From positions 1-56,450 of the IMG/VR virus record IMGVR_UViG_3300011115_000308: a DNA stretch of 56,450 nucleotides; one strand, given 5' to 3'. The position numbers were made by a program, and so were the translations under genes. How positions within the stretch are numbered: the first letter of the stretch is position 1; each line of letters starts with the position of its first letter. Under the pieces are notes generated by a model. The model was not told the origin of the DNA. It made no database searches and saw only the letters and a program-made list of their open reading frames with translations. Source of the stretch: a virus. Taxonomy: Duplodnaviria; Caudoviricetes. Of this stretch, positions 1 through 56,450 are shown piece by piece.

Positions 1-576
1 GCCAGTGGTCCCGCCGCCAAATACTCCCCGCGTACCGTTAGAAACACCAGCCAAATCATACCGAGCAGTAGAGAGGCTGCCAAAACTGGTTGCATTTCCT
101 GCTGTGGTGATTGTGATATAGTCTATGGCGGTAGAAGCAGCACTGGTAAAACCTCCCCCAAATAAACTTCTTGTGGACAAAACGTCTGTCACCCCAAACT
201 GGTAAACATCAACACCGTCAGAGTATATTGCTGTTCCGTAATTTTGCAGAACGTATACAGTCAAGTTACCTGCAGTGACAGTGGATATGTTGAGGGTGTA
301 AGAACCGACTGTGTTGTTTACAATGATCCAACGCCCGCTTACGCCATCTGGTATTTGATAAATCAAATCAGCGGAGAGAGTTCCAGTAAACGTAATGCCT
401 AAGTTTTGGTATTGCGCGCTGGTAAGCGTCTGCGAGGTGGTAACGCTAGTAACGCTAATGCTTGTGTTTCCACCAAAAGCGTTATCAATAATCGTGAAGT
501 TAGAGTTAAGAGTGTTCCCCCAACTTGCTGTGCCCTGAACTGGTTCGCTAAGTGCTTTATTGGTGGTATCAACCAT
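1..576 (-). CDS. Putative receptor-binding/tail appendage protein with Kelch-like repeats, paralog 3 (3'-partial, not in ORF track)
   Basis: Hand translation from ATG 576 gives MVDTTNKALSEPVQGTASWGNTLNSNFTIIDNAFGG...RGVFGGGTTG, open to base 1. AGGAG upstream. Clearly homologous to 604-1869 and 1898-3142. Confidence 0.85.
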   Translation of the reverse strand, partial: MVDTTNKALSEPVQGTASWGNTLNSNFTIIDNAFGGNTSISVTSVTTSQTLTSAQYQNLGITFTGTLSADLIYQIPDGVSGRWIIVNNTVGSYTLNISTVTAGNLTVYVLQNYGTAIYSDGVDVYQFGVTDVLSTRSLFGGGFTSAASTAIDYITITTAGNATSFGSLSTARYDLAGVSNGTRGVFGGGTTG

Positions 577-603
577 CACATACTCCTGTGGCAACTGTTT
601 TGA

Positions 604-1869
604 TCATTGCGGCGCATAACTGGAGGCACCCGCCAAGGACTGTCGGGCGACAGTTAAGTCGCCAAAGGCAACTGCGTTTGATGTGGTTGATAGGGAGATA
701 TAGTCCATAATAACAGACACAGCGGTGGTAAACCCGCCCCCAAAAACACCCACAGTACCACTAGAAACCCCCGCTAAATTATAACGAGCAATCGTCAAGT
801 TGCCAAAGTTAGTCGCATTACTAGTTGTTGCAATGATAATGTAGTCCATGACGGCGGAGGCGGCTCCCGTTGTTCCGCCCCCAAAGACCCCAACTGTATC
901 GCTTGAAACCCCTGCCAAGCCGGATCGAGCGACCGTCAAGTTTCCAAAATTAGTAGAGTTGTTGGCAGTTGCAATGGTAATGTAGCTCATAGAACTAGAC
1001 AAAGACCCAGTGGTGCCCCCCCCAAAAACACCTCGTGTGCTATTAGAAACGCCAGCCAACAAGGAACGAGCAGTTGCCAAGGTTCCAAAATTAGTAGCGT
1101 TTCCAACTGTAGCAATTGTAACATAGTCCATAACTGCGGAAACAGTGCCAGTTGTGCCCCCCCCAAATACTCCCCTCGTACCGTTAGAAACGGCAGCCAA
1201 AGAATTTCTTGCAACCGTTAGGCTTCCGATGCGGGTTGAATCATTCAGCGTTGCAAACGTTATGTATTGCATGTCATTAGTATATGTGTCTCCAGCAGTA
1301 TTTCCCCCACCAAAAATGTTCCGCGTACCATTTGAAGCGCCCGAAAAAAGTTGAGTAGTGGTTTCTAAGCTTCCAAAAGTAACGGCATTTCCAGTTGTTG
1401 AAAGATTGATGTAGTCCATAACTTTTGATTTTACGCTAGTCAGCCCACCAGCAAATATTCCTATTGGATAAATATTGTTAGAAATACCGTATTGGTAAAC
1501 GTTTGTGCCATCGGAATATACCGTATAACCAGTGTTATATGGGACAATAACTGAAATGCTGCCTGATGCTGATGTTTTTATTGTAAGCGAATAAGCTCCA
1601 GTGGCTGTGTTAAAGATAAACCATTGGCCGCCAACGCCAGATGGGATTTGATATGTCAAATTTGCGGATAAAACACCTGAAAACACAATGATGAGGTTTT
1701 GATATTGGGCGCTTGTAAACGTTTGCGTGGTTGCAACTGACGTTACATTAATGGTTGTTTTTCCGCCAAACGCGTTATCTATGATATCAAAATTAGAATT
1801 AACTGGGACATCCCATAGCGTAGATGAGCTAGCTGGTTGTGCTAAATCTTTGTTAGTTGTATTAACCAT
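604..1869 (-). CDS. Putative receptor-binding/tail appendage protein with about six Kelch-like (beta-propeller) repeats, paralog 2
   Basis: About 125-aa N-terminal domain shared with neighbours, then repeats of about 46 aa: FGNLTVARxxLAGVSxxTRGVFGGGxTxxxSxxMDYITIATxxNAT. Confidence 0.75.
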   Translation of the reverse strand: MVNTTNKDLAQPASSSTLWDVPVNSNFDIIDNAFGGKTTINVTSVATTQTFTSAQYQNLIIVFSGVLSANLTYQIPSGVGGQWFIFNTATGAYSLTIKTSASGSISVIVPYNTGYTVYSDGTNVYQYGISNNIYPIGIFAGGLTSVKSKVMDYINLSTTGNAVTFGSLETTTQLFSGASNGTRNIFGGGNTAGDTYTNDMQYITFATLNDSTRIGSLTVARNSLAAVSNGTRGVFGGGTTGTVSAVMDYVTIATVGNATNFGTLATARSLLAGVSNSTRGVFGGGTTGSLSSSMSYITIATANNSTNFGNLTVARSGLAGVSSDTVGVFGGGTTGAASAVMDYIIIATTSNATNFGNLTIARYNLAGVSSGTVGVFGGGFTTAVSVIMDYISLSTTSNAVAFGDLTVARQSLAGASSYAPQ

Positions 1870-1897
1870 CAGATGCTCCTACCATTTTTTGTTTTGA

Positions 1898-3142
1898 TCA
1901 CGAAGGTGAGAAAGATGAAAGGCCAGCCATGTATTGCAAGGAAAAAGTTTCAACTTGATTTCCAAAATCTGTAGCATCACCTATGCTTTCTATTGTAATA
2001 TATTCAAATCCATTAAGACCTCCAAACACACCCCTAGTGCTGCTTGAAGCCCCCGCCCTCGATCCAGAAGTTAATAAATTTCCAAAAGTTGTTGCGCTTC
2101 CTGTGGTTGCAATAGTTATATAGTCCATGACAAGGCCAGAAGAAGAACCCCCTCCAAAAACACCCCGTGTACCATTGGAAACTCCTCCAACGCCGGAACG
2201 GCCAAGAGTTAAGTTTCCAAAAGTGGTAGCGTTGCCAGTGGTTGCAATAGTGATGTAGTCCATACGAGTGGAAAGATTACCGCCTCCAAAGACACCTCGT
2301 GTACTGCTAGAAACGCCAGCCACTCCATCTCGACTTGTCGTCAAGCTACCAAAACTTGCCGCATTTCCAGTTGTAGCAATAGTTATGTAGTCCATAACAG
2401 ACGATCTTGCTGTGGTATACCCCCCCCCAAAGACACCTCTTGTGCTACTAGATAAGCCCCCTAACTCTTTGCGGGCGACAGTTAAGTTTCCAAACGTAGT
2501 AGCGTTTCCAGTTGTTGTAAAAGTAATATAATCCATGACCGCAGAGACAGAACCAGTAGTGCCACCCCCAAAAACACCTCTTGTGCTACTTGAAACACCC
2601 GCTGCGTATCCCCTTGCGACAGTTAAGTTTCCAAAAGTGGACGCAAACGTTACCGTTGTCGAAATGATGATATACTGTATGAGGGTGGAATATGTTGCGG
2701 AATAACCGCCCCCGAATACGCCAAGACTTGAACTTAATGGCGTTGACCCTTGGGTGGTGCTAAACTTGTAAACGTTGGAGCCAGTTGAGCATACAGACAC
2801 AGCATACTGACTGGGGACATTGACTGCCGTACTACCACTGGTCGCGTTCTTAATGGTAATGGTAAATGCGCCGGAGGTAATGTTCCCGATCAACCACTGC
2901 CCGCCAACACCGCTTGGTATCTGGTAGATCAGGTTGGCCGAAAGGGTGCCCGTGAACAAAATGGCAAAGTTTTGGTAGTCAATAATAAGCAGCGTCTGCG
3001 TGGTGGTGATGCCCGTAACGTCGATTTCTAGGGAACTTCCAAAGGCTGTGTCGATGACAGAAAAGTTCGCATTCAGAGGGATGTCCCAACTGATCGTGCC
3101 TGCGGCAGGTTCGAACAAGCCCTTGTTCGTGGTGGTGACCAT
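1898..3142 (-). CDS. Putative receptor-binding/tail appendage protein with about six Kelch-like repeats, paralog 1
   Basis: Same architecture as 604-1869. TGATG overlap with the upstream gene. Confidence 0.75.
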   Translation of the reverse strand: MVTTTNKGLFEPAAGTISWDIPLNANFSVIDTAFGSSLEIDVTGITTTQTLLIIDYQNFAILFTGTLSANLIYQIPSGVGGQWLIGNITSGAFTITIKNATSGSTAVNVPSQYAVSVCSTGSNVYKFSTTQGSTPLSSSLGVFGGGYSATYSTLIQYIIISTTVTFASTFGNLTVARGYAAGVSSSTRGVFGGGTTGSVSAVMDYITFTTTGNATTFGNLTVARKELGGLSSSTRGVFGGGYTTARSSVMDYITIATTGNAASFGSLTTSRDGVAGVSSSTRGVFGGGNLSTRMDYITIATTGNATTFGNLTLGRSGVGGVSNGTRGVFGGGSSSGLVMDYITIATTGSATTFGNLLTSGSRAGASSSTRGVFGGLNGFEYITIESIGDATDFGNQVETFSLQYMAGLSSFSPS

Positions 3143-5193
3143 CAGATGCTCCTGTTAGCGACTTCCAGAGCGTGTGCGACAGCCTCGTCACTTTGCTTCA
3201 GCAGAGGCTCAGTTTCGGCGCTCCACCCCTTCTTAGCACGTTCTGCGGCCCGCACCAACTGGTCTGCATCCGCATCGTGCGGAGACACGCGGCCACCGGA
3301 CTTGCGGCCTTCACGTTGATCAGCAGTGGCAGCATACAGGGGCGCGGGGATCGGGTTGGTCATACGGGTTTCTGCAAGTTGCTTTGCCAGTTTCTGCCCC
3401 ATATCAGAAGCTAGGAAAGCCGCCCCTGCTTGGTTTGTTTTATTTTTAGCAAACCTTAAAACATTCGAACCAACCAGTGCGGCGGCGGCCAGTGCGGCGC
3501 TAGTTGAATTTAAACCTATTGGCGTACCTGTAAAAAAAGGATAAGAAAGCGCAGGAATTGCGCTTTGAACAATGTCAGACAATCCCAATCCTTGGTTGGC
3601 CCTCTCTGTTCGAACTACTTGATTTGGCGCGCCTAAATTTGCTTGACTGTCGTTAATTTTTCGCGCTGTGGCATTAAGTGTTTCTGTTGGGTCAAGGCCA
3701 AAAGGATCGGAAATTTTTTCCATTGTACGTGGGTCTATAATTCCATTGCTCCGCATTGCCCCCTCTGGTGAAGCTTCTGCGGCGGCCTTGGTTGCAAGGA
3801 AGTTTCTGTAATATCTGTTCAGTTCTTTAAACCCAGTTATTTTGCTGGCCTGACCAGTATTTTCCAAGCTTGTATAAAGGGCATCGTCCAAGACTTTTAC
3901 AAAATCCTGCGCGCTTTGTGCAGTTAATTTGCTTGTAGAGGTTCTTGATATTACGCCCATTTGCGTTCTCCAGTTGCGAAGGTCTTCAGCGGAAATTGTT
4001 TTTCCTGACGTTACCAAGCTTTCAAACTTGTTAGTTAGATCAGCAAACCCGCTCGGTATTATGTTTGATGAAACATCATTGTTGCGGCCCCAAGCTGAAA
4101 TAATTTCATCCATGTCATCAACATGTCTCGCCATGGGGGATACATCAACACCTTGGGAAAGTTTGTTGTATGCTTCCCCAAGTTTTTCACCATGTAGAGA
4201 TAGTGTGCCTCGTTGCGTAACTTTGTTTGTTGCGGGGTCTCTGATGTCTAACGTAAACCTGTTCAGACTAGGATCGCCTATGTCTGCCCCAATTGTTGCA
4301 TTGTAATCATCAGCAATTTTTTTAGGACTAAACTTCCCCATTCCAAGGTCCGTAGACCCTTCAATTGCACGAAGCTTTGGTAGATCATTGCTTGCGCTCA
4401 CGGGAATAGTGATGCCGCGCCCCTTCAAGTAAGCAAGCGAATCCGCACTCAAATTTGCCCCTGTGCTTGCAGATTTTCCTATTGCAGACCGAACAACGGC
4501 TTCAGGCATGGCGGCTAAAACACCAGCCCCCAAGCCGCCAAAAAAACGCGCCTTGTCTTCAAGTTCAGGGTAGTAACGATGGGCAATGTCTCCAGCGGTT
4601 TCACTCCCAACGGCTGGTGCAACCACATTTCGCAAGGCGCGCGATCCAATTTTTGCCGCAAGGCTTTTAGCTGGCCCCGCTGGAAACAACATGCCTGGGG
4701 CCATTTCGCCCGCAGTTTGTAAATAGTCTCCCAATTGCCCCTTTGGTTGGTAACCAAGAGTTTCAGGAAAATTGCGTTGCGCCGCGTCCATCACTGGCGT
4801 GTCGTAGCTTGGCATTAATGAACTCCAGTCTATCTTCCCTGTAGCTGGATCGCGGAATGGCTTATCAAAACGCATGGGCGGTGGGGTGTTGCCATTAGGC
4901 CCAGCGGCAACGTCGCTGATAGCCTTCAAAAGGTCAGCCGTTCCCGCAGCGCCAGCAAGCAATCCCTTCTGGCCGCTTTTGCCAAGGTCAGTCCAAGACT
5001 CGAACATTGGGCGTTGGTCACCAGCCAACTGCTGTTCTTTGTGGGTCGCTGCATCCTGATATTGCCGCCGTGTAGCATCTACAAACGCTTGGTTTGCTGG
5101 CGATCCCCCCGCAGGTGCAGGAGGGGGCTGGGACGGCCTGCCAGCGGTTTCCTTTAAGGAATCGTACAAAGCCCGTGTTTCTGCTTCAGTCAT
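3142..5193 (-). CDS. Putative internal virion/DNA ejection protein
   Basis: Start revised to ATG 5193, just past the upstream stop. Ala/Gly-rich helical protein with hydrophobic segments, following the large ejection gene. Ends RKSGGRV...VAHALEVA. Confidence 0.6.
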   Translation of the reverse strand: MTEAETRALYDSLKETAGRPSQPPPAPAGGSPANQAFVDATRRQYQDAATHKEQQLAGDQRPMFESWTDLGKSGQKGLLAGAAGTADLLKAISDVAAGPNGNTPPPMRFDKPFRDPATGKIDWSSLMPSYDTPVMDAAQRNFPETLGYQPKGQLGDYLQTAGEMAPGMLFPAGPAKSLAAKIGSRALRNVVAPAVGSETAGDIAHRYYPELEDKARFFGGLGAGVLAAMPEAVVRSAIGKSASTGANLSADSLAYLKGRGITIPVSASNDLPKLRAIEGSTDLGMGKFSPKKIADDYNATIGADIGDPSLNRFTLDIRDPATNKVTQRGTLSLHGEKLGEAYNKLSQGVDVSPMARHVDDMDEIISAWGRNNDVSSNIIPSGFADLTNKFESLVTSGKTISAEDLRNWRTQMGVISRTSTSKLTAQSAQDFVKVLDDALYTSLENTGQASKITGFKELNRYYRNFLATKAAAEASPEGAMRSNGIIDPRTMEKISDPFGLDPTETLNATARKINDSQANLGAPNQVVRTERANQGLGLSDIVQSAIPALSYPFFTGTPIGLNSTSAALAAAALVGSNVLRFAKNKTNQAGAAFLASDMGQKLAKQLAETRMTNPIPAPLYAATADQREGRKSGGRVSPHDADADQLVRAAERAKKGWSAETEPLLKQSDEAVAHALEVANRSI

Positions 5194-5194
5194 T

Positions 5195-8100
5195 TCAAAT
5201 ACCCCTTGCAAGACGAGCGGCGGCTTCCGCTCGGTCTCGTTCGTAAAACTTCCAGAACAGTTGCCGTTGTTCATTTGTTACACTTGGGGCATCGTATTGC
5301 GTAATGGTTACTGTTGGCGGCGGGTCACCCATAAAGTGCGGAACTTCGGCGTTAGCTTTTGACAAAAGTTCCTGATAACGCTGATTGCGGTTACTAGAGA
5401 ACTCATCCTGGTATGCCTTAATGTCGGTTTCTTGGTTTGGGTGGTCTTTAGCCCACTCATCAAACCCATTGTAGTATTCCATTAGGTATGCGTTATTTGC
5501 CTTCATCTTAACCATTATATCTCGCATAGCGGCTGGAGGCATATCGGGGGATGGCGTGAAAGAACCCGCAAACTCAATAGATGTTGCAGGCGCTCCACCT
5601 GGTAGAGCTTCTAGATTACTCTTTTGTAGCAAGGCGCTTTCTTTATCAGCAGAAACATAAGCATCTGGGTTTGACATAAACGTTGGCAAGTTGTTTGTAT
5701 CTATTCCTAGTGCTTGCGCCCATGCCCCCATGATAGCGCCGGACCTAGCTTCTGGGCCTGGCTTCATTCCCAGCATAACTTGAGACATATTATCAAGCGT
5801 GTTGTTCATGGAATTTGTAGCCGCTTGAGAATTGATAGAATCGTTTTTAAATTTCTCACGTTGACCTTGCATCATTTCTGTAGATGCAACTTGGTTTTGC
5901 GCGTTGATAGCTGCTGGAACCTCAACCTTGTTTCCGTTTACATCAGTTGTTGAGCCACTTTCCATGATTTGATCACGAGCCTTAATTGCTTGCTGAACAA
6001 CTTGAGACATTGGGTTTTCTGGATCAGATTGAGCGCCAACATTTTTGTTGATCAAATCGTTAAGAGACTGCAAGTCCTGCATAAACGGTATCTGATAATC
6101 CACGCCTTTTATGTTGCGCGTTACAACACTTCTCGTGTCGGCCACGGTGATAGGCTTAATCGGCGGCTGACCCATCAGGGTTGGCACTCCACGCAGTGCA
6201 GTCAGGTCAATGCCTTGCTGTGCGGCATACTCCGGCCACGACATGTCTGTCATGCCATTGTAGACTGCATACGAGTAGTTTTTCATCGCGTTCTGGGCGT
6301 TTGCAAGGTTCGTAGCCTCAACATCCGCAGTCTGCTTCAGAAGACCCTTATAGGTGTCACTGCCAACGGCGGCACCTTGCAGAAGTGCTGTTAGGGGTGA
6401 CATGCTATCGGAAGAAACCATTCCACCTATGCCTGACAGCAAGGACATAATGGCATTCCGGTCAAGTTTCCCAGTGTCTTTCTCATGGAAGAACTTCCCG
6501 ATTAAGTTGCGATCTTCGTATGGCTTATTGATATGCAGCGGATCGTTACCTTGCTGTGACATGTCTGCGCGGGCCAAGCCGTCACTGGGTGGCATACGCG
6601 CGTCACCAAGACCACCAGTTTTACCCTCAGACGCAGCCCAAGGCTGCATTCCCCGCGTATCATACAAGTGCTTGGCAATGCTTTCTTGAAGATCAGCCGT
6701 CATTTTCTCATCGCCAGTAAGACCCATTGCATTCTTGGCATCTGCTAAAGTTCCGCCAACTATTTGATATAATCCCATGGGGGTAGCAACTCGACCGTCT
6801 TCTGTTTGGGTTTTGCTGTAGTTTGCATATGGGCCGCCTACACGAGCAAATTCAATTGCCTGATCAACCGTCATGTCAGTAATATTTGTGCCCGCAAAAG
6901 CACCGCCTTCACGATTGGCAAAGCCCAAAAGCGCATTCGGATCATTTCCGCTTTCGCGGGGAATAATCTTGGCCTTCGCCGCATCCCAGTCTGTAGGGAT
7001 ATGAACAGGCTTAACGCCACCTAATCCATCAGATGGCGCTGGTTCAACTTGGATAGTCCGCATCGTATCGGCAGCAACATCAGCGGCACCTAATCCTTCA
7101 GGACGGGGCGGTGGCGGGCGCATTGATGTGGTCGGCTCAGCAACATCAGCAGCACCCAATCCTTCAGGGCGGGGCGGAGGTGGGCGCATTGATGTGATCG
7201 GCGCGGCATCCGAAGTGGGGGCAACGCCTGTCGTGGGAGACGGGGGGTAGGGGTGAGCTTGATATGGCACACCAAAACTCTTTCCCGCGCCGAAACCCAT
7301 ATTGGCGGGATTTGTAGAATGCTGCATAAGACGATCTGTTAAAATGTCTTGATACCCTGAATTAGGGAAGCCTCGCTCTTTAAGGCCTTTGCGTAACTCA
7401 ATGGTATTTCTGTTTTCCCCTTGGTATTTTTGATTGGCAATAAAGGCAGGTGATTGTTCATAACCTTCAACTAACAGATGTTTAGGACCATATGGCGCTT
7501 GGTGGCCAGCAAGACCCATGTTGGCGGGGTTAGTTCGAGAACTCATCAGATAATCTTTGTTAAGATCGTCAATGATCTCCGTTCCAGCCGCAAACTGCTT
7601 CCGAAGCTCTTGCTCACGGCGGAGTTCTTCTGTTGTCAGCGCAGGGTAAGAAACCCCACCATCCAGCGCATACCCATGGCGATCATCAACAGCACCACCG
7701 CCTGCCTTGCCACCAAACATGGCTGCAATCTTGAGGGCGTCAGAAATAAAGTTGCCGCCCTTCTTTTGCGCTTGCTCGGCTTCTTCACCCGTCAGAAGAG
7801 GGCTGGCCGAGAAAATCCGCTCTGGGATGTAACTTTCCTCATACAGGGGCAATTGGCTCATGGTCATGGGGCCAGCAATGCCACCGCCCTTTGCATACCC
7901 ATTGACCCGCCCGCCCGTCTTGACCGGATTTCCAAAGATGTTGGTCGGGCGCGTTGTAGCGGTCGTGGAGCCGTAAAGCGGGCCAATCGTTGCATATTGG
8001 TTGGCCAAGAACTGAGCCGTCTGGAAGTCATAACCTTGCTCTTGCATGAACCGATTGATCATGGCGTCAACGCCAGCCTGTTGGTTTTGCTGTTGCACAG

Positions 8101-9523
8101 CGCCAGCGTTCATCTGAGCGCCAGCAGCCTCAAGATCAAGCCTCTGCTGTTCCGTGCCAAACCCTGCAAGTTGCTTACCAGCGCCCATCACATTGGTGCC
8201 GATGTTGCTCATGGTGTTGCCAAGGTTGCCCTGCTGTTCACCGATGTTGGCCTGTGCAGTTCCCATCTGGCCAATTTGTGTACCAAGCGTTCCTTTTGCC
8301 GATCCAACGGCAGTTTGTTGAGCGCCCAAGTTCCCCATGACCGTGCCAAGGCCACCTTGCTGTTCGCCAAGGGTTCCAAGTTGAGCGCCCATGTTCCCAA
8401 TTGCCGTGCCGATCTGGGCACGTTGGGTGCCAAGTGTGCCCTGTTGAGCGCCAAGGTTACCCATGGCCGTGCCAAGTTCACCTTGCTGTGCGCCAAGGGT
8501 TCCCATGGTTGCACCAAGCTGACCACGAGTAGCACCAAGCTGCCCAAACTGAGCGCCTGCATCTAACATACGTTGAAGGTTTGCCTGACGTGCTGCGAGA
8601 TCAGCAGTCTGCTGTCCTTGCGCCGTGGTGGTTGCAAACTGGTATCCTTGGTTGCCGATGTTGGCCATGCTGTTGGCCATCGCCAACTGGTTCTGTTGAT
8701 TTAGGTTGGCCGCAGCGATGCCCGCGCGATCCCCCCCAAATGCTCCAGAAGAAATTGCTGTACCGAGCGCCTGAGACTGCGCTTGATTGTTTGCTTGGTT
8801 CATCAATGCGGCAGTGCTGTCGCGTACTTCCGACAAGTACGGAGACAGGTATTTTTGAATGTCCAGAGAGCCGAGGTTGGCCGGACCCATGCCCGCTTGA
8901 GTTGCCTCGGTCCCTTGGCTAACCGACTCCATGCCCTGATTGGCGGCATTCATGCCCTGACCAACGTAAGCAGTTCCCTGACCAACTGTGCCCATACCTT
9001 GGTTGATATAGTCTGAGCCAGTGTTGATATTGGACAGGCCGCTTCCCGCCACCCCCATCCCTTGATTGACGGCACCAGCCCCTTGACCAATATACTGGGT
9101 GCCCTGACCAACTGTGCCCATACCTTGGTTGATATAGTCTGAGCCAGCGTTCATGTTGGATAGGCCGCTGCCCGCAACGCCAAGGCCTTGACCGATGGTG
9201 TTCATGCCAGCGCCCATGGAGTTGAGGCCGCCAGCAGCGACCCCCATGCCAGTGTTCATATACCCCAAGCCAGCGTTGGTGGCGTTTACGCCCGCCTGCA
9301 TGTAAGGCTTGTACCCGCCAATCGTAGCGTTGACGCCAGCCATGCCCGCCCTTTGCTGCTCCGTTAAAGGGGCAACGTAGTCTGAAGCTTGTGTTCCATA
9401 AGATACAAACGGCTTTGCCGCAGCCTTTTTTGTGGCGTCGGCAGTTGCATTATAGAAGTCTTGAACCTGCTGTGGGGCCTGAGTCGTTACCGTTGTGGTT
9501 TTTTTCTTCTTCTTGAAGCACAT
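5195..9523 (-). CDS. Large DNA ejection/pilot protein with glycine-heptad arms and an internal lysozyme-like domain
   Basis: 1442 aa. VAPLTEQQ, YLSPY and SGAFGGDR segments resemble podophage pilot proteins. Gly every 7 residues in two blocks. RESGND...GLYQIV...GMQPW muramidase-like motifs at about 6631-6991. Confidence 0.75.
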   Translation of the reverse strand: MCFKKKKKTTTVTTQAPQQVQDFYNATADATKKAAAKPFVSYGTQASDYVAPLTEQQRAGMAGVNATIGGYKPYMQAGVNATNAGLGYMNTGMGVAAGGLNSMGAGMNTIGQGLGVAGSGLSNMNAGSDYINQGMGTVGQGTQYIGQGAGAVNQGMGVAGSGLSNINTGSDYINQGMGTVGQGTAYVGQGMNAANQGMESVSQGTEATQAGMGPANLGSLDIQKYLSPYLSEVRDSTAALMNQANNQAQSQALGTAISSGAFGGDRAGIAAANLNQQNQLAMANSMANIGNQGYQFATTTAQGQQTADLAARQANLQRMLDAGAQFGQLGATRGQLGATMGTLGAQQGELGTAMGNLGAQQGTLGTQRAQIGTAIGNMGAQLGTLGEQQGGLGTVMGNLGAQQTAVGSAKGTLGTQIGQMGTAQANIGEQQGNLGNTMSNIGTNVMGAGKQLAGFGTEQQRLDLEAAGAQMNAGAVQQQNQQAGVDAMINRFMQEQGYDFQTAQFLANQYATIGPLYGSTTATTRPTNIFGNPVKTGGRVNGYAKGGGIAGPMTMSQLPLYEESYIPERIFSASPLLTGEEAEQAQKKGGNFISDALKIAAMFGGKAGGGAVDDRHGYALDGGVSYPALTTEELRREQELRKQFAAGTEIIDDLNKDYLMSSRTNPANMGLAGHQAPYGPKHLLVEGYEQSPAFIANQKYQGENRNTIELRKGLKERGFPNSGYQDILTDRLMQHSTNPANMGFGAGKSFGVPYQAHPYPPSPTTGVAPTSDAAPITSMRPPPPRPEGLGAADVAEPTTSMRPPPPRPEGLGAADVAADTMRTIQVEPAPSDGLGGVKPVHIPTDWDAAKAKIIPRESGNDPNALLGFANREGGAFAGTNITDMTVDQAIEFARVGGPYANYSKTQTEDGRVATPMGLYQIVGGTLADAKNAMGLTGDEKMTADLQESIAKHLYDTRGMQPWAASEGKTGGLGDARMPPSDGLARADMSQQGNDPLHINKPYEDRNLIGKFFHEKDTGKLDRNAIMSLLSGIGGMVSSDSMSPLTALLQGAAVGSDTYKGLLKQTADVEATNLANAQNAMKNYSYAVYNGMTDMSWPEYAAQQGIDLTALRGVPTLMGQPPIKPITVADTRSVVTRNIKGVDYQIPFMQDLQSLNDLINKNVGAQSDPENPMSQVVQQAIKARDQIMESGSTTDVNGNKVEVPAAINAQNQVASTEMMQGQREKFKNDSINSQAATNSMNNTLDNMSQVMLGMKPGPEARSGAIMGAWAQALGIDTNNLPTFMSNPDAYVSADKESALLQKSNLEALPGGAPATSIEFAGSFTPSPDMPPAAMRDIMVKMKANNAYLMEYYNGFDEWAKDHPNQETDIKAYQDEFSSNRNQRYQELLSKANAEVPHFMGDPPPTVTITQYDAPSVTNEQRQLFWKFYERDRAEAAARLARGI
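7072..7196. repeat. Two-copy 66-bp tandem repeat encoding TSMRPPPPRPEGLGAADVA
   Basis: cagcaacatcagc at 7072 and 7138. Duplicated peptide in the translation. Confidence 0.9.
8976..9147. repeat. 46-bp identical direct repeat at 126-bp spacing inside the ejection gene
   Basis: ccctgaccaactgtgcccataccttggttgatatagtctgagccag at 8976-9021 and 9102-9147. Confidence 0.9.
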
Positions 9524-9528
9524 GAAGC

Positions 9529-10020
9529 TTATCCTTCTTTTACGTCGGAAAGTCCCGTCTTAGCGTTGTGCAAAAAGTAAACACCAGCCGGAGGTCCGAA
9601 GACACGTTCGAAGAGACGGATTTTCGCCTCAGTCCTTGTGTTCGACATTACACCAATTGCAAGAGGGATGCCAAGTTTTTCTGAGGTGAACTTAGCCCAC
9701 TCCGCAAGCTTGCGGGCGCGACCACCTTTTGCCGACCGAAACTCTGGGTCAACGAATATGGCGTTGTCCTGAATAATGGGGTCAAGGTTGTACCACATGG
9801 AGCTTAACCGGAGGATTATCATGCCCTCCAAGCGGGTTCCAGCGGGGCTACCGATGACGCCGATGACCCCCCCCTCGCGGGCTATTCCAGTGCGAACCTC
9901 ATCAGCAACCAAGTTTAGATCGGGGGGCGATAGGGCATTCTCCCCTGCGGCAGCCAAAGACAGCCGCATGATCTCGTCAAAATCTTCGGGCGCACTTTCC
10001 CGCACATGTACTTCATTCAT
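9529..10020 (-). CDS. GNAT-fold acyltransferase-like protein
   Basis: VRESAPEDFDEI start and IFVDPEFRSAKGGRARKL acyl-CoA motif A-like segment. Usual position upstream of podophage ejection genes. Confidence 0.65.
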   Translation of the reverse strand: MNEVHVRESAPEDFDEIMRLSLAAAGENALSPPDLNLVADEVRTGIAREGGVIGVIGSPAGTRLEGMIILRLSSMWYNLDPIIQDNAIFVDPEFRSAKGGRARKLAEWAKFTSEKLGIPLAIGVMSNTRTEAKIRLFERVFGPPAGVYFLHNAKTGLSDVKEG

Positions 10021-10040
10021 ATATATTTAATCCTTTGCCA

Positions 10041-10069
10041 TTGCAGTCTCATTTCAAAACTGGTAGGAT
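10041..10069 (+). promoter_or_regulatory. Sigma70-like promoter for the HNH gene (probably leaderless)
   Basis: TTGCAG-17 bp-TAGGAT with extended TGn. ATG 10077 begins 8 nt after the -10 with no SD. Confidence 0.55.
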
Positions 10070-10076
10070 GTCCTTC

Positions 10077-10562
10077 ATGGAACACTCATACCTCACATAT
10101 AACCTATCTTACGATCCAAATACAGGGGTCTTTACTTGGGCGCAACCGCGCCCAAAAGTGAACGTTGGGGATGTAGCTGGAGGCGTCCACAAAAGTTCTG
10201 GATATGTTACGATTGAAGTAAATGGAAAATCATATGCAGCACATAGGCTGGCATGGTTTTATATGACAGGATCAATGCCAGTTGATCAAATTGATCACAT
10301 AAACAGGATAAAGACAGACAACCGTTTTTTAAATCTTAGAGAGGCAAACAATGGGCAAAATAGGGCTAATACTAGGTCTTCAGGCAAGTATGGCTTGAAA
10401 GGTGTTGCATATAAAAAATGGCTTAAGGAAAAACCTTGGGAAGCAAGAATTACTTTTGAAAAAAAAGTAAGGTCTTTAGGTTGCTTTGCGACAAAGGAAG
10501 AAGCCCATGAGGCGTACTGCAAAGAAGCAAGACGCCTACATGGTGAGTTTTTTAACGCTTAA
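10077..10562 (+). CDS. HNH homing endonuclease with C-terminal AP2-like domain
   Basis: YDPNTG, AHRLAW, IDHINRIKTDNRFLNLR, then KGV...WEARI...LGCFATKEEAHEAY. Lower GC, opposite strand to the operon. Confidence 0.9.
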   Translation: MEHSYLTYNLSYDPNTGVFTWAQPRPKVNVGDVAGGVHKSSGYVTIEVNGKSYAAHRLAWFYMTGSMPVDQIDHINRIKTDNRFLNLREANNGQNRANTRSSGKYGLKGVAYKKWLKEKPWEARITFEKKVRSLGCFATKEEAHEAYCKEARRLHGEFFNA

Positions 10563-11740
10563 TCGCGCTTCGGACCAGGCAACCCTTGCAAGGTCTTGAT
10601 GGTTTTCTGGCGCATCTTTTTCACAAACGAATCCAAGATTTTGTGCCCGTTATCAAGATCGCCATTGCCGATGCGTAGCACATCATGCGGGGGGATTACA
10701 TACTCACCGCCAGCGGCCACAATTGGTATGCCCTCAGTAGCGCCGCCAGCGGCTTTACCAAGAATATTGTCAGTAAGTCGGTTATATTTACTGCTACCTT
10801 TATCGTCCTTCTGGAAAAATTCGCCTGCTTCCGCACCCGCGAATGGACCAAAGGGCGTTAAAGCGCCAAAACCCGCGCCAACCCATTTAGCGTTTCTGTT
10901 TAGCCAAGTGCCTTTTTTTTGATTTGTAGGATTTGTGGTTACGCCCGAATATGGGTGGGCAGAAGACCCGTCCTTGCCGCCATAGGGTCTGACGCCAAGG
11001 CTGTTCAGCATGCCGGAAAATGGGCCGCCCTCAAACTTGCTGCCGGATTGCCCCATGCCACCGCCGTCAATCATGTCACCAAAGTTCTTATAGCCCGCGC
11101 CCTTGCCGCCACCATTGATCATGTCCCACAGGCCCGTGTAGTGGTCGGCTTGTGCTGGTGCCAAGTCAGCCGGACGGGCTTGGGGGCGCTGTGAATAGCC
11201 ACCGTTGTTGCCTTTTGTTTGGCGGTCGCTTGAATAGTTGGATGCGGGCTGGGGACGTGCAGGTGCTGCCGCCACAGTTTCCTTAGCGGTTTTTGACGCA
11301 GACATAGAACCGCTGCCAGACTTCAGGGATGCGCCCAACTTGTTCTTGGTAGTGTCCCCACCATCGTAATACCCAAGGCGACCACCTGCCGTCTTATGCG
11401 GCATCCCCGCCATATCATCGGGCATCCCTTTGGCGTCACCACCGCCACCGCCACTGAAGATAGACTTGGCAACCTTGAAGCCAGCCATGCTGTTGCCTTC
11501 GCCAAGCGCCGAGATGATGTCGGCAGGGATGACGTAAGAGCCAGAGGCAACGTGCATTGGCAGGTGGTCGGTACGACCAGCCACGGAAGAGTGGATCGGC
11601 CCATCGTGAACCTTACCACCGTGCGCCCGTGCGGTGCGGATGGCCGCAGCGATAGCTTGTTTTTGGGGATGGCCCGCGCGTACCATCTCAGAGATGTTAC
11701 CGGAAATCGTACTTTGGGATGAACCCTTCTTGAGCGGCAT
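10559..11740 (-). CDS. Virion-associated protein with MPLKKG N-terminal module and duplicated xGG...G(S/E)YVIP domain
   Basis: Start revised to ATG 11740 (GAAGGA upstream). Internal duplication HVASGSYVIPADII / VAAGGEYVIPPHDV. Confidence 0.6.
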   Translation of the reverse strand: MPLKKGSSQSTISGNISEMVRAGHPQKQAIAAAIRTARAHGGKVHDGPIHSSVAGRTDHLPMHVASGSYVIPADIISALGEGNSMAGFKVAKSIFSGGGGGDAKGMPDDMAGMPHKTAGGRLGYYDGGDTTKNKLGASLKSGSGSMSASKTAKETVAAAPARPQPASNYSSDRQTKGNNGGYSQRPQARPADLAPAQADHYTGLWDMINGGGKGAGYKNFGDMIDGGGMGQSGSKFEGGPFSGMLNSLGVRPYGGKDGSSAHPYSGVTTNPTNQKKGTWLNRNAKWVGAGFGALTPFGPFAGAEAGEFFQKDDKGSSKYNRLTDNILGKAAGGATEGIPIVAAGGEYVIPPHDVLRIGNGDLDNGHKILDSFVKKMRQKTIKTLQGLPGPKRD

Positions 11741-11744
11741 GTTG

Positions 11745-12092
11745 TTATCCTTCCGAGTACGATACGACAACGGTCATTCCGGTGCCGGGAACCACTACCA
11801 GTCCGTTGTCATATGGCATATTTATCACTGTAACACCAATAACGTTGTCAATCACAACCATGGCGCTGGTGAGCGAAGCAGAGGCGTTGCTATCATAGAC
11901 CGTGCCGTCCGTTGATCCAGCGACAATAACGCTGACAGACGCCAGTCGGCCCTGACCCGAAGACACCAAGGTTGTAGCTATCAACGTGTCAGACCTGCTG
12001 TTTCCCTGAACCTTCAGGTAAATTTGGGCAGCACTGTTGATCGCAACTGCGATGTTTTTGGCGGCTGTAAGAATGTCTGAGAGCGATGACAT
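11745..12092 (-). CDS. Small virion structural protein
   Basis: Coupled to the tail hub gene. Beta-rich C-terminus (GLVVVPGTGMTVVVSY). Confidence 0.55.
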   Translation of the reverse strand: MSSLSDILTAAKNIAVAINSAAQIYLKVQGNSRSDTLIATTLVSSGQGRLASVSVIVAGSTDGTVYDSNASASLTSAMVVIDNVIGVTVINMPYDNGLVVVPGTGMTVVVSYSEG

Positions 12093-14377
12093 CAGAATTT
12101 CCCGTCAGGTTGATAACGATACCGGATGTTGCCCAGACGCCAGAAAGAGTTCAGGTCGTTGCTTTCGATTTTGATTGACATCAGTCTAGCACGAAATCTT
12201 GGCGTTACAAACTGGGTGCCCTGCGTTACCGTGTAAGAATACTCATTCGGCGTATCGCCTGGGTAGTCCGTGGTGTAGAATGTGATTGTGATGGATGCCG
12301 TCTGAGCGTGGTCGTACAGACCCCACTTCATGTCCGGCCACACCTGATCAACAAACGATTTCACATTGCCCTCTTCAAGGGCGAAGTATCCAGTCTGGAA
12401 CGAAGAGTTTATAATGTTCCCATCTGCATTGTTGGATGTCTCGTGCTGGTAGATGTTGTAATCCTCGCCCGCGCCGATGGGCGGCCCAAAGACGCTCTGG
12501 TCAATCCATGCCGTGCGGGTCAGCGTACCGAAGTCCCACTGATTTAGAAGCGCGTTGTACTTGACGTATTTGGTTGGAACGCCCGCCGATCCGGTGACGG
12601 GGTAGTACCATGTGATTTCCCCGAACCTTGAGTTTGGAGCGCAGCGAACGTTTGCCCAATAGTCAGAATCAATGTCTTGGAAGATCACATCCCAGACGGG
12701 GCAATCAATTGGCTCAACGCCACCGCCACCCAGACGGAAGAATTGGCTCTGGCTCATCCAGTAAACGGTTCCAGCCAATGTCCCCATTGCCTTTTGTCCA
12801 ACAAGCCCACACCCAGATGCGACTTCATTGAACGAATAGACTAACGGTAAATTAACGTAGGACATCGACCATAGGCCAAGGTCTGTCCACAAAAGACCTT
12901 GCTGTGGCCCTTGAATGCCGCCGACGATCTTGGAACCTTTGGGGATGCGGAACGATCCGGCTTGGTTAACAACAGTTCCAACCCATTTTGTAAAGTCCCC
13001 AACGTCGCACCACCGGACCAACATAGGGTCTTGGAACCCAGTAAACGTAGAACCGTATGCTGCGATTTGCCGTTGCGGCATTGCTATAAAACAGCCCTCA
13101 TTGACCAGTGGCGCATTCGGCATGACCGTTGCATGTCCTGTCGTTTGCGCTGGGTTCCAGAAAAATATTGCCCCATTGTATGGGGACGCAACCAGATATT
13201 CCCCCCAGTTGTCCAAAGACCAGTCGCTTGCTTCCGTGCTGGGCATCACGAAGCCCCAAGTAACCACGGTGAACGTGGTGCCAGTTGGAATGCCCGTGAA
13301 AGTAAAAGTGCTGTCCGTTGGTCCGGCCACTGCGGATGTGACTGTAAAGCTGTTCACTGTTGGGCTTGCAGTGTCTTGAACAATTGACCCAGGCGTAACG
13401 TAGACAACGGTTCCTGTGATTGTGACGGTGGTAATTGTACCAATCGTACTGACCGTGGTGCTGCTATACGTCCTACCAGTTAGGGCGGCTGGACTGCCAA
13501 TGCCATACCCACCAAGGTTGTACCCGCCCGATCCGTAACCAGAGGGGGGCAATGCTTGCTGGCCGACATAATAAATGATTTGAGCTTTGCCGCCATTCAT
13601 GGAAACGGTTGTTGCGGACGTGGGCGCGCTGGCGGCAGCAATGGTAAAAGTGCTTGTGCTGGGAACTGTTGTGACGATGTAATTTCCAAAAAGCGTGACG
13701 CCGCCAATGTCAGTGGAAACCTGAACTGCAAAAGTTGATCCAACAGAGTAACCGTGGTTTGCCAAGGTCACAGTAATTGTCTGGGTTGACGGAGATACTG
13801 TCGATGTAAACGTTGGCACAACGCCGCCGTTTGCCACGGTAGAGGTGGCAGGGGTTGCAATCCCAATGATGTTTGTGGCGTTTATGGTGTAGGTGTTTGC
13901 ATTAAGCGTTGGGTTGGTGCAACTATAAAACCCAGAAAGCACAATGCCGCCAACGGCAATTGGCGTCTTGATGTATATTGAATCATACGATGAAACGTAT
14001 GATCCGGCGTCTGTAATTGTAACTACGGCGCTCCCACTGGTAGTGGATGCGTCAACAGTAGGATTTGTGGTGTAATACTGCGGAGAAATGTCAATTGCCG
14101 GATCGCCGCTTTCGCTGGCCCATAGGGAATTGTCCGCGCCAAGACCGAGGTAACGGTGAACGTTGGTGTCGGACCATGCGTGTAAGGCACGGACAGTCGA
14201 GTCCCAAGAGGCAGTTGTAATAAACTTTGTCCAGCCTCCAAGCTTTTGGGGCAAGCCGTTACCGTTTCGATCTTGCACAAACCGGATTAAATTGCTTTTC
14301 CAGATCGCGGCCTCGTTAAGGGCCTCAGTCCGGTTTTGGTCAACGCCTGGGATCAGTTTAAGGCTTGCGTGTGGCAT
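12092..14377 (-). CDS. Tail hub/DNA stabilization protein (P22 gp10-like) with Thr/Ser-rich beta insert
   Basis: WSLDNWGEYL, DPMLVRWCD, LLWTD, FGEITWYYP, RTAWID and WRLG...QPDG motifs recognised from podophage gp10-like proteins. Follows the adaptor. Confidence 0.7.
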   Translation of the reverse strand: MPHASLKLIPGVDQNRTEALNEAAIWKSNLIRFVQDRNGNGLPQKLGGWTKFITTASWDSTVRALHAWSDTNVHRYLGLGADNSLWASESGDPAIDISPQYYTTNPTVDASTTSGSAVVTITDAGSYVSSYDSIYIKTPIAVGGIVLSGFYSCTNPTLNANTYTINATNIIGIATPATSTVANGGVVPTFTSTVSPSTQTITVTLANHGYSVGSTFAVQVSTDIGGVTLFGNYIVTTVPSTSTFTIAAASAPTSATTVSMNGGKAQIIYYVGQQALPPSGYGSGGYNLGGYGIGSPAALTGRTYSSTTVSTIGTITTVTITGTVVYVTPGSIVQDTASPTVNSFTVTSAVAGPTDSTFTFTGIPTGTTFTVVTWGFVMPSTEASDWSLDNWGEYLVASPYNGAIFFWNPAQTTGHATVMPNAPLVNEGCFIAMPQRQIAAYGSTFTGFQDPMLVRWCDVGDFTKWVGTVVNQAGSFRIPKGSKIVGGIQGPQQGLLWTDLGLWSMSYVNLPLVYSFNEVASGCGLVGQKAMGTLAGTVYWMSQSQFFRLGGGGVEPIDCPVWDVIFQDIDSDYWANVRCAPNSRFGEITWYYPVTGSAGVPTKYVKYNALLNQWDFGTLTRTAWIDQSVFGPPIGAGEDYNIYQHETSNNADGNIINSSFQTGYFALEEGNVKSFVDQVWPDMKWGLYDHAQTASITITFYTTDYPGDTPNEYSYTVTQGTQFVTPRFRARLMSIKIESNDLNSFWRLGNIRYRYQPDGKF

Positions 14378-14380
14378 GTG

Positions 14381-15124
14381 TTAGCCTCGCGTTGGGCTGG
14401 CAACGGTTGCCGGAGCTTGGGATGACCAAGCCGCAGCATCAAACTTCTTACGGGCTTCCTCACCCACAGCCGATTGCAGCAACAGTTGATACTGGCTTTC
14501 GTAACTCATCGCCATCTGCGGGTCGTCACTTTCCTTGCCAAAATTGCGCTGGTAGGCCGAGATGTAAATCATCGACGCCATCACCAACAGGTCAGACAGG
14601 TACTGGCTGATGAAGGATGTTGGCACCGTTTCAGAAATTGGAGCGGGCCGGATCGTCCCCACCACCTCAACATAGTAATTGATGGCGGGTGTCGGACCCA
14701 CCAAAAATAGCGTTTCGTTGAACGGAACGAAATACTTAGGCTGGCCACGGTTGGCGGTCAGCCCAGAACCATAGACTGCATCCAAAAACTCTTTGGTTGT
14801 TGGCAGCAAGGGAACGCGGGTTCCTGTATCTGGGTCGGTAGGTGTGGTTGCATCCACGATCAGATTGATTTGTTCGCTGATTACAAACGACGTTCCATCG
14901 CCCAAATCCATTGAGAACGACAAGTTACGGTTTCCCGCCGTCAATTGGTATGAAGCGCCATGCAGGGCAACGGATGTGTTTATCAAGTCCAGATCGCGGC
15001 AAATGCGAAGGTTGGCGTAGTCAATCATCATTGGCAAGATCGCCAAGAAGTTTACGTCGTCTTCTGCAACGACCGCCATCTGGGCGATCTGGGTCTTATA
15101 GGTGGTGTACGTCAATCCTGCCAT
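14381..15124 (-). CDS. Head-to-tail adaptor / tail tubular protein A-like
   Basis: IDYANLRICRDL, GQPKYF and VGPTPAINYYVEV motifs. Position before the tail hub. Confidence 0.6.
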   Translation of the reverse strand: MAGLTYTTYKTQIAQMAVVAEDDVNFLAILPMMIDYANLRICRDLDLINTSVALHGASYQLTAGNRNLSFSMDLGDGTSFVISEQINLIVDATTPTDPDTGTRVPLLPTTKEFLDAVYGSGLTANRGQPKYFVPFNETLFLVGPTPAINYYVEVVGTIRPAPISETVPTSFISQYLSDLLVMASMIYISAYQRNFGKESDDPQMAMSYESQYQLLLQSAVGEEARKKFDAAAWSSQAPATVASPTRG

Positions 15125-15148
15125 GGCTTTACCCCTGTGTCTGCGATG

Positions 15149-15177
15149 ACATTACACCATCCGAGCGATTTAGCCAA
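15149..15177 (-). promoter_or_regulatory. Putative sigma70-like promoter for tail genes
   Basis: TTGGCT-17 bp-TAATGT in the gap upstream of 15124. Confidence 0.4.
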
Positions 15178-15345
15178 TCACGCCTTACGTTTGGCAATCA
15201 CTGACCAAACTGCAACAATTAGCGGGACAATAGCCCCCCCGATGGTCATGGCCGTCTCATTATCTATCAGCCCCTTGCCGACTAGGAAGCCGCCAAGTGC
15301 AGATACGAGTGCGCGGACGATGCCGCCTACTTCATTCGATCCCAT
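15178..15345 (-). CDS. Small two-helix membrane protein, putative holin
   Basis: Start revised to ATG 15345 after TAAGGAG. Two hydrophobic helices, basic C-terminus, next to the endolysin. Confidence 0.6.
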   Translation of the reverse strand: MGSNEVGGIVRALVSALGGFLVGKGLIDNETAMTIGGAIVPLIVAVWSVIAKRKA

Positions 15346-15355
15346 TTTCATCTCC

Positions 15356-15790
15356 TTACGTTTTTCCAAACCATTTTGTAACAGCGAACCCAGGACAAGC
15401 TTTAGCAGCATATTCATTGTGGCCACTCACTTTCTTGATCTTGTAGAGGGTGGACAGGTGGTCAATCAAAGCCCGTAGGGCCTTGTCCTGCTCCAGCGTG
15501 AAGTTGTCGGAGAACTTATCAGTGGCCGCAGAATCAAAGCCGCCAAACAGGCTGACGCCAATGGTCCCAGTGTTGTGCCCCTGCGTATGTGCGCCCACCT
15601 GATCAAGTGGGCGGCCCTCCGCAAGGGTGCCGTCACGGTCAATCAGGAAGTGGTAGCCGATGTCTTTCCACCCACGGTCCCGCATATGCCACTGGCGTAC
15701 CTCTGCCACCTTGTCACGGGTGGAGTGCCCCTCCATCCACTTGGGCTGGGTGGCGGTGCAGTGGACGATGATCTCGCTGATGGGCCTCAT
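15356..15790 (-). CDS. Endolysin, N-acetylmuramoyl-L-alanine amidase (T7 lysozyme/Amidase_2 type)
   Basis: IIVHCTAT, GWKDIGYHF, GAH and GH...KACP zinc-ligand motifs. Confidence 0.92.
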   Translation of the reverse strand: MRPISEIIVHCTATQPKWMEGHSTRDKVAEVRQWHMRDRGWKDIGYHFLIDRDGTLAEGRPLDQVGAHTQGHNTGTIGVSLFGGFDSAATDKFSDNFTLEQDKALRALIDHLSTLYKIKKVSGHNEYAAKACPGFAVTKWFGKT

Positions 15791-16032
15791 CGGGGTAGTG
15801 CCTTATGAATTTCGTCAAGCTTTGTCATTATTAATTTAAAGCTTTCCTTGGCCTCCTTGAACTCGCGGTCATGGTTTTCCTTGACCAGCGCGTGTTCAGC
15901 CTTCACCACGGCAAGTTCTTTCTCATGCCGCTGGGTCATGGAGTAGTGCGCCCACATAGCGCCAGCCAACGGCAGTACGGCAAATTGCAAAATGACTTTG
16001 ACAATGTCAAACATACTTGGATCAGATTGCAT
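15787..16032 (-). CDS. Single-TM coiled-coil protein, putative lysis accessory/holin
   Basis: N-terminal hydrophobic helix then coiled coil. ATGA overlap with the amidase gene. Confidence 0.5.
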   Translation of the reverse strand: MQSDPSMFDIVKVILQFAVLPLAGAMWAHYSMTQRHEKELAVVKAEHALVKENHDREFKEAKESFKLIMTKLDEIHKALPR

Positions 16033-17771
16033 TACGCCGACACCCCTTTGATGATAGTGAAGTTGACAATTGGGGTATCCGAAGCCGTACCAACCACCGA
16101 TGCCATGGTAATCTGAAACGACGTTGCGGCAACGATTGCGGTGACAAATGCCACATAAGTGTTGGTTGCGCCACGGACAGTTACAACCACCGTGTCCGTG
16201 ATGGCGATAGCAGTGTTTGGCACGGTAAACGAAAAGTATGTGTTGACCACAGCAACCGCAGTAAACAGCGTCACCGCGCCAGTTGTCTTTGCGCCAGTAG
16301 TGGGTGTTGTGGTCGTGCGGCTGGTCAACTGCGTGACTGCCACGCCTGCGCCAGTGGCGTACCCGATGCCGCCCGCGCCAGTGGACAGGACGCTGGTTGA
16401 AGCTGTGACGGTGGTGAACGCGCCAGTGGTAGCTCCCGTTACCCCTACGGTGCCGCTATAGACGCCAGAAGTAATTGTTGGGCCAGTGCCCAAAACGTTA
16501 GCGCCCGAGCCAGTGACTGAACCGAAGTCGGTGAACCCAAACTCCCAATCTGCGGCGGTGGTCAGCGTGATGCCGATGCAGGTGACCATTGCGGTTGTCT
16601 GCGGGATTACGGTTGCCACAAGATTGCCGCCAGAAGAGTTAACGGTCAGGTTTCCAGTGGAGTTGTTGACAATGTGGAACGTCCAACCAGTTCCCAAAGT
16701 AGAGGTAACGGGTAACGTAATTGTTTGCGTGGTTGCGCCAGTGAACAGTTGGTACTGGCTGCTGGCGTTGGTCAGGACGGTGGTGCCAGCCGCAGTGGCG
16801 GTCGTGGTGAAGCCCAATAGGGCCGCCGCTGCGGCTGGGGCGCTGGTCGTGCCAGTGCCACCATTGGCTAGGGGTAGCGTACCAGAGACGTCCGCCGTCA
16901 GGCTGACGGCGCTAAATGTTGGTGCGCCAGCGGCGTTGCCGTGCAGAACCTGTGTTGTTGTGCCAGCGGCGCTTGTTGCCATTGCGGTGGTCGTGCTGCC
17001 ATAGACAACGCCATACTGGGTCAGGTTGCTGGCCTGCCCTGTGCCGCCGTTGCCAACGGGCAAAGTTCCAGACACATGGGTGGTTAAGCCGACTTTGCCG
17101 TAGGATGGGGCCGCGCCCACGCCGCCAGAAATAATGACGTTGCCTACTGCAATGTCAGCAAGGGAAGACAGGACGCCAGCGGCGGAGGCATAAAGGATGT
17201 CACCAATGACGTAGGAGGTAATGTTGGTGCCGCCGTTGCCAACGGGCAAAGTTCCAGACACATGGGTTGTTAGGCCGATCTTACCGTAGGACGGCGCAAC
17301 ACCAACGCCGCCAGAAATAATGGCGTTGCCTACTGCTACGTCAAGCAATTGTGAAAGAATACCCACCGTAGAAGCGTATGGGATTGATCCAATCGTATAT
17401 GACGTGATGTTCGTGCCACCATTGGCTACGGGGAGTACGCCCGAAACGTGCGTGGTCAGGCCGATCTTGCCATAGGATGGCGCAGCGTCAACACCACCAG
17501 AGATAATCGCATTCCCCAAAGCAACGTCAGCAAGCTTTGAAAACGTCTGCGTGGCCGAGGCGTACATGATGTCGCCAATGGTAAACGTGTTCAAGCCCGT
17601 GCCGCCCAAGGAAACTGGGATTGGCAGCGTTGCAGGCGTACCACCGTGCGTGGCTGCAATGATCTGGTTCAGGCTGATCTTGACCGAGGTTCCGGCCTGC
17701 ACACCTTCAAAAAGCTCTGCCCCAGACAATCCAATGACCGCAGGGAGGTTTGGGATTTGTATAGAACTCAT
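16032..17771 (-). CDS. Tail fiber protein
   Basis: Gly/Thr/Ala-rich. Repeated 62-aa unit containing GLTTHVSGTLPVxNGGT, typical of phage fiber shafts. Confidence 0.8.
   Translation of the reverse strand: MSSIQIPNLPAVIGLSGAELFEGVQAGTSVKISLNQIIAATHGGTPATLPIPVSLGGTGLNTFTIGDIMYASATQTFSKLADVALGNAIISGGVDAAPSYGKIGLTTHVSGVLPVANGGTNITSYTIGSIPYASTVGILSQLLDVAVGNAIISGGVGVAPSYGKIGLTTHVSGTLPVGNGGTNITSYVIGDILYASAAGVLSSLADIAVGNVIISGGVGAAPSYGKVGLTTHVSGTLPVGNGGTGQASNLTQYGVVYGSTTTAMATSAAGTTTQVLHGNAAGAPTFSAVSLTADVSGTLPLANGGTGTTSAPAAAAALLGFTTTATAAGTTVLTNASSQYQLFTGATTQTITLPVTSTLGTGWTFHIVNNSTGNLTVNSSGGNLVATVIPQTTAMVTCIGITLTTAADWEFGFTDFGSVTGSGANVLGTGPTITSGVYSGTVGVTGATTGAFTTVTASTSVLSTGAGGIGYATGAGVAVTQLTSRTTTTPTTGAKTTGAVTLFTAVAVVNTYFSFTVPNTAIAITDTVVVTVRGATNTYVAFVTAIVAATSFQITMASVVGTASDTPIVNFTIIKGVSA
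17041..17267. repeat. 41-bp identical direct repeat at 186-bp spacing in the tail fiber gene
   Basis: gtgccgccgttgccaacgggcaaagttccagacacatgggt at 17041 and 17227. Confidence 0.9.
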
Positions 17772-18277
17772 CAGATCGGTCCTGTCTCTGGAACTGTCGT
17801 GTTATCATACGGCACATCTGCCACAGTTTCCAGTGGCGCGGTTTGCGCGGCTGGATCGGTGCCAGGCTGTTCGTTCAAGCTGCCATTGGCAAAACCAGTT
17901 TGCTGCGTGACACGGTTGTTGTCGTTCTCAGTAATACGGAAATCACCGCCAGGCACGGGAATGCCCGTCTGTGCGTTGACCGTGTTGCCCTGCGTCATGC
18001 GGTAATCCGTTTCCGCCTGAATGTAGTATTCGGGGCGGGCGTTCATAATTACGGGCGGATCGGCGGGCAGAACAATAGAGCGAAGTTGTTGCTGCGGGGT
18101 GTCCATGCAGTGATTGCACACCAAAATGCGCTTGTTGATCAAAGCAGCGCCAGCCCAGTCAAACTGCCACGACAGCGATGTGTGATTGTAAACCCCGCCA
18201 CACCTGTCGCACACAGCGGCTGCGGCTGGAGACTTTGCACTTATGCGGGCGCGGCCAAGTTTTGATGCGTATGACAT
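17771..18277 (-). CDS. Virion protein with N-terminal zinc ribbon
   Basis: CDRC...CNHC. Coupled to both neighbours. Confidence 0.6.
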   Translation of the reverse strand: MSYASKLGRARISAKSPAAAAVCDRCGGVYNHTSLSWQFDWAGAALINKRILVCNHCMDTPQQQLRSIVLPADPPVIMNARPEYYIQAETDYRMTQGNTVNAQTGIPVPGGDFRITENDNNRVTQQTGFANGSLNEQPGTDPAAQTAPLETVADVPYDNTTVPETGPI

Positions 18278-18957
18278 TATCTAAAATAACCCGAAAGCAT
18301 CGGGCTGATGTAGGTGTTGACCACTTCCACATCCTGCTCTGCGGCGATCTGGTAACTCTCGTCTGCCTGTCCCTTGAGCAGTTGCGCCATCTCAGGTGCC
18401 CAAATACGAGCCAGACGATAAGTCAGACCATCCGCAAAAGCTTCCAACCAGCGATAGGGAATTTCAACATTTTCGCCATTTTGGAGATTGGAATCTTGGA
18501 CCTGCCGAACGCGGTAATATTTCAGGATCGTGGCCGACGACCCGTCTGGCACGGGCCACAGGGTCAGAGTGGGTGACACCAATCGGTCAAACCAGTACGA
18601 TGTAGGGAAGCCCTGCTGGGTCTTGTTGGGGTAGGAGGCGTATTCTGTGCGCGAGATGGGCATGATCACGCGGTCAGGCCCGCTGGTTGTGGTGGTGTAG
18701 GCGTCCAGAACCATGACAGTGTTACCATCCACAGCGTAAGTGGCTTGGCCCTGTATCAGTGGCTCTGTGACCAGATCAACCGCCCATAAATTTACTCCCT
18801 GGTTGCTCCAACGCGACAGCATCATGTTCGTCGCCATGCGGGCGCTTTCCATATGCTCTTGCAGCACCGAGGTCGGACGGACCCCGATGTTCTGGTAGGC
18901 GTACAGGACAATTTCGCCCAGCGCCGGATTGAACGCATATGTTTCGCTGGTGGTCAT
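18277..18957 (-). CDS. Head completion/adaptor protein
   Basis: WSNQGVNLW, ISRTEYASYPNK, LWPVPD and EIPYRWLEAF motifs. Position in the structural operon. Confidence 0.6.
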   Translation of the reverse strand: MTTSETYAFNPALGEIVLYAYQNIGVRPTSVLQEHMESARMATNMMLSRWSNQGVNLWAVDLVTEPLIQGQATYAVDGNTVMVLDAYTTTTSGPDRVIMPISRTEYASYPNKTQQGFPTSYWFDRLVSPTLTLWPVPDGSSATILKYYRVRQVQDSNLQNGENVEIPYRWLEAFADGLTYRLARIWAPEMAQLLKGQADESYQIAAEQDVEVVNTYISPMLSGYFR

Positions 18958-18958
18958 C

Positions 18959-19210
18959 TCAACACTTCCATGCTCTCAAGGACAGCGCCTTGCGGGTGGG
19001 TTTTCCGCTTTCATCTTTTGCAGGACCGAGCATTCCGCTCATCCTGGCACAAAATGATTTCTTACGGGCAGCGTCTTTGTCGTTCTTTGGGTTTGGGGCG
19101 GGGGGCTTCAGGTTGTGGCCTTCCGCCTTGGCCGATGCGCGGCCAACAGCATTTAAGCCGCCCTTTGGGTCTTGCCCGGCTTTACGGGTCCACGCTGGGG
19201 TCTTCGCCAT
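18959..19210 (-). CDS. Small basic conserved phage protein (DUF6321-like)
   Basis: AWTRKAG.DPKGGLN...RKKSFCARM...W.C pattern recalled from aquatic phages. Confidence 0.6.
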   Translation of the reverse strand: MAKTPAWTRKAGQDPKGGLNAVGRASAKAEGHNLKPPAPNPKNDKDAARKKSFCARMSGMLGPAKDESGKPTRKALSLRAWKC

Positions 19211-19518
19211 TACCGAATGCCCGCTTGTACAATGTACGCTGTAACTGTTCCAGAGCCTGATGTGACGTTGATCGACAAGGCGTGGTGCGGGACCGTAATG
19301 GAACCATTGGCCGCTGCCGTTTTGGCTGAGAAGCCAGCGTCAACGGCCCAAACCGAAGGCGTTCCAGTGGACGGATCGTCCATTGAAATTTCAATGTTGA
19401 AGGTTGCTGTGCCAGATACGGTCGCAACAATACCGACATTGAAGGGATTCTGGAAGCTGTCAGACGCGATGACTGTGCTGCGACCAGTTCCTGTTTTAGA
19501 AATCGTGACGGGTGTCAT
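19210..19518 (-). CDS. Small beta-rich virion protein
   Basis: AGGAG SD. 102 aa, Ser/Thr-rich. Confidence 0.6.
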   Translation of the reverse strand: MTPVTISKTGTGRSTVIASDSFQNPFNVGIVATVSGTATFNIEISMDDPSTGTPSVWAVDAGFSAKTAAANGSITVPHHALSINVTSGSGTVTAYIVQAGIR

Positions 19519-19564
19519 CCTGCGTCTCCTGTTAAGGGAGGGGGGCTGTTAAGCCCCCCCTCTA

Positions 19565-19741
19565 TTACTTTACCTTGGCAGCGGCTGCCGACATCAATGG
19601 CATACCATGAACGGCCTGACCACCAATGACATTCTTGCTGCCAGTGGTGACGTGGGCGCTGGTATCTTCCGTCTTAGAAGGCTTTCCCACCGAAACAGTG
19701 GTCTTGACCGACATGGCGGGCTTTTTATTACCTACACGCAT
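19565..19741 (-). CDS. 58-aa basic hypothetical protein (below ORF-track cutoff)
   Basis: MRVGNKKPAMSVKTT...MSAAAAKVK. TAAATG junction with the upstream gene, fills the gap. Confidence 0.55.
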   Translation of the reverse strand: MRVGNKKPAMSVKTTVSVGKPSKTEDTSAHVTTGSKNVIGGQAVHGMPLMSAAAAKVK

Positions 19742-20196
19742 TACACGGTATCGTGCTGTGGAATGTAACGGACAGTCAAGGTGCCAACGCCTGTGCCAGT
19801 GTTTGCGGACAGAACAAAGATACGCTTGCCAGTGACGGTATCATCCCAGTTGCCTGTGCGCGTAGCGTCTGTGCCTGGTGTCAGGGAGATCAAACCAATC
19901 GTACCGCCAGCGGCGGCAGAGACAAGCTCTGTGGATGTTTCGCTTGTGCCAACACTAAACGTGGTCGCAGCGCCGTTCCACACTGTGGTGACCAGCATCT
20001 GGATGTTCAAGATGTGGCTGTTGGCCGGAAGCACGATGGTTGTACCCAACGCGGTGGCGGTCAAAGCTTGAGTGATTGGAACAGTCTGCACCATGACAAC
20101 CGAGCCAACGTTCTTGACGTTGCTGCCAATTGTGGTGCCGGAGGTATTGAGGATGTCGCCCGAACGGACGGGGCCTGTAAACGTAGTCTTACCCAT
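19741..20196 (-). CDS. Virion structural (decoration/spike-like) protein
   Basis: Start revised to ATG 20196 (MGKTTFTGPVRSG). Directly follows the capsid gene. Confidence 0.6.
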   Translation of the reverse strand: MGKTTFTGPVRSGDILNTSGTTIGSNVKNVGSVVMVQTVPITQALTATALGTTIVLPANSHILNIQMLVTTVWNGAATTFSVGTSETSTELVSAAAGGTIGLISLTPGTDATRTGNWDDTVTGKRIFVLSANTGTGVGTLTVRYIPQHDTV

Positions 20197-20280
20197 TTTG
20201 GGTTCCTTTGCACGATGTAGCCGCACTGTCTGTGCAAAGTCCGCTGGGCGCGGTCAGGGCGGCAATAAGACCCAGAGAGA

Positions 20281-20308
20281 AGGAAAGAAGGGGGCCGAAG
20301 CCCCCTTC
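20281..20308 (-). terminator. Rho-independent terminator after the major capsid gene
   Basis: GAAGGGGGC-TTCG-GCCCCCTTC then TTTCCTT. Confidence 0.75.
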
Positions 20309-20317
20309 AATTTAGTT

Positions 20318-21229
20318 TTACGAAGGTGTCGAACCGAAGACCGAACGCCAGTTATAGTAGGCGAACGAATAACGCTCATAACCCTTTACAAGCAGGTTAT
20401 CTGTAACAAAATCCACTTGCATATCCGTTTCAAACTTAACCCGTTCCATATAAGACAAACCATCAATGTTTGTCAAGAGGAACCAAGCGGATGCAGAGGT
20501 GAAGAAGTCGTTGACCATGTAGCCCTCTGGCAGACCGCCAGCGGTGGACATGATCGCGTTGACATCGTTGTCAGCCGTGCCTGGGCGCAGTTCCGTCTTC
20601 AGCAGGCGGATGGCTACGGGTTCCAGAGCGGCAGGAACGATCAGCTTACGGCCACGGGCGAAGACCTTCAGGCCAGCCTGATCGCGGAACTGGGTACGAA
20701 TAGCGATCATGCCGTTCAGCAGGGTCGATTCGTTCAGTTCCACTTGGATCGTGGGAGTGTTGGCAACCACACCGCCGTCAATGGGGTGGCTCAACGACAG
20801 CAGTGCCACACCGTCACCACCGATGGACGAGTTGTAGGTCGTCGCGGTGTTGAAGATGTTTGCCGCGTAGATTTCCTTGGTCTGGTTGAAGCTTTCAATC
20901 AGGCCGAGGTTTGACGGCTGGAACTGTGTTTTGTACAAGTTGTCGTCAATGGCCTTGCGGGTGATAGCGTACCCCAGACCGATTTCGACGTGTTCTTGGT
21001 TGTAGATGTAACGTTCGCCAGCGCCGTTATCGAAGGAGGTTTGGCCACCCTCGGTCTTCAGTTGTGCGAAGCCCAAGAAGCGCATCTCAGCGGTGCGTTC
21101 CAGCGCCATCTTCGAATTGTGCTTGGTGAACATCTTGTCGTACTGAGATGGGATCATCTCGTACTTGCCCTCAATCCCACGGAGGCCGGGGAGCAGAAGG
21201 TCTTTAATCGCAGAAAGATTAACAGCCAT
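20318..21229 (-). CDS. Major capsid protein (Mu gpT-like, HK97 fold)
   Basis: LLPGL, LGYAITRKAIDDNLY, GGDGVAL..HP, AWFLLT and YERYSF...WR..FG motifs. Strong SD and downstream terminator. Confidence 0.85.
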   Translation of the reverse strand: MAVNLSAIKDLLLPGLRGIEGKYEMIPSQYDKMFTKHNSKMALERTAEMRFLGFAQLKTEGGQTSFDNGAGERYIYNQEHVEIGLGYAITRKAIDDNLYKTQFQPSNLGLIESFNQTKEIYAANIFNTATTYNSSIGGDGVALLSLSHPIDGGVVANTPTIQVELNESTLLNGMIAIRTQFRDQAGLKVFARGRKLIVPAALEPVAIRLLKTELRPGTADNDVNAIMSTAGGLPEGYMVNDFFTSASAWFLLTNIDGLSYMERVKFETDMQVDFVTDNLLVKGYERYSFAYYNWRSVFGSTPS

Positions 21230-21242
21230 TTCCTATTGCTCC

Positions 21243-22196
21243 TTACATGCCAGCGAAGTTGCGGGGCATAGCGTTGTTGAAGCCGACCACGATCTTGTTG
21301 TAGCCGGACGTTGCATCGTTACCGTTGACGCCCGAAAGTGGAGCGGCTTGACCCGGCAAGTAGTTTGCCAGAGCGATGATGCGGAACGGGAGCGCAGAGT
21401 TTGCGCCAGTCACACCAGCCGAGGACAGCGTGAATTGGTCAGCAAACATGGTTGAGAGGCCGTTGGCGGTGTTGCCATTGGTTTCGGCGGTGGTGACGCT
21501 GTCGTTCCAGTTGAACCCGATGTTCTCGCCGACTTGAGCTTGACCCACTGCCGTTGCGGTAGTGTTCGAGTTTGCCGTCTGCACAATAAAGCGCGCATTC
21601 GGGTCGGTAATGACATAGGCTTCCACATCGTTTGAAGTGTCCGAACCAGGCCAGTAGTTCGACCAGACGGTGCGCTTCTGAGCGGTGGACAGGTACTTGC
21701 AGCCAGCAAACACGCCAGCGACAGGGGTGTACACGGTAACCACGGGGGTCGAGGTTGCCGAAGTTGCAGCGGCAACGCCAGTGCTTTGAACCACAACAGT
21801 CGTGGCGGTTGCCGAGATGATTGTGAACACACCGTTCGGGACGCCAGTAGCGTTGCTTATAACCACAACACCGCCCACGGGGGGCGCGTAAGTGGTTGAG
21901 GCAAAAGTCGGGATGTTGGCGGTGCTGGACGAGATTGCCGTGTAGGTGATCGTCATCGCGCCAGTGGCGACAGTGGCGATACCAGTTGCAGACACGGTCA
22001 GGGTGACGGGGCCAGTTGCCTGAGTGATATAGCCAGTGCCCACGCCAGTGGCGTTGTAGGCCTGCATGACCGGATCATTCAAGAAGATTGGGGTCGTATT
22101 GCTCGACACAATGGCAGCCATCGTCTGCTCATAAGTCGGCGAAGAACCAGCACCAGAGTACTGGGCAAAACCGTTTGGCGCAAAGGTGTTCGCCAT
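21243..22196 (-). CDS. Capsid decoration/cement-like protein
   Basis: Start revised to ATG 22196 (MANTFAPNGF). GVFAGCKY and YVITDPN motifs. Immediately upstream of the capsid gene. Confidence 0.6.
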   Translation of the reverse strand: MANTFAPNGFAQYSGAGSSPTYEQTMAAIVSSNTTPIFLNDPVMQAYNATGVGTGYITQATGPVTLTVSATGIATVATGAMTITYTAISSSTANIPTFASTTYAPPVGGVVVISNATGVPNGVFTIISATATTVVVQSTGVAAATSATSTPVVTVYTPVAGVFAGCKYLSTAQKRTVWSNYWPGSDTSNDVEAYVITDPNARFIVQTANSNTTATAVGQAQVGENIGFNWNDSVTTAETNGNTANGLSTMFADQFTLSSAGVTGANSALPFRIIALANYLPGQAAPLSGVNGNDATSGYNKIVVGFNNAMPRNFAGM

Positions 22197-22325
22197 GTCG
22201 GAAATCTCCTTTTCAGGAGGTCCATTCATCGCGCACCGAGGCGAGTCTAGAACCGGGGAATTGTGCAATCTCCCACACCGAGGGGAGATAAGGTTACAAT
22301 ATACATGATTTTGTGTGCTTGTCTA
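22197..22325 (-). promoter_or_regulatory. Capsid-operon promoter and structured 5' leader
   Basis: TAGACA-16 bp-TATATT. Two hairpins with CTCGGTGY loops. SD paired in CTCCT-GAAA-AGGAG. Confidence 0.55.
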
Positions 22326-22327
22326 GC

Positions 22328-22432
22328 GGGTGGTTGATTGGCCGTCTTTCCGGCCTGTCATTCCTCTAAGGAAAGCCCCAACCACGAAGCTCCTCAAAAC
22401 GGATCAAAGAAAAGGATCAAACGTCAGGAGTG
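22328..22432 (-). ncRNA. Candidate structured small RNA (about 105 nt)
   Basis: Own promoter at 22438-22466. Stems CTCCT/AGGAG, GTGGTTG/CAACCAC, TTCCT/AGGAA and GGCCG/CGGCC. No plausible ORF. Confidence 0.5.
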
Positions 22433-22437
22433 CAGCT

Positions 22438-22466
22438 TTTCTACTCTTTGCGTGGGGTTGTGTCAA
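22438..22466 (-). promoter_or_regulatory. Sigma70-like promoter upstream of the candidate sRNA
   Basis: TTGACA-17 bp-TAGAAA. Confidence 0.6.
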
Positions 22467-22596
22467 CAACTGGCATGAACACCGACACATGAGGTTCCAG
22501 TTTGTCCCAAGCTTCTTGGACGGCGGGCGTCCCCTCTGATCTGATGACCTTACGGAGACGCTCTATGTATTTGTAGATGGTGATGGGCTTAATCAT
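22441..22596 (-). CDS. 51-aa hypothetical protein (below ORF-track cutoff)
   Basis: MIKPITIYKYIERLRKVIRSEGTPAVQEAWDKLEPH... ATGA overlap with the upstream stop. Confidence 0.6.
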   Translation of the reverse strand: MIKPITIYKYIERLRKVIRSEGTPAVQEAWDKLEPHVSVFMPVVDTTPRKE

Positions 22597-23106
22597 TCGG
22601 GGATCGGGATCGCCTCGTACTTCTTGCTGATCTTGACCAGTGGGTCGCCCTTGTTGGTGCGCTCAAACTCGCCATTTCTGGACGGCTGAGACAACTGAGC
22701 TTCCTTGTCACGCATCTGCATACGCGCCTTGCGAAGTTCCGCGTTGCGGGCATCTTGGGTGATTTCCAGCGGACGCTCCATCAGCACCATGCCCTTGCGG
22801 GTGATTTCCCCGCCCTTGTATCCCATTGGCATCAGTTCGGGGTGACGTGACGCGGGAACGCTTTCCCAGCCCTTACGGGCCAGCGCCACTTGGTGGGCGG
22901 GGTCTTCAGCGCCGAGGATCGTGCGGGTTTTCCATTCGTAGGACCATCCGTCTGGGATTATGCCCAGTTCAATGTAATATTCGTCGGTGCCAGTGTCGTT
23001 TAGATCAGCGGCGTGTCTATTTAGTTCCGCTGTCCGGCGGTCGGCGCGTTCGCGCGGGCTTTCCTCTGCGGGGGGGGGCGGGGCGCATTTCGGGGCGAAG
23101 TGTCAT
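22593..23106 (-). CDS. Head-morphogenesis-region protein with apparent frameshift in a 9-nt homopolymer
   Basis: The frame of 22593-22889 stays open and protein-like (EESPRERA...IPDGWSYEWK) up to 23102. The ATGs at 23106 and 23088 are one base out of frame across the run at 23070-23078. Confidence 0.6.
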
Positions 23107-23935
23107 TGAATTTTCCCTTCCTTTTTGAGGGCCACTTGTTCTTGGCATAATCCTCTGGTTTCATTCCCATCATCTCTGCCATTTCTCGTTCGGCGGCAGA
23201 AAGACGTACCACGTTGGAGCTTCTAGACTGATCCCCGCGATTAGAAGGCGCAGCCGCTGGTGCCGCATCTCGCCTTTGTACCACCTTTGCTGCGTACTGA
23301 TCATTGGTGTCGCTTTGAACGTTGCGCGACCCAATTTTCAGTGTGTCCTCAATTGCCGAGAAGTAATCATCGCTGTCAGTGGGGATACCATCTGCAACCG
23401 CAAGGTTGTGGGCGGCAAGCATTTTGGCATTCAGGCGCGCATCACGCACAAATTCAGGGTGACGGCGCACCCAGTCTGCACTGCGCGGCGACAATTGCGA
23501 TGCAAACGCCTCCACGGGGTCAGCCGGAGGTAGTTGCGGCTCCGGTTCGCGCGGTGCGCTTTCCATTGCCTGCCGACCGTTGTTTAACTGAAGCAATTTG
23601 GCTTCGTGGGACGACATTTCCCGTTGAATCTTGGTCGCGCGGTCAAAATCACCATTCTGCAAGGCGTAAGTGTGCGCTTGGCTAAGGAGTTCAATGTCCC
23701 GATTGACCGTGTCGATGGCATTTACCACCAGTTGGAAGTTTGTCTCGTCCACTTCGTTGCGTGAGCGGTGAACAACAACGGCAGCCTCATGCACTTGGCG
23801 TTCGGCGTGTATTCTTGCCGACCGTTCCGCGTCCAGTTGTCGCTTGAGGTCGGTAATATACGCGGGTTCGTCATCTTGAGACGCTTCCGTTTCCTCTACG
23901 GGCAGTACAAGAGTGATGTCTTCTTCGTTTTCCAT
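23021..23935 (-). CDS. Capsid scaffolding protein (true stop possibly 23103)
   Basis: Acidic N-terminus, coiled coil, VVRLSAAEREMAEMMGMKPEDYAKNK. The adjacent frame continues VALKKEGKIQ-stop. Confidence 0.65.
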   Translation of the reverse strand: MENEEDITLVLPVEETEASQDDEPAYITDLKRQLDAERSARIHAERQVHEAAVVVHRSRNEVDETNFQLVVNAIDTVNRDIELLSQAHTYALQNGDFDRATKIQREMSSHEAKLLQLNNGRQAMESAPREPEPQLPPADPVEAFASQLSPRSADWVRRHPEFVRDARLNAKMLAAHNLAVADGIPTDSDDYFSAIEDTLKIGSRNVQSDTNDQYAAKVVQRRDAAPAAAPSNRGDQSRSSNVVRLSAAEREMAEMMGMKPEDYAKNKWPSKRKGKFNDTSPRNAPRPPPQRKARANAPTAGQRN

Positions 23936-23946
23936 CTTTTTTCCCT

Positions 23947-24336
23947 TCAGTACACGGAATCGGGGTCTTGGACCCGACCCTTGATGTAAATGTCGTCAAA
24001 GATACGGCACAGGACGTTATTCACGGTGATTGACCACCCTTCGGACGGGCGAAAGATCAGCCAATCATGTTCTTTGAACTCCATGCTTTCAAACCATGTG
24101 CCGTCTTGTTCAAACGCCTTGGGGCCGCGCTTGACCAGAAGACCTACCTTTGATTGGTACTTGTCTTCGTCAACGTGGCTATCCGTCAGGATCAAGCCGC
24201 TTTTTGTTTTAGTTGGGCGTAAATAAGTGGCTAAAAGCACTTGATTGTGGAACAGTTCTATATTAGAAATGTCTCCAAGTGCATCTAGGATGGTTTGTTT
24301 TGGGTCTTGTTCGTGCAACATGGGCATATGCGGCAT
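23947..24336 (-). CDS. groES: Phage co-chaperonin GroES (Cpn10-like)
   Basis: Mobile loop KTKSGLILT, VGLLVKRGP.AF and terminal DD..I.G.V. Start revised to ATG 24336. Confidence 0.8.
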   Translation of the reverse strand: MPHMPMLHEQDPKQTILDALGDISNIELFHNQVLLATYLRPTKTKSGLILTDSHVDEDKYQSKVGLLVKRGPKAFEQDGTWFESMEFKEHDWLIFRPSEGWSITVNNVLCRIFDDIYIKGRVQDPDSVY

Positions 24337-24346
24337 GGTTAATCCT

Positions 24347-24553
24347 TCAGAGGGTTTTGTTGACGACTGTCTGTGCATCGTCGCACAGTTCGATGACCAT
24401 ATCCAACGCGGCGATCCTACCGACCGCCTCGCGGTATTGTTCTATGGTCGTGATTGAATGCCCCCCAACAATGTTGGTGGCAATGTGATGTCGTTCTTCG
24501 CTTATCAGCCTACGAAGCTCGCGTTCGAAAACGCTGCTTGCCGTCTGGATCAT
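24347..24553 (-). CDS. Small helical hypothetical protein
   Basis: EQYREAVGRIAALD amphipathic helix. Upstream of groES. Confidence 0.55.
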   Translation of the reverse strand: MIQTASSVFERELRRLISEERHHIATNIVGGHSITTIEQYREAVGRIAALDMVIELCDDAQTVVNKTL

Positions 24554-24633
24554 TCTAATCACTCATCATTGGTGTAGCCCCCGACGCACTAGGATACGCC
24601 GGAGGCCACGATTAGGCGCAGGGAGGGCGCGCC

Positions 24634-26859
24634 TTATGCGTTCTTACCATACTTATCAACTTTTTCAAGGCGGCCCTTACCGGAGCCAGCCCCAAACTGC
24701 ATTTTGGGGTAAACCTTACCACCAGACTTCCGTCCCATCATAGGCTCAGGGCCTCCTGCGGGGGGCAGGCCAGCGGCACCAGCCATTGCGTCACCAAGGC
24801 CAGGGGGAACGCCACCACCCATTGGAGGGGGCGGAGGTGCCATTGGGGGCGGACCACCAACGGGTGGCATCATCGGCGGCATTTGCGATTCAATGCCGTT
24901 CTCTGGCTTGTTGGCATTATGCGGCATGACGTTGATGCTGATGTTTGTGGTGCCCTTGGTACGGCCACCAGTTGCACGGCCCATGCGGCCACCGCCACTC
25001 TTGTAGCCAGCCGAACCGCCGCAAGCTTTGCACATGCAGCCCTTCTCATGCGCCTCTTCAACCTTGCCCCCTGCCTTAAAACCGCCAGCCTTTTTAGCAT
25101 TGCTGGCAGCTAGGGCTTGCCCCGTAAACCCTGGTTTAGACGTAGGGGTTCCCATAGGCTGTGCCTGTTGGGGCATACCCATGGGGCGCGCTTGTTGGGG
25201 CATACCCTTATTGTACATCACGCCCGGGATCATTGGAGCGCCGCCCGTCATGTCTGTTTTGCCGCCCATTGGGCCTTGGCCGCCAAACATACCTTTTCGA
25301 CCACCACCTTGAGGACCACCCATTGGCATTGGTTGACCGCCAAACATGCCTCGTTGGCCACCGCCCATTGGGGCGTCCATTGGACCTTGACCGCCAGACA
25401 TACCTTGTTGGACACGTTGTTGGGCACGTTGTTGGGCTTGTTGGATACGTTGTAAATCCGGCATCTGCTGACCGCCACCCATGCCTTGTTGCGGTAGACC
25501 CATGCCTTGTTGGGCACGTTGGTCTTGTTGGGCTAGTTGCCGCGCCATATCTTGCTGCATTTGTTGTAAAAATTGCGGTGACGGTTGTTGGCCGCCACTC
25601 ATTTGATTTGTGTTCGTCTGCGTTTGCATAGGCATCTGCTGACCGCCACCCATTTGCGGTTGTGCATAAAGGCCGCGTATTGTGTCCATCGGCATTTGCC
25701 CAAATGCACCACCACCTGCCTTGCCGATGCGGCCACCCTTGTTCAGGTTCTTCATCGACTGTTGCTTGTCGTGCTTGTCGTCAGCCTTGGAAGCTTCCCA
25801 CTCGGCCATCGTCATCTTGCGCTTGTCAGCAAGCTTCTTGTCTTGCATCTGGTCCTTGGCGGAACCCTCAAACTTCTCAGCCTTGCCACCTTTTTTGTAG
25901 CCGCTGTAGTTACTATTCCCAGTTGAGCTATCGCGGTCAAGCCAACTACCTGCGCCATTTGGGGCAGGATGATGACCCATGCGCGGGGCTTTTGGAATAG
26001 GTGCAGGACCAACCCGACCTTTTAGGCGCTTGTCCCCAGCAGCGGCGGCTGCATCTAAAGCCGCACTTGCTTTTTCTTTAGCAATCATGTCCAAAATGCG
26101 GCCCTGATCTGCGGTTTGTATTAGATTGTGGATAGCCTTGTGCTTGGCAAAGTCCTTGGCAGCAATTTTATCCTGTGTTGCACTTTTAGCGTTATTAAGC
26201 TGTTTTTGGTCAAACCCACGCGCATTTGCGGAACGCTTCATCTGAAAAACGTTCATGTTTCCCTCAATGCCGTCGGTCGTTACCCCACCTTTTTTCAAGC
26301 CAGCGGGACGCTTTGGCGGGCGCATTTGGAAGTCAGCTTCAGACGGAACGCCGTCTTGCTCAGAATCGCCAACGCCTTCATAAATTTCAAGAGAAGACGG
26401 GCGCTTCTTGGGGCGCATTGATTTTTTTTCTGCATCCTCTTCGGCAGCCAAATCGGGGAACATCTTGCGCCACTTGGCGTGATCTTCTTCCTTCATTGCC
26501 ATTTGGCCGCTGTCAGCACCACCGCCACCAGCCTTCTTGACCATGCCGCCCTTTTTGAAGCCACCAACGTGCTTGACGCCATCGCGCTCTTCGTTGGCAG
26601 TCTTTTGGTCGGTGTTGGCCAGACCAATCTTGCCGCCATTCATGCGCGGGGTGCGGGATAGGTTGCTCTTGGCCGTTACGCCTTCAACCGTACCGCCAGC
26701 CTTAAACGCGCGGCGGGAGATCGGGCGCATACCCGTCTTGGCATCTGCGTTTAGCTTTTCTGCGGGAGTGAAAGTGGAGCTGTCCACTTTGCCCCCAGAG
26801 CTTTCAATCATGCTCTGGGCCTTCTTGTTTTTTGCTGCGCGCAGCGCCTTGAAATCCAT
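24634..26859 (-). CDS. Low-complexity basic putative internal head protein with many xGG motifs
   Basis: 741 aa, rich in K/G/M/Q/P. About ten K-x-G-G-type motifs. In the head operon. Confidence 0.6.
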
Positions 26860-26876
26860 GGTGTGATCCTCTGAGG

Positions 26877-29225
26877 TTATCCGGCGTCCCGGTCGTGACC
26901 AAGAGCATACAACGAAGTGAGGGATAATGCACGTTCGATGTTTCCGGCCCTGCCGCCACGCTTGTGGCCAATTTTCCCGATGTTCTGTTCGGCTAAAGCT
27001 GTACTGTCAAGCATACCTTGGTTAATTTGGCCCCATGGCTTTTGCTCCTCATACATTTTGCGATCAGTAGAACGGCCTAGTGGCTCTTCGCTCAATGAGT
27101 GAACTGGCAAGTTTCCCTTGATCTCTTTTCCAGTCAGGGCAGTTGCGTAATCTGAGAAAGCCGCGCGCCGTGGGATTAGCGGAACATCACCATAGTATTC
27201 GCCCTTGGTATCCGCTTGATAAGTGGAGTGCTTGCCCAAAGCGCCAGACAAGGCCCCCTTCATCAACTGATCAGGGTCCAGCGTCACAAGGCGGTGACCA
27301 ACCATGGCGTTGTTAGCATCAAGCAATTCAGGCTCAGTAATCGCGGCTCTTGTTACCCCAACTTGAGGGAACCCACGAACCCGCCATTTGGCAGTATCCA
27401 TCATTCTGGTAAAGCCAGCACGATGCGTTCCGGCAAAACCTGTTTCTGGGCGCATGAAATCAGAAGCAGCCTTGGAGTTCATAATGCCAGGCCAGTTTTC
27501 CATAGCCTTGGCAAATGCAGCACGTTTCCCTTTGGTTGGGGCATGTTCCCCGCGCTTCAATGCTTCGTCAAATGCCTGCGCGTCTTTGGGATCAATGTTT
27601 GCCGATTTGATTTGGGCCAGAAGCGCATCAACCATGTTGTGGGACGACGAAACAGATTGCGGACCCATAGGTTGAAATGCCCCAACCAGTGGTCCCTTTT
27701 CAGCAGCTTTGCCAATCATCTTGGCAAGGCTTTTGGCATGGGCCGGAGCGTTTGCCCATATCCTGCCTTGGTTTGGCTCAAGCATGTAGTCAGCACCAGC
27801 GTGGAGGTCCACTGGCCATTCAAGCTTCTTGTTTTGAATGTGCGTCAGGCGTCCAAGCCTAGAACGATCACCACCAAGTCCTATCAGGGTGCCGCCAGCC
27901 ATAGGGGTGAGGGCATCTTCCCAACTCATTTTCTTCCGTGGCACCGTGGTAACGCCAGGGATTGGCGAAATAGCAGACTGAACATCTCGCGGCGCAACGT
28001 CCTGATTGATTTTGTAATACCCCCCACGAACTGGCTTGTTGGTTGATACATCAACTTTATTGGAGTTCAGGATGGCAATCTGACGTGCGCGTTCCATCGG
28101 GTCGTTGATCTTCCAAATTTCACTGGGATCAACAATCCGCGTTTTGCGGCTTTCCATTGCCTGAAGGTACTTTTGGGCCTGCTCATCGCTGAACTTTGCG
28201 TCAACGCCAATGACCTTCAAAAGCTGTGCGCCAAGCGGGTGGTTCTTTAAGTTTTCAATGACTTTCCCAAAGTTTTCGTCACCACCTAGCTTCCCCCCAA
28301 ACTGCTTTCCAATCCGACCGCCATCTTTGGCGTTCCGCATGGCATCAATCACGTCACTGTGGGTTGTTTTTTCGTTTCCGGCCTTGTCCCATATGGCATG
28401 GTGGGTCAAATGCTGGCGAAATGGCTCCAAAGCGGGGTCCATCTTGGGGTTTAACGCAGTTTGGCGGGCCGCAAGGCGATCAACGGCCTCAAAACCAGCG
28501 CGCCGCATTGGTGACTTGGCTGCCGATGTCGGCATACCCGTTTGCAGCACCACTTGGCGCGCATCCAGCGTCGGCTGATCGCCACGGCCAACCATTGATG
28601 CGACAAATCCAGCCTTAGCAGTGCCAATACCGCGCAAATTCTTGCCAAAAGCACGCCATTCCGCAACTGGGCTATCATCTGACACGGCACGTTTCACCAT
28701 ATCCGACACGGTCTTGTGCTTGTCGTGCAAATTTAAAGCCGCCCACGGCAAGGCATCGGCTTCGGCCTGTAATCCAAATGGTTTCATTACCTTTTGGGCG
28801 TGATCTACGGCTTCCTGATCAACTTTTCCAACTTCGGCGGAGTCCAAATACCGCTGTCCCATTGGGGATTTCAACCATTCGGCCATTGCGCCTTCGGGCC
28901 GAATGCTTCCAGTGACACTTGGGGGCAAGTAAAGACCTGACGCGCGAAGCTTATCTGCGGTCTGGGAGCGCCGCTGAATGCTAGATCGCGTAATGGCGTA
29001 AGCTTTAATCAGGTCGCGCGGCTCAAGCCCCTTGGTGGCAGCCTTGCGCGCCATGTCATCCATGTAAGCGCCAAAGTCTTCAACGTGGCTTGGTATTTCT
29101 TTCAGCCCTTCAAGGTCTTCTCTGACATCTTTTAACGGACGCCAATTAAAGCCCTGCATCTTCTTGCTGGAGGGGTCTTGGTACTGCGACACCAGATCAA
29201 GTGCGCGCTTTACAGTATCCGCCAT
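26877..29225 (-). CDS. Two-domain putative head cargo protein: HhH-GPD glycosylase-like domain plus unknown domain
   Basis: [28 protein letters not shown]...HHAIWD. Domains separated by AKDGGRI/KQFGGKL. Confidence 0.55.
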
Positions 29226-29226
29226 A

Positions 29227-31176
29227 TCACTTCCCCTTGGATTTCAACGCCACCGTAGCACCTTTGCCGTCCTTGGTGAAGCGGCGTGTTAGGGCAAGGG
29301 CGTTGTCAACCGAACCACCTTTGCGTTTAACCAGACGCGGCTTGCCGGAAATGTGCTGGTATTTGTCAGGATTGCCCAGCAAAAGTTCAACTGGGTACGG
29401 TCTTGTGTAGGCGGGCTGACCAACTGGTTCCATGTCAACTACAGGGTAATGATCCTGATAGACAAGCTTTGGCGGTTCCTTGCTGCCCCAACCGCTGACG
29501 TGCAACATGCGGTGGCCGACCACTTCCATCGGCGTGGAATTTGGCGTTGGCAAATAGCGATATTTGTCTCCAAACGGCAGGGCGTCAAATACGCCATCGG
29601 CCTTGGCAGCCATATAAGCTTGACGGGACGCTTCGTGGCGGTCGGACATTTTGGTGAGCGTGTCTTGGACATGCTGTGGCGGCGCGTCCGACATTGCTGC
29701 ATTCATTGTACGACGAAAGCCTAGATTGACCACGTTGTCGCCCACTTCGCCACCTTCTTGTTTGCTAACCATGCCACCATACTCGTACTTGTCCGTTACC
29801 TGCACGGGGTCGTGGTGGAACATGACGTAGTTGTGCGTGGGGTCGCCGTCAGTGTCGTTGCGCGATCCAGCATCAAGGTAGCGGATGCCCTTTAGACCTT
29901 GGGACTGAAGATAATCAGAAGCTTGCTTGCCGTTTTCGCCATAATTAGAAAGAGCTTGATGAAGATCACGACCAGTAGCTTCCACGCCAACGTCACGACC
30001 TTCACGCCACGCTTGCAAGACGCCACGGGTGGGGCCAATAGCTTTGTTGATGTCAGCTTCTCTGGCGATGCGCTGAATGTTTGGATGTTGCTCCGATAGC
30101 GGCTTGTCCCAGTCCAGCAGTTCTTCGGGTTTAACGTTCAGCTTAACTTTGTACATGTGGCCGCCTGGGCGGAAATCACCGCTGGAAAACTTTTTGGATA
30201 CCGCCTCAACTAATTCTGGCGTCATATTTGGGCTTGTGTGGGTTGCGCCGTTCTTAAACTTACTGAGCCACTTGACAGCACCTTCCGGCGTATTGTCGCT
30301 GAATACCAGTGCCATTTGACCTGCGCGCTTCTCCAAATCAGGGGTGCCTTCTGGATGAATAAGCGTGTCAGACAACGAATTTCGGTAGCCTTTTGCCACC
30401 GCCTCATTCCCAGCAAAATACAGCCCATGCCCATAGGATTGGTTGCCCTCGCCCGTGCCAAGCTTGCTGATGTCAAACTGGTCAAAATCATGCGGGCTGC
30501 CGTGGTAGGCGGTGATGCCATCCTCGTCATCATTGTCAACCGTACCACCACCAGCCTTGGTGATGTCGGGGTCGCTGGATGCCATAGCCGAAACTTTGTC
30601 TGGATGCATGGGGCCATCGGCTTCTTCTGCACCATTCCAATAGCGAACTTCCGCCTTCACGCTTGGAACGCCCATTGCGTGGGCAACAGCCACCCGTGTG
30701 TTGCCCTCAAGGATGAAAGGCTTGCCGCGATGGTTTACCGCCACCACAACCTTATTGCCCTTCTGGTGGGGATCAAAACCCTCTTTGCTGACCGACGACA
30801 TCAGATCGTCAAACCGTGGCTCGCCCGCAACCCTTTTTTCATTGTTAAGCGGTTCAATGGATTTCAAGACGTGGGTCGGCAGGAACAGGTCTGATTTTCC
30901 ACCCATCCACCCCGTTATCGCCCCAGCAATCCCCTTCATTCGGGGGTACTCAAATGCGTGACTTTGCTTGCTTTCAAGCCAATCCCCGCCAGGGTTGTCC
31001 TTTACAAAATCAACCTTGCCACCATCAGCATGGACCTGACGGGGGACGTTGGGCAGGTATTTGGACGGGGCGATCTGGCCACCAGCGCGGTTCACAGCAG
31101 TGCGGGCGCGGGCTTTGTCAAGCATACCAGCCGCTGTCAGCTTGGCTGACCGGATCGCCTTGTCCTTGTCCATCAC
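29227..31176 (-). CDS. Polyvalent putative head cargo protein: ParB/Srx-like, ADP-ribosyltransferase-like and unknown domains
   Basis: FILEGNTRVAVAHAMG (ParB-N like). AYHGSPHDF...GHGLYFA...YKVKL...NYVMF (ART fold of polyvalent proteins). Confidence 0.65.
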   Translation of the reverse strand: MMDKDKAIRSAKLTAAGMLDKARARTAVNRAGGQIAPSKYLPNVPRQVHADGGKVDFVKDNPGGDWLESKQSHAFEYPRMKGIAGAITGWMGGKSDLFLPTHVLKSIEPLNNEKRVAGEPRFDDLMSSVSKEGFDPHQKGNKVVVAVNHRGKPFILEGNTRVAVAHAMGVPSVKAEVRYWNGAEEADGPMHPDKVSAMASSDPDITKAGGGTVDNDDEDGITAYHGSPHDFDQFDISKLGTGEGNQSYGHGLYFAGNEAVAKGYRNSLSDTLIHPEGTPDLEKRAGQMALVFSDNTPEGAVKWLSKFKNGATHTSPNMTPELVEAVSKKFSSGDFRPGGHMYKVKLNVKPEELLDWDKPLSEQHPNIQRIAREADINKAIGPTRGVLQAWREGRDVGVEATGRDLHQALSNYGENGKQASDYLQSQGLKGIRYLDAGSRNDTDGDPTHNYVMFHHDPVQVTDKYEYGGMVSKQEGGEVGDNVVNLGFRRTMNAAMSDAPPQHVQDTLTKMSDRHEASRQAYMAAKADGVFDALPFGDKYRYLPTPNSTPMEVVGHRMLHVSGWGSKEPPKLVYQDHYPVVDMEPVGQPAYTRPYPVELLLGNPDKYQHISGKPRLVKRKGGSVDNALALTRRFTKDGKGATVALKSKGK

Positions 31177-33644
31177 TTCTTACCTTTTGGCATACGCGCA
31201 ATTGCTTGTTGGCTTTGAACCTGCATGGCAAGCTTGATCGAATCTTGAACCTGCTGACGCCGCGACAGGTCATCCTCGTGGCGCATCCGCGTCCGGTCTG
31301 CCATTTCCTGACGGTCCAAACGCATTTGCTCCAACGCCATGTCGTGCTGCATACGCGCTTGGTCGTCCATTTGTTCGCGCTGCATCTGGGCTTGCTCAAG
31401 CGCCATCTCGTGCTGCATCCGCGCCTGATCGTTCATGTCTTCGCGTTGCAGGCGCATCTGTTCCATTTGCATGTCAGCATCACGCGCCAGATCGCGGTTC
31501 TGATCGTTCATCTGATCGCGCTGGGCAGAGATTTCCATCTGCTTGGCTTTGTTCTGCTCTGCCATCATTTTGATTTGGAGTTCCTGCGGGTTCGGCCCAG
31601 AAACCCCAGTCGCAGGTGCCGCCGCAGGCTGTTGTGCTTTGATCATGGCGGCCTGTCCGCGCATGGTGTCAGCGTCAGCTTTCTGCTTGTTGATTTGCAA
31701 TTCTGCCTTGGCTTGCTCTTCTGCCGGATCAGGCTGGTTCATTTGATCGTCGGGCAGCATGAACTGCTCAGGGTTGGACCAGCCAATGGCGCGCAGGGCT
31801 GCCTTATCAACGGCAACCGTGTCGTACATTTGCGGGTTTGCAGCCACAAGTTGTTTCAGGGCCATGATCTTCATAATGCGCTGGCTGTGCGAAGACGTGT
31901 TGGGATCGGCCTGTGGGACCAGTTCCACATCGGTCAGGGCCTGCAAGAACAACTGCTCGTTCCATGCAATGGTGGGCTTGCGGTTACGCTCCCAAAAGCT
32001 TTCGGGATGCTCACGGAAGCACTGCACCAACAGCGTAAACTCTTCGGCCTGCGAACTGTGCATCCGTTTGTGAACCGCGTTCAGCACCTTGGTGGCCTGT
32101 TCAATCATGGCCAGCGTGGTGCCAACGGGGGCGTCAGAACGGCCTTCGCCCACCTGCAACTCCGAAGTGCCCCCCACGCGCATTCCCGTCTCGCTCATGT
32201 CTTGCACTAGCGACATCAGCGCGCCGGACGGCTCCTTGTAGGGCAACGGCATGATCGCATCGCTGATCTTCTGGCCCCCAGTCTTGACCTGTGCGCCGCC
32301 CCCTGGCGGGACGCGGAAGATGTTGGTGTTCTGGCGCGCGCCGACATCGCTGATCAGGAACCCAGGGAAGTTGGCGTACATGCCAGCGTCCAGCAACTCG
32401 CGCCACGCGGCAGTAATCGCATTGGTGGTGTTGCCAAGGATGTGCAGCAAGCCAATGTCGTAGAAACCAAGCCCAGGCACAAACGTGTATTTGACGAACG
32501 TGGTGCGCGCTTCGGGCAGCATCCCCGCGTCCGGCTGGTCGTAATTGCGGGTGATGGACAAGATTTCACGCGACGACACGTCAATGGTCACGCGGTACGG
32601 GATTTCCAGTCCAGTGATCTTGCCCTTGAACTTGTGTTCAAACTTCTTGATGTCCAATTCGCAATAGATTTCGTAAATCTCGCGGTCACGGTCATCGGGG
32701 TTGGCGGACGTGGTGGTGACGCCCTGCTGTGACGCCTTGGCCTCGGCGGCAGCGTCCGGCGTAACCTGCATTGGCGTGGACAAGTCAATGTCGCGGTACA
32801 CCCCAAGGATTTGCAGGCGCTTGACCGTGGACGGCTTGAGCATCACGCGGTGCGTAATCCGCATAGCCGTGGACAGGTCAGTCGCGCTGTTGTTGACAAT
32901 CAAGTTGTCGGCATCCACGCTGTCGCTGGCAGGGCGGTTGCGGAGCGGGCAGAAGAACACTTTTTTGAACGACGTGCCGCCAAAGCCCAACAGCAGCAAC
33001 ATCCTATCGGTGTCGGGGTAGTATTCGCGGGCCGTGCTGGTCAGGAAGTGGTTCATGTCCTTCTCAAACGCATTGGCAATGTTGTCGCGCTCAATGGTTG
33101 TACCATTGGCATCGTCCCTGATCTTGACGGGGCCATCGGTGGGCAGCAACTCTGACCTTGCATTGGCCTGAAACCGCAACACGGCCTCCTGCAAGAGCGG
33201 GTGCCGAACCTTGGACATGCCCTCAATCGGTGCGCCATCGCCCGTGCCCTGCAACCCTGGCACTTCAATCTTGAGGCCCAAAAGCTTAATGCCCTGCGCG
33301 CGGTCGTCGATCCACTCGCTGCGGCTTTCGAGGTCGTCAGAAACACCACGCAGGAGGTCTTCCGCGATCCGCGCCAATTCGGTTTTTTCAATCTTGTCAG
33401 ACAGGTTGTCAAACCACCCTTCGGGCTGGCCCTCAACGTCTTCGGCATCCTCAATGGGCTTGCCGTCCAGTGACAACGTGATGGACCCATCGCCGTGGTC
33501 GATCTTTAGAATCGCGCCGTTCTCGTCCATCTCTGGGATGTCAACCTGATCGTCGCCGTCCTGTTCAATCGTTACATCCATGTCCCCCATTTCGTCGGGC
33601 TGGCTGTCGCCAAGGATGCGGATGTTGGGGTTCAAGCCAGACAT
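31173..33644 (-). CDS. Portal protein (P22-like with long C-terminal coiled coil)
   Basis: HPLLQEAVLRFQA...GPVK, PGLGFY.IGL, LPYKEPS, PVGTTLA and DPN motifs. Q/M-rich tail. Confidence 0.85.
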   Translation of the reverse strand: MSGLNPNIRILGDSQPDEMGDMDVTIEQDGDDQVDIPEMDENGAILKIDHGDGSITLSLDGKPIEDAEDVEGQPEGWFDNLSDKIEKTELARIAEDLLRGVSDDLESRSEWIDDRAQGIKLLGLKIEVPGLQGTGDGAPIEGMSKVRHPLLQEAVLRFQANARSELLPTDGPVKIRDDANGTTIERDNIANAFEKDMNHFLTSTAREYYPDTDRMLLLLGFGGTSFKKVFFCPLRNRPASDSVDADNLIVNNSATDLSTAMRITHRVMLKPSTVKRLQILGVYRDIDLSTPMQVTPDAAAEAKASQQGVTTTSANPDDRDREIYEIYCELDIKKFEHKFKGKITGLEIPYRVTIDVSSREILSITRNYDQPDAGMLPEARTTFVKYTFVPGLGFYDIGLLHILGNTTNAITAAWRELLDAGMYANFPGFLISDVGARQNTNIFRVPPGGGAQVKTGGQKISDAIMPLPYKEPSGALMSLVQDMSETGMRVGGTSELQVGEGRSDAPVGTTLAMIEQATKVLNAVHKRMHSSQAEEFTLLVQCFREHPESFWERNRKPTIAWNEQLFLQALTDVELVPQADPNTSSHSQRIMKIMALKQLVAANPQMYDTVAVDKAALRAIGWSNPEQFMLPDDQMNQPDPAEEQAKAELQINKQKADADTMRGQAAMIKAQQPAAAPATGVSGPNPQELQIKMMAEQNKAKQMEISAQRDQMNDQNRDLARDADMQMEQMRLQREDMNDQARMQHEMALEQAQMQREQMDDQARMQHDMALEQMRLDRQEMADRTRMRHEDDLSRRQQVQDSIKLAMQVQSQQAIARMPKGKK

Positions 33645-33676
33645 ATGTGTGGTCCCTTCAAGGTAATGGCCGCGCC

Positions 33677-33705
33677 ATTGTATCAGGCACGGCCACCCTT
33701 GTCAT
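33677..33705 (-). promoter_or_regulatory. Putative promoter for the portal/head operon
   Basis: ATGACA-17 bp-TACAAT with extended TGn. Confidence 0.55.
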
Positions 33706-34217
33706 CACTCGTTGAGAAACAGCACCGCAGCCGCCAAGTAGTTAATCGCCCCAAGCAGTTCGCGCTTGGCTGCATCGGTGTCCATGCGCTGGCTTTCCTG
33801 TATCTTCTTCATGGCCTGCCCCAGCGGGAAGCCCAGCCCCACGGCGCGGGTGATGGTCAGGGCGGGTTGCTCCGTGAACAACAGGCCGTTGCCGTGGCGC
33901 TCTTCACCCTTGCCGGATTGGGCCTGCTCAAGCGCGTCATTAAGCACTAGAAACAGGCTGCGGTACTCTTCCTTGGCGTAGACCAAATGATGTTCGGTGT
34001 CTTCATCAACGTCATCCAGCCAGTCGTCTTCGTCCGGCCCGCACTGGCACACGCCGTCCTTGCAGGTGGGGCATGACGGTTCATCCACCCAGACGTGATC
34101 CGCCGGATCGCCGTGCAATTCGTCTTGGCGATCTTGCATTTCACGGTTTTTGCTATCGTCAATGATGTCTTGGATCGCTTTCTTCATGCGCTCCGTTTCC
34201 ATGTCATACGTTGCCAT
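33705..34217 (-). CDS. Hypothetical protein with all-alpha C-terminal domain (possibly MazG/dNTP-pyrophosphatase-like)
   Basis: GKGEERH...GQAMKKIQE...ELLGAINY. CxxCxxxxCxC segment in the N-terminal half. Confidence 0.4.
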   Translation of the reverse strand: MATYDMETERMKKAIQDIIDDSKNREMQDRQDELHGDPADHVWVDEPSCPTCKDGVCQCGPDEDDWLDDVDEDTEHHLVYAKEEYRSLFLVLNDALEQAQSGKGEERHGNGLLFTEQPALTITRAVGLGFPLGQAMKKIQESQRMDTDAAKRELLGAINYLAAAVLFLNE

Positions 34218-34419
34218 TTAAAGCCTCCCTGATTGCATCTGCTACGTCAAACCGCTTCTCGTTGCGGTACTGTTCCATGAGGGCCTGAACCCGTGCGATC
34301 TTCTTATTGGCACGGATAAGGTCAGAGTTTTTCCAAGACAGCTCAGACCCCATCGCCGCAACGGCTTCGCGCAAATCCATGTCCGTCTCTTTCAGCATGG
34401 TGTCGATCCAGTTAGCCAT
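34204..34419 (-). CDS. Hypothetical coiled-coil protein
   Basis: Tiles the minus-strand operon. Confidence 0.5.
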   Translation of the reverse strand: MANWIDTMLKETDMDLREAVAAMGSELSWKNSDLIRANKKIARVQALMEQYRNEKRFDVADAIREALNGNV

Positions 34420-34425
34420 TGAGGT

Positions 34426-34974
34426 TCACGGCTTGGTCAAAGGCAGGCTAACAGGATGCTGCGAACAGGCGGCAGGATCGCCCTGCCCTGCCAGCGTAAC
34501 AAACGCCGTGTCGGCTGGCACCTGACCCATCGGGCAATGGCAGATCGCAATGCCATCCTTGCCCTTCTCGCAGTCAAAGCTAAAGCAGTTGGCAGAGTTT
34601 GCCCCTTGCATCAGATCGGCACCGCAGACCTGTATTTTGGCATTCTTGTTCTGCGGCAGGCGCGAGAAGTCCTGCCACTCTTGGCGAAAATGCATGCGCG
34701 GCGCATACAAACTCCACACATGGTTGGGGCCAGACGCATCGCACGATCCCGTCATGTTGCCAGCCGACAGGTCGGCAATGGCGGAGCCGTGCAAAATCGG
34801 GCAGCGGCAGATCACTTCGGGGTAGGTTGCCCCGCTGGTCGTGGTGATCGTCTTGCCCGTAGGGGTGCAGGTGCTGGCGTCACACAGGGCGTACTGGCCC
34901 GTGCATTTTGCAAACTCTGCGGCTGCGGCTGTGGGCAGCAAGATGGACAGCGCCAAGATGAGGTGTTTGATCAT
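34426..34974 (-). CDS. Secreted cysteine-rich protein
   Basis: Start revised to ATG 34974. Signal peptide MIKHLILALSILLPTAAAA. Twelve Cys in the mature part. Confidence 0.7.
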   Translation of the reverse strand: MIKHLILALSILLPTAAAAEFAKCTGQYALCDASTCTPTGKTITTTSGATYPEVICRCPILHGSAIADLSAGNMTGSCDASGPNHVWSLYAPRMHFRQEWQDFSRLPQNKNAKIQVCGADLMQGANSANCFSFDCEKGKDGIAICHCPMGQVPADTAFVTLAGQGDPAACSQHPVSLPLTKP

Positions 34975-35033
34975 TTTTGAAACGCCAGACAGATGAACCA
35001 TATTCCTACTCCCAAAAAGATGATGTGGTGCAT
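34971..35033 (-). CDS. 20-aa hydrophobic peptide
   Basis: MHHIIFLGVGIWFICLAFQK. TAATG and ATGA overlaps with both neighbours. Confidence 0.45.
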   Translation of the reverse strand: MHHIIFLGVGIWFICLAFQK

Positions 35034-35269
35034 TATCGCCACGCCTCCCGCGCCATTTGGGCCATGCGTTTGACCGTGGCGTTGCTGGTGGGCTTTTCTT
35101 CAAGGCCGATCTTGTCAAGGACATCGCGCACGGCCTGAAGGCGTTGGTCAGCCAACACCAAAAAGTCGCGCAAGGTGTTCTCTTCCATGTTAGAAAGGCC
35201 AAGATGGTATTTGACCATGTTCAGTTCTTCACGCAGCCGCTCGATCTCTTTCCACGGGTTTAGAATCAT
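35033..35269 (-). CDS. Hypothetical protein
   Basis: ATGA-coupled, coiled-coil character. Confidence 0.6.
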   Translation of the reverse strand: MILNPWKEIERLREELNMVKYHLGLSNMEENTLRDFLVLADQRLQAVRDVLDKIGLEEKPTSNATVKRMAQMAREAWR

Positions 35270-35568
35270 TGTAGTCCAACCTCCACTTGTTCAACGTCGC
35301 CCCAGTCGCCCTCAACGGCGCTAGCAAACAATTGTGCTATTTGCGTGTTGAGGCGCTCGGCGGCGTCAGGGTTTTCAATGTAGATGATGACGCCACCAAT
35401 GGCGTCAATCTTGTTTATCATGGCGGTCGAATCAGGCCCCGTTGCAAAGAAGGGGTCGTTCTCCACCTTGTCCTTGTCCACAAAACCAATGAACGGCGTC
35501 GGTGTCTCCCCCAGCACCGCCATGCCAATAGCCATGACAGTCTTGGGGTTGCCGTACACAATCTTCAC
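35266..35568 (-). CDS. Hypothetical protein
   Basis: GTGA-coupled, tiles the operon. Confidence 0.6.
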   Translation of the reverse strand: MKIVYGNPKTVMAIGMAVLGETPTPFIGFVDKDKVENDPFFATGPDSTAMINKIDAIGGVIIYIENPDAAERLNTQIAQLFASAVEGDWGDVEQVEVGLQ

Positions 35569-35807
35569 GCAGGCACCATGCCATTGGCCATGCCACGGAT
35601 CAAGTGGTCAACTTCCTCGTTCATCGCCTGCTTAAGGATGCCCAGCGCCTCAACGCGCTTGCCCTCAGGAACACAGCCGCCCCAGAACGCGATGCTAGCC
35701 CGCAGGCCACCAAGCAGCACGTCCGGCGGTGACATCTGGTCCTCGTTGACCATCTGGCCCATGTAGGTGGCAAGCGTCTCAGCGATCATCTTCACGTCAT
35801 CTGTCAT
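35565..35807 (-). CDS. Hypothetical protein
   Basis: ATG 35807 preceded by GGAG. Confidence 0.6.
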   Translation of the reverse strand: MTDDVKMIAETLATYMGQMVNEDQMSPPDVLLGGLRASIAFWGGCVPEGKRVEALGILKQAMNEEVDHLIRGMANGMVPA

Positions 35808-35958
35808 TGACTTGCTCCATGGCCGCGAAGGCCGCATCCTTTTCGGTGTCTGCTTTTAGCACGATGATTTCCTCATCGCCCGTGTCCCAATCGGTGACGC
35901 CCACGCGGTAGGTGCCATCGCCCAGATCGTCTACCACTGCTTTAAGCTTTTTCTGCAT
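35797..35958 (-). CDS. Hypothetical protein
   Basis: ATG 35958 preceded by GGAGG. Confidence 0.55.
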   Translation of the reverse strand: MQKKLKAVVDDLGDGTYRVGVTDWDTGDEEIIVLKADTEKDAAFAAMEQVNDR

Positions 35959-36190
35959 GACGCAGCGCCTCCACCATGAGCTTGCAATTGGCATCAACAA
36001 ATTCCACCAAGGTTTCGCCCAGTTCTTCGTTGCTGATCTTGTCCGTTTTAATCGTAAACCCAAAGGTTACATATAAGCGGCCCAACGCGTTCATAACGTC
36101 ACCGTTGCTTAGGCCCTTAGCCTCGGCGTAGTCGGTGGCAAAATTAGCAAGCTTTCGCGCCAGTTCATCAATATGGTCGTTCTTATCCAT
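35942..36190 (-). CDS. Hypothetical protein
   Basis: Follows terL, GGGGGA upstream. Confidence 0.6.
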   Translation of the reverse strand: MDKNDHIDELARKLANFATDYAEAKGLSNGDVMNALGRLYVTFGFTIKTDKISNEELGETLVEFVDANCKLMVEALRHAEKA

Positions 36191-36205
36191 GCCGTGATCC
36201 CCCCA

Positions 36206-37843
36206 TCAGGCGTTGTACAAAGGCTCGTTGTGGTTGCCGTGGAAGACCTTGCTGTCTTCGATCTCCGCCATCCGCTCCGGTGCCCGTGTGAGCATACCAA
36301 CATCCCGCAAGTGCTTCAACCCCATGCTCACTGTATCGACAAGATCATCGTGCGCCCCACGAGGAAAGGACGAGGTCTGCCGGATAACCATTTCGGCCCA
36401 GTCTTTATTGGGCGCAAAGATCATTTGCTCACTGAACAGGTGCTGGATGGAGTACAGCCGCGCCACCTTGTCGAGCGTCTTGGGGTCGTACATCTGGACC
36501 CCGAACTTGGAGCTGTTAAACACCCGCCGCAGTTCTTGCGCCACACTGTGCCCCGCTGCCTTGTTTTCGATCAGCAGCAGGTCGACCTTCATCTTGACGC
36601 AAAGCTCTTCCACCTTCTTGACAAGGTTGCCGATCTCCAAGCGGTCCTGCCATGCGTACATCATCATCACCTTGGCGGTCGCCCCCAAGGCCTCGGACTG
36701 GCTACTGGTGGCGCTCTCAATGGGCCGCCCGTACCGATCCACCATGCGCGTTGACGCCTGATCCGCTGACGCGCTGAACACACCCCAGATCGTCATGGCA
36801 CTGGGGTCGTTCTCCGACTTGGTGGTGTAGGCGGTGTCGAGGGCGGCCACGATGTATTCGATGGGCGGGTATTCCTTCTTGTCCCATAGCTGCCACCACT
36901 GGTCCTTGATGATGCCGCCCCCGCGTGGCTCTGGGCTTTGCGCGTACTGGCCTGCGGTTGCGTATTGCCCAAGGGCAAATTCGTCGCGCTCAACGATGTG
37001 CAACGGGAAGCGGTCAGGGAACAGCAACTCCCCGTCGATCTCTCGCGCATCGGTGTAGCCCAGCGCCGTGACGCATTGGCGGTTTGGGTCGTAGCGCATG
37101 GGCAGCATGATGTGGTCGTAGCCCATGTTGTTTTCGAGGATCACGCCGGACACATCACGCTCGTGCAGTCGCTGCATCACCACCACGATGGCCGACCGAT
37201 CAGGGTTGTTCAGGCGGCTGGTGACGGCTTCCTTGAACAAGGTAACCACACTCTCGCGCTTGGCATCGCTGTTGGCGTCGTCCACAGAGTGCGGGTCGTC
37301 AATGATCACCCTGTCGCCCCTGTAGCCCGTGATGCCCGTGAACGCGCAAGCCTGCCGCGACCCCGTGGCCGTGGTTTCGAACTTGGCCTTGGCGTTCTGA
37401 TCGCCCGTGATCGTGACGCGGTCGCCCCAGTGGCCCTGATACCATTCGTCGGACACCAAGCGCCGCATCCGCAGGCTGTCGCGGATCGCAAGCTCAAGGC
37501 TGTGCGACGCGCAGACGTAGCGCATGTTGGGCATGTTGCGCGGCCCCCACTCCCAAGCAGGCCAGAACACCCCGATCAGCAGCGACTTCATCGTACCAGG
37601 GGGGACGTTGACAAGCAGGCGGTTGTAGTACGTTTCATCGTCGTTCAGGACGCCGTCAGTGATCGCCTCAAGGTGGGCGCAGATGTAGTCGATATGCCAG
37701 CCGTGGACGTAGGCCTGCCCGGGTTCGATAACGTGCCACGCCGCCTTCACAAACGATGCCAGCGACATCTCGCACTTGCGCTTTTCGATGGCCCGCAGCG
37801 TGGCTGCTATGTCAATGCCGCGCGGCAGGGTGATCACGCCCAT
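36206..37843 (-). CDS. terL: Terminase large subunit
   Basis: Walker A-like NVPPGTMKS, Walker B VIIDDPH, VMQRLHERD, RNase H-like LDTAY...IENKAAG...HDDLVD. Start revised to ATG 37843. Confidence 0.93.
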   Translation of the reverse strand: MGVITLPRGIDIAATLRAIEKRKCEMSLASFVKAAWHVIEPGQAYVHGWHIDYICAHLEAITDGVLNDDETYYNRLLVNVPPGTMKSLLIGVFWPAWEWGPRNMPNMRYVCASHSLELAIRDSLRMRRLVSDEWYQGHWGDRVTITGDQNAKAKFETTATGSRQACAFTGITGYRGDRVIIDDPHSVDDANSDAKRESVVTLFKEAVTSRLNNPDRSAIVVVMQRLHERDVSGVILENNMGYDHIMLPMRYDPNRQCVTALGYTDAREIDGELLFPDRFPLHIVERDEFALGQYATAGQYAQSPEPRGGGIIKDQWWQLWDKKEYPPIEYIVAALDTAYTTKSENDPSAMTIWGVFSASADQASTRMVDRYGRPIESATSSQSEALGATAKVMMMYAWQDRLEIGNLVKKVEELCVKMKVDLLLIENKAAGHSVAQELRRVFNSSKFGVQMYDPKTLDKVARLYSIQHLFSEQMIFAPNKDWAEMVIRQTSSFPRGAHDDLVDTVSMGLKHLRDVGMLTRAPERMAEIEDSKVFHGNHNEPLYNA

Positions 37844-38433
37844 AGCAACTCCACCAGCCCGTTGTCGTTGAACACCCCGCAGCACAGGCGCTTGGGGCCT
37901 GCATCAAGGCACACGCGCTGCTTGCCTTGGAAGACGTTTGGCGTGTGGCCATGCACCACCATCTTGCCACGGTAGCCGCTGTCGTAGCCTTCGGGATAAC
38001 GAAACATTTGCGTGAACGCCTCCGGCTGGTCGATCAGGTCGTAGGCCGGATGTACGCCAGCGTGTACATACACCCGCGCCGCGTCCTCGTGGTAGCGGGG
38101 CAGGCCGCGAAACCAGTCCATGTCGTGCTGCAATGCGGCATGGTCCAGATCGCCCGACAGCGGGTGCTTGTAAGACAGCAGCGTCGAGGCCCCGCTATTG
38201 TCCAGCCACATGCGCGGGTCGGGAAACGCCACCATGTCCTCATGGTTGCCACGCAGGCACACGGTGTTAGGCAGCGCCCGCACCAGCGCCACCACCTCGC
38301 GGCTCTGGCTGCCACGGTCCACATAGTCGCCCAGAAACACCAGCCGCGCGCCAGCGGGTATCTGCGCCAACAGGGCCTCAAGCTCTGTCAGCCGACCGTG
38401 GATGTCGGTCATCACATAGGTCTTGTCAGGCAC
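37834..38433 (-). CDS. Metallophosphoesterase (Ser/Thr protein phosphatase, lambda NinI/PphA-like)
   Basis: DIHG, GDYVDRG, GNHE, HAG and HGHT motifs. Start revised to GTG 38433. Confidence 0.9.
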   Translation of the reverse strand: MPDKTYVMTDIHGRLTELEALLAQIPAGARLVFLGDYVDRGSQSREVVALVRALPNTVCLRGNHEDMVAFPDPRMWLDNSGASTLLSYKHPLSGDLDHAALQHDMDWFRGLPRYHEDAARVYVHAGVHPAYDLIDQPEAFTQMFRYPEGYDSGYRGKMVVHGHTPNVFQGKQRVCLDAGPKRLCCGVFNDNGLVELLWA

Positions 38434-38869
38434 CGCCCAGCGCCTTTTCCAGCACGTCAAGCTCGTCGCTCGACAAGTGGTCAATGGTCAGCGTGTGGCT
38501 AACCTGCACCGTGCCAGTGGTAGCGATCTCGACCTTGTCGCCGTATTTCTTGGGCTTGCGCTTGCCTGCCGACCACTTGTACGCATCAATGGCCACACGG
38601 GCCGCGTCAGGGGCGATCTTGCCGTCCCGCACAGCCTGCGCCACTTCCGCAACGCGGTCAGCATCAAGGTCGGCGCTGTCGTCTCGCGCGCGTGTGTATT
38701 CTTCCAGAAAATTCGGGAATTCCCGCGCCCAACGCATCACGGTGCTGTATCTGGGCAGTTCTTTATTTTCTTCAAGGAACGGCACAAGACCACTGCCGCT
38801 AGCAATGGCCTCACAAATCCGATCAGCAATGTCTTGATCGAACGGTATTTTGGGTCTGCCTAAAGTCAT
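38426..38869 (-). CDS. terS: Terminase small subunit (Sf6 gp1-like)
   Basis: GRP...ICE.IASG...TVMRW...YTRAR...KW...PKKYGDK. Confidence 0.85.
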   Translation of the reverse strand: MTLGRPKIPFDQDIADRICEAIASGSGLVPFLEENKELPRYSTVMRWAREFPNFLEEYTRARDDSADLDADRVAEVAQAVRDGKIAPDAARVAIDAYKWSAGKRKPKKYGDKVEIATTGTVQVSHTLTIDHLSSDELDVLEKALGGA

Positions 38870-38921
38870 TATGTGGGCCTTTCATAGATAGGATGCACAC
38901 AATATAGATCACACCACGCAG

Positions 38922-38948
38922 AAAAGATAGATGGGGGCCGAAGCCCCC
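38922..38948 (-). terminator. Putative terminator ending the early-gene block
   Basis: GGGGGC-TTCG-GCCCCC followed by ATCTATCTTTT. Confidence 0.55.
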
Positions 38949-38952
38949 GATC

Positions 38953-39282
38953 TTAGAAGTTGTAGTCGTAGAATTTGCGCGGCTCGCGGGCGACACGGTG
39001 CTTGCCGTAGGCCGACCAGAAGTAACCATCAGCGCGCTTGTAGGCTTTGATTGCGGGGTTGGTTTCGCTGGCCACGATGAACCACCGTTGGTCCTCTTGG
39101 TTGGCACAGTTGGCAGTGAAGCCGCCAGCAACGAAGTTTGGCACCCACGCCGGATCGCGTTGCACGTCCATCTCGCGGATGACGATCTGCTTGCCAGACT
39201 TGCTGACCGACAGGATTTCGAAGGGTTGGACATCAGTGTAGCCGATCAGGTTCGCGTAGCCAGTGGGTAGGGTGCAGGTCAT
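38953..39282 (-). CDS. Hypothetical early protein
   Basis: Start revised to ATG 39282 after the CCAACCACATGGAG leader. Confidence 0.7.
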   Translation of the reverse strand: MTCTLPTGYANLIGYTDVQPFEILSVSKSGKQIVIREMDVQRDPAWVPNFVAGGFTANCANQEDQRWFIVASETNPAIKAYKRADGYFWSAYGKHRVAREPRKFYDYNF

Positions 39283-39305
39283 TTTAATCTCCATGTGGTT
39301 GGGGG

Positions 39306-39521
39306 TCAGAAGGGGATAAAATCGTCGTTGATGTAGGCATCCTTGCGGGCTTGCTTGGCGCAGTTGCACCACTGGACCTCGACCGGACGGGTCAAGCTTT
39401 CGACCTCGGCCCGCATGGCGTACCATGCGTCTTCGGCTGCCAGTTGGGCGGGGGTCTCAATGCCAGCGACCATGCAGGCCTCTTCGTAGCTGTAGCAGGT
39501 CACGCCATAAACGTCATACAT
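39306..39521 (-). CDS. Hypothetical early protein ending in an SSB-like tail (DDFIPF)
   Basis: Start revised to ATG 39521. Own promoter and leader motif. Confidence 0.65.
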   Translation of the reverse strand: MYDVYGVTCYSYEEACMVAGIETPAQLAAEDAWYAMRAEVESLTRPVEVQWCNCAKQARKDAYINDDFIPF

Positions 39522-39558
39522 TTTCAGTCTTCGGTGGTTGGTTGGTTTCCGTTCTTGA

Positions 39559-39587
39559 TCAGTACATCGTACGAAACACCCCGTCAA
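39559..39587 (-). promoter_or_regulatory. Early promoter containing the CGTACGATG box
   Basis: TTGACG-17 bp-TACTGA. Confidence 0.6.
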
Positions 39588-39598
39588 CACCTATTTTT

Positions 39599-39657
39599 AA
39601 TAAAAAGGCCCCCACCGTTTCCGGCAGGGGCAAGGCAGGCAGTCATCAACAGAGAGG
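39599..39657 (-). ncRNA. Candidate short CU-rich sRNA ending in an intrinsic terminator
   Basis: TTGTGA-16 bp-TATGGT upstream. CCTCTCTGTTG...CTGCCTGCC then a GCCCC...GGGGC hairpin and CTTTTTATT. Confidence 0.3.
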
Positions 39658-39671
39658 CCTACACCATAGCA

Positions 39672-39794
39672 TCAAAAGGGCGGTTCACAATCCTTAAACC
39701 ACACGCCGCCCCAGTTGATCGGGGCACGGGGCTGGGCTACCACTTCCAACAGCCCGATCCACCGCATGAACGAGGCCAGATCGGCGGGGATCAT
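39672..39794 (-). CDS. 40-aa hypothetical protein ending CEPPF
   Basis: MIPADLASFMRWIGLLEVV... ATGA overlap with the upstream gene. Confidence 0.5.
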   Translation of the reverse strand: MIPADLASFMRWIGLLEVVAQPRAPINWGGVWFKDCEPPF

Positions 39795-40015
39795 AATTTA
39801 AACCCAAGTCTTTTTCTGAAAGCGCAGAAGCAAATTTCTCGGACCCTTTCACCGCAAATGTCAAAGTCTGCCGCGACAGATTTGTACGATTCACCACTAA
39901 GGACGCGCCTGATGATGATCCTGTCTCTTTCGGTGATGCGGGTATTTGCATCCATCGCGGTCAGGATTTCAGACTTTACCATTCTGGCCTGTGCGATACG
40001 GGTCATAGCTTCCAC
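39791..40015 (-). CDS. Small HTH protein (sigma70 region 4-like)
   Basis: ITERDR.I...GESYKSVAADFDICGERVREI. Confidence 0.6.
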   Translation of the reverse strand: MEAMTRIAQARMVKSEILTAMDANTRITERDRIIIRRVLSGESYKSVAADFDICGERVREICFCAFRKRLGFKL

Positions 40016-40239
40016 CCATATGATGCTGCAATTGCTTTTATCCCATAAATCAGATCACGAGCCTGATCCTCAGTGTAAATCACAATATCGCTTTCAATGA
40101 TTGTTCCATCAAGCTTTTCTGTGGTTTGATCAAGATTGATACCATGAGAACAGCGCATCAAGGTTATACAATCTTTTGCCATTTGGTCATCGTTGACGTG
40201 AGCGTGACCAACCAAAACAAGGTTACAATCTTTTTTCAT
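40003..40239 (-). CDS. Hypothetical protein
   Basis: GGAGG SD, tiles the operon. Confidence 0.55.
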   Translation of the reverse strand: MKKDCNLVLVGHAHVNDDQMAKDCITLMRCSHGINLDQTTEKLDGTIIESDIVIYTEDQARDLIYGIKAIAASYGWKL

Positions 40240-40240
40240 C

Positions 40241-40861
40241 TCAAACCTCCCCGACCATATCGCCGCCGCAATCGCCGCAGATCAGGCGCGACCCCATCTT
40301 AGCCCACGCCTTATTGCCGCAGCCACACTCATGCTTGACCTTCGACAGGTCTTTTTTCTTGCCATCGGCCTTGCCACGGGGCTGGGTGAAGTAGGGGATG
40401 TCGAAATTTGGCCCAAGACCCTCGAAAGCCACATCAAACGGCCCGCCTTCGTCGATTATGTGCGTAACCTTGCGGCCCGTCATCTTGCCTGTGCCATCGG
40501 TCGGGGTCAGGCCTACGCGCAGCATCAGGTTGGCCCATTCCATGTTGTGGTGGCCACCCTTGGACGGCTTGCCGTACTCTTGCTGTTCGACGTGGGTCAT
40601 CTCGTGAACCAGCGTGGACAGCACGGCTTGGATGGTGCGGTCCATGCTCTGCGGGTTCAGGGCAACCTCGTGAACCGTGCCCAGATCGGCATCTTTATTT
40701 GCAAACTGGTCGGCCCAGAAATAGCCGTGGGCACCACGCTTGCGGGTCAGGGTGAACAGCACGGGCGGCAGGCGGCTGTCGAACAGGGCCTTGTTGAAGT
40801 GATCATAGGCGCGCTCAAGGCCCGTGTACGTCTCGGCGGTGGGGGTCTGATAATTGGTCAT
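40241..40861 (-). CDS. SprT-like zinc metalloprotease
   Basis: FNKALF...LP, TLVHEMTH, HNMEW...VG and C-terminal CxC...CxxC. Confidence 0.85.
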   Translation of the reverse strand: MTNYQTPTAETYTGLERAYDHFNKALFDSRLPPVLFTLTRKRGAHGYFWADQFANKDADLGTVHEVALNPQSMDRTIQAVLSTLVHEMTHVEQQEYGKPSKGGHHNMEWANLMLRVGLTPTDGTGKMTGRKVTHIIDEGGPFDVAFEGLGPNFDIPYFTQPRGKADGKKKDLSKVKHECGCGNKAWAKMGSRLICGDCGGDMVGEV

Positions 40862-40862
40862 C

Positions 40863-41048
40863 TTAAAGGCTCCGGTATGTGGTTGAGATTGCGGCCTCTA
40901 CGGCCTCGGCTTCAGCGCGGGTGGCGTAGGACTTGAAGGGGTAACGCTCGCCCGTAACGGCTTGGATCGCGTCACGCAACTTCTCATTTTTCAAGCTGCT
41001 GGTCAGGATTTCCAGTTCCCAGCCCGACGCGGATTGATAGACGTACAT
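40863..41048 (-). CDS. Hypothetical early protein
   Basis: Preceded by CCAACCACTGGAG. Confidence 0.65.
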   Translation of the reverse strand: MYVYQSASGWELEILTSSLKNEKLRDAIQAVTGERYPFKSYATRAEAEAVEAAISTTYRSL

Positions 41049-41092
41049 GGTGTTCTCCAGTGGTTGGGTGGGGGCCTCAGCCCCCGTTCAGA

Positions 41093-41314
41093 TCAGTCGC
41101 ACAGGCTCTCGTAGCGGTACTCGGCCAAGCCCTCGGCGTACTCTTGCAGGGCCTCGTTCCAGCCGTGGTCATGCCAGTGCTTGTAAGCCTCTTCGTACTC
41201 TTCCTCAGTGGGTTCGTCGCCGTCCTTGTCCCACTCAATGTCGCCATATTCCGGCTCTGCGTAGAAGCCGTAGTCGCCGTAGGTGAAGTGGAAGCAGCGG
41301 TGTAGGTTGTTCAT
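41093..41314 (-). CDS. Highly acidic hypothetical early protein
   Basis: Preceded by a promoter and CCAACCACGGAG. E/D/Y-rich. Confidence 0.65.
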   Translation of the reverse strand: MNNLHRCFHFTYGDYGFYAEPEYGDIEWDKDGDEPTEEEYEEAYKHWHDHGWNEALQEYAEGLAEYRYESLCD

Positions 41315-41346
41315 TTTCGTCTCCGTGGTTGGTGTGTCGATGACCC

Positions 41347-41375
41347 TGTGTACATCGTACGCAACACAGGGTCAA
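41347..41375 (-). promoter_or_regulatory. Early promoter containing the CGTACGATG box
   Basis: TTGACC-17 bp-TACACA. Confidence 0.6.
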
Positions 41376-41404
41376 CAACTATTTTGTGCTTTCGCGCACA
41401 ATCT

Positions 41405-41629
41405 TTACGCGGCGACGATGTCGCTGAAGAAGTCCAGCACCGCATCACGGTTGTCGGCGGCGGTTTCCTCGAAGCAGAGGAAGATACCATCGGTGTCGTA
41501 CTTCCCGCAGATCAAGCCTGCCTTCAGCACGATCTGGCAGCCATTGCCCTCGGACCAGAACCGCCCGATCTGTGCTGCACGGCGCTTGCCGATCCAGCGG
41601 TTGATTTGGTTTTGTGAGATGCTTTCCAT
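41405..41629 (-). CDS. Hypothetical early protein
   Basis: Start revised to ATG 41629 after CCAACCACAGGAGG. Confidence 0.65.
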   Translation of the reverse strand: MESISQNQINRWIGKRRAAQIGRFWSEGNGCQIVLKAGLICGKYDTDGIFLCFEETAADNRDAVLDFFSDIVAA

Positions 41630-41679
41630 CTCGGCCTCCTGTGGTTGGCGGCCAACCCACCACGGGCTGGCCATAACCC

Positions 41680-41708
41680 TTCATAGCACACTTCATCGTA
41701 CGGCGCAA
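41680..41708 (-). promoter_or_regulatory. Early promoter containing the CGTACGATG box
   Basis: TTGCGC-17 bp-TATGAA. The 16 bp at and upstream of the -35 are identical to those of the 41347 promoter. Confidence 0.55.
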
Positions 41709-41711
41709 CAA

Positions 41712-41831
41712 CTATTTTGTGGCCTTCCGAACAATTTTCTTGGCGGCCCTGCGCTGCTTGCGGTTGCCATTGGGATCGGGATCAACCTTTTCGGTTTCCA
41801 AAGTGATCATCACCCTCTTGGCTTTACGCAT
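41712..41831 (-). CDS. Small basic peptide
   Basis: MRKAKRVMITLE...NRKQRRAAKK. Overlaps the upstream stop. Confidence 0.45.
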   Translation of the reverse strand: MRKAKRVMITLETEKVDPDPNGNRKQRRAAKKIVRKATK

Positions 41832-42051
41832 TGCCCTCGACCTCCAGCATCGCATCGGCCATAGCCCACGATTGGTGCGCGATGTTGTACATGTCATTGC
41901 CGCGCGCTTGGATCAGCGCCTGCATGGCCAGCCCAGCCAGCCAGAGGCGGTCAGCAGCGCGATCTGCCCCATCGGTAGGGGTTGGGCTAGGCGGTGCCAT
42001 CTTGACGCTGTAGAGGCCCTCTGGCGCGCCCGCTTCGATGTCTTTGGTCAT
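41824..42051 (-). CDS. Hypothetical protein (RLWLAG...MAD.ML family)
   Basis: ATGA-coupled. Similar to 42260-42451. Confidence 0.6.
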   Translation of the reverse strand: MTKDIEAGAPEGLYSVKMAPPSPTPTDGADRAADRLWLAGLAMQALIQARGNDMYNIAHQSWAMADAMLEVEGNA

Positions 42052-42263
42052 TTCTTGCCCTCCAAGGCTTTAATACGATTTTCGTGGTCCAACATGATCT
42101 GGTGCAGACGCCACCAGTTTTGGTGGCTGTCGCCCAGTTCCATGCCAAGCATGGCCTGAATGGCCAACTGCTCCTTGTACATTGCCTCTTGCTCGGGCGT
42201 TCTCTTGTCCGTGATGTAGACCCGCAGGGGTTCCTTGCCGAAAAGCTTCTTCAGCCAGTTCAT
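42048..42263 (-). CDS. Hypothetical protein
   Basis: ATG 42263 with GGGAG SD and ATGA overlap. Confidence 0.6.
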   Translation of the reverse strand: MNWLKKLFGKEPLRVYITDKRTPEQEAMYKEQLAIQAMLGMELGDSHQNWWRLHQIMLDHENRIKALEGKK

Positions 42264-42451
42264 TTTGTTTTCTCCCACTTGTTTCCCTTGTTGAGTGCTT
42301 CCAAAATTTTGTCCGCCATTTCCACACAGCTAGTTGGGACGTATTCCCAGTTCTCACCATCGGCGCACATCCCCGCTGCAATCGTCCCAGCCAGCCACAG
42401 GCGCTTCATGTCGCGGTCATTCTCTTTCAACACATCATCAGACCACAGCAT
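42260..42451 (-). CDS. Hypothetical protein (RLWLAG...MAD.IL family)
   Basis: Tiles the operon. Similar to 41824-42051. Confidence 0.55.
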   Translation of the reverse strand: MLWSDDVLKENDRDMKRLWLAGTIAAGMCADGENWEYVPTSCVEMADKILEALNKGNKWEKTK

Positions 42452-42629
42452 TGCTCGTGATCCTTATCCGTTTGAAATCCGCCTTAAGCTCCCGCCGCAG
42501 GTCGGACATGTGTTCACCTTCATAAACGCCGCACGGCAACTCCACCGTCCAACGGTCGCTGGTCTGGTAAAAGCGCACGGGGAAACGTTGCCCCGTCGCC
42601 TCAAACAGCACCCACTGATTGTCTTTCAT
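42438..42629 (-). CDS. Hypothetical early protein
   Basis: Start revised to ATG 42629 after CCAACCAAGGAGG. Confidence 0.6.
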   Translation of the reverse strand: MKDNQWVLFEATGQRFPVRFYQTSDRWTVELPCGVYEGEHMSDLRRELKADFKRIRITSNAVV

Positions 42630-42655
42630 CCCATCCCTCCTTGGTTGGTGGCTGC

Positions 42656-42746
42656 ACCATACCACTGGGCACGGCGGGGTCAACAAAAAAAATGTTTGGA
42701 TCGACACAAGTTTTCTGTTGCATCGTACTTTCAAACCGATTAAACA
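42656..42746. promoter_or_regulatory. Divergent promoter pair
   Basis: Minus TTGACC-16-TATGGT (42656-42683). Plus TTGCAT-17-TAAACA (42718-42746) overlapping CATCGTAC. Confidence 0.55.
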
Positions 42747-42782
42747 TAACTCACTGACCCCAACCAACCACAGGAGACTACC

Positions 42783-43061
42783 ATGTCCATCAACTTCGCC
42801 ATCGCACTCGCCGACCGCTTCGCCGCCGCTAAGGCTGCCCACGAGGCCGCCACCGAGGCCCTCGACGCCCTCAAGGCCGAGATCAAGGCCGCTGGGATCG
42901 AACGCCACATCGGCCTGACCTGCGACATCGTCCTTGCGCTGTCCGAACAGCGCCGCATCGACACCAAACTTCTGCAAGCTCTTCTGACCGACGAGCAGAT
43001 CGAGGCCTGCAAGAAGCCAGTGCTGGTCGAAACCATCCGCGTCCGCGCTAAAGGTCTTTAA
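42783..43061 (+). CDS. Hypothetical protein
   Basis: CCAACCAACCACAGGAG leader. Strong codon bias. Confidence 0.8.
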   Translation: MSINFAIALADRFAAAKAAHEAATEALDALKAEIKAAGIERHIGLTCDIVLALSEQRRIDTKLLQALLTDEQIEACKKPVLVETIRVRAKGL

Positions 43062-43063
43062 TC

Positions 43064-43564
43064 TCAAGATCGTTTTAGGAAGCCGTGTTTTTTCTCGGCT
43101 TCCTTTCTTGCTTCCGTTGCCAGTTCTGCTGTCAAGAAATAACCCAAGTAAATTTTCTTTCCGTTGATGCAAATGCGTGCGGTCCACTGATTGCGATCCT
43201 TGGAGAATGTCACCCCTGGATACCCTGATGTGTTGTCACGCCTGATTTTTGCGTTTTGTGAGTTCTGGAAGAAATCCGCCTCCCGCAGGTTCAAAATTCG
43301 GTTGTCGCTTCTATCACCATTGATATGGTCTATTTGATTCATCGGCCACTCTCCGTGAAACATTGCCCAAATCACGCGGTGCGCTTGATATCTTTTGTCA
43401 TGGATTGCTCCGCACATGTATCCATCTGAGATGGCAGTAAACGCTTTTCGTCCTGCGTACCTGACGTTCCATCTTAGTCCGACATCGCTCCGAACTTTCC
43501 ATGTTAGGCGTCCCGTGTCAGGGTCGTATGTTAGAAGGTTGTAAAGTTCGGATGCGTTGACCAT
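43064..43564 (-). CDS. HNH homing endonuclease with AP2-like domain
   Basis: YDPDTG, AHRVIW, IDHINGDRSDNRILNLR, NTSGYPGV and YLGYF. Confidence 0.9.
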   Translation of the reverse strand: MVNASELYNLLTYDPDTGRLTWKVRSDVGLRWNVRYAGRKAFTAISDGYMCGAIHDKRYQAHRVIWAMFHGEWPMNQIDHINGDRSDNRILNLREADFFQNSQNAKIRRDNTSGYPGVTFSKDRNQWTARICINGKKIYLGYFLTAELATEARKEAEKKHGFLKRS

Positions 43565-43642
43565 GGTGTCTGTCTCCTAGGTTTGCCTTCATACGATAGT
43601 ATCATATTCATTGAAACTATCAAGAAGGCCTCTAAAACCACC

Positions 43643-43679
43643 AAAAGCCCCAGAGTGTCGTCTCTGGGGGCTTTTTTTT
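43643..43679. terminator. Bidirectional-type intrinsic terminator
   Basis: AAAAGCCCCAGAG-TGTCGT-CTCTGGGGGCTTTTTTTT. Confidence 0.7.
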
Positions 43680-43699
43680 GCGCTGTTACTCGCGCTACT

Positions 43700-43960
43700 C
43701 ATCACATTGATTTCATTGTCAAAAAAGTAGAGTAGAAGTAGAAAGTAGCGTCCCCTTTATATAATAAATAATTTCTTTAAAAATCCCTCCCCCCTGAGAC
43801 ACCTTTTTTCCCCCCTTAAGCAACTATTTTTATTACTCTATAGAAAAACACTCTTAAGAAGGACTCTACTATACTACTATATACTATATATAATATATAT
43901 ATATATCAGTATCTTATGAATTAAATTTAATAGGAAAGTAGCGTCCCCAAACCCCCCAAA
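43700..43960. other. Putative replication origin
   Basis: Non-coding, very AT-rich with a TA run. AGTAG/CTACT repeats. GAAAGTAGCGTCCCC at 43741 and 43934. Confidence 0.6.
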
Positions 43961-44061
43961 AGTACTTGCACCGTGGGACGGTACTACCGCAGGCCTTTAC
44001 AGGTCGACGCCAATCTTTTACCAGTGGTACATCTGACAACCCTTATGGAGCAAATGATCCA

Positions 44062-44445
44062 ATGATTGAGCTAGTCCACATCCCTAAAGTCCCCATGGGC
44101 GACCGTGCCCGTGGTGCTAATCATGGTCGTCCCGCGCGTGTTGACTTTGCTTTGCGTAATTATGGCACGATCTGCTTGCTGGCCCTGCCACGCCACATTC
44201 TGCAAGATGGTGACGGCGCGGAGTTCTTCGGGTCTTCGGATGGTTTCGCTATCCAGCTCTCGCCCAATGGTACACGGAAGCTCTCGAACAAGAAGAATAC
44301 GTTCGCGGCCACGCTGCCCCTGCAAATCCGCACCTACATCTCAGCCGTGGTAAAGGGGTCGATCACCGTGCCGCACACCGAAATGCCCGACCGGACGTAC
44401 TTCTTTGCCTACGCCGACATTGAGGCCGCCGCCGAAAACAAATAA
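44062..44445 (+). CDS. Hypothetical protein
   Basis: Start revised to ATG 44062. Ends at a convergent terminator. Confidence 0.6.
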   Translation: MIELVHIPKVPMGDRARGANHGRPARVDFALRNYGTICLLALPRHILQDGDGAEFFGSSDGFAIQLSPNGTRKLSNKKNTFAATLPLQIRTYISAVVKGSITVPHTEMPDRTYFFAYADIEAAAENK

Positions 44446-44472
44446 AAAAGGGGGCCGAAATGGCCCCCCCCC
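44444..44472. terminator. Terminator between convergent genes
   Basis: AAAAAAGGGGGGCC-GAAAT-GGCCCCCC. Confidence 0.65.
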
Positions 44473-44491
44473 TACACCTGCGTGGCGCGTG

Positions 44492-44881
44492 TCACTGCTT
44501 GGTGATGATGTTGCTGGACAGGTTTTCCATCATGGCGGTCAGCGGGTTCAGGAACGCAACCTCAATGCCGATGTCCTTGCCGTGGTCGATCAGCTTGCCG
44601 ACCGCAGCAATAAACGCATCGCGCTTGGCATCGTCAATGGACTTGAGGTCTTCCACATGCCGCTCTGCATCGGCAAACAGGGCTTCAATGCCCGCATCGC
44701 AAGACCCGTGGAAAAACTTGTCTACCTGTGCGCTGTGCGTGTCGGTGCGATAAAACAAGTTGACCGTCAGGTCGTAGCCAATCCAGTTGACGTAGACGAC
44801 GATCTTGGGGTTGTAATAACCTTTTGCGGCGCAGAGTTCTGCGATGCGGTTGGCTTCGGCTTTGATCTGTGTAGCGTTCAT
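44492..44881 (-). CDS. Hypothetical protein
   Basis: CCAACCACTGGAG leader. Confidence 0.75.
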   Translation of the reverse strand: MNATQIKAEANRIAELCAAKGYYNPKIVVYVNWIGYDLTVNLFYRTDTHSAQVDKFFHGSCDAGIEALFADAERHVEDLKSIDDAKRDAFIAAVGKLIDHGKDIGIEVAFLNPLTAMMENLSSNIITKQ

Positions 44882-44925
44882 GGCAATCTCCAGTGGTTGG
44901 GTTGGGGTAGTGACATATCTTTATG

Positions 44926-45126
44926 TCAGGTTTTTGGGTAATGCAACATAATTTTTCCGATTTCTTTTGTGTCACTATACATTATGTCGGCGTCCCGAAT
45001 GGCACGGCACGTCTTGATCACATGCTCCCCCGTCAGGCCAAACTTCCGCGCCACATAGGACGGGGGTTTGACCTTTCGCAGTGCCAAAATGTCTAGCAAT
45101 TGCTCATCTTTTTGCCTTGCGTTCAT
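44926..45126 (-). CDS. Hypothetical protein, possible HTH
   Basis: Start revised to ATG 45126. PSYVARKFGLTGEHV. Confidence 0.5.
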   Translation of the reverse strand: MNARQKDEQLLDILALRKVKPPSYVARKFGLTGEHVIKTCRAIRDADIMYSDTKEIGKIMLHYPKT

Positions 45127-45293
45127 AGCTGGTACGCCCCCAGCAACACCACCACGGCTGCCGCGATGCCCAATGGCACCGCCAGCCACGTCATGCCAGG
45201 CGGCAACGACGCAATGGCGGTGATGGTAATGGCAAAGAACGCCGCGTAGCCCACGATGACAACGGCGGCGATGGCGAGAAGTTGTGCGATCAT
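45123..45293 (-). CDS. 56-aa two-TM membrane protein (below ORF-track cutoff)
   Basis: MIAQLLAIAAVVIVGYAAFFAITITAIASLPPGMTWLAVPLGIAAAVVVLLGAYQL. Coupled at both ends. Confidence 0.65.
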   Translation of the reverse strand: MIAQLLAIAAVVIVGYAAFFAITITAIASLPPGMTWLAVPLGIAAAVVVLLGAYQL

Positions 45294-45586
45294 TATTGTA
45301 TCTCCCTAATCCGAAAGAACCCATCGCGTTCTGGGTATTGCTCCATGTACCATCGTGCATAGTAAGCCCGATGGTTGTTGTTTATTTTGAAATCCCCATG
45401 AGCGCCCTGCGTCACCACATCAGTTTCCCAACGGATGCGTTCAAATATTGCATTTACCGAATAGTTTTTGAAACCTCTGTTCAAAACCTCCCCAGTGAAC
45501 CGCAAGAACAGATGCCAGACAATTGGATTGTCAGCATGAAAAGACAGCGCGGCATTTTCAAGTTTGTTTCTTCCAATCCTTCTCAT
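45293..45586 (-). CDS. Conserved phage hypothetical protein
   Basis: FH..NP, ERIRWE and FKINNN...YYAR pattern. Confidence 0.65.
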   Translation of the reverse strand: MRRIGRNKLENAALSFHADNPIVWHLFLRFTGEVLNRGFKNYSVNAIFERIRWETDVVTQGAHGDFKINNNHRAYYARWYMEQYPERDGFFRIREIQ

Positions 45587-45885
45587 TTCCCGCCCTCCAG
45601 TTGAGCCAGCGCGGCGCGGGCAAAATCACTGTTCAAAGCTGCAAAAAATTGCAGCGCCGCCATAGCCTTGTCAAGTTTGTCCAACGCATCTGCGGCCTGA
45701 CCATGTGCGGCAAGCAGTTGCAGGGTCAGTTCTTTTTTGTCTTCCACCAACTCTTTGATGCGGTCTTTGGCTTGCTTTGTGACCGCAGAGATCATCTCAT
45801 AATCCGCACTGGTCATGTGTTCTTGGTCGTAATCTTTTGCGACACGGCCTAAGTATTGCAGTCGTTTGACCAGATCGTCACTCAT
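45583..45885 (-). CDS. Hypothetical coiled-coil protein
   Basis: MSDDLVKRL start. ATGA-coupled. Confidence 0.6.
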   Translation of the reverse strand: MSDDLVKRLQYLGRVAKDYDQEHMTSADYEMISAVTKQAKDRIKELVEDKKELTLQLLAAHGQAADALDKLDKAMAALQFFAALNSDFARAALAQLEGGK

Positions 45886-46268
45886 TCATCACACTCCTTG
45901 TAAAAAACATGGTTGCCGTACATCCCCACCATCACCATGTCGTCCGCCCAGTAGGGCAGCACATCGCGGGTGTGGTAGTAGGTCGCGCCGCTGCACAGTT
46001 CGCACCCGTACAGCAAGGTTTCGTTGGCAATGATCTGCGCGGTAAGCCACGCATCTATATCCTTGGGCTTGTCGCTCTTGCCATCGTGCGTCCAGCTAAA
46101 CGCGCCCTTTTCCCAGACAACGCCGCAGACGGTCTTGGGAAACCCATCCGTATATACGCGCTCCATCGTGACCTCGGCGATTAGCTTCTGGCCGTCATAG
46201 CTTTCGCTGCGCCCCTCAAAGTACACGTTCATGGCCAAGCAGGTGGCCGCCGCTACGGTGACGATCAT
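45882..46268 (-). CDS. Cell wall hydrolase (SleB/Hydrolase_2 family)
   Basis: CLAMNVYFEGRSE, VCGVV, FSW, GATYYH, PYWA and GNHVFY. Confidence 0.88.
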   Translation of the reverse strand: MIVTVAAATCLAMNVYFEGRSESYDGQKLIAEVTMERVYTDGFPKTVCGVVWEKGAFSWTHDGKSDKPKDIDAWLTAQIIANETLLYGCELCSGATYYHTRDVLPYWADDMVMVGMYGNHVFYKECDE

Positions 46269-46456
46269 TCTTCATCCTCCTCTTCCCACGAGGCGGCTTC
46301 GTCAAAACAATCTTCCAGCGTTTCGTGAACGTTTGAACAAATAAGAGACATTGCTTCCAACAACCAAGTGCCGCGCGGACCCTCAGTTATTTCATAAATA
46401 CGGTCATTCTTACCCACAGCTACATAGCTGCCGTCTGTTCTCATCTTGAATTGCAT
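46265..46456 (-). CDS. Hypothetical protein
   Basis: ATG 46456 after AACCACAACCATGGAG. Confidence 0.6.
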   Translation of the reverse strand: MQFKMRTDGSYVAVGKNDRIYEITEGPRGTWLLEAMSLICSNVHETLEDCFDEAASWEEEDEE

Positions 46457-46513
46457 TTTCAATCTCCATGGTTGTGGTTAGTTTTCAAGTCTTGCGACAA
46501 TTCAAGCGTTGCG

Positions 46514-48817
46514 TCAAGTTGAATGCACAAGCTTGTATCGGGTTATTTGCTTTTTGTTGTACTTGTGGATGTGGCTTTCCTTGGAGATGTGGCCGTCTTT
46601 GACCATCATGCCCAAGCAGGTTTCGATGTCGGCGCGCTTGAACCGCTTTTCCAAACGGCGCAGGATCACGCCCCCCGTCTCGCCGTCCGGCCCGTCAACC
46701 ATCTGCGAGATGGTCATCCGCAGCGCCATGGCGGGATCGTCCTTGGCCTTGTCATTGGCCAGCACCAGCCGCATCTTGCTTTCGATGTCGCGCCGGACAA
46801 GCGCGTAGGCCCAGCGGACATGCTCCACCGTGCGGACGCCCTCTGGTATGGCAAGGATCAGGCTGATCTTGCTGACCTGCTCGTAGCCCCGCATGGGTAG
46901 CGCCTCCAGCGAGGTGCGTTCCTTGTGGTGGTAGGCCATCTCGTCAAACAGATCGACGATGTCGTCCAGCATGGCGTTGGCCTCGCTATTGGTCGGGATT
47001 TCGATGCGATCCCCGTAATGCTCCACGCGGTTGCTGGTTTTAGAGCCGTCAAAGTTGCCCCCCAGCGCCAGTTGTTGCATGGTCATCTTCAGCCCCTCTG
47101 GAAATTCTGTCTTCTTCCAGCCCTTCTTGGTGGGTGGTGCCGTCTCTTGCTCAATGCACAGGATTGCGCGCCCCATGAACCCCGTGGTGGCGGCCTCAAA
47201 CGTGACCAGATCGTTGAAGTTCTTCTCCGTGGTGTAGCCCGTCATCGCCAAGAATGGGCGGTCGATCCCCGCGTCCAGCGTGTCCAACTGGTAGGTGATG
47301 GCAGCGGCGCGGCTGGACATGGTGGGTGTCTCGCCCTTTTCTTCCATGTACTTTTCGATCTGCATCAGTTCCTTGCGGAGGTGGCCCCTGATGTCTTCCT
47401 TCAGATCACCGGATACCATTAGCCTGCCGTCCGCTTTGGAATAGGCCGACATCAACAGGCCGACCACGCCTTCCAGATAACTAGCCCCGCTTTTTTTGGC
47501 CCCGTTGATCTTCTGGAATAAGAACCCGACCTCGTCCATCATGTAGGCCGCCATCTGGTGGCGGGTCAAATTCCGCGCGATCTCTTGCTCGGACTTGATG
47601 GTGCCGTGGACCGCCGCCGACACGCCGCAGTGCATCAAGATTTCGGCGGACGCGCTCAGGATGCCGTCCTTGCCAGACCCCGACGATGCCACGTTGAACA
47701 CGAACAGGTTGGTGGTGGCACGGTCGCGGTCGTCGCGGTAGCGTAGCCCAAAGGCTACACCCATGACCCAGATTGCGGACATGGCGGCGAGGGCCTCCCG
47801 CTTCCGGCGTGTCCGGCTTTCGATCCACTCAGCAAGCAGCCCCGCAAGCCCTGGCGGACGGCGAAGATCAAACGACGAGGTGTCAATGGCCTTGGGCGCG
47901 GAATAGACTTCCGCTGGCACCTGAAACTCGAACTCCTTAGAGGGGGTGAACGTCACGGGCTGGACGTATCCGCCCTCTTCCGCGTAGTGCATCAAGGTGC
48001 CCAGCGTCACGGGGTTGGCCGACCGACCGAACGAGTGCCACTTGTACTGCATGGACGTGTCGTCGTACTTGGTAGACTGTTGGCTCCACCTGTCCCACAG
48101 GTCAAACGCCGATCCGCCCGTTGCATGGTGCAGCGCCATGCCGATCTTGATCCACTCCTCATAGTCCAAATCGTTGTTCGGGACATGGGACAGCATCTCG
48201 GCCAGTTCCGCATCGTTCACGTCCACAATCTTGCCGCCCAGATCGGCACGATGGCGTTCTGGCACCCGCAGCATGTCCAGCAACTTCACTGGCAGGTCGT
48301 CAATGTCGTCGGGCGATCCATACGCGATCTCATACGCCTGACCACTGGAGTGCATGGAACCCGCACCAACGACGAACGCAGCACCAGACTTGAAGTCGAG
48401 GCCTGCATAATCGGCCAGCTTGACCACCAGCGCCACGCCTTCGGGGACGCGGAAGAAGTAATGCTTGGAGCCGCCACCCGACCCCGTGTTGACGATCAGG
48501 CCCGATCCGGCCAGTTCCGGCACCACTTCCAGCAACTTGGCAAAGCTGGCCACGCCACCATTTCTGGCGTCAACGTCAACGACAAGGATGCCGCGCAGGG
48601 CGATGCCGTAGCCAGTCTTGAACTGGCGCATCTCTGCCATGGTGTCCAACTGTTCCTCGGACCAGTGTGGCGTGTGCTGCCAGTTGCTGACGCGCGGATG
48701 TTTGAACAGCGACTTGTCTGGACAGTGTGGGTTTCCGCACTCGCATTTCCCGTCCTTGCCACGGCCATATAGCCCAAAGACGCGAAATCCAGCCTCCCAA
48801 AAAATGCGGTACTCCAT
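46514..48817 (-). CDS. Bifunctional primase-polymerase with PriCT-2 and C-terminal helicase-like domain
   Basis: CECG...C...KHP, VVDVD, TGSGGGSKHYFF, YEEWIKIGMALH...WS...KY, ASSGSGKD (Walker A-like) and MDEVG (Walker B). Confidence 0.85.
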   Translation of the reverse strand: MEYRIFWEAGFRVFGLYGRGKDGKCECGNPHCPDKSLFKHPRVSNWQHTPHWSEEQLDTMAEMRQFKTGYGIALRGILVVDVDARNGGVASFAKLLEVVPELAGSGLIVNTGSGGGSKHYFFRVPEGVALVVKLADYAGLDFKSGAAFVVGAGSMHSSGQAYEIAYGSPDDIDDLPVKLLDMLRVPERHRADLGGKIVDVNDAELAEMLSHVPNNDLDYEEWIKIGMALHHATGGSAFDLWDRWSQQSTKYDDTSMQYKWHSFGRSANPVTLGTLMHYAEEGGYVQPVTFTPSKEFEFQVPAEVYSAPKAIDTSSFDLRRPPGLAGLLAEWIESRTRRKREALAAMSAIWVMGVAFGLRYRDDRDRATTNLFVFNVASSGSGKDGILSASAEILMHCGVSAAVHGTIKSEQEIARNLTRHQMAAYMMDEVGFLFQKINGAKKSGASYLEGVVGLLMSAYSKADGRLMVSGDLKEDIRGHLRKELMQIEKYMEEKGETPTMSSRAAAITYQLDTLDAGIDRPFLAMTGYTTEKNFNDLVTFEAATTGFMGRAILCIEQETAPPTKKGWKKTEFPEGLKMTMQQLALGGNFDGSKTSNRVEHYGDRIEIPTNSEANAMLDDIVDLFDEMAYHHKERTSLEALPMRGYEQVSKISLILAIPEGVRTVEHVRWAYALVRRDIESKMRLVLANDKAKDDPAMALRMTISQMVDGPDGETGGVILRRLEKRFKRADIETCLGMMVKDGHISKESHIHKYNKKQITRYKLVHST

Positions 48818-48820
48818 ATA

Positions 48821-49051
48821 TCAGGCCGTCTCGCCAAAGAGGTATTTCTCCAGCTTTTCAATGGTCGCCAATGAAAAACTTTGGCTACCTTCACGCGCGA
48901 TGCTCCTGATTGTGTTGGGGTGCAGGCCTGTCTCTTCCGCGACCAAAACGAGTGGATTTTTCGGTACATTTTTTGCGCGTTCGTTCAGGGCCGTCCGAAT
49001 ACGGCCAACCTGATCCGCGATAGCTTCTTTGATTTTTGTTGTTTCCGACAT
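48821..49051 (-). CDS. Cro/XRE-like HTH regulator
   Basis: Start revised to ATG 49051. LVAEETGLHPNTIRSIA...SLATIEKL. Confidence 0.7.
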   Translation of the reverse strand: MSETTKIKEAIADQVGRIRTALNERAKNVPKNPLVLVAEETGLHPNTIRSIAREGSQSFSLATIEKLEKYLFGETA

Positions 49052-49070
49052 TTTTTGCTTGTCCCTTTCA

Positions 49071-49117
49071 GTGACACGTTGCCTGTTGACATTGTCACAA
49101 GCGACATCTAAGGTCAA
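49071..49117. promoter_or_regulatory. Divergent promoter region with TGACA/TGTCA inverted repeats
   Basis: Plus TTGACA-17 bp-TAAGGT (49086-49114). TGACATTGTCA palindrome at 49087-49097. Extra GTGACA and GCGACA half-sites. Confidence 0.6.
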
Positions 49118-49144
49118 TGGCGTTGATGAAGGAGTAACAGCAAC

Positions 49145-49903
49145 ATGTCTATACTAGACCAAATCACGAAACCCGCGTTACGGCCACTGGCCGTGACCAT
49201 CATCGGGGAGGCGGGACTGGGGAAAACTTCCCTTGGCGCGACCTTTCCGAAGCCGATCTTCATTCGGGCCGAGGATGGCCTCAAGTCAATCACCAACAAC
49301 CCCATGCCCGATGCGTTTCCGGTCCTCAAGAGCGTTGAAGACCTTTGGCCGCAATTGTGGGCGTTGGCCAAAGAAGAACACCAGTACGAGACGCTGGTGG
49401 TGGACACCGTGTCCACGCTTGACACCATGTTCACCGACTGGGTTGTTGAAAGCGACCCGAACAAGCCCAAGTCCATCAACCAAGCCCTTGGGGGCTGGGG
49501 CGCTGGCACCAACATGGTTTCCAGCCAGCATCGCCGCCTCCGCAAGGGTTGCGAGTACCTGCTGGATCGCGGAATGAACATAGTGTTCCTGTCCCACGCT
49601 GACACCACCACCGTGTCGCCGCCCGATGGCAACCAGTACACCCGCTACACCATGCGGATGCACGAGAAATCCATGCAACCCTACATCGACAACGTCGATC
49701 TGGTGGGTTTCCTGCGCTTGGAGATGTTCACCAAGGGCGACGGGGACGTGAAGAAGGCTATCTCCACTGGCGAACGACAGTTGGTGTGCCACGCAATGGC
49801 CGCAAACGTCAGCAAGAACCGTTTCGGCATCAATGAACCCATCGAAGTTATGTCGGGGCTGAACCCGCTGGCTGCGTATCTGATCAAGGGAGAGAAAAAA
49901 TGA
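49145..49903 (+). CDS. Sak4-like/AAA_24 ATPase (ssDNA annealing)
   Basis: GEAGLGKT, AEDG, TLVVDT, FLSH and SKNRF motifs. Upstream of SSB. Confidence 0.8.
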   Translation: MSILDQITKPALRPLAVTIIGEAGLGKTSLGATFPKPIFIRAEDGLKSITNNPMPDAFPVLKSVEDLWPQLWALAKEEHQYETLVVDTVSTLDTMFTDWVVESDPNKPKSINQALGGWGAGTNMVSSQHRRLRKGCEYLLDRGMNIVFLSHADTTTVSPPDGNQYTRYTMRMHEKSMQPYIDNVDLVGFLRLEMFTKGDGDVKKAISTGERQLVCHAMAANVSKNRFGINEPIEVMSGLNPLAAYLIKGEKK

Positions 49904-50529
49904 GCAATTTTTGGGGTTTATCTGAGGGTGGCAGCGCCGCCGATAACGCAAGCGGCGAGTTTGATGCGGGTGGCGGCAATATGCAGCCCATTCCGTCCGA
50001 CACCAACGTGTTGGCGGCCATTGACGAGGCCAAGTGGGCCAAGAACCAGAAAGGCGACGAGTTCATCTCGCTGCGCTGGTCTGTGATGCAGCCGGAAGAG
50101 TTTGAGAACCGCAAGATTTTCCAGAAGCTTTGGGTCACTGACTTTGATCCTTCGGTATTTGGTTCTAAGGGCGAAGACAAAGCCATTGCCAAGCGTGACA
50201 AGGCCAAAAAGATGCTGGCTGCCATTGACACCAACGCTGGGGGCAAGTTGCTGGCCAAACCCGTTATGCCGACCGACGAAAGCATGACGCTTCACCTCAC
50301 CAACAAGCCGATGATCGTCAAGGTCATGGTGTGGGAAATGACCGACCGCATGACGGGGGATGTAGCCCGTGGCAACTGGGTCGGCGCTGTGTCGTCTAAG
50401 GCTGCGGCAAAAGTGTCGTCGCCGGAAGAGATCGCCAAGTCTAAGTCCGAAATGGCAAACCACCAGAGCAAGGCCGCTGGTGCCGCTGCCCGTGGTGGCC
50501 GCGACCTTGACGACGAAATCCCCTTTTAA
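49900..50529 (+). CDS. Single-stranded DNA-binding protein (DUF669-like)
   Basis: Acidic tail DLDDEIPF. Lies between the Sak4-like gene and the exonuclease. Confidence 0.75.
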   Translation: MSNFWGLSEGGSAADNASGEFDAGGGNMQPIPSDTNVLAAIDEAKWAKNQKGDEFISLRWSVMQPEEFENRKIFQKLWVTDFDPSVFGSKGEDKAIAKRDKAKKMLAAIDTNAGGKLLAKPVMPTDESMTLHLTNKPMIVKVMVWEMTDRMTGDVARGNWVGAVSSKAAAKVSSPEEIAKSKSEMANHQSKAAGAAARGGRDLDDEIPF

Positions 50530-50537
50530 ATTTAACT

Positions 50538-50559
50538 GGGAGGGGCTTCGGTCCCTCCC
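50538..50559 (+). other. UUCG-capped stem-loop after ssb
   Basis: GGGAGGGGC-TTCG-GTCCCTCCC. No U tract. Confidence 0.55.
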
Positions 50560-50590
50560 TACCACCCCCAACCAGAGTGAGACATACGCA

Positions 50591-50848
50591 ATGACAAGTC
50601 GGGCCGAATGGCGGGAAACCGCAATTGAAGAATTAATTAAACTTTTTGATCATTTTGAATGGGTTGATAGCACTATGCTTAAAAAAAGAATGAAAGAAAT
50701 TGGGTTTAATCCTCCAGAAGAATTTAAAGATTGGGGTTTTCCATTTCGTGCCGCCAAAAAAGCAGGAAAGATTAAAAAATTAGGATACCATATGTCAACA
50801 GAAAAACAATGTAATGGCAGGCCGATTACAAAATGGGAAAAAGCATGA
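50591..50848 (+). CDS. Low-GC hypothetical protein
   Basis: Start revised to ATG 50591. ATGA overlap with the exonuclease gene. Confidence 0.6.
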   Translation: MTSRAEWRETAIEELIKLFDHFEWVDSTMLKKRMKEIGFNPPEEFKDWGFPFRAAKKAGKIKKLGYHMSTEKQCNGRPITKWEKA

Positions 50849-51714
50849 TGGAACAAAGATCACCAGAGTGGTTTACCGCTCGTAAAGGCCGCATCACCGG
50901 ATCAATGGTGGGCGCTGCCCTCGGCCTAGACCCCAATACCAGCCGCGATGAGGCGATGCGCCGCATGGTGCGCGCTTATCAGGGGCTGCCGTCAGAGTTT
51001 GTTGGCAACATCGCCACATCGTGGGGCACCAACCACGAAACGGAAGCCCGCGAGGCTTTTGAGTACCAATTTAAACCCGTAGCACCTGCCACCTTCGTGG
51101 TACATCCCACGCTGCCGTGGCTGGGGGCTAGCCCTGACGGGTACGTTGCCAACCATGCCCTGCTTGAGATCAAATGCCCCTTTGGCCTGCGCGACAAGCC
51201 CAAGCCCGTGCCGTTCAAGAGCATCAACATCCAGCCGCATTACTACGCCCAAATGCAAATCCAGATGTACTGCACCGACAAGATCGCCTGCTATTTTTGG
51301 CAGTGGACGCCGAACGATCACAAACTGGAGATCGTGGACTATGACCCGATCTGGATCGAAGTGAACCTGCCCAAACTTGAGGCGTTCTACAACGAGTTCT
51401 TGGCGATCCGCGACGAGGGTATGCCGGAGCCGGAAGAAAAGCTTGAGATCGACACCATAGGCCACCGCTACATGATTGCAGAGTACGATGTACTCACCAA
51501 GCAGATCAAAGAGGCTGAAGACCGCAAGAAGGAAATCTTGGATGCGCTGGTGTTTGAAAGCGCCGGACAAGATGCCGTGATCTGCGGGCGCAAGCTTACG
51601 CTGGTGCATCGGGCGGGCAGCGTGTCCTACGCCAAGGCCATCAAAGAGCTTGCCCCCGATGCCGATTTGGAAAAATGGCGCGGTGAACCTTCAACATACT
51701 GGACCCTGAAATGA
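50845..51714 (+). CDS. YqaJ/lambda-exonuclease family nuclease
   Basis: QRSPEW..RKGRITGS, WG..HE, GASPDG, EIKCP and YYAQMQIQM. Confidence 0.9.
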   Translation: MMEQRSPEWFTARKGRITGSMVGAALGLDPNTSRDEAMRRMVRAYQGLPSEFVGNIATSWGTNHETEAREAFEYQFKPVAPATFVVHPTLPWLGASPDGYVANHALLEIKCPFGLRDKPKPVPFKSINIQPHYYAQMQIQMYCTDKIACYFWQWTPNDHKLEIVDYDPIWIEVNLPKLEAFYNEFLAIRDEGMPEPEEKLEIDTIGHRYMIAEYDVLTKQIKEAEDRKKEILDALVFESAGQDAVICGRKLTLVHRAGSVSYAKAIKELAPDADLEKWRGEPSTYWTLK

Positions 51715-51905
51715 CCGACCAGCTTCAACGCCAGATCAACATCAACACGCAATTGCGGCGGCAGCTTGAAACTGCCCGCCGCGATGCGGTCGAATACTGC
51801 GCTAAATATTGCGAAGATCACGGGTTTATGGTGATGGAAAAAGATGTAGGCAAATGGTATGCCGGAAAACTTAGAGAGATTGTTGGGAATGCGCGTAAAG
51901 ATTAA
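51711..51905 (+). CDS. Hypothetical protein
   Basis: ATGA-coupled. Confidence 0.55.
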   Translation: MTDQLQRQININTQLRRQLETARRDAVEYCAKYCEDHGFMVMEKDVGKWYAGKLREIVGNARKD

Positions 51906-52206
51906 AGGCGTCATCTACGAAACCGTGGAAGAAGCAGCCAAAGATTTTAACATCAAGCCAAGGCAAATTCAAAGGGCGTTGAACGAGGGCAGGGAAGACC
52001 GCTTGCGGCCAAAGAGGCAGGGCAGCAAGCAAGGCACCCCACAGCCGTTTACCATTGAAGGCGTGACATTCCCAAACCAGAAGGCGGCCAACGACGCGCT
52101 GGGCTTTGGCTACAATTATGTCACGCAGGCAATAAATTGTAACAGCGCGGTTTCATTGGCCAAGATCGCCAAGGCTGCCCGACGATACAGGGAAACTTGT
52201 AGCTAA
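51889..52206 (+). CDS. Small DNA-binding protein with two NUMOD1-like HTH repeats
   Basis: IKGVIYETVEEAAKDFNI and IEGVTFPNQKAANDALG. Confidence 0.55.
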   Translation: MRVKIKGVIYETVEEAAKDFNIKPRQIQRALNEGREDRLRPKRQGSKQGTPQPFTIEGVTFPNQKAANDALGFGYNYVTQAINCNSAVSLAKIAKAARRYRETCS

Positions 52207-52222
52207 CGATACAAATTGATTG

Positions 52223-52251
52223 TTGCGAGGTGATGTAAAGACTGCTATTCT
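52223..52251 (+). promoter_or_regulatory. Promoter for the helicase operon
   Basis: TTGCGA-17 bp-TATTCT with extended TGn, followed by the CCAACCAACCACGAGG leader. Confidence 0.6.
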
Positions 52252-52281
52252 TCTGTCACCAACCAACCACGAGGTTTTACG

Positions 52282-54066
52282 ATGACATTGCGCCCCTACC
52301 AGCAAGAAGCCCATGACGAGATCATAAAGTGGATTAAGAGAAACACTGCCCCATGCTGCATTGAGGCGGCCACGGGCGCGGGCAAGTCCCACATCATTGC
52401 GGCACTGGCAGATACCATCCACGGCATCTCGAAAGGCAAGCACATCCTGTGCCTCGCCCCCAGCGCCGAACTGGTCAACCAGAATGCTGAAAAGTTCCGC
52501 CTGACGGGCGGCAAGTGTTCCATCTTCTCGGCAAGCGCCGGAGAGAAAAGCCTGCGCCACCCCGTGGTGTTCGGGACGCCTGGCACCGTGATCAATTCCA
52601 TCAAGCGGTTCGGCAAAGAGTTCGCGGCGGTGGTGATTGACGAATGCCACGGCCTGACCGCCACGGTCAAAGAGATCGTGGAAGAGATCAGGAAAGTGAA
52701 CCCCATGCTGCGCGTCATGGGGATGTCGGCCACGCCGTACCGCATGAACACGGGCTACATCTTCAAGCACTGGGCTGACGGCAAGCCTGTCCGCGAAGAC
52801 CAGACCAAAGACCCCTATTTCGACACCTGCGTCTACCGCATTCAAGCCTACGAACTGATCGAACAGGGTTTCCTGACCAAGCCCACCATCGGCAAGGCTG
52901 GGGCTGTCGGATACCACACCCTCAACATGGAACTGAACAGCCGTGGCCAGTTTGACGCTGCCGACATCGACCGCGCGTTCCACGGGCAGGGCCGCAAGAC
53001 CGCCGCCATCATGGCCGACATCGTTGATCAGGCCGCCTACCTGCGTGGCGTGATGGTGTTTGCGGCCACGGTCAAACACGCCAAAGAGTGCATGGCATCC
53101 CTGCCACCCGAACTGTCGGCGCTGATCACCGCAGACACGCCTAAGCCGGAGCGCCAGAAGATCATCGCGGACTTCAAGGCCAAGAAGATCAAGTATCTGG
53201 TCAACGTGTCCGTTCTGACCACTGGGTTCGATGCGCCCCACGTTGACATGATCGCCATCCTGCGCCCAACCGAAAGCGTGGGCCTGCTTCAGCAGATCAT
53301 CGGTCGCGGCTTGCGCGTGGACGAGGGCAAGGACACCTGCGTGATCCTCGACTATGCCGAGAACCTGCCCCGCCACTGCCCCGAAGGGGATATTTTCAAC
53401 CCCAAGGTCAAGGCCAAAAAAGGTAACCTAGAGGTAGATTTTGTTACCTGCGAATGCGAGTTCTGCGGCGTTGAGAACGAGTTTTTGGGCCGCCCCAACA
53501 AGGAAGGGTATCCCATCGACCACAATGGGTATTTCTTGGACCTCGACAACAACCGCATTGAAACCAAGTGGGGTGCGATGCCCGCGCACTTCGGTCGCCG
53601 TTGCCGCGCATCCGACACAGTGGCTGGTGAGCGTATCCAGTGCGGCTATCGCTGGACATCCAAGCCGTGCCCCCACTGCAAGGCCGACAACGACATCGCG
53701 GCGCGGTATTGTGAGAAATGCAAGGGCGAGATCGTCAACCCCAACGACAAGCTCAAGCTTGCGTTCAAGGCCATGAAGAAAGACCCCACGCAGCGCCAGA
53801 CTGACAACGTGGTCCTGTTCGACGTGAAGAACGCCCTGTCCCGCAGCGGCAACGCGACATTGAAGGTTGACGTGGTTACCGAATACAGGTCATTCTCTTA
53901 CTGGATCATGCGCCACCCCAAGCACCCCGCGTCCGTTCGGGAAACAAACCAGTTTGGCGCGCTTGATGGTGTAAAGCCCAAGACGATTACTTATAAATTA
54001 AACCCCCAGACGAGCTTCTACACTGTTCTGGGCTACAATGGACCCGCCGATGCACCTCCCGAATGA
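52282..54066 (+). CDS. Superfamily 2 helicase (RadD/YejH-like) with zinc fingers
   Basis: LRPYQ, ATGAGKS, DECH, SATP, LTTGFDAP, QIIGRGLR and CxxC pairs. Confidence 0.92.
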   Translation: MTLRPYQQEAHDEIIKWIKRNTAPCCIEAATGAGKSHIIAALADTIHGISKGKHILCLAPSAELVNQNAEKFRLTGGKCSIFSASAGEKSLRHPVVFGTPGTVINSIKRFGKEFAAVVIDECHGLTATVKEIVEEIRKVNPMLRVMGMSATPYRMNTGYIFKHWADGKPVREDQTKDPYFDTCVYRIQAYELIEQGFLTKPTIGKAGAVGYHTLNMELNSRGQFDAADIDRAFHGQGRKTAAIMADIVDQAAYLRGVMVFAATVKHAKECMASLPPELSALITADTPKPERQKIIADFKAKKIKYLVNVSVLTTGFDAPHVDMIAILRPTESVGLLQQIIGRGLRVDEGKDTCVILDYAENLPRHCPEGDIFNPKVKAKKGNLEVDFVTCECEFCGVENEFLGRPNKEGYPIDHNGYFLDLDNNRIETKWGAMPAHFGRRCRASDTVAGERIQCGYRWTSKPCPHCKADNDIAARYCEKCKGEIVNPNDKLKLAFKAMKKDPTQRQTDNVVLFDVKNALSRSGNATLKVDVVTEYRSFSYWIMRHPKHPASVRETNQFGALDGVKPKTITYKLNPQTSFYTVLGYNGPADAPPE

Positions 54067-54451
54067 CATCAGAGTTTACGGAAATCTTGATTACCGTGGG
54101 GCCTGCCCGAAGGAAGCTTTGGAGCAGGTCACTTTTTTTGCGCGTCTCCGGCGGGAGTACCCCGACACGCTTGGGGTGATTGCGTTCCACGTCCGCAACG
54201 AGGGCAAGCGTAACCATCTGGAGGCCGCCACGCACAAGGCCGAGGGCATGACCACCGGAGCGCCCGACATTCTCATCCCTGGCGCGCCTGCCTTCGTCTG
54301 TGAGCTTAAACGCCGCGACCACAGCCAGTCAGAGCTTCGCGCCGTGCAGTTGACCTATCTGAGGGCCGCACAGGCCGCTGGGTGCTTCGTATGCGTGGCA
54401 CTGGGGGTCGATGCCGCGTGGGAGGCCCTCCATGAGTATATGGCGCGGTAA
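54050..54451 (+). CDS. VRR-NUC domain nuclease (Holliday junction resolvase-like)
   Basis: E..EQ, FHVRNEG, G.PD, ELK and Q motifs. Confidence 0.8.
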   Translation: MHLPNDIRVYGNLDYRGACPKEALEQVTFFARLRREYPDTLGVIAFHVRNEGKRNHLEAATHKAEGMTTGAPDILIPGAPAFVCELKRRDHSQSELRAVQLTYLRAAQAAGCFVCVALGVDAAWEALHEYMAR

Positions 54452-54671
54452 GAGGCCCTCAGACCGCATACACGCCGTCCTGATGGGCGAAGTCGAACTG
54501 GCAAGCGAAGACGCTGGCATCCAGTCCGTGTGCAGCAAATACATTTTTGATGGCGCAACGGCGGTTCTCAAGCTAAAGACAAAGGAAGCGCGCCGTGCGG
54601 CTTTGGATCGGGCACCCGCATTGATCCGGCCCCACTTGGAGCGTGAGGTCATAAGGCTATATAATAGATGA
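54432..54671 (+). CDS. Hypothetical protein
   Basis: ATG 54432 after GGAGG. Confidence 0.6.
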   Translation: MSIWRGKRPSDRIHAVLMGEVELASEDAGIQSVCSKYIFDGATAVLKLKTKEARRAALDRAPALIRPHLEREVIRLYNR

Positions 54672-54910
54672 GATTTCTGGTTACGTTGAACATGCCATCC
54701 CGCAAGGGGGAACTGGTCCACCAAGTGATCTGCGAGTATCCTGTTGGCAACATTGAGGCGTTACATGACGCCCTCAACGACAACGAATTTCTTCTGGTGG
54801 AAGAGTTTTATAGGAAGCCCGACAATGCGGGCTTCTATAGCGTGGGGATGATGATTTTGAACACCATGCACATCGGCAAGGTCAAGGCCGAGGTCAGCCG
54901 AGAGGGGTAG
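54668..54910 (+). CDS. Hypothetical protein
   Basis: Last plus-strand gene, converging on 54912. Confidence 0.6.
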   Translation: MRFLVTLNMPSRKGELVHQVICEYPVGNIEALHDALNDNEFLLVEEFYRKPDNAGFYSVGMMILNTMHIGKVKAEVSREG

Positions 54911-54911
54911 A

Positions 54912-55226
54912 TCACTCCCCCCGCTGATTGCACCACTGGTTGACCATGTCGGTGATTTCCGCATCGGACATGTTCACCATTTGGTTGTGATCGCCAGATG
55001 GTTTCTGCATGGGATATTTTGCATCAATGCCCAAAGTCCGGTCGATCAGTTGTTGGCGCGTCAGCCGAACAACGGTATCGGGGATATAAAACTCCCGAAC
55101 ATCATCGTTTTTTGTGGTCCCGACCATCGAAAAATCATCGGGGTTCTGGAAATATCCACTGTCCAGCACCCAAGACGGTGCGCGCGTCTGGTCCATTTCT
55201 CGGACCATTTTATATTCTACGATCAT
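54912..55226 (-). CDS. Hypothetical protein, end of the late operon
   Basis: ATGA-coupled to 55223-56023, GGAGG SD. Confidence 0.65.
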   Translation of the reverse strand: MIVEYKMVREMDQTRAPSWVLDSGYFQNPDDFSMVGTTKNDDVREFYIPDTVVRLTRQQLIDRTLGIDAKYPMQKPSGDHNQMVNMSDAEITDMVNQWCNQRGE

Positions 55227-56023
55227 TCTGCTGCCTCCATCTTGAGCATATAGTTGGTGTTTACAAAGTCGAGTTTGCCGAACATACGCTCTGACGCCTC
55301 ATCCGCACAGGGGGCATATTTGGTGGCCATTGTGTCAAAGAAGACCTCCATGTCCGCACCGCTGGGGCGTTCGCCTGCCACGATCCGTTCGTTCACAAAG
55401 TTGATGTAACCGGAAACCTCGCCAAGCGCCACCTGCACATGAACCCCGTACTGTTGGAGGTACTCAATTGTGACTTCCTTAGCCCGACCATATTCAATCA
55501 GGTTGCGGTAGAGAAACTCAAAACCACGGCGGATGTGGTGGCGTTTTTCTTCCGCCTCGTAGGTCGTTTCATCCCAATCGCCGATGCCGTGCTTGGCCTT
55601 GATGTTGTCATAGGCATCAATCAGCGCCGCAATGTCCTTAAACGACCCGTTGACCTTGCTTTCGATCATGCTCTGGTTGACGTATTTCAACCGTAATTCT
55701 GCCTCAACAACGGGCGTTTTTTCTTTGGTTTCCAAAGCTTCGATGTCAGCAAGCAATTTGGCGTGGGTCAGTTGTGCTTCGGCCAGCGCCATCTTGCGTT
55801 GCTCCACTTCGGCCAGAACCTGACGCAGCATCCGCATGGGAGACTGGCCATTCATCATGGTCAAAGTCATCATATTGAGCGTGGTCTGGCTGTTGCTGCG
55901 GTCAAAGGCCCGCGTCTTTTCCGTAAGTTCTGGCAGTTTTTCTGTGACCCGCGCAACGGCTGCCGGATTGGCAACAGAGGCAAGGTTAAACTCAATAGAT
56001 GTGGTCGTGACGACATTTTTCAT
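55223..56023 (-). CDS. Helical coiled-coil protein coupled to the propeller gene array
   Basis: ATGA overlap with the repeat gene. SPMRMLRQVLAEVEQRKMAL and WDE..YE.EE..HH segments. Confidence 0.65.
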   Translation of the reverse strand: MKNVVTTTSIEFNLASVANPAAVARVTEKLPELTEKTRAFDRSNSQTTLNMMTLTMMNGQSPMRMLRQVLAEVEQRKMALAEAQLTHAKLLADIEALETKEKTPVVEAELRLKYVNQSMIESKVNGSFKDIAALIDAYDNIKAKHGIGDWDETTYEAEEKRHHIRRGFEFLYRNLIEYGRAKEVTIEYLQQYGVHVQVALGEVSGYINFVNERIVAGERPSGADMEVFFDTMATKYAPCADEASERMFGKLDFVNTNYMLKMEAAE

Positions 56024-56450
56024 GTTGGTACATATCCTGATACGCCCGCCAAGCCATAACGGGCCGCTGTTAAGTTTCCGAAACTGGTGGCATTTCCAGT
56101 AGTCAAAATAGTGATATAGTCCATAATGGCGGAGACGGAACCTGTTGTTCCCCCCCCAAATACACCTCTCGTGTTGTTAGAAGCCCCCGCCAAGGCACTT
56201 CTGCCAACAGTTAAATTCCCAAAAGTGGCGGCATTTCCATTTGTGGCAATTGTGATATAATCCATAACAACGGAAACAGAACCAGTAGTCCCCCCCCCAA
56301 ACACGCCTCGTGTGCTATTAGAAACCCCTGCCAAGCCTGAGCGTGCAACCGTCAAGGTTCCAAACGTGGTGGCGTTTCCGTTACTATAAGAGCTTCCACC
56401 ATCAGAAACGACAATGTAATCTATCTTGGTTGAAAGGGTTCCGGTTGTAC
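56020..56450 (-). CDS. C-terminal part of a Kelch-like repeat protein (5'-partial)
   Basis: Frame open to the window edge: TTGTLSTKIDYIVVSDGGSSYSNGNATTFGTLTVARSGLAGVSNSTRGVFGGG... Confidence 0.85.
   Translation of the reverse strand, partial: TTGTLSTKIDYIVVSDGGSSYSNGNATTFGTLTVARSGLAGVSNSTRGVFGGGTTGSVSVVMDYITIATNGNAATFGNLTVGRSALAGASNNTRGVFGGGTTGSVSAIMDYITILTTGNATSFGNLTAARYGLAGVSGYVPT

Follow-up and report, generated by a model that had tools for sequence, protein, structure and literature searches.

The question raised by this locus is what a gene resembling the C-terminal end of a tape measure protein (TMP) does in a phage genome that has no TMP among the 66 ORFs scanned. The window, i.e., the whole stretch of DNA that was analyzed, comprises 56,450 nucleotides of the IMG/VR virus record IMGVR_UViG_3300011115_000308 and carries the gene product P0001 on its minus strand (Table 1). 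The initial annotation had proposed a stand-alone gene with a duplicated domain, resembling TMP tails, which would read or cut xGG sites of other proteins in trans. The gene and its duplication were confirmed by the ORF and by comparison of the N part of P0001 with its C part (BLASTP 28.5 bits, E-value = 5e-6, 15/52 identical, ungapped), but the activity on xGG was not borne out. Instead, we give roughly an even chance to P0001 being a virion-carried, ejected podophage protein with a TMP-like tail for docking and delivery, here cargo-free, and no enzyme acting on xGG. Duplication, homology, synteny, architecture and motif enrichment were observed directly, while we infer virion presence, docking, ejection and cleavage of P0001.

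Table 1. Positions in the window of P0001, its parts and the other genes discussed.
Feature	Position	Strand	Basis
Whole gene P0001, 393 aa + stop	10559..11740	-	ORF; start set by alignments
N-terminal helical hairpin, residues 1-38 (MPLKKGSS...AAAIRTAR)	11627..11740	-	phrog_2423 and AF2 model
RAHGG junction motif, residues 38-42	11615..11629	-	A39, G41, G42 invariant in alignment
Module 1, residues 43-94: beta-hairpin, short helix, helix	11459..11614	-	Duplication, alignments, AF2
Spacer, residues 95-328, variable, Gly/Ser/Pro-rich	10757..11458	-	Alignments of relatives
KTAGG inside spacer	11381-11395	-	
KAAGG junction motif, residues 329-333	10742..10756	-	A330, G332, G333 invariant
Module 2, residues 321-372, hairpin IPIVAAGGEYVIPP	10625..10780	-	Duplication; hhalign residues 330-362 vs TMP module
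C-terminal end, residues 373-393: basic helix and LPGPKRD	10562..10624	-	Nearly invariant in alignment
761-aa nozzle-like protein, upstream in operon	12092-14377	-	phrog_3287, E 1.5e-53
115-aa protein, upstream in operon	11745-12092	-	
GNAT-like 163-aa protein, downstream	9529-10020	-	
1442-aa internal-virion-protein-like protein, downstream	5195-9523	-	phrog_1249, E 5.4e-4
741-aa head-module protein, xGG-rich, without module	24634-26859	-	
649-aa head-module protein, ART-PolyVal-like, xGG-rich, without module	29227-31176	-	

The reading frame opens with the ATG at 11740 and ends with the stop codon at 10559-10561. An alternative upstream TTG start at 11770 is unused in the relatives, all of which open with MPLK in the alignments. 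P0001 consists of two homologous modules of ~52 aa flanking a Gly-rich spacer, and this pair is retained by all relatives aligned (30 rows, 40 rows and 64 distinct module pairs). Both strings quoted in the initial annotation were located in the protein, at residues 39-72 and 329-350. The N-terminal hairpin, modeled by AF2 as two helices, matches phrog_2423 (E-value = 3.5e-11; P0001 residues 1-40 align with positions 1-40 of the 52 in the profile), is matched by small 43-70-aa phage proteins in BFVD and forms the protein start in 63 of the 145 representatives. The function of phrog_2423, the sole PHROG matched by P0001, is listed as unassigned. No Pfam family was found for the whole protein or for either half even at E ≤ 10, NCBIfam gave no match, and PDB sequence searches with P0001 and the profiles A2 and A3 returned chance rows only (E ≥ 0.28). 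Module 1 is under strong purifying selection: its core GPIHSSVAGRTDHLPMHVASGSYVIPADIISALGEGNSMAGFK is nearly invariant among relatives, and its 36 codons, compared with 80 loci, were on average identical in 16.4 cases, changed only synonymously in 16.4 and residue-changing in 3.2. Near-invariant positions include H50, S51, R56, T57, D58, H59, H63, S66 and S68.

At the module level the resemblance to TMP tails stood. Checked by profile against TMP C-termini, the family modules aligned with nine TMP modules over 33 columns (hhalign Prob 86.5%, P = 4.6e-6), and the family-only profile scored 26.2 bits in the TMP of DLP5, its sole candidate in 96.5 kb. The module of DLP5 was found again in 753 phage records (48/60 annotated as tape measure among the matches listed), and in 6/9 TMPs examined the module lies 70-140 residues from the C-end. 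The same family-only profile scored 44.5 bits in Pag-Yong1 and 34.2 and 25.6 bits in MW202545, in podophage-type proteins whose genes follow those of nozzle or needle. A hairpin-plus-helix module of ~50 residues is common to P0001 and to the TMP C-terminal regions of DLP5, VW-6B, Gordonia and Mycobacterium phages (divergent in lambda gpH, 733-782), with the consensus G-x-[ST]-D-x-[IV]-P ... G-E-[YF]-V ... G-x-G, [FY/KR]AxGG flanks and a position shortly before the C-terminal helix. Judging from these profiles, a module close to the end of many siphophage TMPs is a distant homologue of the P0001 modules.

Lambda gpH, which had been named as an example, resembles P0001 weakly and by motif only, without significance alone: the BLASTP E-value is 0.25 with the same GE[YF]V-x7-RIGxGxL spacing, local HMMs on gpH were best at 750-777 with only 4.3 and 3.8 bits, and PF09718 covers gpH 627-701, another region than gpH 733-782. 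The family profile matched one of six TMP-bearing records (DLP5; lambda, Douge, TM4, VW-6B and R26L were missed). Profile A3 of the family found no match in T7, Douge, TM4, VW-6B and R26L, and neither did the TMP profile A4 in T5, HK97, lambda, T7 and the window; these are weak blanks, as the prefilter passed zero candidates in the nine phage records covered and one in the window. On P0001 itself, the TMP profile aligned to residues 46-74 and 333-358 with only 5.2 and 3.8 bits. P0001 as a whole TMP was rejected, having no match to TMP_2, PhageMin_Tail, TMP_3, Tape_meas_lam_C or TMP PHROGs, and so was a role as TMP ruler, a long helical protein that long-tailed phages encode between the tail-chaperone and distal-tail genes, given a Gly-rich spacer of variable length and a genome with no tail-tube, sheath or TMP gene among its 66 ORFs. 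Unlike TMPs, P0001 comes with no coiled-coil ruler, TMP Pfam domain, tail tube or chaperone genes, and its module is duplicated. The phrog_11341 profile, which has no match in the window, was matched by P0122, the DLP5 TMP and P0243 and not by P0001; P0122 lacks a single passing stretch, and the observation carries little weight.

The family around P0001 is large, with 3391 clusters (50% identity) at E ≤ 0.001 and matches in more than 600 stretches of IMG/VR. In 145/145 representatives the distance from the end of the last module to the C-terminus is 12-23 residues (median 21); the double module with this end is always terminal. At least 150 residues precede module 1 in 78/145 representatives, and effector-type Pfam domains were detected in 11/35 long ones, namely ART-PolyVal in six and SLT, InPase+CHAP, Phage_lysozyme, GNAT and NUDIX+DUF6098 in one each, with no Pfam domain in 16/16 mid-length relatives. 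Cargo is placed either before module 1 or between the modules, where the slot holds a median of ~31 residues or GNAT+NUDIX, DUF6098+NUDIX or a GP88-like insert; specifically, P0247 has GNAT+NUDIX between its modules and P0248 an insert of ~530 aa. Spacer length ranges from ~31 to >330 residues, and relatives that share the N-terminal hairpin and the modules with P0001 also bear enzymes. The copy in the window, in which Pfam detects no effector domain, is the bare, cargo-free form of this conserved two-part tail, because it holds only a Gly-rich spacer of ~230 residues. The ART-like domain of the 649-aa protein of the window is 40% identical to the N-terminus of P0326 (E-value = 2e-43), the C-terminus of which is a double module, linking the 649-aa protein to the module by domain fusion in another phage. 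Gene fission involving GNAT was considered and discarded, as the GNAT-like neighbor in the window and the GNAT of P0247 have no pairwise similarity (E-value = 0.75). The double module with its fixed end is a very common phage element outside Pfam and NCBIfam, not annotated in the databases searched.

The nozzle-like, 115-aa and P0001 genes are tightly packed in one operon (11745..14377, minus strand), and the order nozzle-like, 115-aa, P0001, GNAT and 1442-aa internal protein was found in 23/23 related IMG/VR loci that span 14 kb or more, as well as in MW202675, placing P0001 within a nozzle-to-internal-protein block as podophage ejection genes are. The homologues of the 761-aa and 1442-aa proteins in MW202675 are annotated as 'phage stabilization protein' and 'internal virion protein D', respectively, and the downstream giant is transglycosylase-bearing. 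Among the 66 ORFs scanned there is an SU10-type portal with adaptors besides the nozzle-like protein, and no tube, sheath or TMP gene and no recognizable prohead protease, in agreement with the initial annotation. A phrog_6090 match at 41093-41317 was taken as chance on account of an internal TAG. In P22-type phages, the needle and ejection genes lie directly after the nozzle. In SU10, too, needle and ejection genes occupy this position (PMC9509320). P0001 shares with the podophage ejection proteins (T7 gp14-16, P22 gp7/20/16, SU10 gp20-24) a gene after the nozzle and beside a transglycosylase-bearing giant, but no sequence or fold likeness to them was found.

In the delivery reading that we prefer, the two hairpin-plus-helices modules, together with a basic helix at the C-terminus that closes with LPGPK(K/R)D, would form a tail that docks P0001 at assembly, either on the internal core or within the channel of portal and nozzle, as the TMP C-terminus docks in the tail tip; excerpts of PMC10721106, PMC10038345 and PMC13033339 describe TMP C-termini as trimers docked in the tail tip and sealing it. 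A three-copy complex prediction of the short form gave no verdict (0.00 against a mark of 0.42, controls not run) and counts neither for nor against this reading. P0001 would then leave with the first wave of ejected proteins, so that TMPs and the P0001 family would both be encoded by genes of proteins expelled before DNA. In relatives, the tail would carry enzymes (ADP-ribosyltransferase, NUDIX, GNAT, pyrophosphatase/CHAP, lysozyme, transglycosylase), and the related phages probably inject these into bacteria. The [RK/MYF]AxGG junctions may serve as hinges and, by analogy with T5 pb2, are probably cut by a protease. MuF-anchored effectors and the T4 internal proteins with a capsid targeting sequence are also effectors on a constant virion-associated part. 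The same holds for polyvalent proteins (Iyer et al., 2017, PMC5512222), which like the P0001 family carry variable effectors (ART-PolyVal, NUDIX, GNAT, InPase) and for which processing between domains has been proposed, according to the excerpted text; in that text glycine motifs, linkers and tape measures have zero occurrences each. Unlike polyvalent proteins, the constant part of the P0001 family is the C-terminal double module, outside Pfam and NCBIfam; two or more effector or enzymatic domains, which define polyvalent proteins, are absent from P0001 and present among its relatives (11/35 long representatives and P0247).

The element joins siphophage TMP ends, the podophage ejection-gene block and injected polyvalent effectors, which are usually treated apart. 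A 2025 paper on A4 states that podophages have no TMP counterpart (PMC12002296). Our literature searches for a described TMP-like module in podophage ejection proteins and for proteomics of Pag-Yong1/MinM2 gave nothing useful, and the searches turned up no close relative in culture for which proteomics exist. If the tail is the signal for loading and ejection, it would identify the cargo of thousands of uncultured phages and could be used in laboratory strains to load phage particles with foreign proteins. Against the delivery reading, the TMP link consists of 33 aligned columns and one direct TMP match (DLP5), and docking alone does not obviously explain the near-invariance of module 1, a pattern that also fits an active or metal site.

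An unlikely alternative is that P0001 is purely structural and guards the nozzle channel as a plug or a needle-like gatekeeper, which would be shed at infection and deliver nothing. The gene position directly after the nozzle, which is that of the needle in SU10 and P22, would suit such a role, as would the cargo-free state of the window copy and the TMP C-termini that act as seals in the excerpts cited above. However, the enzymes borne by relatives with the same hairpin and modules are needless for a plug, the spacer length varies over the range given above, and the 115-aa neighbor is an equally good needle candidate.

Other alternatives concern the AxGG motif. In the family proteins it occurs 437 times against 85.8 expected (~5-fold enriched), preceded by K or R in 205/437 cases; RAHGG at residues 38-42 is a member of this enriched class. 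In P0247 and P0311, AxGG marks every boundary between annotated domains or modules, and in TMPs as well as the P0001 family it borders the module on one side or on both. The recurrence of an xGG-type motif in internal proteins, as noticed at the outset, was verified for the 741-aa protein (7 vs 0.78 expected; 0/300 shuffles reach 7) and the 649-aa protein (5 vs 0.44 expected; 0/300 shuffles reach 5). Excerpts of PMC10038345 report, with mass-spectrometry data, cleavage of T5 pb2 after R1127. The sequence at this cut is R1127|AEGG, one of two xAxGG in 1219 residues, and it falls into one motif class with the RAHGG and KAAGG of P0001; RAEGG itself is present in P0279 and P0360. Unlike P0001, T5 pb2 has no module matched by either profile. 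Lambda gpH is cut in a Gly-rich region, with catalyst and site described as unknown in the excerpt of PMC12617516; in the sequence this region lies directly upstream of the module-like segment, with FATGG adjacent. The proteolytic cut of gpH assumed in the initial annotation thus stood, but not the removal of its C-terminal part, since the fragment stays in the virion (PMC12617516, PMC10721106, as excerpted). The AxGG motifs would be junctions, i.e., flexible hinges between units, and, by analogy with T5 pb2, perhaps processing sites. [RK]AxGG coincides exactly with the T5 cut, the sole TMP site mapped by mass spectrometry, which makes it a candidate for the gpH cut; a literature search for further mapped TMP cleavage sites beside T5 found nothing useful.

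A wider proposal, decidedly unlikely in our view, takes [RK/FY]|AxGG as a processing signal common to proteins that phages first load into the tail channel or head and later inject, i.e., siphophage TMPs (T5 pb2, lambda gpH) and podophage polyvalent effectors. The double module would perform or recruit the cleavage, in cis or, in the phage studied here, in trans, with the 649-aa and 741-aa proteins as substrates. If it were true, P0001 would represent the first free-standing example of a novel small protease or protease adaptor, and the gpH cleavage catalyst, called unknown in PMC12617516, would have been found.

That the double module is a reader or protease which recognizes or cuts xGG sites of other virion proteins in trans, as first suggested, is very doubtful. 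Its appeal lies in the near-invariant His, Ser, Thr and Asp of module 1 under very strong purifying selection, the enrichment of the motif in the module-less 741-aa and 649-aa proteins, the fusion of the ART domain of the latter to the module elsewhere, the lack of a recognized prohead protease in the structural module and the fact that R|AEGG is a real cut in T5 pb2; additionally, assemblin-like peptidases of polyvalent proteins are also strictly C-terminal (Iyer et al., excerpts of PMC5512222). Yet no peptidase match was obtained in Pfam, NCBIfam, PHROG annotation or PDB sequence searches, and no catalytic residues are shared. The invariant columns common to modules 1 and 2 are Gly and Val only, and apart from an [ST]-[DE] pair, often missing from module 2, no polar residue recurs in both of these modules and in those of TMPs. 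The His residues of module 1 are missing from module 2, from the TMP modules and from the modules of MW202545 and Pag-Yong1. The zinc motifs of LAS/M23 Gly-Gly metallopeptidases are HxxxD and HxH, within a domain of ~120 residues; module 1, which reads H-x7-D-H-x3-H in ~50 residues and has no Peptidase_M23 match, was rejected as a member. The suggested link between motif and gene also failed in other phages, as the TMPs of T5, lambda and DLP5 have AxGG without a stand-alone module gene, and AxGG lies in cis beside the module. Furthermore, the genome encodes an SprT-like zincin (40241-40861) as another candidate peptidase.

In structure predictions, which are of moderate confidence, no likeness to a peptidase fold was seen either. 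Mean pLDDT was 69 in the first AF2 model, where the GRTD loop fell below 50, and 72 in the other; in the module-only model module 1 reaches 83-89; the AxGG segments beside each module are unstructured (pLDDT < 50), which also counts against cutting in trans. For the module-only model, of moderate confidence, the best Z was 3.0, with 0/48,161 chains at Z ≥ 5, and Foldseek found no match at E ≤ 0.001, nor did it for the full short form in its pdb set. A wide VIA fold match of the full short form covered the N-terminal hairpin only (Z ≤ 5.9) and was set aside as generic, and in BFVD the short form matched only uncharacterized phage proteins. In the ESM Atlas the best score was 0.85, and rows for DUF2213, DUF6321 and NUDIX fell below the bar and are leads only. 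Nothing found here, whether by comparison of sequences or by these models, indicates that P0001 is a protease.

Autoprocessing in cis, whereby the module would cut its own flanking AxGG and free the cargo or the end fragment as gpH yields gpH* and gpHC, appears to us very unlikely as well. It would account for the AxGG beside the modules of TMPs and of the P0001 family, for the T5 cut at R|AEGG and for the cut of gpH just upstream of its module-like segment (excerpt of PMC12617516), and a G-x-[ST]-[DE] pair common to module 1 and the TMP modules also speaks for it. Nevertheless, module-distant junctions, such as FAAGG between GNAT and NUDIX in P0247, are not cleavable in cis, the lambda segment has no [ST]-D pair, neither profile detects a module at the T5 site, and known autoproteolytic folds were not found with the module-only model. 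Also against it, the title of a 1973 paper cited in PMC10038345 refers to host involvement in T5 tail-protein cleavage.

Finally, there is a slim chance that the ejected hairpin modules bind peptidoglycan or membrane and anchor a translocation channel, as the TMP module adjoins wall-degrading inserts, relatives carry SLT, lysozyme or CHAP domains and a T5 pb2 fragment starting with AEGG is reported as muralytic (PMC10038345, in excerpt), but no likeness to LysM, SH3, PG_binding or another wall-binding family was found and many cargos are cytoplasmic enzymes (ART, NUDIX, GNAT). In the TMP of TM4, the module occupies residues 700-750 and mt3 is centered on W853. Located ~100 residues downstream of the module, mt3 is a separate element.

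Protein P0001, the stand-alone double-module protein, is built on an internal duplication, as the initial annotation had proposed. BLASTP of its N-terminal against its C-terminal part aligned residues 43–94 with 321–372 without gaps (15/52 identical, E-value = 5e-6), and both sequence strings quoted in that annotation were located in the protein, at residues 39–72 and 329–350. Alignments with 30 mid-length and 40 short relatives led to a single plan, comprising an N-terminal helical hairpin (phrog_2423 in P0001, E-value = 3.5e-11), RAxGG, module 1, a variable spacer, KAxGG, module 2 and a basic helix with LPGPK(K/R)D at the end. A TTG at 11770 was rejected as the start, because every relative begins at the same MPLK. 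Module 1 is almost invariant across the aligned relatives. When its 36-codon core was compared with 80 IMG/VR loci, on average 16.4 codons were identical, 16.4 differed only synonymously and 3.2 changed the residue, a pattern of old, strong purifying selection and not of recent spread. Each module is predicted by AF2 as a beta-hairpin followed by a short and a longer helix (mean pLDDT 69.1 and pTM 0.51 for the short form; 72.4 and 0.64 for a module-only construct, with the modules at 83–89). Weak structural neighbours of the P0001 N-terminus in an Atlas search include a DUF6321 cluster, and a DUF6321 protein is also encoded in the window. The HNH endonuclease gene is convergent with P0001, with a 4-base overlap at the P0001 stop. 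Of 23 related loci, a single one (L009, 81% identity) has it at this position, so that it resembles an inserted mobile homing endonuclease.

Concerning tape measure proteins (TMPs), the C-terminal likeness proposed initially held at the level of the module, while for lambda it was reduced to a motif. Compared directly with gpH, the lambda TMP, P0001 shares GE[YF]V-x7-RIGxGxL with equal spacing (E-value = 0.25), and PF09718 maps to another part of gpH. Profile A3, constructed from P0001-family modules alone (42 rows), was searched against whole phage records and recovered one of six TMP-bearing records, lambda counted. This was the siphophage DLP5, whose TMP was the sole candidate in 96.5 kb (26.2 bits, ~90 residues from the C-end); no match was obtained in lambda, T7 or the TMP-bearing records of Douge, TM4, VW-6B and R26L. 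A3 also matched a 294-aa Pag-Yong1 protein (44.5 bits) and a 639-aa MW202545 protein ending in two tandem modules (34.2 and 25.6 bits). In these podophage-type records the module closes otherwise unrelated proteins downstream of nozzle/needle genes, the 639-aa one being Cys-rich. The DLP5 module is present in 753 phage records; among the 60 rows listed, the annotation is tape measure in 48. Profile A4, an alignment of nine DLP5-type TMP modules, matched A3 in hhalign with Prob 86.5% and P = 4.6e-6 over 33 columns. In local HMM searches (database size set to one), P0001 scored 5.2 bits (residues 46–74) and 3.8 bits (333–358) and its short homologue P0122 19.1 bits with the TMP profile; both profiles had their best gpH hit at 750–777, with ~4 bits. 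Taken together, the profile matches, the hhalign result and the weak gpH scores argue that the P0001 modules are probably homologous to a widespread TMP module and that the likeness to gpH specifically is, as far as sequence goes, at motif level only. TMP modules carry [FY/KR]AxGG on both flanks and lie 70–140 residues from the C-end in six of nine TMPs examined; in TimTam, Douge and TM4 they are placed mid-protein. Neither Pfam nor NCBIfam has a model for the TMP module, and our literature search returned no description of podophage ejection proteins with a module of this type; a passage of the A4 phage paper presents podophages as being without a TMP counterpart (PMC12002296).

The family comprised 3391 clusters (50% identity) at E ≤ 0.001 in an exhaustive profile search; the number fell to 1507 at E ≤ 1e-10 and to 98 at E ≤ 1e-30. 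From the best 150, 145 representatives were analysed, leaving out four further ids and the 7221-aa P0353. The six stretches listed for the latter re-scored at only ~9 bits, and it is probably a low-complexity artefact. In all 145, 12–23 residues (median 21) separate the end of the last module from the C-terminus. The first module is preceded by at least 150 residues in 78 of them and by at most 60 in 25, as in P0001; the inter-module gap has a median of 31 residues (≥100 in 16) and an MPL-type N-terminal hairpin opens 63. Pfam domains were detected in 11 of 35 long representatives, namely ART-PolyVal in six and SLT, InPase+CHAP, Phage_lysozyme, GNAT and NUDIX+DUF6098 in single cases; the same scan showed no TMP domain in any of the 35, and no Pfam domain was found in 16 mid-length relatives. 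GNAT and NUDIX sit between the two modules in P0247, and P0248 has a ~530-residue insert there. Effector-type enzymes of this kind correspond to the "polyvalent proteins" described in parts of Iyer et al. (PMC5512222). Because relatives end such enzymes with the same double module, P0001 is, judged by sequence, the cargo-free form of this constant terminal element.

The pattern [AKRS]xGGx[VILT] occurs seven times in the 741-aa protein (0.78 expected), which matched no known family, and five times in the 649-aa protein (0.44 expected), with none of 300 shuffles as high in either case; P0001 has two (0.55 expected, 33/300 shuffles as high). Across the 145 representatives AxGG was counted 437 times vs 85.8 expected, excluding the hairpin's own AAGGE, and the preceding residue was R in 109, K in 96, M in 45, Y in 44 and F in 36 (K+R background 11.6%). 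Within 11 annotated proteins, 10 motifs fall in 2677 residues inside domains or modules vs 45 in 5861 outside, and in P0247 and P0311 AxGG is found at every junction where annotated domains or modules meet. The cut of the T5 TMP, pb2, was placed by mass spectrometry after R1127 in the portion of PMC10038345 concerned, at FVPR/AEGGMM, one of just two xAxGG in 1219 residues. For gpH, residues 818–849 are reported as resolved on gpI (PMC10721106), and a statement in PMC12617516 gives both cleavage site and catalyst as unknown. The counts, junction positions and T5 cut thus mark AxGG, at the sequence level, as a genuine junction signal, and processing at these sites is plausible.

The initial annotation had the double module recognise or cleave xGG sites in trans, a role for which we found no support. 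Three observations still leave this role some, low probability. Module 1 is extraordinarily invariant, with His, Ser, Thr and Asp residues; the structural block of the window holds no other recognised protease; and the motif-rich 649-aa protein has an ART-like domain (residues 221–476; 24.9 bits, under the Pfam cut-off of 31.2) that shares 40% identity (E-value = 2e-43) with the P0326 N-terminus, P0326 itself ending in the double module. However, neither P0001 nor the module matched any peptidase in Pfam, NCBIfam or PDB sequences; the module-only model reached a best Z of 3.0 among 48,161 chains, and Foldseek returned no match of any kind at E ≤ 0.001 for it or the full short form. As to a catalytic site, only Gly and Val columns are invariant across the two modules, and module 2, the MW202545 and Pag-Yong1 modules and the TMP modules all lack the His residues of module 1. 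The AxGG segments flanking the modules are disordered in both AF2 models, and AxGG also occurs in the TMPs of T5, lambda and DLP5, phages with no stand-alone module gene. Besides cell-wall hydrolases, the only peptidase-like domain recognised in the window is a SprT-like zincin, a candidate for processing.

Features of the window and of two podophage-type records
Feature	Position	Strand	Details
1442-aa internal protein	5195-9523	-	starts MCFKKKKK; long Gly/Gln/Met repeat arrays
HNH endonuclease gene	10035-10562	+	PF13392, E 2.2e-11; phrog_99, E 5e-59
P0001	10559-11740	-	ATG 11740, stop 10559-10561; 393 residues
Small basic DUF6321 protein	18959-19210	-	E 1.2e-24; between adaptor and capsid genes
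GroES-like (Cpn10) gene	23947-24378	-	E 3.5e-6; within head-assembly block
741-aa head-module protein	24634-26859	-	long Gln/Gly/Met/Pro-rich low-complexity middle
649-aa protein	29227-31176	-	adjoins portal gene; ART-PolyVal-like domain
SprT-like zincin domain protein	40241-40861	-	PF10263, E 4.5e-7
Module-bearing gene, MW202545	L004:7282-9201		A3 profile match
Module-bearing gene, Pag-Yong1	L003:8302-9186		A3 profile match

The record (56,450 bases, 95% complete by estimate) has Pfam/PHROG matches to an SU10-type portal, two SU10-adaptor-like proteins, an HK97-type capsid protein, a terminase and an amidase. Neither a TMP nor a prohead protease was recognised among 66 ORFs scanned, in agreement with the initial annotation. 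The gene order is adaptor, nozzle-like protein, 115-aa protein, P0001, GNAT-like protein and 1442-aa protein, and it is kept in all 23 related loci of at least 14 kb, with the 115-aa gene detectable in 16. Upstream of P0001, a 761-aa protein matches phrog_3287; its homologue in MW202675 is annotated as "phage stabilization protein" and that of the 1442-aa protein as "internal virion protein D". Needle and ejection genes come after the nozzle gene in SU10, as described in a section of PMC9509320. An ORF at 3142-5274 (-), next to the 1442-aa gene, overlaps it by 80 bases as listed, its start being uncertain.

The analysis itself shows the duplication, homology, synteny, architecture and motif statistics; virion presence, docking, ejection and cleavage are inferences. 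The most likely role for P0001 is that of a protein loaded into the virion and ejected from it. Docking, either in the portal-nozzle channel or on the core, would be the task of its TMP-like tail, by analogy with siphophage TMP C-termini, which are described in parts of three reports as docking in and sealing the tail tip (PMC10721106, PMC10038345, PMC13033339). In the relatives the same tail would deliver enzymes. The AxGG motifs would act as hinges, and probably also as sites of cleavage by a protease.

A similar AxGG-type motif was also seen in T7 gp7.3 (L095:36-335), a small virion protein without the module, as QVAGGLAGLAGG, ARAGGKK and SSGGGINI.

What the first reader, a model, noticed from the sequence alone, without database searches (positions are those of the whole stretch)
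22328..22466. Separately promoted structured sRNA carrying the complement of the early-gene leader motif
Seen: TTGACA-17-TAGAAA drives about 105 nt with a hairpin whose loop has TTTGATCC twice, then a three-way junction (GTGGTTG/CAACCAC, TTCCT/AGGAA, GGCCG-GAAAGA-CGGCC). Its segment CUUCGUGGUUGG pairs over 12 nt (one G:U) with CCAACCACGGAG at 41321 and over the CCAACCA(C) core with most other leaders, next to or over their SD. Inference: one trans-acting RNA from the late region could shut off translation of about ten early genes. Caveat: the seed can also pair with the RNA's own 3' CAACCAC, so it may be switchable or merely structural.
Basis: partly seen in the sequence, partly recalled or inferred. 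Interest (0 to 1): 0.8.

Follow-up and report, generated by a model that had tools for sequence, protein, structure and literature searches.

The report
Phage small RNA module targeting early-gene leaders
A conserved, self-promoted structured RNA in an uncultured phage carries the exact complement of a motif found just before the ribosome-binding sites of about ten early genes, and its last hairpin belongs to a very widespread phage hairpin that usually sits just in front of tRNA genes.

Summary

Relatives change the picture. 12 of 80 related loci carry the same module, always with the promoter. It has three parts:
- Hairpin A presents GUGGUUGG and is supported by compensatory changes.
- Hairpin B varies in sequence but always folds.
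- Hairpin C is UGACA-stem-GAAAGA-stem.

In 7 of the 12 loci a tRNA-Met gene follows within 4-5 nt. In this window the tRNA is deleted and there is no terminator.

The leader motif occurs only in genomes that carry hairpin A: 4 with it, 7 without. This also holds for orthologous genes, but the four carriers appear to form one clade.

Hairpin C is one copy of a very widespread, phage-enriched hairpin. About 15-20% of copies lie 3-12 nt before a tRNA gene. It has no Rfam match, and my literature searches found no description.

A trans-acting antisense role is the best reading (about 0.5). No expression data could test it.

The parts
22461..22466 (-). -35 box TTGACA of the module's own promoter, inside the 3' end of the 51-aa ORF
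   Evidence: TTGACA with a 17-nt spacer is kept in 12 of 12 module-bearing relatives, behind two different upstream ORFs.
22438..22443 (-). -10-like TAGAAA; its TAG is the stop codon of ORF 22441-22596(-)
   Evidence: Relatives have TAACAA, TAACAC, TAAAAA, TAACTT, TAAAGA or TACCAC at the same spacing. Two early promoters show the same TTGAC-N18-TAnnnA geometry. The consensus scan did not list it.
22390..22430 (-). Extra 5' hairpin with two UUUGAUCC copies (22421-22414, 22408-22401). Present only here, and in a different form in L005/L006.
   Evidence: fold; absent from most relatives. In 9 of 12 relatives the -10 ends 12-15 nt before CGUGG.
22375..22390 (-). Hairpin A, GCUUCG-UGGU-UGGGGC. The seed GUGGUUGG (22385-22378) occupies the top pair, the loop and the 3' arm.
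   Evidence: All cells pair. Compensatory U-A to C-G change in the window and G-C to A-U in L003. CGUGGUUGGG is invariant in 9 distinct sequences.
22361..22373 (-). Hairpin B, UUCCU-UAG-AGGAA: a spacer hairpin whose sequence and length vary
   Evidence: Every relative has a different hairpin here, with loops UAG, AAA, GUA, UAAA, GAAA, GCAA or UUCG.
22339..22360 (-). Hairpin C, UGACA-GGCCG-GAAAGA-CGGCC-A: one copy of a widespread phage hairpin motif
   Evidence: It is the only copy in this genome.
22330..22336 (-). CAACCAC, the internal partner that pairs with the seed in this window and closes the three-way junction
   Evidence: Relatives have (A)ACCA here, and the pairing is not conserved.
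22298..22325 (-). Promoter-like TAGACA-16-TATATT of the capsid operon, starting 3 nt after the module
   Evidence: It aligns with TTGACA...CATTAT in MW202675 and with TAGACA...TATATT in L008, L007 and L011.
22197..22291 (-). Conserved 5' leader of the 317-aa gene and major head gene operon. It is not part of the sRNA, but module transcripts would run into it.
   Evidence: Major head protein by phrog_371.
41321..41332 (-). Best target leader, CCAACCACGGAG, before the ATG at 41314 (73-aa ORF)
   Evidence: 12 pairs with one G:U.
52263..52274 (+). Target leader CCAACCACGAGG before the ATG at 52282 (594-aa ORF)
   Evidence: Orthologues in seed-bearing genomes keep the motif; those in seed-lacking genomes do not.
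42764..42771 (+). Leader motif before the ATG at 42783 (92-aa ORF)
44893..44900 (-). Leader motif before the ATG at 44881 (129-aa ORF)
41641..41648 (-). Leader motif before the ATG at 41629 (74-aa ORF). A local GUGGGUUGG could pair with it in cis.
41060..41067 (-). Leader motif before the ATG at 41048 (61-aa ORF)
39534..39541 (-). Leader motif CCAACCACCGAAG before the ATG at about 39521
39295..39302 (-). Leader motif before the ATG at 39282 (109-aa ORF)
42642..42648 (-). Variant leader CCAACCAAGGAGG before the ATG at 42629 (63-aa ORF), just after TTGACC-17-TATGGT
50568..50574 (+). Variant leader CCAACCAG before the ATG at 50591 (85-aa ORF)

Best explanation
The stretch 22328-22466 (minus strand) is a conserved non-coding RNA module with its own host-type promoter.

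It has three hairpins:
- Hairpin A presents GUGGUUGG in its loop and 3' arm, at or near the 5' end of the RNA.
- Hairpin B is a variable spacer.
- Hairpin C is a copy of a widespread phage hairpin (UGRCA, 5-bp stem, GAAAGA loop, then A).

In most relatives a tRNA-Met gene follows within 4-5 nt. The ancestral product would then be an sRNA-tRNA co-transcript, from which RNase P cleavage at the tRNA 5' end would release the sRNA (inferred). In this window the tRNA has been deleted. The module abuts the capsid-operon promoter and has no terminator.

The most likely function is antisense action in trans. GUGGUUGG(G) would pair with the CCAACCAC element that lies 0-4 nt 5' of the Shine-Dalgarno sequence of about 10-12 small early genes. 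In relatives the pairing continues into the Shine-Dalgarno (GUCUC against GAGAC). Pairing there would occlude ribosome binding and shut off early-gene translation.

Shown: the conservation, the structure, the complementarity and the co-occurrence.
Inferred: that the RNA is transcribed, how it is processed, and that it represses rather than activates.
For: Module and promoter:
- 12 of 80 related loci carry hairpins A and C, and all 12 have TTGACA-17-TAnnnn upstream.
- The module, TTGACA included, sits behind two different upstream ORFs.
- The promoter shares its geometry with two early promoters. Of the 4 matches to that pattern in the window, 3 are these sites.

Structure:
- On 9 distinct sequences, hairpins A and C pair in 99 of 99 cells.
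- 5 pairs change on both sides, against 0.6 in shuffles; 0 of 500 shuffles reach 5.
- Hairpin B differs in every lineage yet always folds.

Seed:
- CGUGGUUGGG is invariant, while its proposed internal partner varies without compensation (CAACCA, CACCA, ACACCAC).

Independence from the tRNA:
- The module is kept where the tRNA is present (7 of 12 loci).
- It is kept where an HNH endonuclease gene has replaced most of the tRNA (L004, L007).
- It is kept where the tRNA is deleted (L003, L011, L016 and the window).

Targets:
- The 6-mers CAACCA, CCAACC and AACCAC just 5' of Shine-Dalgarno sequences occur 12, 10 and 10 times against 1.4, 0.9 and 0.8 expected in the window. G001 is similar.
- Candidate starts with at least 9 nt of Watson-Crick complement to the 28-nt 5' part: 7 of 229 in the window (shuffles mean 0.45, max 4) and 6 of 240 in G001 (0.58, max 4).
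- At 8 nt or more: 13 in G001 (2.3, max 11) and 12 in G006 (1.7, max 9).

Co-occurrence:
- Genomes with hairpin A (window, G001, G006 and the incomplete G007) have about 11, 12, 12 and 3 such leaders.
- G002-G005, G008, G009 and MW202675 have 0-2.
- Leaders of the orthologous 594-aa gene carry the motif in 3 of 3 seed-bearing genomes and 0 of 3 seed-lacking genomes. The 206-aa gene behaves likewise, with the motif partial or variant in two of its three seed-bearing genomes.

Orientation:
- All 8 exact copies next to a start site are on the sense strand and track the Shine-Dalgarno rather than promoters.
Against: - There is no evidence of transcription or of a discrete RNA. The three RNA libraries found held only contigs of relatives, which cannot show ends or strand.
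- No terminator follows the module in this window, so transcripts would run into the capsid operon.
- In this window the seed is predicted to be almost fully paired with CAACCAC (unpaired probability about 0.01). In L015 the loop nucleotides reach 0.5-0.96.
- The fold is no more stable than shuffled sequence.
- Duplex energies do not separate real from shuffled seeds in this GC-rich genome.
- The four seed-bearing genomes look like one clade, judged only from percent identities; no tree was built. The co-occurrence may therefore reflect a single evolutionary event.
- Partial motifs (GCCAACCA, CCAACCAAGGAGAC) occur before two orthologous genes in seed-lacking genomes.
- The -10 is weak.
- The complementarity could stem from an inverted duplication of a translation-initiation region.
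Confidence: 0.5

Rival explanations
1. The module acts only in cis. It would be the structured 5' leader or processing and stability module of a phage tRNA-Met transcription unit. In this window it would be a remnant that now forms part of a long leader of the capsid operon. The match to the early leaders would be a by-product, for example an inverted copy of a translation-initiation region, or the UGGU loop matching ACCA-like sequence.
For: - A tRNA-Met gene follows within 4-5 nt in 7 of 12 module-bearing loci.
- Hairpin C lies 3-12 nt before tRNA genes in many unrelated phages: 18 of 100, 21 of 114, and 23 of 158 against 1 and 0 in controls.
- This window has no terminator.
- The seed is self-paired in this window.
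- In relatives the reverse complement of the 5' part resembles a whole initiation region (CCAACCACG-AGACUG), as descent by duplication would predict.
Against: - Hairpins A, B and C and the promoter are kept in all 5 cases where the tRNA is deleted or destroyed: L003, L004, L007, L011, L016, and also this window.
- MW202675 keeps hairpin C and the tRNA-Met without hairpin A, and it has no leader motif. Hairpin A is therefore not needed for the tRNA.
- The seed is invariant while its cis partner drifts.
Confidence: 0.22
2. CCAACCAC/GTGGTTGG is a double-stranded DNA operator for a regulator specific to this clade. The copy in the module would simply be one more operator, in the opposite orientation.
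For: - The motif is over-represented.
- Some copies lie a few bases after promoters: 42642, 41326 and 39535.
- A DNA site works in either orientation, which would explain an inverted copy.
Against: - All 8 exact copies next to a start site are on the sense strand, 0-4 nt before the Shine-Dalgarno sequence.
- This includes genes with no promoter of their own: 41048 follows a hairpin and 39282 follows the upstream stop codon. An operator should track promoters, and either orientation should occur.
- The inverted copy lies in a hairpin supported by compensatory changes.
Confidence: 0.08
3. The UGGU loop of hairpin A binds ACCA 3' ends: that of the co-transcribed tRNA-Met, of other tRNAs, or of the (A)ACCA that follows hairpin C. 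This would resemble the UGGN bulge of T-box leaders (a recalled analogy). The leader motif would be unrelated.
For: - The loop is UGGU in all 9 sequences.
- Hairpin C is followed by (A)ACCA in all relatives.
- The tRNA-Met gene ends in GCAACCA.
Against: - Conservation extends well beyond UGGU, to CGUGGUUGGG (10 nt).
- The module persists without the tRNA.
- This reading does not explain why the leader motif occurs only with hairpin A.
Confidence: 0.06
4. There is no function. The promoter-like site, the fold and the complementarity are chance features of an intergenic spacer.
For: - Fold energies are ordinary.
- The -10 is weak.
- There is no Rfam match.
Against: - The module and its promoter are conserved in 12 loci, while flanking sequence is rearranged.
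- There is covariation.
- An exact 8-mer match to the most enriched leader motif inside a roughly 60-nt element has a chance of about 1 in 1000 (my estimate).
Confidence: 0.04

Closest known systems
GcvB-type trans-acting sRNAs, whose G/U-rich seed pairs with C/A-rich elements at or upstream of ribosome-binding sites of many mRNAs (recalled; no paper read here)
   Same: One G/U-rich seed (GUGGUUGG) faces a C/A-rich element (CCAACCAC) placed just 5' of the Shine-Dalgarno sequence of about ten mRNAs. The regulon is defined by a shared leader motif.
   Different: It is phage-encoded and aimed at the phage's own early genes. There is no terminator or U-tail in this window. In relatives it is linked to a tRNA. 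There is no sequence or Rfam relation. Dependence on Hfq is unknown.
Phage antisense immunity RNAs processed by RNase P: C4 of P1/P7 and CI of P4 (recalled)
   Same: A small structured phage RNA whose exposed sequence is complementary to sites at ribosome-binding regions of phage genes. Maturation would be tied to RNase P, here through the adjoining tRNA in relatives.
   Different: No match to any Rfam family at E up to 10 over 22100-22600, both strands. The targets are about 10-12 dispersed leaders 17-30 kb away on other transcripts, not two sites in the same leader. RNase P would make the 3' end of the RNA rather than the 5' end.
Small RNAs released from tRNA precursors or clusters, such as tRNA spacer-derived sRNAs in E. 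coli and the stable RNAs of the T4 tRNA cluster (recalled)
   Same: In relatives the RNA is co-transcribed with a tRNA and separated from it by 4-5 nt.
   Different: It lies upstream of the tRNA and has its own conserved seed hairpin. It persists where the tRNA is lost.
Lambda boxB (nut) hairpins and HK022 put RNA: antitermination elements in early-operon leaders (recalled). These apply to hairpin C only.
   Same: A 5-bp stem that covaries around an invariant purine-rich loop. In an E. coli lambdoid-type prophage, three copies lie in the leader of the leftward early operon, among terminator-like hairpins.
   Different: The loop has six bases (GAAAGA) and needs a 5' UGRCA. No boxA was noticed by eye, and none was searched for. 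This phage has one copy rather than two. The motif is found in very diverse phages and often 3-12 nt before tRNA genes. No partner protein is known.
Theta (HDV-like) ribozymes next to phage tRNA genes (PMC10879173; I read section 7 and passages found by term search)
   Same: A small RNA element enriched in phages and tightly associated with viral tRNA genes.
   Different: Theta ribozymes lie at the 3' end of tRNAs and fold as a nested double pseudoknot. Hairpin C lies 5' of tRNAs and is a plain 22-nt hairpin.

Membership tests
Trans-acting base-pairing sRNA | Own promoter | tested here: met
   TTGACA-17-TAGAAA. TTGACA-17-TAnnnn is present in 12 of 12 module-bearing relatives and behind two different upstream ORFs. 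This is sequence-level evidence only.
Trans-acting base-pairing sRNA | Defined 3' end (intrinsic terminator or processing site) | tested here: not met
   No terminator-like site on the minus strand in 21500-23500. Relatives have a tRNA 4-5 nt downstream that could supply an RNase P cut, but it is absent here.
Trans-acting base-pairing sRNA | Discrete, accumulating transcript | not testable with these tools
   Only contigs from three RNA libraries were available. They came from relatives and give no ends or strand.
Trans-acting base-pairing sRNA | Conserved seed, more conserved than structure alone requires | tested here: met
   CGUGGUUGGG is invariant in 9 distinct sequences, while the 3' partner varies.
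Trans-acting base-pairing sRNA | Targets enriched for complementarity at translation-initiation regions | tested here: met
   Complement of 9 nt or more in 7 of 229 candidate starts, against 0.45 in shuffles (max 4), with similar results in G001 and G006. Energy-based scoring was uninformative.
Trans-acting base-pairing sRNA | Seed accessible | tested here: inconclusive
   Unpaired probability is about 0.01 in the window but 0.5-0.96 for the loop nucleotides in L015.
C4 / CI-type phage antisense RNA | Match to a curated family model | tested here: not met
   No Rfam family at gathering score anywhere in the window. At E up to 10 over 22100-22600 there were only RybB (19.6 bits against 40) and cHP (14 bits against 40).
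C4 / CI-type phage antisense RNA | Targets lie in the same leader transcript | tested here: not met
   The targets lie at 39-52 kb, partly on the other strand.
tRNA or tRNA-like gene | Cloverleaf recognised by ARAGORN or the Rfam tRNA model | tested here: not met
   No tRNA or tmRNA in the window.
Lambda-type nut site (boxB), for hairpin C | Short covarying stem with an invariant purine-rich loop | tested here: met
   103 of about 125 pattern matches form a perfect 5-bp stem. In the three variable stem positions, G:U pairs number 15 against 3 A:C.
Lambda-type nut site (boxB), for hairpin C | Copies downstream of both early promoters, with a boxA and an N-like protein | tested here: not met
   There is one copy per genome in the window, G001, G006 and G007, and it is not in the early region. 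boxA and an N-like protein were not searched for.
Theta ribozyme | Cleavage site within 5 nt of a tRNA 3' end, with an HDV-like double pseudoknot | tested here: not met
   Hairpin C lies 3-12 nt 5' of tRNA genes and is a simple hairpin. Definition taken from PMC10879173, section 7.

The most novel reading that the evidence does not exclude
Two linked claims.

(1) A phage carries a small mobile unit made of a promoter, an sRNA and a tRNA. The 5' hairpin of the sRNA would switch off a whole set of early genes through a shared leader element placed next to their Shine-Dalgarno sequences.

(2) The last hairpin of that sRNA belongs to an apparently undescribed RNA motif found across phages of every base composition: UGRCA, a covarying 5-bp stem, an invariant GAAAGA loop, then A.
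- The motif marks the 5' side of phage tRNA genes and of some leaders.
- Because it is the same in phages of very different hosts, I infer that it engages a universal host machine, such as RNA polymerase (antitermination), RNase P or RNase E (processing), or a factor that recognises the identical GGAAAGAC of 23S rRNA around A2058.
Probability: 0.3. Interest if true: 0.8.

Novelty: new variant of a known kind. Interest (0 to 1): 0.62.

Why it matters
If the RNA acts as proposed, a virulent-type phage times its early-to-late switch with one antisense RNA aimed at a motif shared by about ten leaders. That would be a regulon-style control resembling bacterial sRNAs such as GcvB. It differs from the one-target antisense RNAs known from P1, P4, P22 and lambda.

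The link to a tRNA gene would add a route for making phage sRNAs, through RNase P cleavage of a co-transcript.

Separately, hairpin C matches no Rfam family, and my five literature searches found no description of it. Working out what it does could explain how phages express or protect their tRNAs and untranslated leaders.

Tried and rejected
Thermodynamic support: fold energies of the 109-nt and 244-nt stretches are ordinary (z = -0.88 and -0.49), so they give no argument either way.

Energy-based target ranking: RNAduplex energies of the 28-nt 5' part against all candidate start regions did not separate the real seed from 30 shuffles. At -16 kcal/mol or lower, 137 of 229 were real against a shuffle mean of 142.8 in the window. 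I dropped this in favour of counting contiguous complements.

Expression: the look-up of sequencing runs gave three RNA libraries with small shares (0.04-0.06). Laying them gave only contigs of relatives at 85-95% identity. These cover coding and non-coding parts alike and cannot show ends or strand. This is no evidence for or against a transcript.

Known families:
- Rfam found nothing in the window.
- It found only tRNAs, plus one weak sub-threshold Plastid-ycf2 hit (29 bits against 65.7), in 9 relatives, and one tRNA in 6 further loci that carry hairpin C.
- PHROGs named only the major head protein. Pfam named only a Cpn10-like protein at 23947-24378.

Ideas about hairpin C that I rejected or could not support:
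- Promoter with TGACA as the -35: the tRNA starts fall inside or right after where the -10 would lie.
- Terminator: there is no U run.
- CCA-end mimic: only 33 of 162 copies have ACC within 4 nt.
- Hammerhead, HDV-like or theta ribozyme: the core or the position does not fit (by eye).
- General handle of antisense RNAs: there is no excess of complements of 10 nt or more between the 60 nt upstream and the rest of the locus (124 hits against 153 and 116 in controls, 101 hairpins).
- Hairpin followed by a terminator: only 6 of 124, at +9 to +18, against 1, 3 and 0 in controls.

The crude ORF-context analysis was weak because GC-rich genomes give spurious ORFs.

BLAST of two hairpin-C loci against named phages and E. 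coli: searches found nothing. Searches found two Stenotrophomonas phages with only hypothetical proteins. led to the E. coli prophage.

Literature: five searches found no description of the hairpin or of this sRNA. That is the full basis for 'not found in print'. Supplements were not consulted.

No structure prediction, fold search, complex prediction, protein-atlas or large protein-homology search was run, because the question concerns RNA.
Full report
Setting. The window is a whole IMG/VR virus record of 56,450 bases, estimated 95% complete. Most genes are on the minus strand. The finding lies on the minus strand in a 244-nt gap (22197-22440). Upstream is a 51-aa ORF (22441-22596). Downstream is a 317-aa gene (21243-22196), which is followed by the major head protein gene (20318-21229; phrog_371, E = 4.7e-10). 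Only one named phage record is similar (MW202675.1, 73% identity over 44% of a 2-kb query). No Rfam family and no tRNA are found in the window.

Checking the observation. TTGACA is at 22466-22461, followed by 17 nt and TAGAAA at 22443-22438. TTTGATCC occurs twice. The three stems of the junction are there. The TAG of TAGAAA is the stop codon of the upstream ORF. The consensus scan did not call this promoter, because its -10 lacks the final T. The scan did call TAGACA-16-TATATT (22325-22298) immediately downstream, and it found no terminator on this strand. The leader motif is real. CCAACCAC occurs 11 times against 3.1 expected, and 0 of 100 shuffles reach that. Eight copies, plus about four close variants, lie in sense orientation 0-4 nt before the Shine-Dalgarno sequence of small genes between 39 and 52 kb. 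None lies before a gene start in the structural half of the genome.

What relatives show. A search with the 317-aa protein found 596 relatives in IMG/VR, and the best 80 loci were fetched. Twelve of the 80 (L003-L011, L015, L016, L023) carry the same element. All twelve have TTGACA, a 17-nt spacer and TAnnnn upstream. In nine of them the -10 ends 12-15 nt before CGUGG, so the conserved sequence sits at the very 5' end of the predicted RNA. In L016 and L023 the element, TTGACA included, follows a different, cysteine-rich ORF. The promoter therefore belongs to the element and is not a side effect of coding sequence. TTGAC-N18-TAnnnA is also the geometry of two early promoters of this phage. Three of the four matches to that pattern in the window are these three sites.

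Anatomy of the module. The conserved parts are (A/G)GUCUCGUGGUUGGGAC, then a hairpin that differs in every lineage, then UGACAGGCCGGAAAGACGGUC followed by (A)ACCA. In relatives the minimum-energy fold is three tandem hairpins:
- Hairpin A is GUCUCG-UGGU-UGGGAC.
- Hairpin B is the variable hairpin.
- Hairpin C is the GAAAGA hairpin.

On an alignment of nine distinct sequences, hairpins A and C pair in 99 of 99 cells. Five pairs change on both sides, against 0.6 in shuffles, and 0 of 500 shuffles reach five. Slid controls drop to 20-55% paired. The window itself supplies one compensatory change in hairpin A (U-A to C-G) and L003 supplies another (G-C to A-U). Its 5' strand never changes, while the 3' strand reads CAACCA, CACCA or ACACCAC. 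The eight-pair version exists only in this window. Here it wins by about 3 kcal/mol over the hairpin-A fold and leaves the seed about 1% unpaired. In L015 the loop nucleotides are 0.5-0.96 unpaired. The window also has an extra 5' hairpin, the one with the two UUUGAUCC copies, which most relatives lack.

Link to a tRNA. In 7 of the 12 loci a tRNA-Met(CAU) gene begins 4-5 nt after the (A)ACCA (ARAGORN; Rfam tRNA at 56-68 bits; sequences). MW202675 also has hairpin C followed by a tRNA-Met and a terminator at this position, but it has no hairpin A. In L004 and L007 an HNH endonuclease gene has replaced most of the tRNA and left its 3' end. In L003, L011, L016 and the window the tRNA is gone. In the window and L011 the module is fused to the capsid promoter. 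The promoter and the three hairpins survive all these rearrangements. That argues the module has a function of its own and is not just a tRNA leader. Where the tRNA is present, RNase P cleavage would release the upstream RNA with hairpin C and a short U-rich tail at its 3' end. This is an inference. In the window nothing in the sequence defines a 3' end.

Does the seed go with the leaders? I fetched nine further records whole and 45 kb of MW202675. Records with hairpin A (window, G001, G006, and G007 at 63% complete) have about 11, 12, 12 and 3 leaders of the form (A/C)CCAACCAC-N0-4-GGAG. Records without it (G002-G005, G008, G009, MW202675) have 0-2. In the window the 6-mers CAACCA, CCAACC and AACCAC, counted in the 14 nt before Shine-Dalgarno-like sites, occur 12, 10 and 10 times against 1.4, 0.9 and 0.8 expected. 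G001 is similar, and nothing comparable appears in G002-G005.

Orthologous genes behave the same way.
- The 594-aa gene has the motif in the window, G001 and G007, and not in G002, G003 or G008.
- The 206-aa gene has the motif or a variant of it in the window, G001 and G006, and not in G003, G004 or G008.
- The 92-aa and 129-aa genes show only partial GCCAAC(C)A in some seed-lacking records, and one CCAACCAAGGAGAC in G003.

All these phages share the early-promoter element GTACGATGTA. The leader motif is therefore an addition specific to the seed-bearing group.

I counted candidate start regions with at least 9 nt of contiguous Watson-Crick complement to the 28-nt 5' part. The result was 7 of 229 in the window (200 shuffled queries: mean 0.45, max 4) and 6 of 240 in G001 (0.58, max 4). 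At 8 nt or more, G001 gave 13 (2.3, max 11) and G006 gave 12 (1.7, max 9). In relatives the complementarity runs on into the Shine-Dalgarno sequence. GUCUC-GUGGUUGG faces CCAACCAC-(G)-GAGAC, and many leaders there read CCAACCAC-N-GGAGACUGAC-AUG. In the window the 5' arm has changed to GCUUC, so pairing is 8-12 nt.

Caveats on this test:
- The four seed-bearing records look like one clade (594-aa protein 93% and 73% identical, against 61-67% for the others). The association may therefore rest on one evolutionary event. No tree was built.
- Duplex energies were uninformative.
- No expression data could be obtained.

Hairpin C is a widespread phage motif.
103 of about 125 matches close a perfect 5-bp stem, where about 1% would be expected by chance (my estimate), and the stems covary freely.
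- In the three variable stem positions, G:U pairs outnumber A:C 15 to 3. The hairpin therefore matters on this strand, as RNA or as single-stranded DNA.
In 114 distinct copies the 5' flank was still U, G, A or G, C, A in 81-96% of them at each position. An A followed the stem in 88 of 114, and then came a G-poor tract.
- A co-oriented tRNA gene starts 3-12 nt after the hairpin in 18 of 100 copies and 21 of 114. By my own strict test it does so in 23 of 158, against 1 and 0 in two controls. The tRNAs are of many kinds.
- One contig has four copies, each in front of a tRNA or tRNA-like gene. A 322-kb contig has five tandem copies 78 nt apart.
Several of those precede tRNAs, as prophages would. 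The motif is therefore enriched in phages.
- In this phage family it occurs once per genome, and only in records that have the module or, in MW202675, the tRNA.
- Other contexts: a few copies are followed by a terminator at +9 to +18 (6 of 124), and some lie 20-40 nt before an ORF.
- An E. coli lambdoid-type prophage has three copies in the leader of its leftward early operon, right after a TTGACC-17-TAATAT promoter and interleaved with terminator-like hairpins. GGAAAGAC occurs there 9 times in 12.5 kb against 0.36 expected, always in the sense of the local operon.

I could not settle what hairpin C does. The candidates are a processing or stability element at the boundary of untranslated RNAs, a nut- or put-like element acting on RNA polymerase, or a protein-binding handle. 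A literature listing shows that GGAAAGAC is also E. coli 23S rRNA 2056-2063, the A2058 region (abstract of PMC12887398). For an 8-mer in a 2.9-kb rRNA this may be chance, at about 4% by my estimate. No Rfam family matches hairpin C. Five literature searches found no description. Theta ribozymes, the known tRNA-linked phage RNAs, lie at tRNA 3' ends and are a different thing.

Verdict. The idea remains unproven, and it looks weakest in this particular window, where the tRNA and 3' end are lost and the seed is locked in a stem. I rate the antisense shut-off model at about 0.5. A purely cis or remnant role rates about 0.2, and a DNA operator about 0.1 or less. By kind this is a new variant of phage antisense and trans-acting sRNA regulation. 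The hairpin C motif is the most novel by-product and deserves its own follow-up.

Noticed in passing
window 22197-22291 (-); same place in L003-L082: The 5' leader of the capsid operon is conserved across the whole family, far beyond the sRNA-bearing group. It has two hairpins with CYCGGYG-type loops (UCUCCC-CUCGGUGU-GGGAGA and a UCGCC-UCGG-UGCGCGA-like one). A third hairpin, CUCC-UGAAAA-GGAG, buries the Shine-Dalgarno sequence of the 317-aa gene. It looks like a translational control element for the head genes.
   Followed up: partly
window 39563-39572 (-), 41351-41360 (-), 51483-51492 (+), 18595-18604 (+) and one-mismatch copies: GTACGATGTA occurs 10 times with up to 1 mismatch, against 1.0 expected. 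At 39.5 and 41.3 kb it fills the spacer and -10 of TTGAC-type early promoters. The same element precedes early genes in G001, G004, G006, G008 and MW202675.
   Followed up: partly
L007 1790-2160 and L004 (same sequence): [quoted passage not shown] The junction after hairpin C appears to be a hot spot for insertions and deletions.
   Followed up: no
L008 2110-2385 (also L015, L007 and, in part, L003): A non-coding, hairpin-rich stretch of about 270 nt lies between the tRNA-Met and the capsid promoter in relatives. It is absent from the window. Rfam found no match in L015, L007 or L003.
   Followed up: no
L126 (IMGVR_UViG_3300015050_001523, 322,518-base contig), minus strand 4129-4512: Five tandem copies of hairpin C lie 78 nt apart in a jumbo-phage-sized contig, with nearly identical spacers.
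   Followed up: no
L441 5990-6330 (E. coli NZ_CM180093.1 prophage): The leader of the leftward early operon holds three hairpin C copies, two terminator-like hairpins, and two ribosome-binding-site look-alikes (GAGGAAAGACCAAC) that lack a start codon. True ribosome-binding sites of this prophage read GAGGAAAGACCAATG. The region matches 454 of 5426 E. coli genomes.
   Followed up: partly
hairpin C loop, window 22344-22351 (-): GGAAAGAC is identical to E. coli 23S rRNA 2056-2063, the A2058 macrolide, Erm and TLR13 site (search listing and abstract of PMC12887398). It may be chance or rRNA mimicry.
   Followed up: no
window 41641-41670 (-): The leader of the 74-aa ORF (ATG at 41629) has GUGGGUUGG 3 nt upstream of its own CCAACCAC. 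This leader could therefore hide the motif in a local hairpin.
   Followed up: no
L001 3600-3660 (-) and L033 about 2245-2280: A T-arm-like GGUGCAGGUUCRAnYCCUGC, with flanking structure, lies upstream of hairpin C in MW202675 and L033. ARAGORN and Rfam do not call it. It is annotated as a 44-aa hypothetical protein in MW202675.
   Followed up: no
window 22323-22385 (-): A 20-codon frame (GTG at 22385 to TAG at 22325-22323) with an upstream GAGGAG overlaps hairpins A to C. In relatives it stops after 7 codons, so it is not a conserved coding frame.
   Followed up: partly

Follow-up and report, generated by a model that had tools for sequence, protein, structure and literature searches.

Exchangeable effector modules meet at a near-invariant Gly-Gly junction in predicted cargo proteins from an uncultured clade of podovirus-like phages

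The window analyzed here is a 56,450-nt stretch of tailed-phage DNA (IMG/VR record IMGVR_UViG_3300011115_000308), and the features discussed below are collected in the Table. Three consecutive genes, gene 1 (p649), gene 2 (p782) and gene 3 (p741), lie between a portal gene and the genes for a GroES-like co-chaperonin and a scaffold-like protein. In the window the portal gene is immediately followed by gene 1, an order repeated in 47 of 49 new loci (the remaining two are truncated at that end). The GroES-like gene, a core gene, comes after the cargo genes, here and in every one of the 18 new loci long enough to show it. A single portal type and a single gene order were shared by all 59 loci bearing the N-terminal handle of gene 1. 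This arrangement agrees with the first-pass annotation, which had placed multi-module cargo proteins between portal and scaffold.

Table. Features of the window discussed in the text
Feature	Position	Strand	Details and basis
710-aa core virion protein	3142-5274	-	GG at aa 660-661 (...GRKSGGRV...), 3292..3297, then C-terminal helix
p1442, 1442-aa core virion protein	5195-9523	-	GG cluster at aa 537-611, 7691..7915
403-aa Gly-rich core late protein	10559..11770	-	one strict motif, RAHGGKV, aa 51
Scaffold-like protein	23021..23935	-	position and relatives' annotation; no family hit
GroES-like co-chaperonin	23947..24378	-	always directly after cargo genes; family search, gene order
Gene 3, p741	24634..26859	-	741 aa; G/Q/M/P-rich low-complexity protein with conserved ends
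Gene 2, p782, cargo protein	26877..29225	-	782 aa
Gene 1, p649, polyvalent cargo protein	29227..31176	-	649 aa
p649 C-terminal tail after GG	29230..29319	-	aa 620-649, ...ALALTRRFTKDG...KGK; conserved in relatives' gene 1
p649 unknown-function module	29320..29748	-	aa 477-619; common to loci L006 and L008; homology
p649 double junction GG-MVSKQE-GG	29749..29778	-	aa 467-476; GG plus spacer closing in second GG
p649 ART-PolyVal module	29782..30516	-	aa 221-465; Pfam, AF2
p649 GGG junction, ParB-like to ART module	30544..30552	-	aa 209-211; sequence, breakpoints
p649 ParB/sulfiredoxin-like module	30556..31011	-	aa 56-207, end ...DPDITKA before GGG; weak, fold level only
p649 N-terminal handle	31012..31176	-	aa 1-55, end ...VPRQVHADGG; alignment of relatives
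Portal protein, SU10 type	31173..33644	-	directly upstream of gene 1; family search
SprT-like zincin	40241..40861	-	HEMTH and Cys-rich C-terminal stretch; only endopeptidase-like gene found

p649 is built as a string of parts separated by glycine pairs: an N handle, GG, a ParB/sulfiredoxin (Srx)-like module, GGG, an ART-PolyVal module, an octapeptide set between two GGs, a module of unknown function, GG and a C tail. The motif instances quoted in the first-pass annotation are all present at the positions given there, namely HADGGKV (aa 52), KAGGGTV (209), YEYGGMV (467), KQEGGEV (475) and KRKGGSV (620) in p649 and those listed below for p782 and p1442. The N handle has 22 invariant columns across 15 relatives and occurs in 128 representatives, and the C tail was found in 61 of 109; the conserved terminal tags proposed earlier correspond in gene 1 to these two elements. 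The AlphaFold2 (AF2) model of p649 has a mean pLDDT of only 48, and its only confidently folded part is the ART module (~aa 221-465), bracketed by GGG 209-211 and GG 467-468. Near the junctions (aa 200-220 and 465-498) pLDDT falls below 50 and there is no confident structure. The ART-like label is upheld: Pfam PF18760 matches the window module weakly (E 3.8e-5, under the curated cut-off) yet matches the homologous modules of relatives strongly. The ParB-like label survives weakly and at fold level, in that the top Foldseek matches are nearly all sulfiredoxin, ParB, KorB and Noc (E 0.012-0.3; AF2 pLDDT of the module 56), but the module has no sequence hit in Pfam or PDB.

The N and C ends of each of the three cargo proteins are conserved among relatives, and a helix pattern resembling [KR]-A-L-x-L-T is common to several of these ends. 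In p782 a conserved N helix and C tail enclose a variable middle, with motif sites AKDGGRI (aa 302) and KQFGGKL (310), both within aa 302-315, and HKRGGRA (757). p741 carries dense motif arrays and a conserved H-x3-CxCxxC-GG knuckle. The p1442 sites are VKTGGRV (aa 537), YAKGGGI (546) and KAGGGAV (608); its element GG-R-V-x-x-Y-A-K-GGG-I-A-G-P is the same as at the cargo junctions, is conserved in homologues and sits in a conserved, non-shuffled stretch. The earlier labels "channel" and "muramidase half", like "HhH-like" for a region of p782, found no confirming match in any search.

We scored a strict motif, [KRHFY][AKQE].GG.[VIL], and a loose one, GG-x-[VI], against 500 Gly-matched within-protein shuffles across 71 non-overlapping ORFs. 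All 13 strict matches fell within six late proteins, at a shuffle expectation of ~0.1 per protein: p649 (4 observed, 0.07 expected), p741 (4, 0.09), p1442 (2, 0.11), p782 (1, 0.06; p = 0.058), the 710-aa protein (1, 0.04; p = 0.038) and the 403-aa protein (1, 0.08; p = 0.084), significance being individually clear only for the first three. The remaining 65 ORFs have none, portal, capsid and terminase among them, just as the first-pass annotation had claimed for these three; the loose motif occurs 21 times in the six proteins, and the shuffled control that the annotation had called for bore out the enrichment. p741 alone has 8 loose motifs where 1.1 are expected. Among 109 representatives, which we also used for breakpoint and architecture counts, GG-x-[VIM] occurs 643 times against 133 expected (4.8-fold fewer) under composition-preserving shuffles. 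Around the GG, A or S at -3 and K at -4 recur, with K or R at +1 in 22%. Glycine makes up 17% of p741 and 13% of p1442, and p782 and the 710-aa and 403-aa proteins lack individual significance, as might be expected of a composition artefact of Gly-rich proteins; the shuffle enrichment and the association of the motif with module breakpoints, described next, refute that explanation, to which we give next to no chance.

Homology breakpoints place the motif at domain boundaries, as had been proposed and as the AF2 bracket around the ART module also indicates. In close relatives 59 of 75 module breakpoints lie near a GG, and in the 109 representatives 465 of 685 lie within 5 aa of one (93 expected). 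Conversely, 443 of 619 GG-x-[VIM] motifs (72%) coincide with a breakpoint, compared with 11% of random positions and 183 of 719 other GGs. The junction GG is near-invariant (110/114, 59/61 and 25/25; 96-100%) while the flanking modules diverge to ~40% identity; a GG inside the handle is less conserved (79/98). The upstream module sets the flank before the GG and the downstream module the flank after it, leaving in common only the GG and the +2 residue, usually V, I or M, which recurs in unrelated module heads. Since each module's own tail ends at the GG and its own head follows, modules are joined as ...K-A-x-G-G / x-V-..., often with an extra eight-residue spacer closing in a second GG. The C tail directly follows a GG in p649 and many relatives, although not in L015 gene 1 or in gene 2 of L009, L019 and MW202675.

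The swapping of modules with retention of the motif, an expectation of the first pass, was found on a large scale. The 437 segments fall into 62 families (median module size 193 aa) and form 103 distinct architectures in 109 proteins of up to 1921 aa; the commonest family meets 20 different neighbours on its right and 22 on its left. Portals are 80-94% identical among these phages despite the extreme cargo mosaicism. In L042, L064, L065 and MW202675 a natural gene split coincides with a junction. All four glycine codons are used for the GG, and these and the +2 V codons vary synonymously; synonymous divergence is 0.24-0.33 in the handles and 0.35 in the portal gene. Selection keeps the junction at the level of peptide, not DNA. 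A handle search of 50,697 phage records recovered only the metagenomic MW202675.1 and no cultured relative.

Judged by sequence, the cargo proteins are phage-type polyvalent effector proteins, a kind already known (Iyer 2017, PMC5512222), so that the earlier designation as a candidate new system does not stand: their signature domains are those of that class. p649 combines at least two unrelated effector domains (ParB/Srx-like and ART-PolyVal, plus the unknown module) and is a late gene of a portal-terminase phage. In 84 gene-1 proteins we counted ART-PolyVal (75), Peptidase_M15_3 (22), GNAT (8), VanY (6), PBECR5 (4) and InPase (2); module types thus comprise ADP-ribosyltransferase, ParB/Srx-like, M15/VanY peptidoglycan peptidase, GNAT, PBECR5 RNase, pyrophosphatase and many unknowns. 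Iyer et al. likewise describe, in the parts of their account that bear on this, many effector domains per chain, late genes by the portal, strong mosaicism and ART-PolyVal, PBECR5, InPase, GNAT and DD-peptidase domains, and propose packaging and injection; the zincin MPTase is there the commonest hub (~36%), not an obligatory one. Our proteins differ in having no MPTase (0/84 at E <= 0.001), no MuF among the families matched in the 84, their own N handle and C tail, and a strict GG-x-[V/I] at nearly every module boundary; the main text of Iyer 2017 uses neither "linker" nor "glycine". The N-terminal modules of L019, L023 and L026 contain HExxH, and L018 and gene 2 of MW202675 have one further HExxH/HExxxH match each; none of these has a family hit. 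What appears to be new is the clade-specific grammar, in which an N handle and a C tail enclose modules that meet at a near-invariant GG.

We tentatively suggest that the products of the three genes are cargo carried inside the virions of this uncultured, podovirus-like clade; going by gene position and analogy, they are probably packaged into the head and delivered by injection. The gene 1 chain consists of an invariant N handle, a variable string of ~190-aa enzyme modules and an invariant C tail, with recombination exchanging modules, and gene splits falling, exactly at the GGs. The chain would be packaged whole via its terminal handles and pass out of the tail like beads on a string. Our preferred, if provisional, reading of the junction is that of an uncleaved joint or recognition element rather than a site of GG-directed processing: GG-x-V may form an indispensable tight turn, hinge or docking element that escapes cutting by any phage protease and insulates folding units so that any module combination stays viable. 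The capsid protein is accompanied by a separate scaffold and lacks a long N-terminal extension, no GG-type protease family was found in the 39 window proteins, and the motif also occurs in the non-shuffled stretch of p1442 and the dense arrays of p741, all of which favour an uncut joint. Against it, both glycines and a hydrophobic +2 are kept in unrelated modules more strictly than a floppy linker needs, which fits a protease site equally well, and a defined turn is without structural support because pLDDT is below 50 there.

Cutting of the chains at GG is the reading of the first-pass annotation. A phage or host protease as yet unrecognised would act on the junctions inside the head or once the chains had been injected, which we consider unlikely; the release of handles, spacer octapeptides and free effector modules that it would entail is equally doubtful. 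Besides the near-invariant GG and the convergent V/I at +2, it draws on the N handle ending in GG, the C tail often starting directly after one, the natural gene fissions at the same points and the spacer octapeptides with GG on both sides, reminiscent of spacer peptides in viral polyproteins. The cell-wall peptidase Peptidase_M15_3, found in 22 of 84 proteins, is suggested by the 75 of 84 with ART-PolyVal to share its chain with cytoplasm-type enzymes; peptidoglycan peptidases and such enzymes do occupy one chain in L015, L018 and L012, the case in which Iyer 2017 (PMC5512222) argues that processing is needed, and the MPTase proposed to do this in other polyvalent proteins is missing. Searches nevertheless returned no endopeptidase family in the 39 window proteins except the SprT-like zincin, no prohead protease, MPTase, C39 or clan-CE member in these or in the 84 relatives' gene-1 proteins, and no protease family in the core genes scanned (23 of 24); the head module looks protease-free. 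An intact SprT-like gene stands upstream of the terminase genes both here and in 5/5 close relatives, but it is missing from 2 of 4 relatives at least 90% complete (G006 and G007, estimated 100% and 97% complete), which keep the GG junctions, and is apparently dispensable in motif-bearing relatives. Cutting would also shred p741 and sever a conserved part of p1442, and some C tails, as noted, lack a preceding GG. K or R, common at +1, would be a destabilising N-terminus in many bacteria. If a protease does act, it might come from the host or hide as a cryptic fold in one of the core virion proteins, which again seems rather unlikely.

It is improbable that the GG is a mere recombination footprint, a harmless peptide kept by exchange at GGNGGN microhomology or conserved linker DNA. 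Crossovers exactly at the GG, the mosaicism beside conserved portals and the low synonymous divergence of the gene 2 C tail (0.12 vs 0.35) would suit it, yet the use of all four glycine codons reduces the shared DNA to a few bases, handle synonymous divergence is near normal, and neither GG conservation between diverged modules nor the recurrent hydrophobic +2 in unrelated heads is accounted for. Recruitment of a chaperonin, with T-K-[AS]-x-G-G-x-V imitating the GroES mobile loop so that host GroEL folds or refolds the ~20-kDa modules, is very improbable. The GroES mobile-loop motif G-G-I-V-L resembles the junction peptide, and the GroES-like gene next to the cargo genes and the module size are compatible with this; however, a single hydrophobic residue follows the GG, the flanks are charged, and the loop of the phage's GroES-like protein reads K-S-G-L-I-L, with one G.

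Several known systems share parts of this design. Double-glycine leaders have a consensus that does not match A/S at -3 and K at -4, and no C39 family was found here. In adenovirus and ASFV a virus-encoded cysteine protease cleaves at GG-X. Accounts of their core polyproteins, as far as these go, have Gly-Gly marking unit boundaries in virion-internal chains, as GG marks module boundaries here, where the status of the modules as mature units is assumed; the cognate protease is encoded there, whereas no GG-type protease family was found in our 39 window proteins. The T4 prohead protease removes a targeting signal at a site unlike GG, and no protease of that type was found in the window proteins or core genes scanned. 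Packaged and injected anti-host enzymes, an ADP-ribosyltransferase included, are known as T4 internal proteins and Alt, with their capsid targeting sequence, and P1 Dar, and a short terminal peptide directs packaging in T4 (both as outlined in PMC5512222), a part that the conserved cargo ends might play here. MuF-anchored polymorphic toxins and SPP1 gp7, as presented in the relevant parts of Jamet et al. 2017 (PMC5576092), also have a conserved N part right after the portal and variable toxin modules, but a single C-terminal toxin; here there is no MuF, several modules follow one another and both ends are conserved. PT-VENN polymorphic toxins share a short conserved element before an exchangeable toxin module, which the pertinent sections of Zhang et al. 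2012 (PMC3482391) propose as a processing site and which marks the recombinational cassette swap. Those toxins are secreted and bacterial, with one junction and an immunity gene, whereas in these predicted virion proteins a junction stands between every two modules, and immunity genes were not seen. The 2811-aa podovirus polyvalent protein phi24B gp47, detected in virions by proteomics and a proposed ejection protein, differs in its LPD and MuF-C domains, with no GG grammar reported in the portion of the preprint available (bioRxiv 10.64898/2026.04.10.717836).

Polyvalent proteins are viewed as a phage's first strike against host defences. If the chains were cut, a new phage protease specificity would have to exist, and the clade would have the first virion polyprotein system of tailed phages that is directed by Gly-Gly, a counterpart of adenovirus/ASFV core maturation. 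Each virion would deliver a programmable set of free effectors along with the liberated handles and spacers, and the system would amount to a naturally occurring plug-and-play cassette for proteins delivered by phages. The clade follows an unusually clean rule, with a fixed handle at each end, near-invariant GG joints and more than 100 architectures from ~60 module families, and this rule may guide the design of foreign proteins to be loaded into phage heads.

Every di-glycine motif instance quoted in the first-pass annotation was located where it had been placed, in large late proteins. When 71 non-overlapping ORFs were each compared with 500 composition-preserving shuffles, the strict form of the motif, [KRHFY][AKQE].GG.[VIL], was found in 13 copies, all of them in six late proteins (four each in p649 and p741, two in the 1442-aa virion protein p1442 and one each in p782, a 710-aa protein and a 403-aa protein), against an expectation of 0.04-0.11 per protein. 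The other 65 of the 71 ORFs, portal, capsid and terminase included, contained none. Relaxing the motif to GG-x-[VI] gives 21 copies across the same six proteins, among which enrichment is individually convincing for p649, p741 and p1442 only.

The 56,450-bp IMG/VR virus record has an estimated completeness of 95% and carries its late genes on the minus strand. Three large cargo genes, encoding p649, p782 and p741, lie between the portal gene and the GroES-like and scaffold-like genes. The GroES-like gene belongs to the core set and comes directly after gene 3 in each of the 18 new loci long enough to show it; it lies between cargo and scaffold genes, and capsid folding and cargo folding are candidate roles. 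Two small core proteins flank the GroES-like/scaffold pair. Approximately the last 130 aa of the portal form a long, repetitive helical tail rich in Q, M, R, D and E, which may extend into the head as a barrel-like structure. Gene order is identical in the sole GenBank relative, the metagenomic genome MW202675.1, and a handle search of 50,697 phage records found no cultured member of the clade.

Late genes and associated features of the phage genome
Feature	Coordinates	Strand	Remarks
SprT-like zincin	40241-40861	-	intact HEMTH; C-terminal Cys-rich stretch CGCG...CGDCG; 1.4 kb upstream of small terminase
Small terminase	38426-38869	-	
Calcineurin-like metallophosphoesterase	37834-38484	-	between small and large terminase genes; among six relatives only in G001 and G002
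Large terminase	36206-37885	-	
Portal, SU10-type	31173-33644	-	
Portal C-terminal part	31173-31650	-	helical tail
Gene 1 (p649)	29227-31176	-	first of three large genes
Gene 2 (p782)	26877-29225	-	second large gene
Gene 2 C tail	26877-26954	-	last 25 codons
Gene 3 (p741)	24634-26859	-	third large gene
71-aa core protein	24347-24562	-	
GroES-like co-chaperonin	23947-24378	-	Pfam Cpn10, E 3.5e-6
Scaffold-like gene	23021-23935	-	
98-aa core protein	22593-22889	-	one GG-x-I motif
341-aa protein		-	listed between scaffold-like and major capsid genes
Major capsid protein	20318-21229	-	
SU10-type adaptor paralogue	18277-18957	-	tail gene; Pfam PF24175; two copies, as in two-adaptor-ring podoviruses
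SU10-type adaptor paralogue	14381-15124	-	tail gene; Pfam PF24175
p1442	5195-9523	-	among tail genes

A portal search retrieved 25 loci with portals 79-94% identical, in which the post-portal gene product ranges from 649 to 1921 aa and a common set of junction peptides is found repeatedly (...PNDPDITKA-x-GG, ...KHMNKA-x-GG, ...DKYEYGG, ...DFAFS-x-GG and ...VPRQVHA-x-GG). A search with a profile built on the 55-aa handle at the N terminus of gene 1 (alignment A1, 22 invariant columns) then gave 128 proteins of 59-1911 aa among 1.84 billion representatives, with the handle at the N terminus or 110-530 aa inside; grammar statistics were computed on the 109 of at least 400 aa. Breakpoint and motif counts come from related sequences and are hence not independent events, but the effect is nonetheless very large: 59 of 75 well-supported BLAST breakpoints in 16 post-portal proteins lay within 5 aa of a GG (13.5% expected), and in the 109 proteins GG-x-[VIM] occurred 643 times against 133 expected (4.8-fold), 465 of 685 breakpoint clusters had a GG no more than 5 aa away (93 expected), and a breakpoint was found within 8 aa of 443 of 619 GG-x-[VIM] motifs; for other GGs the figure was 183 of 719, and for random positions 11%.

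Cutting the 109 proteins at their junctions yielded 437 segments (median 193 aa) in 62 families and 103 distinct architectures. Members of the most frequent family are found next to 20 different neighbours on the right and 22 on the left, showing that modules are swapped while the motifs persist, a check that the first-pass annotation had proposed. Neither portal type nor gene order differs among the 59 handle-bearing loci; portals within range show 68-94% identity. On one 90,582-bp contig (G006), flagged for inverted terminal repeats, the cargo locus is present twice in inverted orientation (L045 and L046), probably because a genome of ~45 kb was artefactually assembled head to head.

Invariant N and C ends surround variable middles in all three cargo genes. 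Gene 1 always starts with M-x-D-K-A-x-R-[AS]-A-x-L-T-A, and extra modules can be inserted between this start helix and the ...RAGGQIAPSKYLP-x-VPR-x-VHA-x-GG core. Its end, ...ALALTRRFTKDG...KGK, was found in 61 of the 109 representatives, the remainder including contig-truncated and split genes. A split of gene 1 into two, exactly at a GG junction, was seen in L042, L064, L065 and MW202675 and is probable in L049; the N handle then lies on the first gene and the C tail on the second. A complex prediction for the portal and the N handle scored 0.01 (mark 0.32), which speaks neither for nor against binding. The gene 3 family conserves a knuckle, H-x3-C-x-C-x2-C-GG (aa about 604-616 of p741), seen in nine of ten proteins examined, the tenth being interrupted by a contig end; it holds the only cysteines of p741, the rest of which is low-complexity sequence rich in G, Q, M and P.

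The residues ahead of GG are characteristic of the upstream module family and those behind it of the downstream family. What all junctions have in common is limited to GG and a +2 residue that is V, I or M, the latter in 50% of 198 distinct contexts. Two modules are often separated by an eight-residue spacer, x-[VI]-x-[KR]-x-x-G-G, closing with a second GG, and a double element, GG-R-[VI]-...-GGG-...-P, also occurs in p741, in p782 and in p1442, where it lies in a stretch conserved among homologues. Where a specific anchor permits counting, the junction GG is conserved in 110 of 114, 59 of 61 and 25 of 25 cases; the GG within the handle is kept in only 79 of 98. The codons for both glycines and for the +2 valine show free variation, and identical residues encoded by different codons are mostly about as frequent as in the portal core (0.24-0.33 in handles and tails versus 0.35). 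It is hence the junction peptide that is under selection; a pure recombination footprint is improbable. The gene 2 C tail is an exception, with a synonymous divergence of 0.12; recent gene conversion may account for this, as may a nucleic-acid signal for gene 3 that overlaps the tail.

Pfam searches of 84 handle proteins identified ART-PolyVal in 75, Peptidase_M15_3 in 22, GNAT and L5_gp82-like in eight each, VanY in six, PBECR5 in four and InPase in two. The ART match of p649 is itself weak but homologous to strong matches in relatives. The ParB-like label given earlier to another p649 module stands as a tentative fold resemblance: the best Foldseek matches of a low-confidence AF2 model were nearly all to sulfiredoxin, ParB, KorB and Noc (E 0.012-0.3). 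Searches of Pfam (to E = 1), PDB sequences and PHROGs gave no usable family for this module, for the p649 module labelled unknown, for p782 or for either half of p1442; p782 had a single lead in the ESM Atlas, below 0.9. A second AF2 model, of whole p649 from a 23-row alignment, was likewise weak (mean pLDDT 48), with the ART module alone folded and no reading of junction structure.

The first-pass annotation further held that the chains are cut at GG, and none of our results supports this. Several features would suit a protease site, namely the strict GG with its convergent +2 residue, the spacers bounded by GG at both ends, the handles adjoining GG, and the union of peptidoglycan peptidases and cytoplasm-type enzymes in one protein family, which L012, L015 and L018 even combine in a single chain. 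However, Pfam revealed no endopeptidase family among 39 window proteins except the SprT-like zincin, and no protease family in the core genes, of which 23 of 24 were covered. The zincin is intact and its gene is present in 5/5 close relatives and in 7/9 clade relatives among the records searched, but G006 and G007, with completeness estimated at 100% and 97%, lack the gene and still have GG junctions in gene 1, which led us to reject the zincin as an obligate partner; the more distant phage phiGT1 lacks it too. The MPTase domain, proposed as the processing enzyme of polyvalent proteins (Iyer et al. 2017, PMC5512222), was found in 0/84 handle proteins. A search for hidden MPTase modules by HExxH gave the L019-type N-terminal module as its clearest match and one match each in L018 and MW202675 gene 2, all without family support. 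Self-processing by M15/VanY modules acting as Gly-Gly peptidases was discarded, as M15 is confined to a minority of handle proteins and absent from p649.

The head module combines a short capsid protein with a separate scaffold and a GroES-like gene, and resembles an assembly line without a protease. Weighing these points, we lean, with some reserve, towards GG-x-V as an uncleaved joint or recognition element, and consider cleavage less likely. Mimicry of a chaperonin loop is improbable; it draws on the conserved GroES-like neighbour and on a likeness between the junction peptide and the chaperonin-loop motif.

Polyvalent injected effector proteins are a kind already known. Among the families found in the handle proteins, ART-PolyVal, PBECR5, InPase, GNAT and DD-peptidase are signature domains of the phage-type polyvalent class (Iyer et al. 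2017, PMC5512222), a paper whose main text does not use the words 'linker' and 'glycine'. Two further reports describe a polyvalent protein, phi24B gp47, in podovirus virions (bioRxiv 10.64898/2026.04.10.717836) and conserved pre-toxin junctions in polymorphic toxins (PMC3482391). The literature searched, outside subscription journals and supplements, yielded no account of GG junctions in cargo proteins of phages; within that literature, a three-gene cargo cassette linked to the portal, in which a near-invariant GG-x-[V/I] is repeated from module to module throughout and the N and C handles are fixed, appears to be undescribed.

The grammar is not general to ART-bearing internal virion proteins. 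Two from other phage lineages, Bp-AMP1 gp40 and vir555_54, showed no enrichment of GG-x-[VIM] (three observed versus 1.9 expected, and two versus 1.4), and the GG grammar is therefore clade-specific. The cultured Sulfitobacter phage phiGT1 encodes a single-module ART protein (phiGT1_5; locus L036, 4918-6081) in the same portal-to-scaffold position, which may represent a simple ancestral state. This protein has a GG 8 aa ahead of its ART core and a GGAME stretch that resembles the clade's handle.
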